Translations under genes and position numbers: made by a program
Notes under the pieces: model-generated
Seen by the model: only the letters and a program-made list of their open reading frames with translations
Databases searched by the model: none
Told to the model about the DNA's origin: nothing
DNA from: Marsupella aquatica
Lineage: Eukaryota; Plantae; Marchantiophyta
Length of the DNA: 64,000 nt
Direction: 5' to 3'
NCBI GenBank assembly: GCA_973895155.1
Contig: OZ316891.1
Span: 6,667,708 to 6,731,707, forward strand
Part shown: in pieces, positions 1-64,000 of the stretch
How positions within the stretch are numbered: the first letter of the stretch is position 1
Layout of the letters: every line of letters starts with the position of its first letter

Positions 1-20
1 TCCATGGGAGCTCGAAAAAG

Positions 21-260
21 CTAATTCCTTTCCCATACAAGGTAACCCCCAATCATGTCCTTCAAAAGTTCGCCATCTTCGCATAGAATGGTCTCGTCAA
101 AAACTTCCTCCAATAGAAGAAGAACTCTGTCCGCCCCAAGAGGAATATTGTGACAAACCCTGGAAGGATCAAGACTTATCACGCAACCTTTTCCAACCTG
201 TTTCTCACATATGCCTATAATAACTTGTCCGCCTTCCCTGATCCAGACTGTCGATGTCAC
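21..260 (-). CDS. C-terminal exon/fragment resembling the Transposase Tnp1/En/Spm-like (TnpA-associated) domain
   Basis: VGKGCVISLDPSRVCHNIPLGADRVLLLLEEVFDE...LKDMIGGYLVW matches the pattern G.v.s.dP...h..pLg...v.v..v...l.d.ig..i.W of CACTA/MULE accessory proteins. Confidence 0.55.
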   Translation of the reverse strand: MTSTVWIREGGQVIIGICEKQVGKGCVISLDPSRVCHNIPLGADRVLLLLEEVFDETILCEDGELLKDMIGGYLVWERN

Positions 261-295
261 CATAATAATTATGATCCTGCACATCAGAGAATATC

Positions 296-1120
296 ACTGT
301 AAGCGTACAGTCCTGTCACGTCCGTCAATTTCACTGCACTATTCTGTCACGTCGGTCAATAAGCAGAATATAGTCAATGCACTGCGCTGCACGCGACTGG
401 TCGCGTGACCCTAGAGGTACCACACATACCGGCAACAGACTATGCATGGTCCGTCAATCATGTCAAATGAATGAGAATGACCACAATCGATTACGATCAA
501 TCATTTCACATCCACTCAGAACAAATGAGTGGACAATCAGTAACTACTGAGGACAGTAGTGCTAATAAGCGCCAGTAAAACGTCCGTGAACTGCATTGTC
601 CTGTCACAACCATCAAGAAGTAGGCAGAATGTAGTCAATGCATTGCCCTGCATGCGACTAGTCGCGTGACCTTAGTCAGAGGGTGTAGGGATAACAGGGT
701 CTACGACGTAGAAGCTAGAAGGCTAGGCCCAAACTCTAGCTCATACTTGGTACTTCATAAGTAAGATACGATTGCGCGTGAGACAGGAAGATACAACTAC
801 GGATCTAAAGGCATGTCGCGTGACCTTAGTCAGAGGGTACAGGGTCTACGACGTAGAAGCTAGAAGGCTAGGCCCAAACTCTAGCTCGTAATTGGTACTT
901 CATAAGTAAGATACGATTGCGCGCGAGACAGGAAGATACAATTACGGATCTAAAGGCATCACACATATCGGTAAAGATAATGCATGGTCCGTCAGTCATT
1001 TCAAGTGAATGAGAACGACTACAATCGATTACGAACAATCATTTCAACTCCACTCAGGAAAAATGAGTGGACAGTACCAGTTTACCAATGAGTGGACACC
1101 GGACAGTCAGTAACTACTGA
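296..1120. repeat. Nested direct repeats: ~296-410 vs ~590-670, 661-813 vs 816-959, ~420-552 vs ~960-1120
   Basis: Near-identical blocks, e.g. gtcgcgtgaccttagtcagagggt...ggatctaaaggcat occurs twice in tandem. Confidence 0.85.
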
Positions 1121-1435
1121 CCTTCATAAGAAATCTCAGTACTTCACTAGCAATCAGTATTCCCGGGGCGGTCGCCAAACGTGAAATTAAAGCCATAATT
1201 AGAGGACAACTGAACTTCCCGCCAATTCTAATACGCGCCAGTCAAACGCGCACCCTCTTCTAGAAACCACTATGTACAATGACTAGTGGAGACTAAACAA
1301 TATAAAGCATTGAGATGATCCCTATTGCTCATTCCCCCACGCATTCCACTTTCTGGCTACTGGATAATCTATTCGTACATCAGCTCTCTCATTTCCAATT
1401 CTTAGTCTTGGTCAGCATCTCTTGTTTGAAGGGCG

Positions 1436-1978
1436 ATGACTACTCCGCTGAGCTCGAAGAATGAAGATATTCCGACGGACGATTCAGAAGGTTTGACGTA
1501 TCGAATTCGTGGTACTCCTTACAGAATGTGTCAGCGATGTAATATAATGTTTACGGTGACTAAATCGGGTAAAATGTTTTGTGAGAGACGACATTGTTCG
1601 CCACATTTGTCGATGGAAGATCAGATGGAGACCAATCCGACAGAGATGACTACAAAGATGGCACCAGGGGAGAAGTTAAAAGGCAAAGCCCTCGGGGAAT
1701 CCATTTCGAGGGGGGAGAAGTTGAAGGCCAGAGCATGCATCGAATCCATTTCGGGGGAAGCAGCAGCAGACGCTAAGACAGTCAAGAAGGAGGCCAAGAA
1801 AGTGGACGCACCGAAGAAAAGGCAATTAGAGATGAACGAAGATTCTGATTTGTATTACAGAAAGAGAAAGCCGAGAAAATCTATGGACGTTAGGACTTGG
1901 GCAAAGGAAGAATTTCTGGATTCAAGGGAATCCACACCAGACACCGATGAGTGGATGCCTTCATCTTGGAATGACTGA
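1436..1978 (+). CDS. Intronless 180-aa hypothetical protein with a CxxC...CxxxxC putative Zn finger and a basic NLS-like C-terminal part
   Basis: Open ATG-to-stop ORF containing CQRC..FCERRHC and RKRKPRK. TATAAAG at ~1301 upstream. Confidence 0.5.
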   Translation: MTTPLSSKNEDIPTDDSEGLTYRIRGTPYRMCQRCNIMFTVTKSGKMFCERRHCSPHLSMEDQMETNPTEMTTKMAPGEKLKGKALGESISRGEKLKARACIESISGEAAADAKTVKKEAKKVDAPKKRQLEMNEDSDLYYRKRKPRKSMDVRTWAKEEFLDSRESTPDTDEWMPSSWND

Positions 1979-2174
1979 CTCAATCGAAGTCAACAATATT
2001 TTGAGTAGTCGAAGATTAGAACTACAGATTCAAGAGTAGTTCAAGTTAGAACTTGTTATAGATACTGTGTAGCTTAAATTCCTGGATAGTGCTAGTGGAT
2101 ATGGATTCCACATCCGAAGTCCTTCGGGATCAATGTAACCATTTTTGTAATCAAGGAAAAATTCCTCTGACTAA

Positions 2175-3125
2175 CAATTCGCTAGGCTGTCGACTACAAC
2201 AAACAATATCAAAAAGACCTGCGATAAATTGGTTCACGCGACTGTGCGCGTGATGAACTACATGTGTAACCAAAAACAGGTCATCCTACTAACAAGTTGA
2301 GATCAGGCAGATCTGAGAAATAAAGCGCGATTACGTCTAAGAGTGCAGAGCTTTCGCTGACCTCTAAAACATTAATGCAATCGGGCGCGTGATGAAAAGA
2401 AGACCTCGGTTTTAAAATATATTTCTTGCCAATTCGCTGGGAAGTCGACTACAATAAACAATATCAAGATAAATTGGTTCACGCGACTGTGCGCGTGATG
2501 AACTACATGTGTAACCCAAAAAACAGGTCATCCTACTAACAAGTTGAGATCAGAAAGATCTAAGAAATAAAGGGCGATTACGTCTAAGAGTGCAGAGCTT
2601 TTGCTGACCTCTAAAACATTAACGCGACCGGTCGCGTGAATTAGAACTCGGTTTCAAAATAGATTTCTGGCCAATTCGCTAGGCTGTCGACTACAATAAA
2701 CAATATCAAAAGACACGAGATAAATTGGTTCATGCGACTGTGTGCGTGACGAACTACATGTGTAACCAAAAAACAGGTCATCCTACTAACAAGTTGAGAT
2801 CAGGAAGATCTGAGAAATAAAGGGTGATTACGTCTAAGAGTGCAGAGCTTTCGCTGATCTCTAAAACATTAACGCGACCGTGCGCGTGATGAAACGAAGA
2901 TGTTGGTTTTAAAATAGATTGCTGGCCAATTTGCTAGGCTGTCGACTACAATAAACAATATCAAAAGACACGAGATAAATTGGTTCACGCGACTGTGCGC
3001 GTGATGAACTACATGTGTAACCAAAAAACAGGTCATCCTACTAACAAGTTGAGATCAGGAAGATCTGAAAAATGGACCTCGATTACGTTTCGTTTTGCTA
3101 GGCCATCGACTACAATAAACAATAG
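2175..3125. repeat. ~250-bp tandem repeat, about 3.7 copies, two palindrome sites per unit
   Basis: Units start at about 2175, 2430, 2672 and 2927 with caattcgctaggctgtcgactacaa. Confidence 0.9.
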
Positions 3126-3974
3126 CAAAACATATGGACAACTATACGCGTACGCCATACAATTTTAGACTAGAGAATTCATTCGGATGTTCTACTAGTA
3201 CTTCTGATACATTGCTTATGTATTGGACTTGAAACACGGATTGATCAAAATCGGAGTGAGAAATTGGACCATAACTTCATTGACTCAATTCATGCATTGA
3301 ATGCGTGATTTAAGGCAACTACTCTCCTCATTTATTGCGGAATTAATGCTGATTGATACTTACAAGTTATTCAGTTGCATGTGGTCTCAGCAATGTTGGT
3401 GGCAACCCTTTGATGTTGGCGGAAACCCTCCTCCCAGCCAAGCCTCTTCCTTCCAGCGTAGCCTCCTCCTCGTCCCAGCCAACTAAGCCTCCTCCTTCAA
3501 ACTCCAATTTCCTTGAGTATCATGACCGAATCCCACCACCAAAGAATGACAACTTGTTGATCGTATCAAGATCAAAATCCTCGACCAGATAGTGATTTCA
3601 GAATAGCCGCTCTTTGTTGGTCCGCTAGAATGCTTCGATGAATAAGGCAGACTATGGAGGTTCTAAATCTTTGTCGTCTCGCTTCGTCGCAACTCTCCCG
3701 CTTGATCGGATGTGCTCTCCCCAAGATTGAAGGTGATACAACAAGAACTGCGCCAGCATTGCTTGAATGAGCTCCGCCTCCGACTGGAAAAAAATCCGGT
3801 TTGTTCAGTCGATGGTGGAGTGTACGGAGATCATCTAGAACCTTCCTGTCGCTAGGCTATTATTAGGGTTATGCTAAAACAATACCCTAATTAGTCCTTC
3901 CTTAGTGTCGGCGCCCACGGTCTCGAGTTCATTGTTCATTGTTGTTGTTTCTCGCTCCCAGACTTTTGCGCGCC

Positions 3975-4068
3975 TGCTCTCGTCACTCTCGCTCTCACTC
4001 TCGCTCTCGCTCTCGTCGCTCTCGCTCTCATCGCTCTTGCTCTCGCTCTCATCGCTCTCGCTCTCGCT
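3975..4068. repeat. (TCGCTC)n-like pyrimidine-rich microsatellite
   Basis: Visible directly. It produces the low-complexity SL/RA ORFs in this interval. Confidence 0.85.
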
Positions 4069-5150
4069 TCTGCCCTGGATTTCATTTTTGTCGTTGCAGG
4101 TCGTTCGTTGTGGTCAGGTGCTTGTCGGCGCGTTGCAGCTCTTAGTAGTTGTCCATCGTTTCGACCAGGAGCTCGTTGGCGCATTGCAGCTCGCATTTAC
4201 AGCTCGTATTCACTTCTAGTTTGCTAGTTCGTTGCAGCTAGCTTTTTGGGAGTGCTTGTATCAGCTCGTGTCAGCCAATTTTAAGCTCATATCAGCTCGA
4301 TCAACGTGTTTCAGCAGCTCAAACTACTTTTTGGCAGCTTGTTTTAGCTCCTTCCATTCAGCATTCAAGTTTGTTTCACCTCTTTGAATCTACAGGTTTA
4401 GTGCGCTTTTATTCATGCTCAGTTTGCCTATCCACAACTTTGATTGTACTTCTGAAAGAGTCTTTTTAACTCGACATAATGAGCTCCTTAGCATTAAGCA
4501 CATGTTATTCAATTGGTGGCAGCGAAGCTCTATGTATAGAAGTATAGAAGCTGTGTTGTTGTTGCTTAGCATATTAATATCTTCAATCTTATATTTACTT
4601 TCTGGAATGTCGCAGCAAGGTCTTCAAGTGCTTGGATGTCAATCTCTCAAACGATTACATCAATTTTTCAGAATTCAGGTATAATTTCTATATTTTCTGC
4701 TGGTGTTGATTGTGGTTTGCTAAAATTTCTCTTGATTGTTAAGCACAGTTTTCATAATGCGGTTTGTTTGTAAACTCAAATATGTGTGAATCATACAAAC
4801 TCACTAATTAAAATACAACCTGAATCGTCTTAAGTAAGTCATTACAAACTTGCACGTTGTGAATTTAATCATATAAACTCTCATGTTATGTGAATCTCAT
4901 TACACTGAATCCTTTAATTGACGAATACAACCAGTAGACTGCTAAATTGAATCATCTTAGCTGGATCATTCTCTAAACTTCTGATATATAATAGTTTCAC
5001 AATGACAGAGCTCAAACATCTGAATTATTGTAAAGTTCATGAATGAATACAAATGAATGAAATCATGCTTACTCGGATTTCCTTGTCCGTATGGGTCAGT
5101 AATCACAATTGTATCACTGTATTATCTTATTGTCCAAAAGTTGTTTGAGC

Positions 5151-6530
5151 TGTTGACGCGACTAGTCGCGTGAAAATACTATGAGGTTCCTTTTAGGACC
5201 AGTTGACGCGACCAGTCGCGTGTGAGAAGGAAACTGGATAGATTTAAATCTCCACAAGGAAGGTTTAGTGGATATAGTTGTTTAGGTTCAGTTGACACGA
5301 CCAGTCACGTCTGAGGTAGCTCTCTCATTGACTGGTTCTGTTAAAGGAGGTAAGATTCCTTTTAGGACCAGTTGACGCGACCAGTCGCGTGCCAGAAGGA
5401 AACAAGATAGATTTACTGAGCGCGTACCATATCCAAATCTCCACAAGGAAGGTTCAGTGGATATAGTTGTTTAGGTTCAGTTGATGCGACCAGTCGCGTC
5501 TGAGGTAGCTCTCTCATTGACTGGTTCTGTTAGAGGAGGTAAGGTTCCTTTTAGGACCAGTTGACGCGACCAATCGCGTCTGAGGTAGCTCTCTCATTGA
5601 CTGGTTCTGTTAGAGGAGGTAAGGTTCCTTTTAGGACCAGTTGACGCGACCAGTCGCGTGCCAGAAGGAAACAAGATAGATTTACTGAGCGCGTACCATA
5701 TCCAAATCTCCACAAGGAAGGTTCAGTGGATATAGTTGTTTAGGTTCAGTTGATGCGACCAGTCGCGTCTGAGGTAGCTCTCTCATTGACTGGTTCTGTT
5801 AGAGGAGGTAAGGTTCCTTTTAGGACCAGTTGACGCGACCAGTCGCGTGCCAGAAGGAAACAAGATAGATTTACTGAGTGCGTACCATATCCAAATCTCC
5901 ACAAGGAAGGTTCAGTGGATATAGTTGTTTAGGTTCAGTTGACGCGACCAGTCGCGTCTGAGGTAGCTCTCTCATTGACTGGTTCTGTTAGAGGAGGTAA
6001 GGTTCCTTTTAGGACCAGTTGACGTGACTAGTCGCGTCTGACGTAGATCTCTCATTGACTGGTTCTGTTAGAGGAGGTAAGGTTCCTTTTAGGACCAGTT
6101 GACGCGACCAGTCGCGTGTGAGAAGGAAACAGGATAGATTTACTGAGCGCGTACCATATCCAAATCTCCACAAGGAAGGTTCAGTGGATATAGTTGTTTA
6201 GGTTCAGTTGACGCGACCAGTCGCGTCTAAGGTAGCTCTCTCATTGACTGGTTCTGTTAGAGGAGGTAAGGTTTCTTTTAGGACCAGTTGACGTGACTAG
6301 TCGTGTCTGACGTAGATCTCTCATTGACTGGTTCTGTTAGAGGAGGTAAGGTTCCTTTTAGGACCAGTTGACGCGACCAGTCGCGTGTGAGAAGGAAACT
6401 GGATAGATTTACTGAGCGCGTACCATATCCAAATCTCCACAGAAGGTTCAGTGGATATAGTTGTTTAGGTTCAGTTGAGGCGACCAGTCGCGTCTGAGGT
6501 AGCTTTCTCATTGACTGGTTCTATTAGAGG
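5151..6530. repeat. Composite tandem array of 80-bp (A) and 109-bp (B) units, each starting AGTTGACGCGACCAGTCGCGT
   Basis: After a short lead unit at 5151, units start at about 5201(B), 5290(A), 5370(B), 5479(A), 5559(A), 5639(B), 5748(A), 5828(B), 5937(A), 6017(A), 6097(B), 6206(A), 6286(A), 6366(B), 6474(A). Confidence 0.95.
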
Positions 6531-6643
6531 ACGAAGACATTTATGATCAGTCTTTCAAAGAATTGTTTATGCATTCTGATTTGTAGATGCGACCAGTCGC
6601 GTGAAAATAATCTCTGGGATATATCATTTGGTTGAAAAGAGTC

Positions 6644-7195
6644 ATGGGCAAACCTGGTCTGGAGAGCTTCAGATATCTATGCCCAATATTTGACGTTTTG
6701 GACAGAAGCCAAGATGGTCTACTTGCGGGATATTCTGTATTTGTTGAAACACTACTACCTGGACTTCCAGATTTCATTGTCACGGAATTGATATGGCCTC
6801 GGATCCAGGAGACTTTTAATTCCTCGGCTAATGCAGGAAATTTCTCAATAAAGGAATTGGATGAGTTTGTAGGACTATCTTCGGTGTGTCGTAGATGGCG
6901 CCACCTTGTTAGGAATACCTATATTCTGGGTGTAATCAAGTTGAGTTTATTAGATTTGGCTTTCCCAGGAAATCCTACTAAACCGATCGGAAATGAGTCT
7001 CTCTCATCGACAGTTCAAAGTTTCTTCCAGAAATACCCAAGAATTAAATTCATGGGGTCAATGTCCAGAGATCTTAGGGAACTCTTCACGAAGACTTATG
7101 ATGCTCTTCACCCTCTTGAAAAATGGAAATTTACAGTCAGATGCCACGAAGTTGGATACCTTGAGGGTGACATCTACGCTTTTAAGGAATTCTAG
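6644..7195 (+). CDS. F-box-like protein, cassette 1
   Basis: TLLPGLPDFIVTELIWP...LSSVCRRWRHLV is a plant F-box signature with an internal insertion. The frame is open. Confidence 0.65.
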   Translation: MGKPGLESFRYLCPIFDVLDRSQDGLLAGYSVFVETLLPGLPDFIVTELIWPRIQETFNSSANAGNFSIKELDEFVGLSSVCRRWRHLVRNTYILGVIKLSLLDLAFPGNPTKPIGNESLSSTVQSFFQKYPRIKFMGSMSRDLRELFTKTYDALHPLEKWKFTVRCHEVGYLEGDIYAFKEF

Positions 7196-7260
7196 TTAAC
7201 TTACGTGATGAAGCGCGTCGTATGTCTTCTAACAATGTTTTGTGATATGATAAAAGCAGG

Positions 7261-7826
7261 ATGAGCCAACTTTTGAATGAGGCTCGAGATTTCCTTTCAT
7301 CTCATGAAAAGAAACAAAAAACAATATGGGATACGCTGGATAAACCTCCTCTAGTCTCATTGGAGGAATACAAGATGTTTTGGTCATTTCAAATATTTGG
7401 CCAATACTCTACGAACACTTTATTTCAATTAAAAGATTGCATGGATATCGACACCTCGATAACGATTTGGTTATCGATAGGGTCCGAGACCTTATTCGGC
7501 TTGGAGCTTATAGCAAGAAATGGAACTTTTTAGTTACAAATACAAGGTTATGGGCTATCCTCAAACAAGCAAACCGGATTATCGATGTCGCAAATGATGC
7601 TCTTTACGACATACCCGAAACTAAGGAGTTGGAGTTTGACTCAGTCTGTCGAGTTATTCGACAGGATATTTCTATGCTTCCAGAAATATCTGTTCTTGGG
7701 ACTACTACTTCTGACGAAATCGCATTGTTTACGAACAAATATAACAATTTAGATGAGGAAGAACGAGATGTCCTAATCGAAAGGTTTGGTAGATTTTCTC
7801 AGAATCTCGGTGGTCCCAGTTCTTAA
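7261..7826 (+). pseudogene. F-box-like protein, cassette 2 (frameshift near 7345)
   Basis: SLIGGIQDVLVISNIWP...LGAYSKKWNFLV aligns with cassettes 1 and 3. The ATG frame at 7261 shifts before the F-box. Confidence 0.55.
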
Positions 7827-7860
7827 TGGATAGGTTCTTGTTCTTAATCTTTTCCATATT

Positions 7861-8390
7861 ATGCTGCAGTCCTTTGACATGAATCGAAAATCTCATCGTC
7901 AAATGATGATGGAGCGCATTGCACGTGCAAAGGTTATGAACCGAAACATGATATGGAGTCAAGCTGAAGACCTGATACCCGGTCTTCCGGACGATATTGT
8001 CGAGAAATATATTTGGCCATTAGTCAAAGAGTTTTTCCACTGTCTTGGGAATTTGTCGGATACTGTGATTAAAAATTGGGTCATGGACTTGATCGCCATT
8101 CGAACATTCAGTAAGAAGTGGTGCCACATAGTTACTTATAGTAGTACTTGGGCGACGGTCACCTTGGTAGCTTACGACTTCACTGATAGACCAGGAATGA
8201 ATCACTTTGAAGGCATTTGACTTCACGGAGTGTAGCATTAAGATTTACAGAATCCATCAGAACTCTCCCGCCGCTGGACATTCTGGGTGGATTTGAAGGA
8301 TCTGAACTTGACACGTTTAGGAACCTTTGGTTTTGGTTAGATGAAGATGAGCGAGAAGATTGGGTCAGGATAAATGTTCCTAAAATGTAA
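7861..8390 (+). pseudogene. F-box-like protein, cassette 3 (frameshift near 8212)
   Basis: DLIPGLPDDIVEKYIWP...RTFSKKWCHIV. The shifted frame continues SIRTLPPLDILGG...LDEDERE, homologous to the cassette 2 C-terminus (ISMLPEISVLG...LDEEER). Confidence 0.6.
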
Positions 8391-9169
8391 TTCGGCACGA
8401 CGCGACCATGCGCGTGTTAGTATTTTATAATAAACGTTTAACTTTCAATATTTGTCTGTTTTAGAATGGATCCTACCGGAACCTCAAAGCGGAAAAGAGA
8501 CTCGTCTAAAGCTGCTTCTCGAAAGAAAGCCAAGACAAAAATGACTCCCGCGGAGACATCCATACTTGCATATCGAGGAAAGTCATCAGAGAGAGAACAA
8601 CGGAGACAAAGAGTATCCATCTCTTTGAATCGACTGAGATATCCAATTTTGGAATAGTCGTTCGCAATGGGGCTGTCCGTCTTGTGGTGGCAAGAAATGA
8701 TAAAGCTATAGTTTTGGAGAAATCAAAAATTCTCGGGTATTTCTTTGAGAAGAACATGAAAGTTAAAGAGTGTACAGAGGGATTGGTTCTGCTAGTCAGC
8801 GACGACCAGCAGGAAGACAAAATAAGCATTTGTTTGGATCGAACGCAATATGTAACCTTCAATCAGCCCAGAATCGATGATCTTCTAGGTGCAAGGCATG
8901 CCTTGGAAAAGGTTACTAGTGTGGGATATCCTTCCGATCCAGAGGCATCAACGGAAGATTTGATTTGTCAATACATTATTGACGTACTTGAGTTCCAGAG
9001 AGTTCCTTTCAACCAGGGATTTCGCTTGGGAAAGGCCCCGCCAGTTAGCAAGGTTGAAGTATACTCGGCGGAGAATCTTCCGAAAGTAATTACCTCAGCG
9101 AATGTCGGGGCTCTGTTCGATTCTTTCCTCAAAGAATATAGTGCTGTGAATATATTTAACAGCAAGTCA

Positions 9170-9600
9170 TTTTTTGTTGAGACATCACGTTGTCATCTTG
9201 CACTGGACCACATCAAGTGCCGAGAGTGGAATCAGGATTACACAAATAGGCTAAAGAATTCACTCCTCTCTCATTTGGCTATAAAGTTCGAGAAGCGATG
9301 CTGCTTTTTAGTCCCTGTGAAGTGGGTTCAGTCGGAGGCCGACAGAGATCCCGACTACAATGGGACACCCTACGATTCATCGTCAAAGGAGGAGGACATT
9401 ATGACCAGTCATTTCTGGATACTCGGAGGCCAGCACACAATAATGGCGTACAAATTCCTGAGAGAGGACGACAAAGTCAGCCAAGTTGTACGAGACGCTT
9501 GCGGTACTGTAGAAGCTGTAATGTTTTGGGCAACGCTCAACAACGACAATAATGTTCATTTGATGGGATTATCGAAAGCTTTGAACCACTGTCATCAAAC
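9170..9600 (+). other. ParB/Srx-like domain within the large gene
   Basis: VETSRCHL..HIKCREWNQDYTNRLKNSLL ... FWILGGQHTIMAYKFL ... VEAVMFW...LMGLSKALN follows the ParB N-terminal layout (R...L..Si ... iidG.HR..A ... lal.eN). The signature Arg is Thr here. Confidence 0.45.
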
Positions 9601-10619
9601 ATCAATGGAAGAAGGACAGTTTCTCACCATTGTACGATAGTGTCGTAATATCTGGAACTCATTTGGGCGGCCTGGATTACATTATCGTCATCCAAATTGG
9701 AAGGTAAATAAATAACCCTCTTCGATCACATTATCGTATAAACTTTTGTCACGCGACCGGTCGCGTCAATCTTAGAATTGTCATGTTTCCATTGTTTTTC
9801 AGGTATTTCTGAGAGCTACAAGTTTTGTTTGCCCATGGGCTCAAATGGGGAAGAACGAAATGATGAAATTTGGGGAATTGGCTCCGTTTCTCTTTACAAT
9901 GGAGGACGAAATATTCAAGAAGTGGATGGAGGTCTACGAACTATTAAGGACAGGAGAGCTTGTAATTTACAACGGAATTTTACAGAGGGACGCCGTCAAA
10001 ATTGCGGATAATCCGTGTGCTTATCATCTTCTGAAGAAGACGTTCCGTTCTTGTCAAGGGTGCTCAGACTCGGTTCTTCAAAAGGCAGCGGAATATATGT
10101 TGAGCGGAAGATTGTCTATACTCAAAAACTGAAGCATCAGAGTGAAATCTGGGAAGGCGAAGAAGTCCTCTGAGGCTCCAGTGTTGTCAACGACTAGCAT
10201 GAGTTTGGAGCAATTCTGTATAAAGAAGAAGACGAAAGTTGAGTTTGAGATTTTATTATTGAGTAAACTCAACGGGGAAACATCCACCCGGACGGAGCTG
10301 AAAAGTCTGACAGATTCAGGGCAAAAATATTGGGTCAAAGGAATGATTGATTGTTTTAAGCTCGACAAGATGGTGTTGAAGCAGTTGAGAGATGCGTTGA
10401 GTGGTTATCTGAAGAAGTGCTTAAATGTAAGTTATAGTAATGATAATTTGTTGAAGGAGATCGACCCTATATTCTACAGGTTGGTCGAAGGAATACAGAA
10501 ATCAGTTGATAGTCAAGGAAACCAACTAGTGCGGCCGGTCGATGAGAGGCTGAAATTGCGATCCCTGCAGGATATACAAAATGCTGGGTTTGCAGACTGT
10601 ATCATACTTGAAGACAAGA

Positions 10620-11245
10620 ACCTTGCGAGCTTGATTTATTTTGATCCCTCATCAATGGGAGATTTGCGTTCGCCAAATTGCTCATTCTATGAGGGGTTAT
10701 TTCGTGCTACTAGCGAGATAGGGGCAAAACCACACCATGTGGTTATTATTGTAGCCTCTCTCGTTGAGTCTTACTTAATCAAACGAGAATTAGGGAAGTA
10801 CACACACTACGTTGCTGTCGATAGCCATTATATTTAGAAGCGGCCGAAGGAGAAGAAGCTTATTGTAACCTACGCTTTTCACAGCTTGGCCTTCAGCACA
10901 ATGGGCGATCCACAAGCCCTCGAGTTCCAATTGGTCTCCAAATATCAAATTGAGAAGATAGCCAATTTTGAAGAGAGCGGCGAGTTCATGACACCTTTCC
11001 CAGAAAAGATACTTCCATTCTTTGAAAGTATTGTTAGTCAATTCGTCCAATGTGGGGAATGGGCTATATACTTCGGTGAGGGAACGAACTTGATCCAGTG
11101 CTTAATGGTAAGTTTTGAGATTTATATTTTGGGGTTTCGATTTTAAGATTATTTAGATTATTATATTCTCAATTAATATTGTGAACTAATTTCGGCTTTT
11201 TTTATAGGATGCTGGATCCAATGTAAAATATTACTGCCCTATGGC
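10620..11245 (+). other. Degenerate amino (N4C/N6A) DNA methyltransferase-like region
   Basis: ASLIYFDPSS resembles the DLIxTDPPY motif IV. PEKILPFFESIVSQFVQCGEWAIYFGEG...CLMDAGSNVKY resembles KPxxLxxxIxxFSxxGDxVLDPFxGSG...LGRxxIG. The motifs are in beta-class order and the catalytic and SAM motifs are degraded. Confidence 0.35.
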
Positions 11246-11949
11246 AACGCATAGGGAGTTGTCTTGTTTCTTGCAACACACCACGGCGACAATTGATACA
11301 ACGCTGTCATTGATTGACCCAGTACGGGCTAGTATAGAAAAATGTATAGATAAATTAATGAAGTACCGTCCATCCGTAACTGCTCTCAGGGCTGATGTTT
11401 TGGATGTCCTCCACGAACAACATATCCTTGATAATATTTGTAATCAATTATTGCAAGAGTATGCACTCTCTGAAGATTCCGATCGATTGTACATTTGACC
11501 AACGGAGTACCCTAGTAGGCCAATCCAAGGTAAGTTACTTTTGAAACCTCTTACTTTTTATTGCGTCACGCAAATATGCGCGTGGATATTCATAACATTT
11601 CTTTTCACGCGAATATGCGCGTGAGTCATTCTTATCAAATTATCTGATTTTATTCAGATCAAGTCGACTGCGGCTTCAATGTTGAGGATGTAGGGAGCAA
11701 TGGTGATGCGGATGGTGAGGGGGAAAATGACGCGGAAGGTGACACGAATGGGGATGTCAATGACCAAGATCCAGAGTGGATGACCGATACGCTAAACAAC
11801 GTCGGAGATTCCGACAATAGAGGAGATGAAGAGAGTGACGGAGAGGAGATGAAGGATGCTGAGAACGCTGATAAAGAGGACAAGGAGATGGAGGGTTCCG
11901 AGGACGATGAGGACTCTGATGAAGAGGCCACACAGGAGCCTCGATATGA

Positions 11950-12720
11950 GGTGGACCGAGAGGAGGCGGCCCGACAGGAGGAGGCCAGAGAGGAGGCCGC
12001 CCGGTAGTACGCGGCCCGGCAGCAGGAGGCCAGAGAGGATGCGGCCCGACAGGATGCGGCCCGGTAGGAGGGGGCCCGGCAGGTGGCGGCCCGACATGAC
12101 TCCGCCAGGCTGGAGGAGGCCCGGCAGGAGGCGGCCCGGAAAGAGGAGCTTCAAAAGAAGGAGGCGGCCGGGCAAGAGGAGCTTCAAAAGAATGAGGTTA
12201 AGAAGAAAAAGGCAGCAGCTAGAAAAGCAACTACCGCGAAGAAGAAGGAGAAAGCCGAGGTTGAGAATGCCCAGGCTGAGAAAGCCCAGGCTGAGAATGC
12301 CCAGGCTGAGAAAGCCCAGGTGGAGAAAGCGGATGCCGAGAAAGCCCAGGCTGAGAAAGCCAAGGCGGAGAAAGCAGAGGCTGAGAAAGCCCAGGCTGAG
12401 AAAGTGGAGGCTGAGAAAGCGGAGGCTGAGAAAGCCCAGGCTGAGAAAGCCCAGGCTGAGAAGCAGGCTGAGAAAGCCCAGGCGGAGAAAGCGGAGGCCG
12501 AGAACGCGGAGGATGCGAGAGTCCTTTTAGTGACAGAGGAAAATAGGGCCTCGGCGGAGAGTGTGGCGGCTGAGAGGCTACTGGCCGAGAGGAGCGGACG
12601 AGACCGCAAGACCGGAGAGGGTGGAGGTGGAGAAGTTGGAGGCGGAAAAGGTCGATTCCGCAAGACTGGAGAGAGAAGAAGCCGCAAGACTGGAGGCAGC
12701 GAGGAAGGAGGCCGAGAGGG
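11950..12720 (+). repeat. Coding minisatellites: 18-bp (EEAARQ-like) and 15-bp (AEKAQ) units forming a long coiled-coil linker
   Basis: gaggaggcggcccggcag and gctgagaaagcccag arrays. Confidence 0.85.
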
Positions 12721-13537
12721 CCAAGGATCTTTCGCTTATTCCTGAGGCACAACATCTACCAAAAATAAGGCTGAATTTGAAGAAGCCTTCTTCACCCTCA
12801 GTTGTAGTTAAGAAGAAAATATTAGACTATTTTCTTCGCCCGGAGTTTGAATTTAACGATCCACCCTTAAGTACGGTCTCGTTGGATGATTGGAATAAAT
12901 ATTCACCGGAGCAGCTCCGAGTCCAGGCAGTCCTTGCTTTGCAATATTGGAAGGGTCTTTTGATTACCGAGGAGAAGACTGCCACTGCATCCAGAATGGA
13001 GACAATCATCAATAATGTGCGTTTTTCCGAGAATCGAGTGCAAGACCTGGGAACGTTTTTGGCACCAGACTCGGCTCAAGTCGTTAAGAGACTAACAGTT
13101 GACTTGACGCGACCGGGTTCGTGGTCTCGACCCCGATATATTGCAGAGGTGACTCGTGCAGAAATTATGGCACCGGATATTTTGGAATCGGATTCCCAGA
13201 TTGTGGAATATTTGAATCAAATGCCACAACCATTTGAAGGTCTTCCCGCCTCATCGCTCCAACCTTCACAAACTGGTCCGGTGGAGCGATCACTGCGGTC
13301 TCAAGGAGGGCTGAAGGATGTTGTTGCGATTGAGGGACCCAAGAGATCAGTTGCGAAAAGGCCGGATCCACCCAATCCAAAGGTCATTCGCAAGCTATAT
13401 TAAGCTTAAAGTTTCTATTATAGACGTCATTATTTTATTATTGATCTGTTATTGTTTCTGTTTTCTAAGGCTACAACCCTTAGGCTACAACCTCAGTACG
13501 TTATTTGAAGGCGTACTGAAATCTCTGTTTTTTGCAG

Positions 13538-14326
13538 TTTTTTGAAAATTTGGCTAGTCGAATAGATCAATGCCTTGATCCTTCTAAGGATATGGAAGAG
13601 CTATTGACCAAGTTCTTACAACACTCGATCAAGAGGAAACATATGATATGTTTGAGACCGCGCGAGTTGCTCACCGATGATATAATTAACGTTTATTTGA
13701 GTTTTCTCGAACTGATTCTCGATAGAGTTGGAAAGTCAGACCTTGTCAAATTCTTCCAAACACACCATTTTGAGCTTCTCTCCATGGATCCTACCATTTT
13801 CAACGAGGAGAGGGCAGCTTGGACAAAGGAGTTTCCGCTAAAAATCAGTGAATACGACAAACTGGTCTTTCCAGTACACAATGCTATGAAAGAACATTGG
13901 TCATTGGTAGTCTTGTATCCGAAGGAGAAACGGCTGGAGTACCTAGATTCTCTAGTTCATAATCGACAGAATCCTGGGGTGCTAGATATTGTTGGGAAGT
14001 ATTACGCCGACGAAATTGGCTGGAGAACTGGTGTCAACTTGGATCTCTCAGGTTGGGAACGGATATATCGGAATGATATTCCTCACCAGAGTGACGGCCA
14101 CAGTTGTGGTGTATTTATCTTGAGATACGCCAAGTGCTTGTGTCAAGGAAACGGAATTAATTTTGCCGTGGATCAAATTGAGAAATTCCGTAGGGAGATA
14201 GTCTTGTCGTTATTTGACATGGACTTCCGCAAGCTGACATTCGCAAGTAACCTAGTTACCGGGATCCGTGCTGCTATGATTGACATTTTTGGCGGAATTC
14301 CAGCACTGAACGACCATCTTGTACAG
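13538..14326 (+). CDS. Ulp1-like C48 (SUMO/Ubl-specific) protease exon
   Basis: LTDDIINVYL, EHWSLVV (His), YLDSL (Asp) and PHQSDGHSCGVF (oxyanion Gln, Cys) are present. The triad is intact and the frame is open. Confidence 0.85.
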
Positions 14327-14412
14327 GTAATACACTTCATTTTAGTGTCTCTCTTTGTAGTCACATGACCGTTCGCGTTATAAACTTATTTTCATTTCTT
14401 AATGTTTTACAG

Positions 14413-15319
14413 AAGCCTATCCCGAAACCCCCTGATCGAGTATCGAAGGCACCAGTCCGGAAGTCCGGTGATCGTCCGGAGGCGGGAAACAAACAGACCG
14501 TTCTAGTACATTCTCCAAACCCTGCGGCACAAAAATCACAGGTACAGATGGCGCCTAATCCATTGGCAAAGAAGTCACCGGTTCAGAAGAGACTTGTAAT
14601 TTTTGATCTGAATCGGGTACTTATCTGGTCAGAGAAGATCAGCCCTGGGATGCCCATTCGGTCAAGGGGTGTGAGACAGATGCACAAGGTTATCTATCCA
14701 AGGCCTGATTTAATGGAATTTCTTGAGAAGGTGGCAGATCTATACGACATTGCGATCTGGTCGTGCATGTTCAAACGGAATATTCTATCTTGTGTAAGGC
14801 TGATACTTCGACCCAAAGTTTTGAAACGTATTAAATTTATATGGGGACAAGAATCAACTCGACTTATTGGGAAGAATAATAATGACATCCCTTTATTTGT
14901 CAAATGTCTCTCGGACATTGCCACCGATATTAAAGATTACAACATCGAGAATGTCATTCTTATCGATGATGCTACATATAAGACGAGCCTTAATGACTTC
15001 TATTCATCGTTGTATCCCGATGCATATTCTGGGCTCGATGATGACCTATTTTTTTAGAAAGAAACTATATCCATATCTATGCGACATGTCAATTGACAAG
15101 TTGACATTCCGCGAGCTCCTTAGTGGATATGGGATTCCAACGTTCTCTCAAGAAAATCTTGAGAAAGATTATATTGATAAGACGAATCTTTGGAGGAGAA
15201 ACGTGATCATTCATAATCAGGGGAATAAAGACCATTTAGAAAAGTTTGACGAATTTATGAAATACTTATCTGCCGAGAAAGACCGTGCTATAGAAGCCCG
15301 GGATAAGTCCAATAAGTAA
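14413..15319 (+). pseudogene. FCP1/NIF-like HAD phosphatase cassette 1 (frameshift in T-run near 15050)
   Basis: LVIFDLNRVLI, YPRPDLMEFL, DIAIWS, FIWGQE, FVKCL, NVILIDD..YK. Acceptor ttttacag at 14412. Confidence 0.75.
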
Positions 15320-15444
15320 ACGTTTATTGTTTATTATCAATTATTATTTATAAATTGATTGAAATTGAACTTTTGGGAGTGACGCGCCCGGTCGCGTGGT
15401 TGTTTGCAATTGCATAATATGAGAATCGAATTGTTCATTTACAG

Positions 15445-16152
15445 GTGTCTAAGTGGAGCAGGTCGTGTCAACTTCTAGTTTTAGGACTGGAAAACTTCCT
15501 GTGCTCTGTTTCAAAATATACTCCTCAGCTCAAGTCGACACCCGGAATTCGTATCGGATCTCTATGTGTCGTTCCGAGGCCGCATCTTCATGATCTTATA
15601 AAATTCTGTTATGATCATTTTGATGTGATGGTCTGGTCTATTCTCGACGATAAACTGGTTTATTAGATACTTTCAGAAGTGTTGTCGAGCACCGACCTGT
15701 CGCAGCTGATATATGTGTTCACGCGGGATCATTGCTGGAATCTTGGTTATGTGAAGAAAAATTATAAGACTGTTGTCTTCAAATCTATCGAGAGACTACG
15801 TGATATGTTTCAAGATTATCGACCAGAGAATATAATCCAGATTGATGCCTATCCTTCCCATACATGCCAGACAGCTGTATGCGGATTATTGTTCACTAAG
15901 TCGTTTCAAGGATCGTTGGATGATGTCTTTTTGAGGGATGACCTCATTCCATATTTACGAAAGCTATCAAATTCAGGGCTTTATCTTGCGTTTGCTAACA
16001 AGTTCGATTATCCCATCTGGTCGATTAGAAATCTACATCGAGATTGGGATCTGAACGAGGATATATGGGAGCATCTGTACGTGCAGAGACATGCAGATCA
16101 AGTTCTTATCAAGCACTTCAACAGACGTCACTTATCAATGGCGAGAGTGTAG
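15445..16152 (+). pseudogene. FCP1/NIF-like HAD cassette 2 (catalytic Asp lost; in-frame TAG at 15664)
   Basis: LLVLGLENFL, PRPHLHDLIKFC, DVMVWS, VFKSI, NIIQID. No ATG; acceptor tttacag at 15444. Confidence 0.7.
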
Positions 16153-16238
16153 AGGATGTTTTCTCTGTAATATGTGACGCGACCATTCGCGTGACTACAT
16201 CCATACGGGCTCATGCATCTTCTTGTGTTTCTCTACAG

Positions 16239-16967
16239 GAGATTCATTGCAGCAGAGAAAATGGGCTCATAGTTTTAGACGTGGAGCATCTACTCTGTTA
16301 CACTGCACCGCATTCCCGACTGATGGCGGTCTCAACTGGAATTCGGATTGAGAATATATACGTTTTTCCAAGGCCTCATCTTCACAAATTCTTGAGATTC
16401 TGTTTTGAGAATTTCGATGTAGGGATCTGGTCCTCTCTTGGGAAGAACCTTTTAGATCAGATTTTAGCATCTATTTTTACTACGATGGAAATGGCCTCAT
16501 TTAAGTATATTTGGGATCAGTCTCATTGTTACTTATGCGATGGGGTGACATCAAATAAGCGGATATTTTTGAAGTGTTTTGAGAAGGTTGGAATTTATAC
16601 GAAGGCGTATCTGCAACAAAATATAATGCTTATCGAATCCGATGCATTTCATGCTTGTTTAGATCTTGTTGTTGGATCATTATTTCCGCCCAAATATTTT
16701 GGGTCGGTCGACGACAGTTTCCTGATTAACTTGCTGATTCCGTATCTTAGCAAGCTAGCAAACTCTTGTGAGCCGCTTGTCATTGCCAATGGAAGAGATT
16801 ATCCAGATTGGTCAGTTAAATCTATTTTTAGAGATTATGATTATAATCATACTCTATGGGAAGACCCTGTGATTCAGAGGCATGGAGATAGATATCTAGT
16901 AGAGCAATTTAACAGACGCCCAATTTTGGACGCTTCCAAAATAATAGTCGGCATGAGATCAGATTAA
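16239..16967 (+). CDS. FCP1/NIF-like HAD cassette 3
   Basis: LIVLDVEHLL, FPRPHLHKFLRFC, DVGIWSS, YIWDQSHC, IFLKCF, NIMLIE. No ATG; acceptor ctctacag at 16238. Confidence 0.75.
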   Translation, partial: EIHCSRENGLIVLDVEHLLCYTAPHSRLMAVSTGIRIENIYVFPRPHLHKFLRFCFENFDVGIWSSLGKNLLDQILASIFTTMEMASFKYIWDQSHCYLCDGVTSNKRIFLKCFEKVGIYTKAYLQQNIMLIESDAFHACLDLVVGSLFPPKYFGSVDDSFLINLLIPYLSKLANSCEPLVIANGRDYPDWSVKSIFRDYDYNHTLWEDPVIQRHGDRYLVEQFNRRPILDASKIIVGMRSD

Positions 16968-18636
16968 TTTGTATGTCGTTCTAGAAACTATTTGTAAACT
17001 CCTTATATACTGGTTATCATATATAAAGGATCTCAAAGATTTATTTCTCTATTATTATTATTCGCGTGAGCATGTCTCTTGGTCCCGTCAAGTTGGATTG
17101 GTAAAAATGTGATGTTGCAGTCATTTTCAGGGTTTCACGCGCAGCCACGCGTCATGTCGCCCCTTTTTTATTAAAATAATAATATTTAGTGATTTTCGGA
17201 ATTTCCAAAGTTCAGTTTTCCTTAAATTGGGGTTTTTAGGGAAAAAGTAACGTTGAAAGTATTGTCAAAACAGGAATGCATAGTGTTCAGCTAGTGTGAC
17301 CACAAATCTTTGGTGACAGGCCTGGTTTAGTTATTTGATACAGTCTCATACACATCTGACATCCAAGGGGTCACTTACCCTCTCTATCGAAGTAGTCAAA
17401 GGGTTATCAAAGACCTCTCTAACAGGTGATAATCAGGGAATATCTTGTTTGGAAGTCTTGGTGACTTACGAGGAGCTTGCAATTTGAGCCCGTACAGCCA
17501 TTGAAGCTGGGGTTGAATGTTAACTCACCCGGGATTGACTGTACAGAAAACTCTACTACATTTGTTTAGGTGCCAGTCAAAACAATACTAACTTAATTTC
17601 AATAAAACACACACTCATCCTTGTCAACCAAACACTAACAAATATGGCCTCCACTGTACTCTATGATATACAATGATAGGTGCACATTTAGCTTCATGAT
17701 TCAGTCCGATTTGAGCCGGCAAGAAAGTGCTAGATAATACTGATTGCACCCTCTCTGCATACCTGAGTTCACAGTTGTACCCTGACACTTCTCCTGGTTG
17801 CCCTTTGTTTCTGCTTGTATTTAATGGGGACCAACAAATTGGACATGATTCATGTCCTCCCCTCATCCCAGAGTTAGGGAAACCTACTTTGTACAAAGAG
17901 TTGATATTAAGTGCCTGCCAACCTAAATCAGGGGAAGAGTAATGGGATTAAGCACTCAATATAAATTTTCAGCTTGAAATACATACAGAGCCTTTTCTAA
18001 TGGGTTGGAGGCCCGAACTAGTGTGTAGAGACTCCAACTTGTTGTGCAAACTGGTGTTGTCAATTACCTCCTCCTCTCTTATGCTAACTTGTCCTCTGTA
18101 TTTGTTTTTTGAGTTGCGCAAAGTCCATGTTATTAGGGCAGTGTTCCATTAATCCTCAAAGAGTTTGTCCTTATAATTTCCACAAATCTTGAGCAAGATC
18201 TAAGCCATTATTCTTTCAGGGCAACCATCAAGTTTCTAATCAAGAATGGCTGTGCAGGAGCTAGAGCCTTCCATTACACTTCTCTTGCCTCAACTCCTTC
18301 AGAATTGCAGGAGCCAGAACATACCCTTGTTTCCTTTTCTTAATATCATTCTCTAGTGTAATATGTAACACTGAGAGAAACTAAAGTTTTATTAAATTAA
18401 GTGTGGGTTGTTAATGTTCAAGTCAATACCAGTTTTGCAAACCGGAAGGTCCGTCTGTGTTCTTTTTTGTTCTTTGTGACTCAAGTTAGGTAAAAAATTA
18501 AAAATGAGTATGACTTATTTGATCCCCTTTCTATATTTTTAGGGTTTGCATTTGTCCTCTTCTTTTGAGTTTGATATTTGTCCTCTTTAGCTTTATTTGT
18601 TCAACTCACTTATTCCTTTGCTAAACTTTGGTTTAT

Positions 18637-18700
18637 TGGCTAGGGGATGAGCCTAGATGAGTCTAGAACCAAGAGGCCCAAGGTTCAATCCCCCCTGGAG
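18637..18700 (+). mobile_element. Possible tRNA-derived SINE head (degenerate)
   Basis: A-box-like TGGCTAGGGG and B-box GGTTCAATCCC at tRNA-like spacing. No cloverleaf. Confidence 0.25.
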
Positions 18701-19238
18701 GTTGTATGTGTGTGTGGGTGGGGTGGAATGGGGTGTAATGGTGGGAGTATTGCTTATCGCCTCAACCCTTGACTGTCCCGCTTTGGGGCCCTGGTTTAAC
18801 CCTCTCTCCCTCCTGGTTTGGGTCCCTTGGATCCTTGGGTATTGTCCCCTTGTGGCTACCCTACATAAAATTGTGTGCTCGGGAGTAGGACATCTTCAGG
18901 GTTAACCTGACGGGCAACTTGATGCCTTGCCGTGCACATAAACCGTCAAATGACGGCCCAAAAATGGCCCATTTGATACATATTCCGGCCCCGGTTTAGC
19001 GAGCTGGGTCGGAGCCGGTCGGGAGGGGTTTGGGAGGGGCTGGGAGAGTTTGAATCAGGGTCGGGGTTCGAGAGAGGCAGACTTTGGGAGTTTGGGATTC
19101 GGAAGTTTGGGGTTCGGAAGGAAACTTCCTCCCTCCAAGGATGAGTTTGGGGAGTCGATAAGGGGAGAGCCGAGTTTGGGGAGCTGGGGAAAGCCGAGTT
19201 CGGGAGAGCTGGGGAAAGCAACTTCGGGAGAGAGTTTA

Positions 19239-20484
19239 GGGGTCGGGGGTCGGCGCCGGGTTCGGGGGCCGGGGCCGGGACTGTGGGCAGGGTTCGGGGG
19301 TCGGCTGCCGGAGGACTGTGGGCGCCTGGGCGGGGTTCAATGGTCGGTGGGAGGCGTTTGGGATTGGGGGTTCGGGGGCGGGGTCCAGGGTTGGAGGTCG
19401 GGAGATCGGGGTCGGAGGTCGAGTTTGGGTCGGGAGGTCAGGGTTGACGGTTTGACATTTTTACGGAGTTTTTTGGCCAGTTTGACGGGCTAGGTCAAAT
19501 CGGGGGACATCTATTGTCTCTTGGATGAGTCTGCTCTTTCTATAGTTTTAGGGTTTGCATTTATCCTCCTATTTTGAATTTAATGTTTGTCCTCCTTGGC
19601 TTTCTGTACTGTACTTTGTTTGACCCATTTAGTAAATTTGGTCCTTTTAGTAAATTGGTCTTTTCCAATTTCACTTGGAAAAAAACAAAACACATGATCG
19701 TTAGGCCTCAGCCGACTGTACATGTCCGTCCCACCAGAGTTAAAACCCAGAGTTCGAACCGGTCCAGTTAGCTGCCGCGATAAACCCTAAACCTAAAACC
19801 CCCAGATCTCTCGAAGAGAATTGTTCCGTCTCCTCCTTTTCTTTCTCCGTCGAGGAGTCGGGGGTCGGGGGTCGGCGCCGGGTTCGGGGGCCGGGGCCGG
19901 GGCCGGGACTGCGGGCAGGGTTCGGGGGTCGGCTGCCGGAGGACTGTGGGCGCCTGGGCGGGGTTCAAAGGTCGGTGGGAGGCGTTTGGGATTGGGGGTT
20001 CGGGGGCGGGGTCCAGGGTTGGAGGTCGGGAGATCGGGGTCGGAGGTCGAGTTTGGGTCGGGAGGTCAGGGTTGACGGTTTGACATTTTTACGGAGTTTT
20101 TTGGCCAGTTTGACGGGCTAGGTCAAATCGGGGGACATCTATTGTCTCTTGGATGAGTCTGCTCTTTCTATAATTTTAGGGTTTGCATTTATCCTCCTAT
20201 TTTGAATTTAATGTTTGTCCTCCTTGGCTTTCTGTACTGTACTTTGTTTGACCCATTTAGTAAATTTGGTCCTTTTAGTAAATTGGTCTTTTCCAATTTC
20301 ACTTGGAAAAAACAAAACACATGATCGTTAGGCCTCAGCCGACCGTACATGTCCGTCCCACCAGAGTTAAAACCCAGAGTTCGAACCGGTCCAGTTAGCT
20401 GCCGCGATAAACCCTAAACCTAAAACCCCCAGATCTCTCGAAGAGAATTGTTCCGTCTCCTCCTTTTCTTTCTCCGTCGAGGAG
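19239..20484. repeat. ~620-bp near-perfect tandem duplication (19239-19857, 19861-20484) containing a G-rich block and the BMS1 proximal promoter
   Basis: Both copies run from ggggtcgggggtcggcgccggg to ctttctccgtcgaggag. Confidence 0.95.
20409..20417 (+). promoter_or_regulatory. Telo-box AAACCCTAA upstream of BMS1 (second copy at 19782-19790)
   Basis: Exact motif about 110 bp before the ATG. Telo-boxes are typical of plant ribosome-biogenesis gene promoters. Confidence 0.6.
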
Positions 20485-20528
20485 CACAAGCAATTCAGAA
20501 GGACCTCAGCTCTAGCCATCAATCAGCG

Positions 20529-23500
20529 ATGGCAGGAGGAGGGGGCCTCTCCGCCCTCGTGGGCAAGCAACAGAAGCAGCACAGGAAACCGAAGTCGGGC
20601 CCCGCAGCGCAGAAGAAGGCCGAGACTGACAAGAAGAAACGAGGTGTCTCCGATGGCTCCAAACAAAACAATCCCAAGGTGAAAAGGAAAAAAAGAGAAC
20701 ACTGAAAATCATGTGTTGGTTTTCGCCCAATTTTTTGTTCCGTCATTGTGTGTTGGTTATGCCAAATTTATGTCAGATTCGCTCTTCGTGATGAGCGGCG
20801 GAGCGATTCATTTTGAGTTGTGAAGTCTCACATTGGGCTTGAATTTCAGGCATTTACTTTCAATTCCGCTGCGAAAGCGAAGCGGTTGCAAGCTAGAAGC
20901 GCGGAGAAAGACCAACGTAGACTTCATGTTCCCGTGGTCGACCGCTCATCAGGGGAACCGCCTCCGTTTGTCATCGTTGTTCAGGGACCTCCGCAGGTAT
21001 TTCGGTTGGCAACTTTAAAAGGATTCATTAGTACATGGAATCTCTATTTCTAAGTACATTTGATTAATGTATTTCGAAGCGAATGCAACTGCTCCTGAGT
21101 CTGAAGGTCCATGGTTGCTACGCAGGTCGGGAAGACTCTGTTGATTAAATCCCTCGTCAAACACTACACCAAACACAACATGTCAGACGTACGGGGTCCT
21201 ATCACTGTAGTTTCAGGTATATTCGTATTGTATACTTGTTTCTTTCATGATAAAATTCTCACACGAACTTCAAATTCACCAATTTGACAATGAGGCAATG
21301 CAATCTACTGAGCTCGAGGGACAGCACGCTAAGAAATTGAAATAAACCTGAAATAACTCTGTCTAGGGACGCGGGTGCATTCAGCTCAATTTTGAGGGCA
21401 GAGCTGAATTAAAATTGTACCGTTGCCGACTTTCATTGGATTTTGAGACCGGCACTGGCTGCGAAATTTGAGCTTGAAAGTAACATGCTTGATGCCTACT
21501 GTGTAACAGGCAAACATCGGAGATTGCAATTTGTGGAATGTGCAAATGATATCAATGCCATGATTGATGCTGCGAAGTTTGCAGATCTTGTACTCCTCCT
21601 TGTAGATGGCAGCTATGGTTTTGAAATGGTCAGTTTGATCTCTATGTGGACCTTTATTTTAGGGTTTAGAAAAAAAGTGTTAGAGTTGAGTCATTTTCAA
21701 AGTGCAAAGAAAGCCTAGGGTGTAATTACATTATTCTTAACTGGTACCTAGTTTAAAAGTCATATCTTCTAATATCTCTGTCTGGTTATTTTCCAGGAAA
21801 CTTTTGAATTTCTCAATGTACTACAGGTTCATGGATTTCCTAAAGTAATGGGAGTCCTCACACACCTCGATCAGTTCAAAGACCCTAAGCGTTTGCGTAA
21901 GACCAAAAAACGTCTGAAGAATAGGTTTTGGACCGAGATTTATGATGGGGCAAAATTGTTTTACCTATCGGGCCTTGTATACGGGAGGTACGTACGTTTC
22001 AATGACCGATGATCTCTGTTGTGCCATAGTTGCCTTTGACTAGCTTCTTATTTAACGGTTCATTCAGAGCTGGAGATTCATTTGTAACTCATGTGCAAAG
22101 AGGTGTTTACTAACTATTCGAGTTCACAGGTACCCAAAACGAGAGGTTCACAATCTGGCAAGATTTATCTCTGTAGCTAAATTCAGGCCGTTGCTGTGGC
22201 GCATCAACCATCCGTACATACTTGCAGATCGTTTTGAGGATGTGACTGCCCCTGAAAAAGTTCATGATGACCCCAAATGTGACCGGAATGTGACCATATA
22301 TGGCTATCTGCGCGGCAGTAATCTTAAGCATGATATGAAGGTATTTAAACATTGCTGAATCGAATAGTCATAATATTTGCTTGAGGGCTTTTGGCCGTGC
22401 TTACTCCAATTTGAACTTGACATGGAGGAAATCCTCTGCAAATGTGTAGCTCAAATGACCTCTGCAAATGTCAACAGACCCCACTACTTGAAATAAAATT
22501 CGATTGTCAATTCGATTGTCAACAGGTTCACATTGCCGGTGTGGGAGACTGCAAGCCGGCTGGTATCGCAGCCTTGCCAGATCCCTGTCCTCTACCTTCG
22601 GTTGCAAAGAAAAAGGGTCTTAGAGAGAAGGAAAAACTTCTTTATGCGCCTATGTCAGATGTGGGAGACATGTTGTACGACAAGGACGCTGTTTACATCA
22701 ACATCAATGACCACCAACTAACGTACTCACAGCCCGAAGAGAAAGAGGGTGAATTACCAGATCCAAAAGCAGGTATATTTTGTTAGGGTCCTGGTTGCCT
22801 AAGCTTTCATGTTAGTTTCCAAGAGAATCGATCTTCTTCATAGCTTGTGAGACCAATTACAATAACATGTGTATGGGGGTTGTCCCTACTATGAAACGTA
22901 ACCCAGGGTTGAACCTACCTTAACTCATCAATCACTGGAAGTAGTGGTAGTTGTTACAAAGGTTGGCATTGGAGCAGCTTAAACAGAAGTATGCAAAATA
23001 TGTCTGATTTTTTTATAGTCATTATTCAGTCGATCTACCAGTACCTGAGCAATCTGAGCATTCTCATTACAATTTGACCGATCTTTCAGGCAAGGAGAAT
23101 ATGGATGTGGGCGAGGCTATGGTCAAAACACTGCAAAAGACAAAGTACTCTATCAACGACAAGCTTGAGCAAAGTTTTATTCAACTGTTTAAGGGTGCTG
23201 CTCCAATAAGTGTACCAGGTAATGATGATGATGCCGATGCTTCGAGCGACGATGGTGATGATGCTTCCAGTGATGACGACGAGGATGGGAACACCATGGG
23301 CGAAAATGAAGGTATCTCAGATTCAGAGGATGAGGAGATGGATGACGAAAAACCGGCGGAAGATACTAAACTGGCTCTTGCCCGAGATGTGGCTAATGGA
23401 CAGATTAAGGATGGGAAGATGGATGATCGGAGCTCTGAGAGTGACGAAGAAAACGTAGGACACAGTAGCTCAGAAGATGATGGGGACTCTGATCAAATGC

Positions 23501-26500
23501 AAGAATTGACAGAAGCTACTGAAAGTAGTGACGATTCTGATTCGGATTCTGATTCCAGTGATGGCGGTAAAGCCAGACTTGGCGGGTCCAAAATTAAGAC
23601 AGGAAATGGGTCATCCAAGCAGGCAAGTGCGATGAAACCTACAAAAGGCTTAACACAGCCGTCTCTGAAGAATGGTATGCCCAAAGAAGTGAAGGAGCTT
23701 GAGAATGGAAGGTTGAGACGAAGAGCAGTGTTTGTTGATGAAGAGGGAGACGCACCTCCATCGTCGGAGAAGAAGATTGAGGAGACGATTGATTTCGAAG
23801 AAACAAGTGGTGATGATGATTCAGAGGATGAGTATATTGACGCAGATGCCAAGAAGGTAGATCCGGTTGTCTTTCAGTTTCTTCTGGCGGGCGGAACTCT
23901 CTGTCACTTGATTTTTAGTGAGTAGGAGCAGCCAGAATTAGAAGTGCAAATCATCTGCTTTATCATGTAATGTCTCACTCCCCTGACTCTCTTGCTCTTG
24001 TCTCAGACCCCGGGGGAGAATGTTACGAGCAGCAGTGATGACGAGGATGACGAAAGTGGAGAGGATGACGATCAAGCCACAGATCCCCTACCGGTTGATG
24101 CAAGCGGCACCCTTGTCACAGCGTCAAATGGTCAGCTGACCAATATAAAGAAATCTGATGACCTTATCGGGAAAGGTCTGTATAGCTGAGATCCGTAACG
24201 TACTTACATATCCTTGAAACACGTGTCAGCCCAGACCTCTCACCGCAATTCTTATGATTACTGTTGTGGACCAGTAATCGTGTATCTTTGCTCGTGCAGT
24301 ATATGGGCAGCAACTGGGCAATGCTGCAAGGTGGAAGGAAGGACTTGTCTCCCGAGCGGCTGCGATAGCAAAGCAGAAAGTGAATTTAATGCATCTTGTT
24401 TATGGCCGTCCTGGAGCGAAATCCTCTCACGAAAGATCTCAAATGGATGGTGAGTCGGATGACAGCGAGGAAGAGGAGATATTCAGACTAAGACAAAATT
24501 CTCATAAGGTAAAACTTTGTAAAATAATCACATTGGTCTCTTTCACGCATAGAACTGTAGGTGATGAAGCATTTAGCCACATCGATGGAGATCCTTCATT
24601 TGATTCCTACATTCACGACGAGTGCACCAAGGACAAATTCTCCAATGTGTTTCTGGTTCTATTTGTATTTTCCTCTTATCCTGATAGGTGATGGCTCACT
24701 TTGGCACCAGGGTGCTAGCAGCGCAGGTGCTGCTGACAGGGATGATTCCAATGCCGATGACTGCTCAAAGCTTGTCATGGATTCCAACGTTTTGAACGAA
24801 TGGCTCAGTGATGAAATGGTCGAATCCGTTCGAGATCGTTTTGTCACCGGAGATTGGAACAAGGCAGCGCGACGAGAAAGAGGTGAAGGAGATGAAGATG
24901 GTGAGGGTGGTAATGATGAGGAAGTTTTTGGGGATTTTGAGGACCTTGAAACTGGTGAGCGTTATGGAGCTTCTGAACCCGTGGATCCTGGAAAGGAAGA
25001 AGGTAGTACAGGTGAGGGGTTAAAGAAATCGGAAACAGCAGAGGAGGCTGAGAGGAGACTTAAGAAGCTTGCCTTGCGAGCCAGATTTGACTCTCAATTC
25101 GATGGCGGACCGGAACCTTTGGAAGATGATTTAGGCCAATCTTCGAAAGCAAAAAGTAAGCCTCACCAACGTGATGGAGATGAACCCGGAGAGAAGGACT
25201 ATTTTGACAAGGTATCTTTCGTTAATGTGTGCAGTTTGGGCAGATCTCCTAGATTGATTGCGCTAGTTGGCTACTTGCTACAGTTTTCTCCCTTTAACTT
25301 TCAAACTTGCTATGTAGGATTCATTATGTGAGGTGACTGCTTCCTTAATGACTCTCTCCAACCTCTATACCATGGATAGTGTTTCTTATTTAAAACTGGC
25401 TTTCGGCATTGCCGTTTGTGACGCAGATGAAAGATGAAATTGAATTAAGGAAGCAGAAGAATCTTGCAGAACTTGGGGAGATTGACGAAAGCACCAGATT
25501 AGAAATGGAGGGTTTCAGAGGTGGGACTTACCTGCGAATAGAACTTCATGGCATGCCCTGTGAGATGGTCCAATATTTTGACCCCTGCCATCCAATTCTT
25601 GTGGGAGGCGTCGGCAGAGGCGAGGAGGGTGTTGGCTACCAGAAGGTACTGAAGCATTCCCTATAGCATTTCACACTTCTTTTTCTGATTACCTGCTCCA
25701 TTCAATATAGCTGGACACAAACATGGTTTGATAGGGGCAAAACTCTGGTTGTCCACGGAGTGAACAGAATGGAATAGTTGCCTGTTTAAAAATGGTTCCT
25801 TTAGACTATCTATTTGAACCTCAAATAATCTAAGAAAATTGCTTTGTAACTATGGATTTCCTCAGAATGTAACTCCTACGGTGTCTATTTGGTCAATTTT
25901 CAGAGTCAATGGATTTAATATTATTGAGACATCCATGAATTAAACTGTAAAATACACGGTTTAACTTGTGCTGCCGCGAATCTACTTGCTTGGAGCTGAG
26001 CTGGATGACCCTTTTCAACCCAGGTGCGATTCAAGAAGCACAGATGGCATAGGAAAGTGTTGAAGAATCGAGATCCCATCATTATTTCGGTGGGCTGGAG
26101 ACGCTATCAAACTGTGCCTGTTTACTCTTTAGAGGATCGAAACGGACGGCAACGAATGTTGAAGTATACTCCAGAGCATATGCACTGCTTGGCCACCTTC
26201 TGGGGCCCTTTAGCACCACCAAATGCCGGCCTAGTTGCTTTTCAAAACCTCTCAAATAGTCAGGTCCGTATTCCCCTTGTGTGCGGTGACATTTTCTCCT
26301 TGATCTTTCATACCCATTTTGGTTGCATTTCTAATCTTCTTTCTGGTTTGGACAGGCATCCTTTCGTATCAGTGCGACAGGAGTGGTACTAGAAGTGGAT
26401 CAAGCAGTACAAATTGTAAAGAAGTTAAAACTTGTAGGGTATCCATACAAAATATTCAAGAAAACTGCTTTTGTGAGGGACATGTTCACGAGTGCATTGG

Positions 26501-27958
26501 AGGTGGCAAGATTTGAAGGAGCAGCAGTGCGAACTGTCAGTGGCATCCGTGGCCAAGTAAAGAAGGTATGAAGGACGGAGGCTTTATTGAAATTCTGCGT
26601 CCTTCTGGCAGAGTTGTGAGATGTGAGGCTTGTGCCACGATGCTCTCTTTTGGATTGTATTTCACTTTATTCTTCTCTAGGAAAGGTTTACCATAGTGAC
26701 CTGACAAGCAAGTGCTTTGGTGCGGCTTAAGAGTACTCTGAAGTAGTCTGCGGTGAGAGAGGGCCGATTGTTCTATACACTATTGCGATGTTGTTTCTGG
26801 TCCTCTCTTGGATGGCTTCATTCGGAGTTCTAGATATACAAGCTTATGGCACTAATGAAATATTCCCTTGGCAGGCGGTGAAGACGGGGAATGGAAGAGA
26901 AGGGAGTGTGCGATGTACGTTTGAAGACAAAATCCTCATGAGTGACATAGTCTTTCTTCGGGCTTGGACACGTGTTGACATACCACGGTTTTACAACCCA
27001 GTTACAACTCTGTTACAAGCACGAAATGTGGTGTGGCGAGGCATGAAGACTGTGGCAGAACTGCGTCGAGAGAAAAAAATACCTATTCCCGTGAACAAAG
27101 ACTCTTTATATAAGGTCAGACAATCGAATTGTACTCTTTTATTAAGCTGCGCCATTTTCCTTTTCCTCGTTTTAGGTGGACGTAAACTCTTCATGGTCTA
27201 AATGGTTGTAATTATTGGAAGCTTCCATTGTAAGCTTCACTAAATTCAGTCCGGAGTACTGAACAGATCACCTTTTACTGAAGGATGAGGTGATTACTTT
27301 TGAGATTGTTTTTGAATTATTTCTGGGTATTTGCATTGCAGCCAATAGAAAGACAACCTCGAAAATTCAATACTTTGAAGATACCCAAGGGCCTACAGGC
27401 TGCGCTGCCATTTGCTTCTAAACCGAAGCATCAAAAGAAGCGAAAAGAAGCGACACTAGAGGCCAAACGTGCTGTGGTGTTGGAACCTCATGAGCGGAAG
27501 TTGTTTACTCTGGTTCAGCAACTGAACACCATCCGCAAAGAGAAGGTTGGCTAGCTGTACTTCAGTTGTTGGTTCTGTGTCCACTGAGTGATGTTTCCAA
27601 GTTCAATAATTGCTCTTAAGGTTTGTTCAATTATTTTGTATTGGTTTAATAATTGCTTATGGCAATGGGGTGTAAGGTTGAGGACTGGCTGAAAGCATTT
27701 TTGTGAGTTTGAATGGGAAAAATATCAGTGGTACGCAGCTGTGATTGATTTGCTTTGAATTCTGTCTCGCTACAGGTAAAGAAGAGGAAGGTGCAAAATG
27801 AAAAGAGAAGAAAGGTTCACGAACTGAAACTATCAAAAGATGAGGAGGCCAGCAAGTTACGACAAAGGGAAGTTAGACGGAAGAGATACAGAGAAGAAGC
27901 AGCACAAGCTAGAAGCCAAGAAGGGCGCTTTAGCAAAGGCAAGAAAGCGCGGGTTTAA
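20529..27958 (+). CDS. BMS1: Ribosome biogenesis GTPase BMS1, ~17 exons (20529-20678, 20850-20996, 21126-21216, 21510-21628, 21797-21987, 22130-22340, 22526-22772, 23090-23856, 24007-24175, ~24300-24508, 24711-25211, 25427-25646, 26024-26263, 26356-26565, 26875-27114, 27342-27546, 27776-27958)
   Basis: NPKAF, P-loop [76 protein letters not shown], with GT-AG introns. Confidence 0.96.
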
Positions 27959-29291
27959 GTATTTCGTAGTCAGGTATTTGTATGTATTTTAGAAGCTTAG
28001 TGCCTTCGTCAAGAAAGTTCCGAGAAAATGTATCAGTCATGAGAAGTTTTGATCACAAAGGAGGTTTCGCAGCATGATTTTTTTGCTTGAAGTATTTAAA
28101 AACCATCTATCTGTGGAATGCTGTACCTGTTTGCAACACTGGGCAACGAAATGCTGAGAAGCAGGAAACTGCCAAATCTGGCACTTTGTTCTTCTTTCAC
28201 TCTACCCGTATTTAGAATTGTTGGAACATGACTCCATATGTGAAGAGCACAAGCAGAACTGTGTGAAAAACTAGTCTGCTTTTTGTCACAGAGGGAGTGC
28301 ACATAGCGCCCCTGCGTCCTAACTAACAAGTAGAAGTTCCTTTTAAAAGTGGGCTGTCTTCTCACTTTCGAATGGGTTCTAAGGGATGTGGACTTTGAAA
28401 ACAAAGTTTCTTTCTGAAGCAAAACAAGTCTCCCGGTTCGGGTTTGAGACGTAGACCTCCAAAGTCAATTACTAGTTCCAAACCATAAGGAAAATTAGAG
28501 TTATATGTATACGGAAGGATGAGAGACATGGTGACCACTCTGATCAAAGGCTAAAAAGGAGTTACCTGAAAAGCCTCTGAGAACAGGATGATAGACATGA
28601 GAACAGGATGATAGACATGGTGACCACTCTGATTAAAGGCTAAAACGAAGTTACCTGAATTAAAAGCAGCCAAGTTAAATCGGCCAATAAATACATAAAG
28701 GAGAAGATTACATAAGGAGAAAATACTGGGTGAGTTATTTCCTCTCTTTTTGGATAAAGCTTCCCCTGACACAAGAAATTGTCACCCTAAACTCTACCAT
28801 TCACCCTACCTCTGAATTTAAGAAATCCTTAAAAAAGACTACTCCAGAATCAGCTTAATCTCTTCCCATCTAACTATATATTCCTAACCTAAAGCTACTC
28901 TTGAGGGCCTGTGGTCCAGAGTGAAACCTCCAAAACCATGACTCTGACCATGACTATAGGGGAAGAATTGAGGTTGGAGGTGGTGAACCTGGATGAATCT
29001 GCCTTGACTCTAGGGGCAAAATTAGAGTTGGAGGTGGTAAACCTGGATTGGTCTAGGGTGAATCTATGAAAATGGGGCAGCAGACTTAAATGTACTCATT
29101 TCTATTCTTGACTCAAGTGAAACTGAAGTTGGGGGTGGACCCCGGGTGGAAAATGGGGATTAAAGGCAGGGTGAAATCTTTTAAAGTGGAGAGCAGATAA
29201 TTACATAATCATCAATTTATATTCAACAGTCTTTTACTAACCTGTCCCCCAAACTATCAAATATTACTAACATGTCCTGCAAACAAAATTA

Positions 29292-29690
29292 ATTATCAAC
29301 CCGCCCCATTTTGTATTTGGGTTAGTATTAACTTGTATATAGGTTCCCATTGCCATGTGGTAAGTTGCTATTGGCTAGCCACCTCTTGCCCACTGGCCTG
29401 ACTTGACCCCCCTTGGCCCCCCTTCCCCTTGCCCATTGCAGGGCACATGATGGGGCTGGGAGGGGTGAAAACACATTGTTGTTTGCTCTGCACTTCCCTC
29501 ACAGATCCTCTCACAAAGATCTGACACTTTTGGCCTCAATTTTACTCAGGAAAACACACTGGGGAAGGCAAAGTGGGGCTGGGGGTTGGGGGGGTTAAGG
29601 CTAGCCAGTAGCAACTTGCCACATGGCAATGGAAACCTGTATACAAGTTGATACTAACTTAAATACAAAATGAAGGGGCGGGTTGATAAT
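29292..29690. mobile_element. Foldback/MITE-like element with ~90-bp inverted arms (29292-29380, 29599-29690)
   Basis: attatcaacccgcccc...ttggctagcc is the near reverse complement of ggctagcc...ggggcgggttgataat. No TSD identified. Confidence 0.6.
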
Positions 29691-29933
29691 GAATTTGTGG
29701 TGAAACCTCATGGACCCAGGTTTTGTCTTGGCTACCCATCTTCCCCTAAAGACAACGCAAGGGCATTGTATTCAAGTTTTGACTATGAGTTTTTGGTTTT
29801 TGAATTTGCAGGGCATTGTCTTTGAAAATGGGCGTTGTGTCCAAATATTAACATTGTCATATGATCCATGATTCTGTCTTTGTTTATGCCAATGTAGAGC
29901 AGTTTAGAGTCAAAACTCAAACACTGTCCAACT

Positions 29934-30151
29934 TGAACACAACACTAATATTTGAACACTGCACCCAAGCTTTGTATTCAAGTTCAATAAAGTTTTCAAA
30001 CACAACATGAATATTTGAACACTCCACCCAAGCTTTGTATTCAAGTTCAATAATGTTTTCAAACACAACACTAATATTTGAACACTGCACCCAAGCTTTG
30101 TATTCAAGTTCAATAATGTTTTCAAACACAACGCCATTTTCAAACACAACA
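29934..30151. repeat. 63-bp tandem repeat, ~3.3 copies
   Basis: cacaacactaatatttgaacactgcacccaagctttgtattcaagttcaata starts at about 29938, 30001 and 30064. Confidence 0.9.
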
Positions 30152-32338
30152 CCATGACTCTCTGTTCAGGGGAATAATTTGGTTTTCTCTTAAACCGTTA
30201 CTAGTTAGTCATATGAAAGGGATAATTGTCCCATATTTCTCTGTTTTTCACATCCAGGTTTTGTCATGGCTATGGTAATTGTGGTTTAAAATTTATAAAA
30301 TAACCCTTCCGTTTATTATTTCAAGATGTACTGAAAATGATACCCCTGATCTGGATGGCAGGTGAGGGCAGGGCATCCATGCACGTGCCAGCAGGTGGGC
30401 AGGTAGGACACGGATCGGCCAATCGACACCCTCAAATCAGCGATCTGTCTGTGAAACTCTCAATATATTGGATTATGAATGATATGAATGATATGAACGA
30501 TTGAAAATTCAGAAGATTCACACTGAAGGATTTGGGAGAATCAATCCTTCTCAGCGCCGGAGAAGGATTGAAATTTGCATCTTTCTCGTGCTTTTCTGAT
30601 GTTGCTTGCTGCTGTGGAAATGACTGTTCATGCATGAACGAGGTACTTGTGCAGCGAACTCATCCATGCAAGCTTTTTCTCCCCGCTCTCTGTCCCTCAC
30701 TCTTTCCATGTTAAATTCGCTGACGAGTGAGGTGCACACATGTACAACGGTTGGGTTGTCAATCGCTTCGACAATTTTTCATTGGAAAACGTTGTGCAGC
30801 CGCGAAAAGTGGGTAACGAGAGAAATAATAGGAGTGAAGTTGGGATCGGCCTGAGTGTGTCACAATTCGTGTGCTGCTTTCACTGAGCACCTCACGAGGA
30901 AGAAGTGACGAGAGGTCGTTCTTGTCTGAGGTGGCGGACATTTGAAAGACAGTCAACAAGAAAGCTACGAACAGTGAAGTTCATTGTAATTAAAGAAATG
31001 AACTCATTCGGTGTCTTGCTGCAAAAGTAAATTTCAGTTTCATGTAGTGAGTGTTTCAAAGCCAAAATCCTTCAGTGAGTATGATTCTTCTGACGACTTC
31101 CATCCCAAGCCAGCCCAGGCGAGGATGATCCACTGCTGTAGAATGTCGCAGAAAATTTAATCTGCAGTTCGGAGCCATGCATGTGTACCTGGCTTTGCCT
31201 GAAAGATAGGTAGACATAATACTTAAGTTATCCGGAATGATACGGATTTGAAGGGGGCAAACAGGTAGATCTATAATGCGTTCCGCCAATATTTCCCATA
31301 TTCTTATGAATCTTATCGATTGAAAGAATCTGCAGGGTTTTGGGGAAGGTCCGACGGAAGTTCCGAGGGAAGTCGGTGGCGATCTAACGAGGCAATGGCC
31401 CTTACTCAGTTCTGGACGTGCATATATGATGCCTTTTAGAACCCTCATGCCTGCCACTCAGGATGTCGAGGACTCTGTTATCCTAGTTTACAATGACCAC
31501 ATCACAAATCATACTTCCGTCGATCCCCAGTTGGATGTGAACAACGGCCTTCAATGATCTTTGTTCTTGAAAATGAATCGAAACAAAACATATGGTAGCA
31601 TATTCATCAAGCTTGGTCCAGAAACCTCAAGTCTCTTCAACTGTGCATTATTTCTGCAATAGAAAGAGATTTCGGCTAAAAACATCTTCTTTGCCCTCGG
31701 ACTCCAAATCAATTTGGCAATTTCTGACTAGATAATGCGAAAGTGGACGAAACAGGAACAAAGCATAGCTACTGTCAGTTGACATTCAGATTCGTCACTG
31801 TTTCACATGGAACAGTACAGATTGAGAGAGGCTTTTCTCACAAGTCATTTTCAGGTCCTTCCCAGACTGATGTACCTACATAAAAGGATTTTTTGAAAGA
31901 GAGATAGTAATCCGCAAACTTGGAGCTCTTGCAAAAGAGAAAGTTCTGGGCTGCAACATAATCCGTACCCTCAAAGTACGTGAGGACCGTACTTTATCGA
32001 GTGCCGTGAAAGTTGCCCTTCTGGAGAAAATGTTTACCAGTCCGCCGTTACTGTAGTGATTGATAGACAGTTTAAATACCCCTGCATTGCTTTCCAGACT
32101 TAGATATTCAGCTGGCTACTACAGAGGTGAAGCTAGCTTGCCAGACATTCGGTTCACTTCCTTGCTTACGTATCCCGTGCTTGGCAACCGCACCTAAATT
32201 TGACTGCACCATCTGAGTGACCCTCTGGACTGCTCTGATTCACGGTCAGGGTCTTTTGTGTTGAGACATCCTTTATTCTTCCTTTCCTGCTACCTTAATC
32301 AGTACTAGACTTCGTTAGTTTGACGGCGGTGCAGAATC

Positions 32339-33028
32339 ATGGCCGTGCCAACTCATTTCAAAGTCCTCTTCGGTGTCTTTGTCCTGGCAGCTGTAGGCCT
32401 GGACTATATCGGAGCCACCGATCCAGACCCACTTCAAGACTTTTGTGTTGCAGATTTGAATGCTGGTGGCCCCACTGTGAACGGCTACCCATGCGTTGCA
32501 CCAGAACTCGTGACAACTGAGGACTTTGCATATTCTGGGCTGGCAATGGCTGCAAATCTGACTGGAGATCCCCTTCAGGGAAGTGGAAAATTCGCTTTCG
32601 TCGATCTGTGGCCGGCCCTCAATACCCTGGGACTGGCCCTTGCTAGGCTGGACATCAATCCCGGTGGCATCATACCGCCACACACCCACAACTTGGCGAC
32701 CGAGATCCTCTTCTGCATAAAAGGAGAGATCTACACAGGATTCGTCACCAATAGCAACAATGCCGCTGTCCCTAACAAGCTCTACGCGAAAATCGTCAAG
32801 AAGGGGGAGGCGTTCATTTTTCCAAGAGGTCTGCTGCACTTCCAACTCAACAAGGGTACAAAGCCTGCCGCGAGCATCAATGTGCTGAATGGGCAGAACC
32901 CTGGTGTTCAGCTAATGTCGGCGGCGTTGTTTGGGGCCGGGATTGATCCTGAGCTTCTCGCTAAATCATTCTTCATCTCCGAGGCCCAGGTGGCCAATAT
33001 GTCTGCCACCATAAAACAATTTTCCTGA
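32339..33028 (+). CDS. Germin-like protein (cupin), secreted, intronless CDS
   Basis: Signal peptide, DPDPLQDFCVAD, NGYPC, NTLG, PPHTH..ATE, FPRGLLHFQ. Metal ligands His, His, Glu, His are retained. Confidence 0.95.
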   Translation: MAVPTHFKVLFGVFVLAAVGLDYIGATDPDPLQDFCVADLNAGGPTVNGYPCVAPELVTTEDFAYSGLAMAANLTGDPLQGSGKFAFVDLWPALNTLGLALARLDINPGGIIPPHTHNLATEILFCIKGEIYTGFVTNSNNAAVPNKLYAKIVKKGEAFIFPRGLLHFQLNKGTKPAASINVLNGQNPGVQLMSAALFGAGIDPELLAKSFFISEAQVANMSATIKQFS

Positions 33029-36000
33029 CTGTACTGTATGACCCGGAGCTAGTTTAAAGGCTGAAATTGAGTTGAAGCTAGCTCCCACTAACCTACATAC
33101 AGGCCTGCACTTTCGAAAACTCTATGAACCGCTTTTTCGTGCAATTCAGTTTGATTTGTAGTGACAAAACTATATATTGAGACCACTCTATACAGACTAT
33201 GGAGAGCTTTACATAATGGGACTTGATGGAGGTCTAACTTTCCTACGTTGCAATTGCTCGATGGCTAGTTCAGGCTCTTCCAAATCTGACAAGTTGGGTC
33301 TAGCTGTTTAATAGATCATGGTCTAGATTCTAATAGGACTTGACAGTGAATGTCCAATTAGATTAGAATAAAGCCAGAAAAATGTTCTGTTACATGTCAC
33401 ACCGTTCCAATGCATTATCTCTACTGAGAAAAGCGTTGGACAAAAGCGTTGGATAGACCACAGAAATAGAACTTACTTTGACATTAAAGAAGGTTGAACC
33501 TTCAGGTAGTCCAGAAGGAACTAGAAAGGGAACTAGAGTATATTTTAAAGTTTCATGTGTTTCTTCTCAGTCAGTCTTTAGTTTCCTGGAGCTTTTTGGG
33601 CTTTTGGGCTCGCTAATCTTCTTGGGTGGCTTTGGGATCCTGTCTCCCGGTTTGGCGCTTTTCGTTTTTGGCAGATTGATATAAATATACTTGTGATTAT
33701 TGAATGGGTGAGCTATACATACTTGTCATTATTGAATGGCGACGTCCATGTTCTCGATCTTCATCTGTGGGCATTGTGTTTAAATACTTCGCGTAGCAAT
33801 CAACTGTTTGCCGCACCCTAGTAAAGTTGTGATTACTTCTTAAAAATGTTCACAAGTCCGGGGGATTTTATGTCATTAAGGGTTGATGGCCGAGACGTCC
33901 ACATTATATATTATAGTTGCCACTCTCGAATGACTTAACAACATTTGCATGGTTTCAGTCTACGTGCAATAGGTTGATCAAATGTCCCAAGTCCAAAGGT
34001 CTCCTTAATTCCGCAGGGCTGTTCAGTTCATTTTCCCAGCGGTGCCAGTAAAGAGTCCTTACTATTCGTGTCCCGCGCATCGATCGAAAGAGTTCAAGGG
34101 TCACAAAAATTTTCAGAGTTTGATTGATCACTTGATGAAATACTTAGCTCAGGATCCAGTCAGGAAATGACTCTTGTGTATTGAATACGAGCTTTTACCA
34201 TGACAGCTCGATGCCCGCACATCTTCACTCTCCCTGCCTGCATTGAGTACCTCCAATCTTCCTAACTGCCAGATTTCTAAATCCCGGACTATGTTGAGAC
34301 CTGCAGGAGTTTCTTTCAGTAGCGGAAGGGCCTTCCGTTTCCGATAATTTCTCAGCCCGAACTTATTCGAAATTGGTGCGTGATTCTGCGAATGTTTCAG
34401 ATCCGACAGGGTTCTTTGAGCACTGACATTAACTGTCCTTTATTCTTTGGTATAGAATGGCTATTCATTTAGACATTTAAATTTGTCAATCACTCTTCAA
34501 TGAATGGAAAAGAGTCTTAGTTTATTGAATGATGTCAAATTAGTGTAATTCAGTTGTTTAAAATCGATTATGCACCCCGTCTAGACACAAGTCAGACCAA
34601 AGTTCTAAGAGTTGGAATTTCAAGCCCTACAATATCACTTGAGAATGAACTCCCTTAGGTCCAGCTGGGCGTGGTCGATATTCTCGAAATTTTATCCACT
34701 TTTCACATTCATAATTTGGGAGATAGACGACAACAAACAGGAAATGCATCCTGATGATCCTGATGATAGAATGGCAATCAGAACATCATCTTGGTAATAC
34801 TTTTCGTCTTAAAACGTGAGGATAGTCCTAACGTGGCCGCTGTCGAGTCAGAGGCACGATGGAGGGCAAAACTATTAACCTCGTGAAATAATCAATTTCT
34901 ATCATACGTTTTTCATGATTCAAGGTACTAAAGTGGAATGACTATCAAACAAAGAGAATTTACATCGAATCAGCTCCAGTAAACGCACTAGAACGACATG
35001 ACCCTCACACAAACAGCTTATCCACTCAGTCATATCAGCTCGCGTCAAGGGACAAGAACAAAATTCGTATCTTACAAACAGCTTTCCCATCAAGTCGCAT
35101 CATCTCCGGCAAAGGCACTACAACGAAATGACTACTAAACAAACACAGCTTTCTATCGAGTCAAATGAGCGCCAATCAAGGCATCAAAGAAAAACGGCTA
35201 TGACGCAAACAGCTTTTCCATCGATTCGAAGAAGCTCCCGTATCCAGCCGTCGTCCTCTTGCAATTCTCCTCGCTCAAGTGTCCACCAGTCTACTTCATC
35301 GTCATGGTCGGTCATCGTTTCCACGAGCTCGGTCGGAGGATCCACCTCTAGATACTCCCCCACCCACGACTAGGAGGAGCCACCAGTAAGCACCATGACG
35401 GAGCTCCAACTGCCGCCTTCAGATGTGACTTGTGAAACAAAGGACGTGGGATTGATCTGACTGCTGTTTCAGAGCATAACATCCACTGTAGCTATATTGT
35501 AGTGGTTCTTTGGCATTCCTGGGGATTTTAATTGTGTCACTTCCGTCAGTGGGTCTCTTGCCTGTGGAATTGTGCTTTTTCAGAGCAAAACACCTACTGT
35601 AGATTGTAGTGGTTCTTTGGCATTCCTGGGGATTTTCCTTGTGGCCTTCCCTTTATTGGGTCTCGTGCTTTCTGGGATCGTGTCTTGGCATGGGAGCCTT
35701 TCTTGGCATGGGAGAGACATTTGTTTTTTGGCAGTGTGATGTTTATTTCTTAGTGATCCGTCCGAGATCTTGTATATTTCTTAGTGATATTTATGATTAC
35801 ATGAGTACATTTACCACCACCCCTATGGCCCCAATACCGTTTTAGTTGGCCCCCAGTTTTTTGCTGTCCCTTGATTTACTTTGTTTTCTGGCCCCATGTT
35901 TTCCGCAAATAGTTGGTTCTTCTAGAGGGCTTTGGAGCCATGTATGCCTGCCTATATGTGTCTCCTGGTTCAACTCAGTGTTTATAACAGTGAGAACAAC

Positions 36001-37451
36001 TGAAAGCATGCCAACATGTATCTTGACTTCTACTTTACGGTTTGGTCCGGATGGTTAGAAGCCTTATACCTCCTTCAAATTGAGGGACGATTTGGAGGAA
36101 TTGAAGCACTCATGTATAGGGCTGACTAAGGCTGGAAGCCTACAGATCCTGAGTATTGTGTCATCATGGCTCATGAGGTAATTGCAGCAACAGGACTGGA
36201 GGCGTCACACCAGAGTGGTCGCTAGTTGGAAAGTAAAGAAATGGGCTCACAGAGTGGTCGCACTCGGAAAGTAAAGAAGTGGAGCTTGCGCTTTGTATTT
36301 GTAGTAGTTTGTTATAATTGATTGGTCTTTCCAAACAAGCTGGTGGATTAAGAGGTTAGTTTTGACCTGGTTGGGTTTAGAGGTTAGTTTTGTCTCAATT
36401 GGGTTCCACTCTCGTAAATCAAGAGATTAGTTTAAAAAAAAATTGGTTTCTACTCGACTGTGTGTTTTCGCCTGGCCACGGGTTCCTCTGATTGCGGATT
36501 TCCTAACGCGACTGCGTACATGAGTCCTAATTTGCCAGCTATGCTCTGGACTACGATGCAAATTCATGTGATACGGAGTTTTGTGTACTCAAGTTCCATT
36601 ACATGCACAGGGTTCACAGGCCATGGGCATGGATAATAGAGGTAGAAGAGGGTAGAGCAAGACACTTGGCCGGGTCCAACGTCCTGGGTGCTCTTTACTC
36701 TATACCGTGACCATACAGTAACGTGAATCCGTTCTAAAACACAGTATTGAGTTTTTCACGATTAAAAACTTTAATTATTTTTAGGAGATTCTGTTTCGCT
36801 ATGAATTCACAAGTTGAAGTTGAAAAATAGCAAACAAGTAAATGGTAAAGGAAGGACTGTAAGGTACAATGCCGACGTACTATTTACAGAGCCCATACTA
36901 AATCGCTCAGGGAGGTCCTCATTCTGTCAAAATGAAGGGCTCATAATGCAAGGTAATCCAATTGCATCACTTGACTGTAAATTACAATGCGCATCACCTG
37001 GATGAAGTACAATGGGCATTACCCATTAGAGTCATTGCAGTTGACATTCATTTATGGCCCTGGGGTTATTCCCCACTAAAAAATATGAAAGTGGGCACAC
37101 AGACCATTTGTGATAGGTTTTGATCCTGTGATTAGCTCCCACTGCCCAATCCTCTTATTTTACAGATAAATTCCTCCTCGTCATGTAACCTTCAGGATTC
37201 CTATCTCCCATCACAAAATTGCCGATAAAACAGCTGACGGTAGGTTCACCCTAGTGCAAATCCAACGCAAACGGTCCGGGTGGCGACCTAAAGCAGAGAA
37301 GCAACATAGCTTTAGTTTCAATTCAGAAAAAGAGAAGATTATAAGGGGAGCCAATTTTAAGTACACGGCATAGTACATGATGGCTCAGATTCAAGATCAT
37401 TCCGAATAGTTCCTGAAAGAGCCATTTGCATGAGAGTACAAACCTGGAAAC

Positions 37452-39091
37452 CTAAGTAGTAGGTTTTGGTGTGACTTTGTCTTTATGCTGAATCATTCCC
37501 GTATCCACCAAATGTGGAACTTCAGCAGCTAACCACGGTGCCAACCCCAAGCAAAGAGCATGTGCGATCCCAAATCTGGGGCTGATTCATAGTAACAAAG
37601 TAGCAATGAATGTCACTGGGGAGAAAAATGCAACCATATGGCTCCGAGAAGAATCTGCAAAACATAGCTAATTACAATAGAAATCTAAACAGAAAGCAAT
37701 AACAAAAGAAATGCTAACAGGAAGTTAAACAAGTGAACCCCAAGCATTTTACCCACCAATTCTTCGCCCAAAGCGGTTTGAAGTGTATTGTAAGGCAGAT
37801 CTTTCCGCCTCTGTACATCTGCAATAGTTGAAACACTGTTCGCCTTAATACAGAACTCTCTAGACAAAACTGCCTCAAACCGGCAATATACAAACAAAGG
37901 AATCTACAACATCAACTTAAACGAGCACGTTTTAGCAGAAGGCATAAGGAGAAAGCAACAATACGAAGCCTCGTGATCAAAATCTGAACCCAAGGTGGAT
38001 TGCATTCCGATCCTCTAATGAGCTAGTATTGTTAAGAGGAATCCGCCATACAGCAGGTACTGATTATTAGAGTCTAGCGAATGCGACAAAGGTAGAGTGA
38101 CCAACTACCTTGGCAGTCTTGCCATCTAGCTCTGGTAGCTCAATCTCAGGTGCTGTGGCAGGGTAAGTGACAGGGATGTCAAACTGCAGGTCGAATTCGT
38201 ACTTCAGAAGATTGTGGACATACCAGCACTTTCCTTTCCACTTGGTGCCATCTGCGCCACCAGAAATTCTGAACCAGTCGTTGTCATTGGCCTTGTTCAT
38301 CTCCATGTATTTGATGAGTGCCTAGAGACCAGAAAGTGTATTAATTTAGAACCATTGACCGACAACCAGCATCCCTCTTCCGTTGTGAGAAACTTCGCTT
38401 TTCTAATATTGAATTAATCCTACTGGCCACTGTTGGTTCTCTCTCCAGCTCAGATGCTCATAAAGTATACAAGAACAATCATCTCTAAAGCAAATCAACA
38501 AGGACAGTCTATCTCGAAGGAATAGATGACTGCCGAGTTGCAAGAGCGGCAAAAACAATCTTTAGAACCTCACCCGTTGACTAAATCGTTAAGCACAGGC
38601 AGAACAGAAAATAAGAGAATACAAAAAAGAAAGAACTTCGAACGTCTTTTGGAACGAACCTGTCATGGTCCTGACTTGATTTTGCCCTAAACGTGAAATC
38701 TCTGAACGAATTGTAAATCTAAACGGAGCCCAAAAGGTCAGCAAATCTACAGAGTAATCTATGGATCCGAACACGTTTCTGACATTGTGCAATGAAGCCC
38801 TAAACCTGAATTCTCTCGTTCAAACAGGGGTTTGCCGGCCAAACAAACCTACAAAGAAGTTTTCAGGCCTCCAACTTGTACATATTACGCGATAGTTCAG
38901 TCCACAAGCAGAAATTGCTGTGATGAATTTGGGATCAGGAAAGATTACGTTTGAGGAGAGGGGAAGAGCAGGACCTGATACTCTTCCTTCAAGCGCTTGG
39001 TCCACTCGGCCCCATCTCGCGGTCCAGCCCGAGTGATGAGCATCGGAATTTTCGTGACGACGCTCTTGGTGCCCGCATCCCATCCATCCAT
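37452..39091 (-). CDS. UFC1: Ufm1-conjugating enzyme 1; exons 39091-38975, 38321-38109, 37818-37757, 37581-37452
   Basis: MDGWD...[36 protein letters not shown] (catalytic Cys), [12 protein letters not shown], with GT-AG introns. Confidence 0.96.
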
Positions 39092-39439
39092 CTCGGAAGA
39101 AGAAAAACCGGCCGAATCAAGCCCACCTCTCCAATTCTTCTCTCTCCCTTCGGATCCTCTTTCTCGCTGAATTTTTTTCCCAATCTCTCACTCGTCTTGA
39201 AGAGCCCTGACTTCCTTCTCGATTCTCAAGTCGTCTTGCAATTCCCACTTCTTCCCCACTTCCAATTTCCACACAGAGGAAACTTCTGCCTAGCAATTAC
39301 TTGTGCTTCAATTCAATTGAGCTTCTGATGAGCTTCTGATGACTGATGAGCTCTGACTTCTTCTTTATGCTCTTGCTATTTTCAAAGTGAAACTAAAGCC
39401 AGGATGGACCTCCACTTTGTTTGTCTATGGAGCCCAGAT

Positions 39440-39599
39440 GGAGTGGCAAAGCTTGGAGGGACTTGCTCATAACAATTAAATTGACTCAGATAACACTGTT
39501 CACACTTTTGAATGAAATGGGAGTGGCAAAGCTTGGAGGGACTTGCTCATAACAATTAAATTGACTTGGATAACACTGTTTACACTTTTGAGTGAAATG
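39440..39599. repeat. 80-bp tandem duplication upstream of UFC1
   Basis: ggagtggcaaagcttggagggacttgctcataacaattaaattgact occurs twice. Confidence 0.85.
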
Positions 39600-41463
39600 T
39601 GACCTATAAACGGTCTCCTCAATTACAGTTGGTTTCAATTACTCTAAAAAACCAGTTTCAATTACATTGCAGAACTGGCCTTGACTACTTGACGATCTTG
39701 AACCTGAAACATGTCAAAGAGTCATGCCGTTACTCAGGAACACCATGACGTCTTGACTATTTCCCCCCCAAGGTAGTCAAAGTCATCAACTGTGATCCGC
39801 GACAGGCTCTTTTTTCTTTTTTGTGTAAAAGTGATGATCCTGTTGGAGTGCATGGGGATGGGCAGGGACAATGTCTCGGTCCATCCGGGGTTTTGTTTCT
39901 TTTCAAAGTAGAGGCTAAGAAAGAAAGAAAGAAAGAAAGAATTAATTAATTAATGAAATATTTAATGATATACATATCAAATGGAAACTGAAGCCCAGAT
40001 GGATCACATGGAGAACACAGTGCTCGGGTGGACCACATTTTGGTTGTCCATGGAAATTTGGGGCCCATAACTTCTTGATCATGAGTACTAAATAAATCAA
40101 TGAGGCCTGGCTAGGTGCTTACTCCTGGTATGAGGCAGTGTAGGCAGCTGGCTCCATGTTCCCCCAACCCCTCTCTTTCCTGGTTGTGCTGAAAATGTCT
40201 TTGCCCCTTTCCTTTGGAAGAATTTGGGTCTTCACCTTAATTTTGCCATTTCTTAGGATCATGTGTAAACCAGCCTTATTCCCTAGAGAAGGACTCAAGC
40301 ATACCGTGTGCAGGTTTTTTTTAAGGTTACTTCTGGAAGTGTTTGGGTTCTTCACCTCATTTTTGGCCATTTCTTAGCATCATGAAAGCAACCTTATCCC
40401 CCTAGAAGAACTCAAGCATACACTAATGCAGAGTTTTTTAAACTTGAGTCCCCTAATCGCATATCTCTGTTTCAGTCTCCCAATCCCCCTTTTTTTTTAG
40501 TTATTATAGGAATTTCAATTCCAGCCTATGATAGCTGTCTTCTTTGTTTTTCTTTCCACTTTCAAATTGATTGAACCCTCCCATATATCCTTTTGATAAT
40601 TTCTTTTAATGCCTCTCCCCAATTCCCTGCCCTAAATTGTAGGAAAAGAGAAATACTCAGGTCACTGCTTGAACCCTAATCTCACAGCTCCAACTGGATT
40701 CCACTACCATTATGTAATTAAGTGTTGCTGTGTGAGTATGGTTCCTAAGAACATATGTAAATTATTAATCTTTATGACTTTTCCATTGCCTGCAACCCCT
40801 GGCCCTTACCCCATTACCTTGGCACAGAGTTGGACACTGCTTGTGCCTCAATTCTCCACGCTGTTAAGTATTTAAAATTATATACTCTGAATTCAAACTC
40901 ATTTTTATTACTTTATTCAGTATGATTATTGCAATGAATTAGAAACAGATATTATAACCTATTTTTCTGCATAGGCTAAAATTTGTTTAGCATAAAAAAG
41001 ATGTCCTGCACCTGTAATGGAGGGAAAACTCTGTTGGCTTTAGGGCCTCTAGACAAATAAGTATTCTAGACGCACCTGTGCATTTCCCTCTTAGGGCTTT
41101 ACCTAGGCTAGGCTTTTAATTTTTCTTTTGAGTAGTGCCTTCGTTCTGTTGCAGGTGTTTGTGTGTCCGTTTGGCTTAGGCCTGTTGGTTTTGCTGGTTT
41201 TTCCTTTGTTTTCCCCCTTTATTGTGTTCACCAGGCATTTCAGTAATAGTTTACTGATAGGTAGGGTGTAGGATTTAGGTTCTTTGGCTTTTCTTACCTG
41301 GGGGCTTATGCCCTGGTCCTTTTGGCTTTTTGTTTTTTCTCCCTTGATTGGGTTTCTTGAATGAGTGATTTTGTCTTCCCTTTGGGCGCCTTTTGTTTTT
41401 TTTGGATATTTGGTGTCCTGTTTGGGATCTTGTCTCCCAGATTGGCAGAGTGATATACACAAT

Positions 41464-42395
41464 GAAGTGGTGCAGAACCTGGTTCTTTGGAGGTGTTGTC
41501 AAGGGAGCCTCCGGCAGCAGCAAGGGGGCGATCTGCTGTTGTTTTTGCACAGTTCTAAAGAGAACGAGCAGCTGGGAGTCGCTCTGTCAGCTGCGAGCAA
41601 GAATATGGGGGAGGTAGTGGAGCAAATGGACCCAGTTCAGCAGCAGCTGATGTTCGACGATGAGTGAGAATTCGCCCTTTTTTTTTCTTCTTTTTTTTTA
41701 TCTCGGGTTTTGGTTTGGAACTCTCAGTCTTTGACACTGCAGTGGGAGAGGAAAAGAGAGGGAGGAAGGGAGGAACGCAAGGAAAAATGTAATGCGTCTG
41801 TAAGCCGATGAAATTGAATGGCAGCTCAACAGAAATGGAGTTCTTACATCAGATTTCTGGGCTCTATCTCAGACAAACAGTTGCATAATCTGGACTGAGA
41901 ATCCTGATCAGTGTGAGCTGAGATTTTAACTTTCGATGGGGGCAGGCGGGTTTGCTAGAGGTGTAAAGGGAGAGATTCAGAGAAGGAGAGGGAGTAATGG
42001 ATGAATGAATCTAACTGGATCATGAGACCAAGTCTGTACAAGAGCTCCCAAATCTATCAAATCAGGACATATCAAGTGGTCAAATAAAGTCTAGGCAGTC
42101 GTTCGAGTTCCATAATTTGCGCTGTGTGTTTAGTGTCATGACTCGCTGATTTCTGATCAGAATGGGAAAAGAAATGACAATATTGTTGATTGTTGTCGTC
42201 CTTTGAAGAGAGTTGAACTCAAATCTATTTAAATGGTGGGTGGGTGCAGGTGCATTCTCGTGGACGAGAAGGACAATATTGCAGGCCACGACTCAGAGTA
42301 TAATTGTGAGAATCTGTGTATTTGCCCGTTTTCGAGGGTTTTAGGTTCTTTTGCTAAGCAACAAGGTATTTAGAGAGTCGCCGCCTCTCAAAATT
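41464..42395 (+). pseudogene. Partial duplicate of IDI (end of exon 1, intron 1, exon 2)
   Basis: VEQMDPVQQQLMFDDE|gt (to 41663) and ag|CILVDEKDNIAGHDSEYN|gt (42250-42305) match IDI at 52714-53526. The intron also aligns. Confidence 0.88.
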
Positions 42396-42524
42396 TTCTC
42401 CCGCCAACTGGTTGAGTGGGACGGCAAGGAGACAACTGGGTCGGATTGAATTGATATAATTGAATGCGAAGTCTAAAAATTCCAATTCCAATTTTGGCGT
42501 TAGGGTGACTGTGCTTGATCTATC

Positions 42525-45295
42525 ATGGCTGCGTTGAGAGGGTTTTGGAAGGAGGTCAGAACGGGGTTCTGGCTTGGTGGGAGGAGAACTGGGAAGTTGG
42601 TGCAACAGAGGAGAGATTATGCAGCAGACAACCTCTTGGAAGGAGCCGAGGTGATTAATTGGTATCCAGGACACATGGCATCAGCTACAAGGAACATTCG
42701 TGAGCAGATACGGGGGGTCGATCTTGTGTTGGAGATTCGTGATGCAAGGGTACGCATTCCTCCCATCTCGTCGATTTGTGGCATACCTCACTCATATTGC
42801 ACTGGCATCTAACTCGGATACCATGCTGGTGATCTGAATATTTAGTTTCTACACATCCGAGGTATGATGTTTTTTCGCGGATTGGACGATGTTGACTCAA
42901 GCGCCATTTGGAAGTGCTTTGGTGGATACGTGCATGTTTTAAATGCTTTTGCAATGCTAGGGAGGGCTACATTTACGACGAAAGGCAATTTTGTGGGTTG
43001 ACTGTGGAACATTTGCTCGACGATTCATGAAGACATTACCAGTCTCACAGGACAGGGCAATTAGAATTACTAGTATGGGTCAGATAGTTCGGGTTAATTT
43101 AGTTTTCATACTTTGTGTTTTCGTTCCTGTCTTCTCTGTCACAGATACCACTGTCATCTGCAAACCAGGAGCTACAAGAGGTTCTAAGTCGGAAAAAACG
43201 TCTCATTGTTTTAAACAAAATGGACCTTGCCAACCCCAACATGATGCTCGTAAGAATGATTTCTTTCCTTGAGAATTCTCTTTTGATGGCTTTTACGAGG
43301 ACGGCTTCAAATGTCCTGGGGTTTGGACAATGAATTGCCCTGGATCAAACATATATTACTCCTTTTCCTCATCATTTCTGCTCTGATATCCGTTTCATCG
43401 CTTCTTTTGGGTCCTGTCCCGAAATAATTATTCATCTGTACCTTCACTTTATCAATGCAAATGCTAAAGGAAACATCTAGACATGCAAATGCTAAAGGAA
43501 ACATCTGAACTTTCAGAAGTGGCGAGACTATTTCAAGTCTTGTGGACAAAACCACGTTTTTGTGAATGCTCACCATTCGAAAACTGTGAAACTGGTAAGG
43601 TCCTATCATAATACTGTGTCCAAGGAGCGACAAATTTATGAGTATGACGGAATTTGAAATGAAGTTACTCGGCGTTATCTTTCCTTGGCTAGTCATGACG
43701 GTCGGAAAAAAAGATTCTAGTGTAAGAAAAATTCAAAGTTCTAATAGATCATTTTTGTGTTTCCATTCCGAAGTCCCTGTTGATGGCACGCTTTAATTGA
43801 AGCTATTCCATACTCGTTTTGGCAGATGCTTGATGTTGCAAGAGGACAGCTTCGGACTGCTTTAGCTAAGGAACGAACTCTGCTCGTGATGGTGGTGGGC
43901 ATTCCTAATGTGGGCAAGTCTTGCCTTATTAACACCATGTCAGCCGTCACGAGGGAGAACTTCTCAGGTTTCTCTTTACCTTTTTCTTCTATTTGGTAAA
44001 TATTAGTTTGTTTCCCCTTTTCTGCCGCCGGGAGACAATATATACTATCTTTTATGTTATGATCGCTGTGTTTTAATATTCACGGGTTGAAGTTTCCGTA
44101 GCTGAAGATTTTCTTACTTTATAGTGCAGGGGCAGCCCAAGAAAGCGAAAGTAGGCCCTCTACCAGGTGTAACTCAACATGTGGCCGGATTTAAGGTATA
44201 TTTTCCAATGCATAGAAAAGGCTAATTACCGGATACGTTTCAACTATGGGACGGAGGATGATTCACAATGCATCTCTGTATGCATAGACTCTGTTCATAA
44301 TGATGCTCTGCTGTTTGCTCATCTTACATGAAAAAATGTCCAAGTGCATCTCTCTATCTTATGCTTACAGCCCAAAGAAAGCCAAAGGAGACCCTCTACC
44401 AGGCCCTCCCTTGCAGGCTGTAGCTTTGTCCTAACCGTATGAGGTAGCATGGATGGAACGCCGATCGGCTTTTACTTAAGATCGTTATCACAATGACTCT
44501 TCCCGCACAGTCTCACAGTTCCCCTTCTCTGTCTGAGCTAACTGCCTTTTGCAGATCGGAGAAAAACCTAGTGCGTATGTGTTAGATACCCCTGGAGTGT
44601 TGGTCCCGAACATTCAAGATATAGAGACTGGGATGAAACTTTCTCTCACAGGTAAGCTTCGCATAAATTACGTTTCCAAGTAGGATTCTACAACGTCAGA
44701 GTAGATGTCATTCAGCGGGGTGCAGTGTTCTCTAACACATGGAGAATGTGTGAAAATCGTGAGAGGACTAACCCCAATGTTTAAATTTGATGTCCAGGGG
44801 CTGTGAAAGACACAATTGTTGGCCAAGAGCGTCTTGCACGCTATTTGTTGTCCGTTCTTAATGCTCGCTCAGCACATTTGCGTTGGAATAAGGCATTTGC
44901 CACGGAAACTGAGGTCAGCAACTGTTGGTTTTCGCCATAGCATTCACTTGTTTGAGCAGCTGAAAGCAATTGAGTGCTAACTTCGGTATGATGTCCACCT
45001 GTTTCTCTTGCAGGGGAAGGACTCAGAATCCTTGTTGGCAGTTCGAGAGGTATTGGCTTCTGCCTGTCTCAAATTTGATGGAAACATGGAAGACAAACAG
45101 GACATGGAAAGCTTAGTAGATTCACAGATGCATATTTTACGAAAGGTCTTTCATGTACCGACAGAATTGGGTGAAGCTGGGATGGAACGCGTATCCCAGC
45201 ATATCCTCGAGTTATACAGAAAGGGTAAGCTTGGTAAATACACGTTAGATCTTGTACCTGGTGTCAAGTCCAAAGCAATACATCCCGTTCTTTAA
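42525..45295 (+). CDS. Circularly permuted RbgA/YlqF/MTG1-family GTPase (DAR GTPase 2-like, probably mitochondrial), ~8 exons
   Basis: INWYPGHM, DLVLEIRDARIPLSS, G4 NKMD, G1 GIPNVGKS, GPLPGVT, G3 DTPG, YRKGKLGKYTLD. Confidence 0.92.
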
Positions 45296-46511
45296 TGAAT
45301 ATTATATTGCTCGTCTTTGTGCCTCAATAGTGGGAGACGACATCTTTATTGGTGGTTTATCTGGCCTCTCTCACTGTGGATACTTATGCATAGGCTTACA
45401 GAAAGGTGCTTTGGTGATCTCTTGTACACAGTCTATGTAAAGGCATTCGTTTCCATTAGTTGTTGTCTTGCTCCAAATTTTCTTGAAGCTGATTGTGGTA
45501 TTCACCACCTCCTTCTTGTAGGGCTCTTGCCAATACTCATGATAGAATAGCTCTAGGAACAGACCCTATGCAGGACCAATGGGATCTGGGGAATGAACAA
45601 TAGTTATCGGTTTTGGTGTCAGCCTCTGCAGGAATTAGGAGAATACTAATAACAGTTCCAAAAGCAGGCCCACTCAAGTGACCCAAACCAAAGACTGAAC
45701 CCACTGAAAAATCTAGACACGAAATTTCAAGGCCAAGGACCCTATAAAAGACAAACCACAACAACAAGAGGAAAATGATCTCCACCATCCAGTGACAAAG
45801 GCAGCAAGAAGATGTTAAAAAAAGCACAGGGCCAATAAACTCCTTCGAACATGGTGGACATTGTTGGAACTCTCGCAGTTCCACTTGCATCCGCGTCAGA
45901 GAGGTTGTTACTGTGGTCCGTTACCACTTGCTTCTTCTGACCACTTGTGCGAGTTACTGGCTTTCCGCTCTGCTGCTCTGTGTCTGATCTCCTTGTGTGC
46001 GCCTCATTGTGCTCTCTGCTCCGCTCTGTGCTTCACCTATTTAGTGCGCTAGTTCCTCCCTCGCCATAGAGCAGATGATCATAGTCTAGCTTTCAATGTG
46101 GTATCAGAGCACAGGGCTCTGCGCACTCTCTAGACGAGAAGATAGTGTATGCTACAGGCTAGTAATCCAGGTCAAAAGTTCCCTGGCTTCTTACTCTTGC
46201 ATTAGAATAGTCACAGTATAGTCCCGAGTGAGAGTTCCTCGTGGTTAATACTGTAGCAACATTCTTTATCATCCAATCATGGATATGATGAAAATGTTTA
46301 CTGAGGTAGACAAGCTGGACGGGACCAGCAATCATTTGGCCTGGACCATATTTGTGAAGAATCTCTTGAATACGTGACTCCCCCTGAGGATCCACCTCAC
46401 CATGATGATGCCACGGGAGTTGACCCTCATTTGGCCCCTTCACATGTTCCCGCTCCCGTTTGACATTCCCTACGAGCATGACATCCTCCATCCTGGCAAC
46501 AGGACTGTGAT

Positions 46512-48196
46512 ATGAGTCGACTCCCAGATCACCTTGACACCTTTCTTGTCAAATCAGCTGAACCTGAGATTGACGATGTCTTTGTCTCTGATGCTCTTAA
46601 TCATCCACCGTGGAAGGCGGCTATGCAAGAAGAATTCGACGCACTTCTCCAGATGGGCACCTGGGAGCTTGTCCCTCTTCCTCCAGGGAAAAGGGCCCTT
46701 TCGGCAAAATGGATTTTTCGGTCCAAACCGGACCTCAATCCTACTTGGTTTCAACTTAAAGCCCGTCTGGTGGCACGTGGCCTTGAGCAGAAATATGGCA
46801 TCGATTACTACGAAACATTTGCCCCCGTGGTAAAATGGTCCACACTCCGAACAATCATTGCTCTGGCTATGGCACATGGCTGGGAACTTCACCAACATGG
46901 ACGTAATTACTGCGTTCTTAAATGGCACTATCACTGAGGAATTATACATGCAACAACCACATGGCTTTGCTATTACTGGACTGGAACACTTAGTCTGTCG
47001 CCTCAAACAATCTCTTTACGGCCTTAAACAATCCCCATGCGCCTGGTACCACAAAATCGACTCTTACCTTCAGAGTACCAGTTGGACCAGGAGCTCAGCT
47101 GATGACAATTTGTACTTCCTCTGTGACGGCCCCTCTTTGGTGATACTTATGCTCTACGTAGATGATCTTCTGGTTACTGGCAATGATCCTTCCAAAATTT
47201 CATCAGTCAAAGCTTAGCTTCAACACAAGTACAACATGAAAGATCTCGGCCCTGTCCAGAAATACCTTGGCATCGAATTTCTCCATAATCCTGAAGGACT
47301 TCTTCTTCATCAACAATCCTATTGTAAGAAGCTCGTTTCAGGAATTTGGCATGGTCAACTACACTCCTGAATTTGTTCCTCTTCCTGAAGGGCATGTTCT
47401 CACTTCCAACACAGGCACGTCTCCCGTTGACATTACCGATTATTGCCACGCTGTTGGCAAACTCATCTTTCTCACTCATACTCGACCTGACATTGCATAC
47501 GCTGTTGGTATTGTCAGCCGCGCTACATGATGAAACCTCAACAACGACATTGGGAATCTGTGAAACATATCCTTCGCTATCTCAGTCACACCTAGGATTA
47601 TGGCATTTACTACCGTCTATCCCCTACCATTTCTCTTGCCGGCTACACTGATGCTGACTTCCTGGGCTGCCCTGAAACTCGTCGCTCCATCGGCGCCTAC
47701 TTATTTGAGCTTGCTGCTGGCCCCATTTCCTGGTCCAGCAAACAACAAACCCACTGTGTCTGACAGTACTACCGAGGCTGAATACAAAGCTCTTTCAAAA
47801 GGTGCTAAGGAAGGAGTCTACATTCGTTGCCTTCTCAAAGAACTTGGTGTCAACTCCTCTCTTCAGGTGCCACTTACCTTATCTGGCTCTCCCATTTTCT
47901 CTGATCTTTCGCTGGCCTCAACGCCCTCTTCTCTGGATCTTCACTTACATTGCGACAATCAGGGGTCTATCAAGCTTGCTAGAAATCTGGTGTTTCATGC
48001 CCGTACCAAACATATCGAGGGGAAGCACCATTTCATACGTGAATGGGTGCTAGAGGGGGAGATTTCCCTCTCCTATGTTCACTCATTGGAAAATCCTGCT
48101 GATCTTCTCACTAAACCACTTGGGAGACTCAAATTTGAGAAACATAGATCCTTTATTGGAATAAGGTTGGTTACACATATGTCTGGCTACTCCTAA
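46512..48196 (+). pseudogene. Copia reverse transcriptase and RNase H, frameshifted
   Basis: WKAAMQEE, KARLVARG, QMDV.TAFLNG, SLYGLKQ, LYVDDLL, TRPDIAYAV, TEAEY, CDNQ, RTKHI, ADLLTK. Confidence 0.93.
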
Positions 48197-48199
48197 TCA

Positions 48200-48496
48200 C
48201 TAACTGTGTCTCAGCTCATACTGCCGATCTACTTCTTCTATCCCCACACTCGGATAATATACTGCTAGGAACCGCTTTGCCTCTGCATATGTTCTAAAGG
48301 ATTCATGACAATTCCCCGAGTATTGTGTCACTTGCTTATCTGCCTCGGCCCATGTTCTATATATTCCTGGAACTCGGCCTACCGCCACTGCATAATACTT
48401 CTTCGGCGCCTCCGCTCCTCCTCTGATTTGGGCCAATTGGCCTTCTCCCCTGCTCCATGCCGGCTGCCGCCTTAGTACTTCTTGTCTCTGCTGCAT
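48200..48496 (-). CDS. Antisense ORF inside the Copia element encoding an RNase H1 N-terminal hybrid-binding (Cauli_VI-like) domain; probably extends to 48867 across a frameshift
   Basis: KKYYAVAVGRVPGIYRTWAEADKQVTQYSGNCHESFRTYAEAKRFL matches the HBD consensus YYAV..GR.pGIY..W.e...qV.g......k.F.t..eA..f. Confidence 0.85.
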   Translation of the reverse strand: MQQRQEVLRRQPAWSRGEGQLAQIRGGAEAPKKYYAVAVGRVPGIYRTWAEADKQVTQYSGNCHESFRTYAEAKRFLAVYYPSVGIEEVDRQYELRHS

Positions 48497-51400
48497 CTCT
48501 GCATTGGCGGCGTATGTTCCTACTGCCTTCGTCGTGCCAATTGCTCTCGATTTCCGTGTTCTTCTCTCAGCGTCAACGTTTTCCCTGGGAAACTCAACAC
48601 CCTCTCTCCTTCCTGAAATCTCATTTCAGAGGGGGCATTGTCTGCTTCCACCTTCCTCTCGGTCTTTGGTTTACGTTCCTGCTCCAGCTCTATTTTTGCG
48701 ATTCCCAGTCTCTCAACTGCTGCACCAACTTCACACAAATCTGGTGACATTTTTGGAAGCACCACGTACCTTGTCACCTCCAGTCCCACTATGACGATTT
48801 TGATCACGCTGCGGACCACCCACTCTCGTCGTCGCCCTTGTTCCGGCTGCATCGTTGTCATTTGCATCTCTGTGCCTCGTTCCTACCTCTCTTCCTCGAG
48901 AGGGGGTGTTGGAACTCTCACAGTTCCACTTGCATCCGCGTCAGAGAGGTTGTTATTGTGGTCCGTTACCACTTGCTTCTTCTGACCACTTGTGCGAGTT
49001 ACCGGCTTCCCGTTCTGCTGCTCTGTGTCTGATCCCTTGTGTGGGCCTCATTGCACTCTCTGCTCCGCTCTGTGCTTCACCTATTTAGTGTGCTAGTTCC
49101 TCCCCTTGCCATAGAGCAGATGATCATAGTCTAGCTTTCAACAGACATTGACATTGAGGTCTCTAAATCTGATTGCATGCTGGCACAACCGCACAAGCCT
49201 CCTGGTTTTGTGAGGACCTTGGGTTAAACTTACATTTCTTGTGTGATGACTGAAAAACGATTCTGTCAGAATGGTAACATCACATATGGTTCCAAAATGT
49301 TGCCTTGATGATATCTTATTATGAAGTAGCCTTCCTCTGCATCACTCACACCTTGTTTTCCCCCAAATTGCCACCACACATGATATCACACGTCTGTCAA
49401 GGGATCTTGTATTTGGTAGTGGTTGACGCATTAGTACATGTGTACTATTGAGAGAGTTACATATGAGTTCTGGTCATGCAAGCGAATTCAACAATCAGCC
49501 AAGTCTAGAGTGCGCAAGTTTAGAGTGCGCAAGAATGGTGAAGTATGCCCTTGTGGTGGTTGCCAGTGTAAAATCTCAGCATACAGCAACTTGAGGGGCC
49601 AATGGAAAGTGCTCCTTCTTTGGGGCTGGTATACACTTAAAGAGAATTTGCGAGTGCACTTCTCTACTAATGGACAATAAGGTTCCTAGCTACCTAATAT
49701 AATTGTATTCAATATAACCTTGGTTTCAGTAGCTTTCTGGAGATGGTATTTCTATCATGATGATAGGGGCATACTCTTAAATACAATAAAAAATAGTGGT
49801 AGCACTGTCAATTGGAACCTCTATAGTGGCGAATTAGTTAAAAGTTGTTTTTACTACGAGAGGATCTTCTTAACCAGACAGATTGTACTCCAATTGTATG
49901 AACCAGTTAGTCTTGTCCTTGCAGAACCAGGTTTGCTTGCCATTATTTGTCGACCTCTAGAAACTTTGCTTGAAATGGATTTGTTATGATTATTTGTTGG
50001 TCCTGGGGCCATGCTAGTATTTGGTTCATTCTATAAACTCTACTTCAAATCTAACAGTACAACGTCTCCACACCTTCTTGCAAGCTGCATGGGAGATCGA
50101 GACTAGTCACCATTTTATAGTATGGATTGAAGGGAAATTGCAGACTCTGAAAATGGGATAGCTGAAAACCTCTGAATGTAGTTTTATGCTCACAGCTTGC
50201 CTGGATGGCAATAATGGAATAGACGCTTATACGAAGTCCCTATCATCATGATAGAAATACCATATCCAAAATGGAAAAGACCAAGCCAGGAAAAGACTTG
50301 CTCCTAAGTAGTCTTTTGCATTACCATTCTAAAGGTAGTCTTCCTTGTGCCTAAAACAAACAAAATAGTCTTATACCAAACGACAACAAGCAAAACAACA
50401 ACAACAAATCTCTTATACCATTGTAATGCACATGTCAGTCTAGAAAGTAGTTGCACATGTATCTTGTAAGTACCTACTTTAAAAGCAAGTACATCCATGG
50501 GTATTCCCTTGCATTGGCTATCCCTTTCACTCAATCCAAGGGTAATAAAATCACTGAAATATATTTGATGGTATTGGTTTGTTCCTTCCTTTTCCACTTT
50601 TGTAAATTGCATGGAAGCTTTTAGGTAGGATACTTAGCTTTTGTAATTCATTTTTGATTTGAAATATAATATTTATGTACTACCCCATTGCACGTGCATT
50701 GCACAATTGTCATTACAGCCATTTCATTGTTGTGACTATTTCATTGGTACCATTAATTATCATTGTGGCCATTTCATTGTTAGGATCAATTATTGTTGTG
50801 GCCAATTTATGCTTGGGGCCATTGTGTCCTTGGTCAATAAGGTTATTGCAAAAAGGAAGTTAGGATTTACTGTTAAATGTAACTTGGAAAATAGAGAGAA
50901 TAGAAAAAATAACTCATCGTGAGAATAGAGAATAGAGAGAATCTTGCTGGGCCCACATATAGAAAAAATAATTCATACAGAAAATAGAAAAAATAAGATA
51001 AAACTATTCTCCTCTCTATAAACTTTAAGTTTTTTTCTGCTTGCCTATAAATAATCTCTAATTTGTATTTTTCTCTTTCTATACTTTTACTATATGTCAA
51101 TGGGGCAATCAGGTGTCCAATTTAATGTGGGGTTTACTCAGATTTTCTTGTCAGGTACACCTACCCATAATAACCACATGTCAACTCACACTCAATTTTC
51201 AAACATTTTGGATGTTAGTCCATGATGATTCTAGGTGTGGGTGGAAGCGCATCTGTGACCCAAGCACTTTAAATACAAGGATCATAATGAGTTTCCTCCA
51301 AAAATGCATTTTGTAAGTACACTGGCATTAAAGTAACCTGGACGGCATAATGACTGCAGTGGCTGCAGTTCAGTAGTTGGCTTTAGAATGACTCTGGGGC

Positions 51401-52713
51401 CTATTCAGGTATGGTGGCTAAGCCCCTACATAGCAAGTACTGTAGTGGGGCCAACAAAATGTTGAGTGAGTGGTTATTCCGTTGAGTATTTTAGACCACA
51501 TCAAAGGTGGTCCAAACTCCAAACATTTCCAAACTTTGGCCCCTGCATTCAAGAATTTTTATTTATCTAACTTCATTTCATAAGTCTGGAGTCTATCTTT
51601 AGAACAAGAAGTGGCCCTCCAATTGTGATTGGGTAAACAAGTTACAAGTGCCCATTGTAAGGTCACCCTTAGGTGGATGACTCTGATGGGTTCAACAAAG
51701 GAGATGGATGATGGGGTTGAACCTAGGTTGAACTCCTACTCTCCTGGAACTCTGGACGAGCTGAGTAGGTCCATGAGACTAGGAACTGTCTTCTTAATTA
51801 ATGCCACAATTCAACATCAATCCTTGACCAAATTCAATTCTGGCTTAACTCCCTTGGTAGGTTGAGTCTAGAGGTGGGTGAAAACAAGAAATCCCAAACT
51901 TGAACATTGACTTGATGTCATGGGAATCAACGCCCCAAATCCTGCCCCCAAATTAAGCATAGCTCCACCACCCTAGATTACACTTCAAACCAACCAGTCC
52001 TCTTGATCACAAGGACTGGCATGATTATGCTCCAACCCATGACCCAATTATTTTTGGGAGACTCCTCGACCAGATGTCCCTTAGTTTGGCCGTTTAGAAC
52101 AATTTATTCTAGTGGCTGAGGAGTCGAGAATTGGCTTTAGAGTGAATGGAAATTTGGAGAATTCTGCACTCGGAGTGATGAATTGGGATATGGTAGAAGA
52201 AGTGGAAGAATTTGCAATCATACAATTTCAACATTCGTGGAGCTGTTGAATGAGCAGGCTGGGTACAGCAATCAGTCGAGTGCAAAGTCAACTGGGGTTG
52301 AGAAAGAACAGGACTGGGATTCTGGGAAGGTAGACCAAACAGAGGAGTAGGGGAGGAGCTACTCTGTAGACGAGGGGGCCAGAAGATGGCACTAAAAGCT
52401 GTCCTTTTGTGCTCAGCATCAGTCTAATTCGTCAGCACAGCTCAAGCAGCATCGTTGCCTCCATCTCCTTTGTTTTGTGTCTCTGTCTTCGTTGCAAAGC
52501 CACGGTTGTTGGCATCTTCTCGGAATTGGACACATCTCCAGCGACTCAGAAGTGGTGAAGAGCTTGGTTTCTTGATTGGGGCTTGTTGTGAAGGAAGCAT
52601 TGCTGCTGCTGGAGAAACTGCAAGGGAGAGATCTGCTGTTGCTTTTCTGCAGTGATTGAAGCGAGGAGCAGCTGGAAGGAACGACTGCTACTCTCTCAGG
52701 TCCGACCAAGACG

Positions 52714-55323
52714 ATGGTGGTAGTGGAGCAGATGGACCCAGTTCAGCAGCGGCTGATGTTCGACGATGAGTGAGAATTCGCACTCTGTTGTAATGGGATT
52801 TGATCGGGAACTCTCAATCTTTGTCAGTGCAGAGGGAGAGTTAAAGAGAGGGAGCGGAGGGCGAGGCCGGTAGAGAGAGGGAGTAAGGGAGAAGTGCAAC
52901 GTGGCTGTAAGCCGATGAAATTGAGTGACAGTTTAACAAATATGGAGAGTGAGTGACAACTTAACAAATATGGAGATCATTGAATTTGTGGGCGGTGTTA
53001 TGCTCTGTCTCTGGCAAACAGTTGCGTAACTCTGCACTGCAAATCCTGATCAGTTTCAGCTAGGAATTTAACTTCGTTTGCGGCAGGCGTGTTGGCCAAA
53101 GATGTGAAGAGGGGGATTTACAGAGGAAAAGGAGAAGGAGAGGGATTAAATGGATGAATTAATCTAATGCAAAGAGTTTCCAACGTCTATCAAAGGGAAT
53201 AGATGAATTAATCAAATTCAAAGATTTCCAAACGTCTGTCAATGCAAGACAGATCAGGCTGCCGGATAAAGTCTAAGTCGATCGTGCTCCAGCATTTGCG
53301 CTGACCTACCGATTTCCAATCAGAATGGGAAAGAAATGGGGAAATTGTTTCATGTTGTCCGTTGAAGAGGTGCTTGAGTTCTTTCTGGTCCGTCCGTAGC
53401 CCGCCCCAGAAACTACTGTAGAAAATGAAGTGTTCCTTGTCATTCAGTATCTGTTCATCACAATGTGCAGGTGCATCCTCGTGGACGAGAAGGACAATGT
53501 GGTCGGCCACGATTCAAAGTACAATTGTGAGGCTCTGTCTATCTCCCTTTTGTCGAGGGCTTTGGATTCTTTAGTCCGTTGGGGACCGTCTGTTTCCTGC
53601 TGCTCCAGTACTCGATTATTGACTTCTTGCTTAGCAAATAAGGAAAGATGGTGCTCTCCGTGCATTTAGAGAGTTGTCGGCTCTCAATTCTAGGGTCGAT
53701 CTGAAGGCTCGAGATTCTTGGTCGTAGGAGGAGTTAGATCCACAGTCTAGCATTTTTCTTGGGAGCCCTCAAAATTATTCTCTTCAGGCGTCAAAGAATA
53801 TTTTGCTCCAGGGAAAAGATTTGAAAGAGATTGAAGAAGTGGGAACTCTCACTCCGCGGTCACGGCAACATTTTCAATGTCAGGTCATCTCATGGAGAAA
53901 ATCGAGGCAGAGAATTTACTGCATCGTGCCTTCAGCGTTTTCCTGTTCAACTCGAAGAACGAGCTTCTGCTCCAGGTAAGCAGTTGCCCTCCAGATCACT
54001 GGTGAAAGTGTTCATACTTCACATGTTGTCAATTTGAAAGTATATTTAGGAGGAATCCCGCGGTAGTTCCTTTCAAGGGGATCTTTATTCTTAAACTGAG
54101 AATACAGAGCTGCAAAAGTTTCTCGTTGTGATATTTACAAACATTCCATACAATCCTGGACAGCCACCCTTGCAGGGACAGGGGACTCTTAAAGAAGACT
54201 AGAAAATGTGGGTATTGAAATGTAAACAAGAAAGCATGCGAATTACGGTTACACTTTCGCATTTTGAAGCTTTTTCGAGTGAAAAATGTGGTTAGTGATG
54301 GCGCTAAGTAGGACTGGAAACTGCCTGAAGTTACTGTCATTGGATGCTTACATGGTTGGCAAGAATTGATAACTCTTTACTTGTGAACTTACAAGAATTT
54401 CTTTGTGTGCTAGTTGGGACTCAAAAACAGTTTTATCATGCGTAATTACATCACTTCTATGTTTGTTTTTTGAAGAAACGTTCTGCCACGAAGGTGACGT
54501 TCCCTTTGGTTTGGACCAACACCTGTTGTAGCCATCCCCTGTATCGGGAGAGTGAGATGATCAGAGAAAACCATTTAGGTGAGCTTAAACATTGTTTTCT
54601 TTGAAAGGCTCTGCAAATCGGGTGGTGAATTAGTGGCATCACATGATGCTGTTGTAAGGTGCTGAAATTTCTCTTCTTGGAAGACTTTGTGCTCATGGTT
54701 CATGGACCCTGGGCCATTGCTGAGCTAAATCTTGGAACTGGACGACTACAGGTGTCAGGAATGCTGCTCAGAGAAAACTCTTCGATGAACTTGGTATTGA
54801 GGCTAGTGATGCACCCGTTGATAACTTCACATGTTTGGGCCGCATTTTGTACAAGGCTGCCTCAAATGGAAAGTGGGGAGAACATGAAGGTACGTCTTCG
54901 CCTTTGTTCGTGCTCTATCAGTTATTGCATGACCCCATTAGCAAGTGTCCGGAAACGTTTGGAATGAGATCCCATGGTCTGAAGGAGAGGTTGTATAGAA
55001 TGTCTCGCAATATTTCATGCCAAAAAGTTTGACTAACATTGCCATTGATTGAACGTGTTTGGGTTGCAGTAGACTACCTAATCTTCATGAAGAGAGATGT
55101 AACGGTGAAGCCAAACCCAGAAGAAGTTGCCGACACCATGTATGTTACCAGAGAACAGTTGAAGGAACTTGTGAAGAAAGCCAAGGCTGGTGAAGACGGA
55201 GTCACACTTTCTCCCTGGTTCCAACTTGTAGTTGAGAATTTCCTCTATGACTGGTGGAAAAAGTTGGAGGAGGGAACTTTGTTGGAGGTTGCAGACATGG
55301 AGACTATCCACAAGTTGACTTAG
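52714..55323 (+). CDS. IDI: Isopentenyl-diphosphate delta-isomerase (type 1); exons ~52714-52769, 53471-53526, 53884-53975, 54476-54578, 54752-54889, 55070-55323
   Basis: MDPVQQRLMFDDECILVDE, LLHRAFSVFLFN, TFPLVWTNTCCSHPL, WGEHEVDY, PNPEEVAD, SPWF, TIHKLT. Confidence 0.94.
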
Positions 55324-58300
55324 TTCAACTTTCAGTGAAGGAAAGGAAAAACTGAAAGGACACTGTCTGCCGGATTCAAATGTAGCTGCCAAGTCAGGCA
55401 ACATTTGAATATGAATGTTTTAGTTTGTCTGCACCCTCTTTTGGACAAAAGCTGAGTTCTGTTGAGCCAGGATCTCCATGGTGAAAGTTGATACTCTGAG
55501 ACGCCGATGCTCTCAGAAGTCTTCTCACAAGTTGACAGAACTCTTTAACGAGAGGAGCATGTCTGCCTTTATTTGCATAAAAACGAAAAAATTAAATGCC
55601 TTCGGTTTAGAAGGAGCATTTCGGTCAGTAATATTGCGTGATTGAGGCTGCAGGTGTTTGAATGCCAGGGGCTATATGGTGCGGTTGGGCATCTTTGATC
55701 TTTGCATCTACCATCACTAGGTATTGCAAATGAGATAAGTGAACATCTGTATATATTCGACTGAACCTTGAGGAATGTCTCATTTACAATGCTAACAGTT
55801 TCAGCTCTTAAATATAGAAATTCCCGAGTACAATCCAGGCTTGCATGTGTCATATAATTGTTAACTGGTAATTAGGTGACATCTTGCCTTCTCGTCCAAC
55901 ACTTCGAGATTTCTTAAACGCTTCCTTATATCTGCACGATCGAACTTCTCTCCAGCAAGAGGCTCAACAACTTTGGCTTCTACACGTCTCACTATGCCGA
56001 TTGGTTTGACCCTAGGTGCTTGGCCAGCTGTATGAGTTGCCTATACAGCATCAAGCCACCACTACCTCAGCTTTCCCCTTGGAAATCCCCAAATCGTTGA
56101 AGCTTTTTTGCTGGGTCTAGTTTAAATGAAATCGATTTAAAGAAAATTCATCAACCACATTGGCTTTACATCGGGAATAAAAGGACCATCATAATTGACG
56201 TTGTGAATGAAGTAAGTGGAGACCTCCCTTGCTCATTGCATTCTTTCGTCCTTGTCTCTGAGCTTGCAAGTTTGAGCTAAACTAAGTTATGTTCGTAATT
56301 ATGGTATTAATGTATTAATTCCCGAAAAGAAAGTTGTATTCCCGATCGAAGTATTTTTGCCGGAAGCAGCTCAAATGGCTGAGGTTGAATTGAAACGTGC
56401 ACTTGAACTCTCTATCCCTCGTTATCCCTTTGACTTGAATGCCCATGAGTGGCTTTGTTTTTAATGAAAACGGGAAGTGCACCAAATGAAACACATGAGT
56501 TACTTTAGGCTCGCAAATAGTGTTCCTCATATGGACGATCTTCCCCTAGGTCAGCCCTGGCTACCTGTTTCCTTAAACCCTAGACCCTTTCCCACTGTCC
56601 CTCCCTAATTAAATCATTACATGTCTTCAGTCCTCTCCTGACATTTCTGAAGCCTCAACAGACACCTGGACATTCCCTCGATCAGGGCCGGGCGTGTCAT
56701 CACACCCACCTTTATCTTATAAAAGGTAACCAAAAAAGTTGAACTGCCACCAATGTCCTGTAAAGCCACCCTTGAATTCCAAAACGTTTCGTTTCTTTTC
56801 ACTGGAAAATTAATGATCAGTTCATTTTACATTGAAAAATATTCACAAAGGTAAATTTCGCAATTTTGGGTTTGGTGTTACAAAAACCTACTAACAACAG
56901 ATCAAGACAAGCTCAGCTAGAACTGTGGAAGTCTGAATCTAATTATCCATGTATCATTGAGAAGAAGAGGACTCTTACTCACTCCAAAGATCGATCTTCA
57001 CAAACAATAACTTTATTAATGACTCAGTCAGAGGAGCACTTCGCAAATGGGAACTGATGTACGTCACTCTTCCTTTATACACCGTATCTAGATCGACGCT
57101 ATATATCTATCATCTCATTATGGGTGCAATAGGGGTCTGGAGTCCAACCTTATTCATACTTTTCACCATGCATGCATTCGGAGTCTGAATCTAAGGATAC
57201 TCTAGGTGTATTTCAGTTTGAGATTTGAGGAGAGAACCAGAAGAATGTCAAAACCTCTCCTCATGAAACGTACACTTGCGTTGAGATGTATTTAAGTTGC
57301 TCAAAGCTGAATGGTATGCATCGAAGGAGAAACTGGTCAATGCGTAGACGGGAGCGTAGACGACAGTGCTGCCATCTAACGACCCTAATGCGACCTCTCT
57401 AGCTGTCAGTGCTGCCAAAACCTTCTGTTTCAATAAGAGACTTGAATCGTTGTGCCTAGCGTTGAATTTTGCAAGGTCGATCCGTAGCATACCAATTTGG
57501 AAACAATATATAGCTTGTCGACAAGAGCTACCAGGTCCACTTACATCTGGCATCTTTGAAGTCCAACGTGAATGCAAGCATGCAACTCAGGAACCGTTCT
57601 GCATATCGAAAACATATATGCCTGCCCGGGATGCCAAAGTTGCCCATCATGTGCAGTTTCCGTCTTGCCAAGAACACTTTATATATTCCACAATCCGAAT
57701 ACTGAATGACTGATTGAAGGAAATTCAATCCGTCTCCACCCATCCTTGGCTGGATGATAAACGTAAAAAAACATTACTGACAATACCCTCAAGCTTTTGG
57801 ACTTGTTGATTACCATATTGAACCTCTAGAGGAAAATATCCATCTTAAACAAAAAGTACGTTCTTCTCGAATTGGTGCCACTTTCTGATGTTCTCAGAGA
57901 GCAATCATGGGCCCTACAGGAGACAAGCCAATCTCAGGCTCAACAGAAGCATGGCCTTAGGGGACAATTACTCAATGATAGAGATGGAAGGATTTGCTGT
58001 GACAATATAGCGTAATTATGTGGCTACAGGCTTACATCCAAGAAATAGAATGTGTGATAAGGCACAATTTATGTGTAGATGTGTAAATTACTCCAGGGCC
58101 CAATTTAATAAGAGTAAACTCTAAATATGCATGTTTACTTACAAACCAAAAATTATAAAGAGTCATTTGATTTTAAATTTATTTTAGATATCTTGCTCTA
58201 TATATGAAAAATCTGAAAAATTCCAATGCTAGATAGCCTTGCAAAATCTAGAATTCATGTTTTTCTTAATGTATATATCCTAGGTTAGAGAAAATAGATT

Positions 58301-58924
58301 ATAATTATTAATATGCTAAAACAGACTATTTGGTTTTGTGATAAACAAATACCTCTATTTGTGTTTGCTTCATTTTTGGTGTAACCTTTGCCACCCCCAT
58401 GCTATCAAAACACACTGTAAAAATAACAAACTGTTAAGGAAGTGACAAGTAAAATTTCACTCATAATTATTTTTATTACTTAGTATTTTCAGAAAATAAA
58501 AGAAACCATTGGAAAATAGAATTTTATGCTATAACAAAATTTGAGGACCCCATATATCAGTGTTACAAGTAACTACCTAGCAAAAGCTTCTATCTCCATA
58601 GATGACACTATGGAACAAAGAAATTCATACCAACAAGCAATTTAATTAATTTGAGAATGATTCAATTTGCATGAAAGCTACATCCATCCTAGAGGGCGAT
58701 TTTGGAATTGGCGTTTGCACAAAATCTGAATTGCTACTCCTGTTGCTGTAGATTGGTGGTAAAGACATTGACACACACTAAATAGAATTATTTTGCAGGC
58801 CAGTGCTGCAGTTTTCCACTTTGATTGCAGTTTTACATCTCGTGGCTCTCGTGAGATTTTCATCACTTTTATCGCCTCTTGTGTTGACCAATGCTTGCTT
58901 AATTTCCATTCTGCCAAACCATCA

Positions 58925-59202
58925 ACATCTGCAGTTACCCTTTGTATCGCATGCTTAAGCCCCGGCTTAAGCTTGTGCTTAAGTCATCCATGTCCGTATG
59001 TAAGCATTACATTCAATAATCTCATGAAAAAATTGTATCACGAGTCCTTCCACTTATGTAATAATACATATTAGAATCTGACATCTGCAACCCTTTGTAT
59101 TGCATGCAAGTCATCCACGAACTTAAACATTATATTCAATTTTCTCATGAAAAGATTGCATCACAAGCCCTCCCACTTGTGTATATACATATTAGAATCT
59201 GA
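58925..59202. repeat. Diverged two-copy tandem repeat (~155 and ~122 bp)
   Basis: acatctgca..ccctttgtat.gcatgc...atacatattagaatctgac occurs twice. Confidence 0.7.
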
Positions 59203-60857
59203 CTTTTACACCCTAAACAAAAGTTAGAATGAAGGGGTTCACAAACTAAATTTTTGTACAACATTGAACTACACTATGAGTATTTTTCCCAGTATTTTTT
59301 CAGATAAATAATTTATTCATTTAGTTACTCAATAACTCGTGGTGGCACACTTAGTTATTAGTTAAGCATCATTGACATTTTGGAATATAAAACACTTCCA
59401 TCTTTCCACAAGGCAAAATGGGGAGCCCAGTAACACTTACTTTTTGATGAAGACATAATGTTTGGATGTTACAAGGGGTATTCAATAGCATATTTGATAA
59501 TCATTACATCAAAATTAAAGGACCCCAAGGTGTTTAGTTTCATCCTTTGCTAGCTGGCTGCTAATATATGTGTAAATTAGTTCGTGGACCTCTATCTGTT
59601 TTTATTTGATTGAGATTTAAAAGTAGTGAGATATGTGATTTACATGGGCACAAGAAGATTGAGTTGAACAACAATCAATTCATTATTATCTGAAGTTCCT
59701 GCCTGGTCCAGGTCCTTGCTCTGACTTGCATTTGTTGCAAATAGTGATGATCGAGGGACAACAGAAGTACCGGCCCGCTTGGTCAATTGACACAAGGGAA
59801 GATGTCAATAGGTGTGCACGTTGCCATCTGCTCAGTGGTGGTCCTCATCTCAACAATGACAGTATTCCCATCTCAGCGAATTGTATTTTCATTGTACAAA
59901 AATGATTAAGTTTGGAGCATTGGATCCATAATTTCTCAGAACTCACATAGCTCTCCTAGTTGGTGTGCTCAGGTGCGAGACCTTCCTATTGAAACCATGA
60001 AATCGGGAAGTCACTAATGCTGATGCTGATGTTCACTAGTACTCAATTAGTTGCAGAGCTTGCAGAGAGAGATTTGCTTACTCAATGAATATATTGAACC
60101 ACAATTCAGAACGAGGGTGAGCAGTCGGTTACTCGGGCAACAAGATTTAATTACAAAATTGAACCACAATTCACAAAAAGGGTGGGCACTTGGTTACTCA
60201 AGGTAAATAAAACGGAGGGTGAACCTATTACTAATTGAACAGTCAGTTACTCAGGGTAAATAAAACGGTTATTTTTGAAACATTTTTACATCAAGGTTTA
60301 TGGCATGGCGTCTTCAATTTTACCAAAATTCTGTTGCAAACAAGAATGTTGAAGTAATTTTATTTTGTAAACCAATTCGTACCTATTTGCAGCGTATCAT
60401 GATGACGTGACACGCTGTGGAGTCTCAGATTTTGGAAGGGACCCCTAGTGGGGTCTGTAATTAATAAATATATTAAACTAGCTGGTGAGTCTAGCCTGCA
60501 GCCAAGTAGAATACATCAAAAATTCAGAATAATTGGAGGCTAAGTCCCGGGCTAAGTAAGCTGTGAATTCATTGGTCAGGTTCAGTTGGTTAAGTTCAGT
60601 AGGTGGTGATCAGTATACAGATTGAAGTTTTCTCTTGGCAGCGTCCTTTCATTTTAGATATTATCGATGATATACTAATCGTTGAGACCAGCCATGTCTG
60701 TCCCTCTCACAATCTCCTCTTCTCACTATGTGACAGCCAGTGGGGATCCCAACCCTAATTCATGACCCACTAAGAAGGCGCAAATGCCCAATCCAAATCA
60801 AATCGCAACCCTGATGTGACAGGGCGCTGGTTAGCTGCAAGAGCCTGCCACGTTAGC

Positions 60858-60949
60858 CATCCCTGATTTCCAAATTAATAGTAACTTTCTCATCCCTGAT
60901 TTCCAAATTAATAGTAACTTCCTCGTCCCTGGTTTCCAAATAGTAACTT
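60858..60949. repeat. 33-bp tandem repeat, ~3 copies
   Basis: catccctgatttccaaattaatagtaactt repeated. Confidence 0.85.
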
Positions 60950-63900
60950 TTTCATGGTTTGGATACATCGAAAATCATTTGGAAAACGTGGTAAAGAGCA
61001 TACAGGCTGCCCAGCTGTTGGTTTAGTTTGGTGGTGGAGGTTCCGTGAGTGGCAAGTGATCCTGAAATCTCTTCTCTCTCCCTATATAAGCCCCTCATTC
61101 TGGAAAGGTTTGTAATCAGCCAAGCTGCTGCCTCCGCGCCGAAGCTTGCAACGTTGGGAGGTTCTACAAAGCTTGTTGGAGAGAGATAGATTTTCTTTCC
61201 TTCTTCAAACTGGTGAGAGAATCGATGCATGCATCTAACTCTGATAATCACAGCTTGTTGCAAGCTGCGCAATCTATCCAGTTCTTCTTGACTTAAGTGC
61301 ATTCCATGCATACACGAGTTCCGGAGATGAAGCCCCTGAGTGGTTTCCTGAATTCAAGAAGTCTCCACCCCGCCTGTCAAAGGCTGCTGAGACTATGGAC
61401 AGCATCTCCCACTCCTTCAGAGTGTGACATCCAAAAACGGGTCCAAAAATTGCTCAAGAGGTCGAGAGAGGTGACGAAGTTGGCTAGGCTGCGGATCTCA
61501 AGGAGCCAACAGATGAAGGCACCAGTCGGATCTCCAAAGCGTGGGTTCTCGATGGAAGGAGCAGATTCCCAGCAGAACAGGAGATCAAGGAAGCACCTGA
61601 TGCTGAAGGTAAACGAGGGCACCTCGAAGGGAACGGGAGTGGAGAAAAACAAGGGTCCTGCAATTGCAGTGGACACTGTTGATTGGGCTACTGCAGCCAC
61701 GATATCTAGGGTGAGCAATGAGTGCAACCAGATGATAGCGAGATACATTGCTGGGAACGAACACTTTGGCGAGATGGAGGAGGATGGATCTCTGTCCCTC
61801 ATGGTGTCTGAAGTATGGGAGGGCCTCCAAACCTTGAAGGTGATCTGCTGTCTAAAACCACTTTCCAACCCATAACTTTTCTCCGGCCTAGCTATATAGT
61901 CTGAAGCGTGCCAGTACGTACTTGCAAGAACTTTGCAGGATACTTTAAATGTACGATCCATGCAGTCTCCGTTCCAGTCCATCCACTCAAGAGATATATC
62001 TGTTGTTATGCACAGCTTTGCATGCCAGTTATGCATTAATTAAACGTACAAAAGCTTCACTCAAGCCTATTCGATTTCTGATGATCTTGAAATCTTTTTG
62101 AATGCAGGAAAAGAAAGTTAAGGTTACGTTGGAGATCGTCCAACAGGTCAGAACGTTATCCCTTTTCCGTTTCCATTCCTCCCAAAGAGATACTCAAATA
62201 AACTCATCCCTTATCTCCTATCTGCTTCTTGAGGGAAATTCACAGTCTCAGGCCCAAGTTTCCCAAACGAAGAGTTTCTGGGCCCTGCCAGAAACAAACA
62301 ACTTTGTTTTTTGCACTATTAATTAATTAGATTAAGAAGGTGCTTTGTTTGTGTGAGTTTGTTTAATGTCTAGTTGTCTATCGTTTTGTGATAGTTTAAT
62401 TGAGTAGATTGAAGAAATCCTAAACTATCGAGATAAGGCCGGCCTGGACAGATATAGATGGGGGGCGTATGAGCTAATTCTTTTTAGGTGATCGATCATT
62501 TTGTTGTTATTACGTGATATTTGGTTTAACCTAGCTGTCATTTACTTCTTCTAGCTTGCTAGCAGACATGACCACACTAAACATGGCCTTTGGGGACCAA
62601 ACTCAGTTGGTACTCGATCAGTTGTTCCTATCTCGCACCGATTTGTGTTCAAATTACCACTAGATCTGGCCTTCTAATACGTAAACTTGCTTATGCCTCT
62701 GGCCGGCTCCATCACCGCTCTCAACACAAATTTTATCATTTATTCATTAATGAGTCTTTCTAAGAGCAGGCGTCCCGTTGGGCTTTATCATGAATTGACA
62801 GTTTCATCGAATCTCGAAAACCAGTTCCCCTATGCTGACTATATATATATCTAGCTACTTAAGCTAGGACAACAGATCACTCTAAACTTACACAATCGAT
62901 CTCTTAATTTCACCAGGCAACTTTGTTCCTAACTTTGTGACACTGGAGAAGAGACCAATATCCTGGCCCGGCCCCCACTGTGTTAATTAAGTACCTTGAC
63001 GGACCATATTAGGATAGTGCCTTGAATATTTTCCCACTCCTCTACTTTAGTCAACTTGAGGAGGCTATGCATTCCCAATTAAGAGTTGGCGATGCTCTAA
63101 GTTTCCCTGCCCAGAGATACTACCTTTTAATGGTTTATTTGCTAATGTCAGGCTTAATTTTCAAACGTACGTACACTAATGCATATATTTTTCTCACAGA
63201 TGGCTTGCAGATGGATGTACCAGTACATAGGGGCAAAAGATAAAAAGCTGATAGCTCATCCCCCATGCGTCAAGAAGATACCCAGGTACATTTGATTTTG
63301 AAAGATTTTGGTCCTAAATTAAATATTTAATTATAAAGACAAGAAGATGTGATAGATTACTTACATACAAGGGTAATTGGGGGTCACTTCCGATACGTAC
63401 TAACAAATGATCTCGTAGTACAGTAATTGGCGGGCTGAACAGGAAAAATTACAGAAAACCTACAGCAAGGACAACATCAAAACATATTACCCATCCAAAA
63501 AGGACTTCACTACCATAGGAGCTCCATGGGGACTTGACGCTCACCGGGTATGAGCGGGGGTATGAGTTTATTGTTACTAACTAACGTTGTTTAGGATTTC
63601 AGGTTAAAGTTTTTAACTAGAATATATCAAGTTTGTAGAGTCAATAATTATGCCTTTAATTTGAGTTCGACTTGAACACGTCTTTCTTGGCTGGCTTTCG
63701 ATCAATTTGCATAATTTTGTTCAGGTCGAAACTATTTTCGTGAATGAGCGGAAAAGAGTTCTTAAGAAAAATCCCGAGGCTAGGGAAAGACTGAAGAGCC
63801 ACTTCTCTCGGGATATCAGTAATACACTCAGGTTTGCTCTTTAAAGTTTTCTTGCAAACGAAAGCAATATTTGTGGAAAAGACTTTTTTAATTTGATGTC

Positions 63901-64000
63901 TCTCTAATCTAGTTTACTTGGCAAATTTGAAGATAGAATATCTGCATGGCTCTAACACCTGGTTTAGTAATCGTGATACCCGCCAAGACATTAGTGATAA

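What the first reader, a model, noticed from the sequence alone, without database searches (positions are those of the whole stretch)
390..17153. Element-wide 18-bp palindrome (SACGCG-N6-CGCGTS, ~35 copies) in arrays, introns and spacers: candidate self-recognition or anti-silencing system
Seen: copies at 390, 651, 2235, 2480, 2621, 2731, 2871, 2986, 16 in the 5155-6495 array, 6586, 7202 (between F-box 1 and 2), 8399 (before the large gene), 9750 (intron 1), 11567 and 11606 (intron 3), 13106 (partial, coding), 14362 (intron after Ulp1), 15381 and 16176 (before HAD cassettes 2 and 3), and 17136. The half-sites and the 6-bp spacing are conserved while the central 6 bp vary (ACCAGT, ACTGTG, AATATG, ATGAAG, CAGCCA). 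That fits a dimeric protein site better than an RNA hairpin. Most copies keep their four CpGs even though the flanking CDS shows C>T decay. I saw none in the other 47 kb. Established: Arabidopsis VANDAL elements accumulate VANC-binding motifs in non-coding tandem repeats for sequence-specific anti-silencing, Spm TnpA binds repeated element motifs, and bacterial ParB binds palindromic parS. Inference: an element-encoded protein, with the ParB-like/MTase-like/Ulp1 fusion as the obvious candidate, binds these sites and coats the element.
Basis: partly seen in the sequence, partly recalled or inferred. Interest (0 to 1): 0.88.

Follow-up and report, generated by a model that had tools for sequence, protein, structure and literature searches.

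The report
Plant transposon with ParB-type self-tags
A broken copy of a multi-copy jumping gene, probably from a liverwort, carries 36 copies of one mirror-image DNA word almost only in its non-coding parts and encodes a protein predicted to have the fold of bacterial ParB, so the element likely marks its own DNA for its own protein, an idea proposed for red-algal transposons but untested.

Summary
There are 22 exact ACGCG-N6-CGCGT sites (0.01 expected) and 36 credible ones, all in 0.4-17.2 kb; only spacer 6 occurs. That stretch is a multi-copy element ending at 17232/17234. In its gene-dense half, 10 of 11 sites lie in the 12% that is non-coding. Other copies have tandemly duplicated single sites.

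Two corrections. The centre is not free: the half-site is TSACGCG-M-M-Y. Motif CpGs are not better kept than neighbouring CpGs (11 of 86 against 6 of 36 decayed). The two arms vary independently, which favours a double-stranded protein site over a hairpin.

The large gene's first exon is predicted to fold as a PH-like plus a ParB/Srx domain (Z 8.4), followed by an Ulp1 protease and three NIF domains. The ParB nucleotide-binding arginine is absent (0 of 10), and the HTH and methyltransferase-like parts could not be confirmed.

Best reading: binding sites for an element-encoded dimer, most likely the ParB-fold protein, perhaps for anti-silencing. Binding is untested. The concept is in print for red-algal Plavaka elements; my searches found no land-plant case. 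Superfamily unresolved.

The parts
1..17234 (.). Multi-copy DNA element, decayed copy; left end and any transposase lie outside the window; right end ...AAATTGGGG (17232) followed by TT
   Evidence: Contig depth 496-2758 across the element against 20 in the flank (run X1); contigs with different flanks leave the window sequence behind 17234 in 4 of 4 runs
21..293 (-). Short ORF resembling by eye the Tnp1/En-Spm C-terminal domain (motif recalled, not confirmed)
   Evidence: ORF; no Pfam, PHROG or NCBIfam support
391..667 (.). Two palindrome sites (391, 652)
1436..1978 (+). Intact 180-aa ORF with a Cys/His cluster and a charged tail; alternative candidate binder
   Evidence: no family
2175..3073 (.). 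255-bp tandem array with 7 sites (2236, 2375, 2481, 2622, 2732, 2872, 2987)
5155..6531 (.). Array of 80- and 109-bp units, one site per unit, 16 sites
6587..6602 (.). Site before F-box-like ORF 1
6644..8390 (+). Three F-box-like ORFs (weak Pfam hits for two, the third by eye), with site 7203 between ORFs 1 and 2
   Evidence: E 0.004 and 0.007, below the curated cut-offs
8400..8415 (.). Site 51 nt before the start codon of the large gene; tandemly duplicated in some other copies
   Evidence: joint 8416 to 8376
8466..9703 (+). Large gene exon 1: PH-like domain (about 8615-9007, weak) and ParB/Srx-fold domain (about 9155-9604); one frameshift and one stop in this copy
9751..9766 (.). Site in intron 1 (9704-9802); tandemly duplicated in some other copies
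   Evidence: joint 9778 to 9744 in two runs
9803..11529 (+). Exons 2-3: helical region (HTH position by analogy, unconfirmed) and an alpha/beta region with degenerate methyltransferase-like motifs (unconfirmed)
   Evidence: homologues P0001, P0002, P0027; model pLDDT 46; generic alpha/beta matches only
11568..11622 (.). Two sites 39 bp apart in intron 3 (11530-11657)
11658..13403 (+). Exon 4: acidic and charged repeats; holds the only coding-region site (13107, right arm degenerate)
13538..14326 (+). Ulp1/C48 SUMO-protease domain; His, Asp and Cys motifs present (motifs recalled)
   Evidence: PF02902, E 2.7e-19
14363..14378 (.). Decayed site in the intron after Ulp1 (14327-14412)
14413..16967 (+). 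Three NIF/FCP1-type domains (from 14413, 15445 and 16239), each after an AG acceptor, none with an intact DxD motif (motif recalled); sites 15382 and 16177 precede the second and third
   Evidence: PF03031, E 2.4e-10, 8.7e-11, 3.9e-14
17137..17152 (.). Last site, 80 bp inside the right end; kept by the majority of contig depth in 4 of 4 runs

Best explanation
The palindrome lies throughout one multi-copy transposon, almost only in non-coding DNA, and is likely the binding site of a two-fold symmetric protein that the element encodes, most likely the large protein predicted to have a ParB fold. Shown: 36 sites, never more than 2.2 kb apart, in two arrays and in 9 of 12 non-coding gaps of the gene-dense half; two abutting half-sites (TSACGCGMMY) whose variable letters change independently; sites multiplied by short tandem duplications. 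Predicted: a PH-like plus ParB/Srx fold in exon 1, fused in one reading frame to an Ulp1 protease and a NIF domain. Inferred and untested: the protein dimer binds each site, the even spacing lets it cover the whole element, and the tethered SUMO protease acts on nearby chromatin or silencing proteins so that family members, and only they, stay expressed. It would work like VANC in logic and like ParB-parS in hardware, though probably without the standard CTP switch. This copy is dead and has decayed like methylated DNA.
For: Confinement and spacing. 10 of 11 sites in 6532-17232 lie in the 12.4% non-coding part, binomial P 2e-9 on my own annotation. No arm-to-arm covariation at the outer S position: 6 of 17 pair, 7.3 expected. 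Of 15 joints shown (135 not shown), 3 are tandem duplications inside the element and 2 of these are 35-41 bp and span a site. Model pLDDT 81.8; the 8 chains with Z of 5 or more among 48,161 are all ParB/Srx-fold proteins, best PadC Z 8.4, rmsd 2.8, 99 aligned, and KorB Z 8.0 (fold membership of Atu1540, SerK and SbnI partly recalled); the Foldseek top 10 are Noc, ParB, PadC and Srx. ParB-type proteins bind 16-bp inverted repeats, in tandem arrays or dispersed (PMC3177203 passages). The same pairing of a ParB-like gene with inverted-repeat arrays is reported in red-algal Plavaka elements. Element CpG o/e is 0.92 against 0.49-0.61 in the flanks and the copia element.
Against: No binding or methylation data. 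Foldseek E-values do not reach 0.001 in PDB, and Z near 8 is borderline by the tool's own note. The ParB fold also occurs in enzymes that do not bind DNA (Srx, SerK, SbnI). The Box II arginine needed for nucleotide binding is Thr or Ser in 10 of 10 sequences. An HTH could not be shown. Motif CpGs decay as fast as other CpGs in the arrays, and this copy's differences are enriched at CG and CHG (16 of 24, against 37% of cytosines), so it was probably methylated. High CpG content could reflect a young or fast-turning family. Three non-coding gaps have no site, and minor copies lose part of site 15382. No second element with DNA could be obtained to test protein-motif co-variation. The element's left part is unseen and may encode the true binder.
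Confidence: 0.5

Rival explanations
1. The sites are bound by another protein of the element: a TnpA-like factor or the transposase encoded left of the window, or the 1436 ORF. The ParB-fold protein is then an unrelated accessory enzyme.
For: TnpA proteins bind clustered family-specific motifs and cause local hypomethylation (10.64898/2026.08.24.746577, section 4). A Tnp1-like ORF is seen by eye at 21-293 and ORF 1436 is intact. No HTH was shown in the ParB-fold protein.
Against: TnpA binding is confined to the termini and its reported motif is not palindromic; here only 1 of 36 sites is near the known end. The Tnp1 label has no profile support. The 16-bp two-fold geometry matches ParB sites.
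Confidence: 0.25
2. The element has accumulated sites for a host transcription factor (CGCG-box or FHY3/FAR1-type CACGCGC readers; both motifs recalled) to recruit activation.
For: The half-site holds CGCG, and several right arms read CACGCGC on the other strand.
Against: Strict pairing at one spacing out of 16 tested; no full site in 47 kb of host DNA with at least two genes; few lone half-sites, 16 positions in the element.
Confidence: 0.1
3. The palindrome acts as an RNA hairpin or splicing signal: 7 sites end 34-49 nt before an AG acceptor, and the element seems to use many alternative acceptors.
For: Distances; the site forms a local stem in the lowest-energy fold of 5 of the 7 motif-bearing segments. 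Inner position 7 pairs in 12 of 17 contexts against 8.0 expected (P 0.013, one of six tests).
Against: The outer S pairs in only 6 of 17, often G with G or C with C, while T is kept further out. The position-7 excess rests on a duplicated pair and on letters that differ in most other copies. Only 1 of 7 segments folds clearly better than shuffles (z -3.9, two sites pairing with each other); the next is -1.9. The introns are 86-128 nt, so the middle is the only free place. 25 sites lie left of the F-box region. No Rfam match.
Confidence: 0.1
4. The motif is a neutral by-product of tandem duplication of one ancestral palindrome.
For: 23 of 36 sites are in two arrays; CpG decay in sites is not reduced in this copy.
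Against: About 17 separate contexts with unrelated flanks, including introns of 86-128 nt; avoidance of coding DNA; the two arrays share the motif but otherwise have different units.
Confidence: 0.04

Closest known systems
Red-algal Plavaka elements with accessory gene PAG3 (10.1101/2025.02.11.637652; section 8 and passages read)
   Same: Giant (17-19 kb) DNA transposon; accessory protein with an N-terminal ParB-like domain fused to a possible chromatin effector; arrays of inverted repeats in the element; self-binding proposed and untested; an N6-adenine methylase-like gene in the same cassette.
   Different: Here a land plant; the effectors are Ulp1, NIF and PH-like domains rather than a 2OG oxygenase and SET; sites are also dispersed through introns and spacers, not only in arrays beside the gene; the terminus is GGGG(TT); sequence homology to PAG3 was not tested.
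VANDAL/VANC anti-silencing system of Arabidopsis (PMC5735166 and PMC10398659 passages)
   Same: Short family-specific motif in introns, intergenic and terminal non-coding DNA, multiplied in tandem repeats; accessory gene on the same element.
   Different: VANC motifs are 8-9-bp non-palindromic words (YAGTATTAY, AGTTGTMC); no VANC-type family hit in the element proteins scanned; hypomethylation is shown for VANC and not here.
Bacterial ParB/Noc/KorB/SopB with parS-type 16-bp inverted repeats (PMC3177203 and PMC12704722 passages)
   Same: Predicted fold of the N-terminal domain; 16-bp two-fold site, in tandem arrays and dispersed; Box III asparagine in register.
   Different: Box II arginine absent; HTH and C-terminal dimerisation domain not shown; no ParA partner seen in the window; eukaryotic, intron-containing gene.
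Spm/CACTA TnpA (10.64898/2026.08.24.746577, sections 4, 6, 21)
   Same: Element-encoded regulator binding clustered motifs; multi-acceptor gene structure is plausible here; Ulp1 cargo occurs in CACTA and MULE elements (PMC2528002 passages).
   Different: TnpA acts at the termini through a double HTH, and TnpA-like proteins are described as restricted to flowering plants; the terminus here is not the CA..TG usual for the CMCT clade (PMC12730594 passage).
DUF3723 proteins of fungal Starships
   Same: Nearest clusters by language-model features, score 0.92; common transposon accessory gene of unknown function.
   Different: The recognition value was below the tool's threshold, so this is a lead only; no Pfam DUF3723 hit.

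Membership tests
ParB/Srx (ParB-CTPase) fold | N-terminal domain fold | tested here: met
   Model pLDDT 81.8; PadC Z 8.4, KorB Z 8.0; all 8 chains with Z of 5 or more are of this fold; Foldseek top hits agree but at E 0.008 or weaker
Canonical CTP-clamp ParB | Box II GxxR arginine | tested here: not met
   GQHT or GQHS in 10 of 10 sequences; invariant GSRR in 5 of 5 SopB/ParB sequences
Canonical CTP-clamp ParB | HTH DNA-binding domain after the NTD | tested here: inconclusive
   Model pLDDT 46; profile comparison aligned only the Box III helix, probability 0.5%; no HTH_ParB hit
Canonical CTP-clamp ParB | Binds 16-bp inverted repeats and spreads | not testable with these tools
   Site geometry matches; binding needs an experiment
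Canonical CTP-clamp ParB | ParA partner gene | tested here: inconclusive
   None among the element proteins scanned; the left part of the element is outside the window
VANDAL/VANC | Motif concentrated in non-coding DNA and tandem repeats | tested here: met
VANDAL/VANC | Mutator-type transposase and a VANC homologue | tested here: inconclusive
   No such Pfam hit in the pieces scanned; transposase not in the window
VANDAL/VANC | Protein-induced loss of DNA methylation | not testable with these tools
   Indirect signs conflict: high element CpG o/e but no protection of motif CpGs
Plavaka/EnSpm (CMCT) with PAG cassette | CA..TG termini and 2-5 bp TSD | tested here: not met
   The right end is GGGG(TT), not TG; PMC12730594 says CA..TG holds in most cases only; the TSD is unknown without the left end
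Plavaka/EnSpm (CMCT) with PAG cassette | EnSpm/Plavaka DDE transposase | not testable with these tools
   Outside the window; no genome held
Plavaka/EnSpm (CMCT) with PAG cassette | ParB-like accessory gene with inverted-repeat arrays | tested here: met
   homology to PAG3 itself not tested
N4/N6 DNA methyltransferase | Fold with DPPY and FxGxG motifs (motifs recalled) | tested here: inconclusive
   Candidate motifs read DPSS/DCSV/DSTL and FGEG/FSEG; no profile or fold support
Ulp1/Peptidase C48 | Domain above the curated cut-off | tested here: met
   70.3 bits against 20.7

The most novel reading that the evidence does not exclude
Eukaryotic transposons have repeatedly taken over the bacterial ParB-parS module as a private address system. 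In this liverwort-type element the ParB-fold protein loads at palindromes placed every 1-2 kb, coats the element and delivers a SUMO protease and swappable NIF modules that undo SUMO-dependent silencing: a land-plant anti-silencing system independent of VANC and TnpA.
Probability: 0.25. Interest if true: 0.85.

Novelty: new variant of a known kind. Interest (0 to 1): 0.6.

Why it matters
[quoted passage not shown] A ParB-fold protein with parS-like sites would be a further, unrelated route of bacterial or phage origin. This element gives a sharply defined site, a candidate protein and a multi-copy family in a lineage where reporters can be tested, so the untested Plavaka-PAG3 idea becomes directly testable in a land plant. 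A positive result might also suggest a function for the DUF3723 genes of Starships (a weak link here) and offer a sequence-specific tool for targeting chromatin.

Tried and rejected
No genome is held, so no genome-wide motif scan. No RNA holder listed among the runs; this says nothing on expression. Homologue searches: exon 1 among longer proteins, none; exon 2, 2 hits; the third search covered only 30-48 aa proteins and was uninformative. Of 26 hits, I left P0012 and P0023 out of all alignments as repeat or bacterial chance matches. Related loci: 2 in metagenomes, one bacterial and weak, one 1.2 kb and apparently decayed, neither with a repeated palindrome; none in viral or prokaryote contigs. 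The core 18-mer in viral contigs gave 9 single hits and no array, read as chance. The second structure model was too poor for HTH or methyltransferase claims; profile comparisons with SopB/ParB and with one plasmid methylase were not significant. No PDB sequence match, no Atlas hit for P0001, no phage match, only E 1-5 plasmid matches, no Rfam match. No homodimer prediction was obtained, so dimer formation is open. Rejected: free central spacer; selective CpG protection; hairpin as the main function; filing as CACTA, MULE, Helitron or piggyBac from the right end alone. Literature searches for a land-plant case found none; the library lacks most subscription papers, and supplements of the red-algal preprint (terminal motifs, repeat sequences) could not be seen and may bear on how close the two systems are.


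Full report
Observation. The pattern ACGCG-N6-CGCGT occurs 22 times between 391 and 17152, against 0.01 expected. Eight more sites have one mismatch, no other spacer from 0 to 15 gives a hit, and nothing exact or near-exact lies in the remaining 47 kb. 23 lie in two tandem arrays, so there are about 17 separate contexts.

Shape of the motif. In 32 half-sites from 16 separate contexts the consensus is T-S-ACGCG-M-M-Y, so the site is two abutting half-sites and the centre is constrained, not free. Most mismatches in the cores are C>T or G>A at CpG. The arms vary independently: the outer S pairs in 6 of 17 contexts, 7.3 expected. One inner position pairs more than expected (12 of 17, P 0.013, one of six tests), but this rests on a duplicated pair and on letters that differ in most other copies. 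One of 7 motif-bearing segments folds clearly better than shuffles, and Rfam has no match. A double-stranded protein site fits best.

The element. No genome is held, so I used public runs. Contig depth over 1-17.1 kb is 496-2758 in run X1 against 20 in the flank, with the same contrast in X2 and X4. The tool warns that depth is no copy number; tens of copies is my inference. In 4 of 4 runs contigs leave the window sequence behind 17234 with different flanks, so the element ends in AAATTGGGG followed by TT, which is either part of the end or a fixed target. The left end and any transposase are outside the window. The terminus is not the CA..TG usual for the CACTA clade (PMC12730594 passage), and the Tnp1-like ORF has no profile support, so the superfamily stays open. 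This copy has stops and frameshifts; 16 of 24 listed A/T-for-G/C differences are in CG or CHG context, against 37% of cytosines (40 of 1353 rows were shown, and the direction is assumed), as expected for methylated plant DNA. The host is a land plant with introns, a BMS1-like and a germin-like gene. The only homologues with an organism name are two proteins of the liverwort Calypogeia fissa, so a liverwort host is likely but not shown.

Placement. From 6532 to 17232, 10 of 11 sites lie in the 12.4% that I annotate as non-coding; 9 of 12 gaps hold a site, and introns 2 and 4 and one F-box spacer do not. The longest site-free stretch is 2169 bp; the single coding site (13107) falls near the middle of what would otherwise be a 2.76-kb gap. 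Other copies show continued local amplification: of 15 joints shown (135 hidden), three are tandem duplications in the element, and two of them, 41 and 35 bp long, span sites 8400 and 9751. This copy has the same kind of pair in intron 3. Against strict conservation, minor copies lose part of site 15382 and 9-23% of depth carries C>T in site 17137.

Proteins. Ulp1 and three NIF domains are clear Pfam hits; two F-box hits are weak. Exon 1 has 26 hits among 1.84 billion representatives, mostly unnamed fragments, many of which stop matching at the same point as intron 1. Its model (pLDDT 81.8) has a weakly PH-like part (Z up to 4.8) and a ParB/Srx-fold part: PadC Z 8.4, KorB Z 8.0, and all 8 chains with Z of 5 or more belong to that fold. 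Foldseek ranks Noc and ParB first but only at E 0.008-0.07; in viral models the top hit is a phage DNA methylase at E 0.001, among many ParB-named proteins. The Box II arginine, whose loss abolishes nucleotide binding (PMC12704722 passage), is Thr or Ser in 10 of 10 sequences. The helices that follow sit where ParB has its HTH, but the second model was poor (pLDDT 46) and neither fold searches nor profile comparisons confirmed an HTH or a methyltransferase. The profile test did place the Box III helix in register, above 30 of 30 column shuffles, at negligible probability.

Mechanism. Shown: a family-confined, non-coding, evenly spread, self-amplifying two-fold site. Predicted: a ParB-type fold fused to a SUMO protease. 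Inferred: the element's own dimer binds the sites (about 0.75 for some element protein, 0.5 for the ParB-fold one) and works against silencing (about 0.3). The element-wide CpG o/e of 0.92 against 0.49-0.61 nearby fits long-term low methylation of active copies, but also a young family. Rivals are another element protein (0.25), a host factor (0.1), an RNA or splicing signal (0.1) and neutral duplication (0.04).

Comparison. VANC binds short non-palindromic motifs in non-coding tandem repeats (PMC5735166 and PMC10398659, passages). TnpA binds clustered motifs at termini (10.64898/2026.08.24.746577, abstract and sections 4, 6, 21). SopB binds a 16-bp inverted repeat in 43-bp units (PMC3177203 passages). 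The closest case is red-algal Plavaka PAG3, a ParB-like accessory protein beside arrays of inverted repeats, proposed to bind and modify its own element (10.1101/2025.02.11.637652, section 8 read; listed). Four unchecked earlier findings of this scan describe similar pairings in other genomes, two in fungal hAT elements and one in a probable protist. They led me to read that preprint and lowered my novelty rating; they are leads, not support. The ParB survey has no occurrence of 'plant' or 'transpos' in its main text. Ulp1 cargo alone is ordinary in plant CACTA and MULE elements (PMC2528002 passages). PMC4738411 and PMC13229309 (passages) and two Starship papers (passages) gave background only. 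My searches found no land-plant transposon with a ParB-like gene and palindromes; the library is incomplete and the preprint's supplements were not seen.

Verdict. A real and striking feature. It works, most likely, like VANC in logic and like ParB-parS in hardware, but it cannot be filed as a VANDAL, a canonical ParB or a Plavaka. New variant of a recently proposed and untested kind; interest 0.6.

Noticed in passing
window 686-700: 15 bases identical to the start of the I-SceI recognition site (site recalled), at the beginning of the first of two 145-bp repeats and absent from the second; probably chance.
   Followed up: partly
window 7259, 7868, 8464, 15444, 16238: AG acceptors sit just before the start of F-box-like ORFs 2 and 3 and the large gene, and before NIF domains 2 and 3, suggesting one transcript with many alternative exons and swappable last exons.
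   Followed up: partly
window 1-17232: The whole element, coding parts included (0.89), is hardly depleted of CpG (0.92), unlike the flanks (0.59, 0.49) and the copia element (0.61).
   Followed up: partly
window 17169-17234: Other contigs share only the last 65 or so bases and differ further inside, so other families or deleted forms use the same terminus.
   Followed up: no
window 3350-3834, minus strand: Decayed reading frame of about 150 codons with several stops, pointing away from a CT-rich stretch at 3976-4068; possibly a first exon of a leftward gene.
   Followed up: partly
window 8579-9637: The language-model neighbours of the ParB-fold exon are fungal DUF3723 clusters and an unnamed cnidarian cluster; the two Starship papers checked do not mention ParB.
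   Followed up: partly
window 17257-17291: A second small low-copy repeat lies just right of the element's end.
   Followed up: no
window 19239-20484: GC-rich 628-bp direct duplication, 96-99% identical.
   Followed up: no
window 23008-27201, 32324-33028, 45862-49034: Host BMS1-like gene pieces, a germin-like gene, and a copia-type element (label by eye) with 128-nt terminal repeats 96% identical.
   Followed up: no
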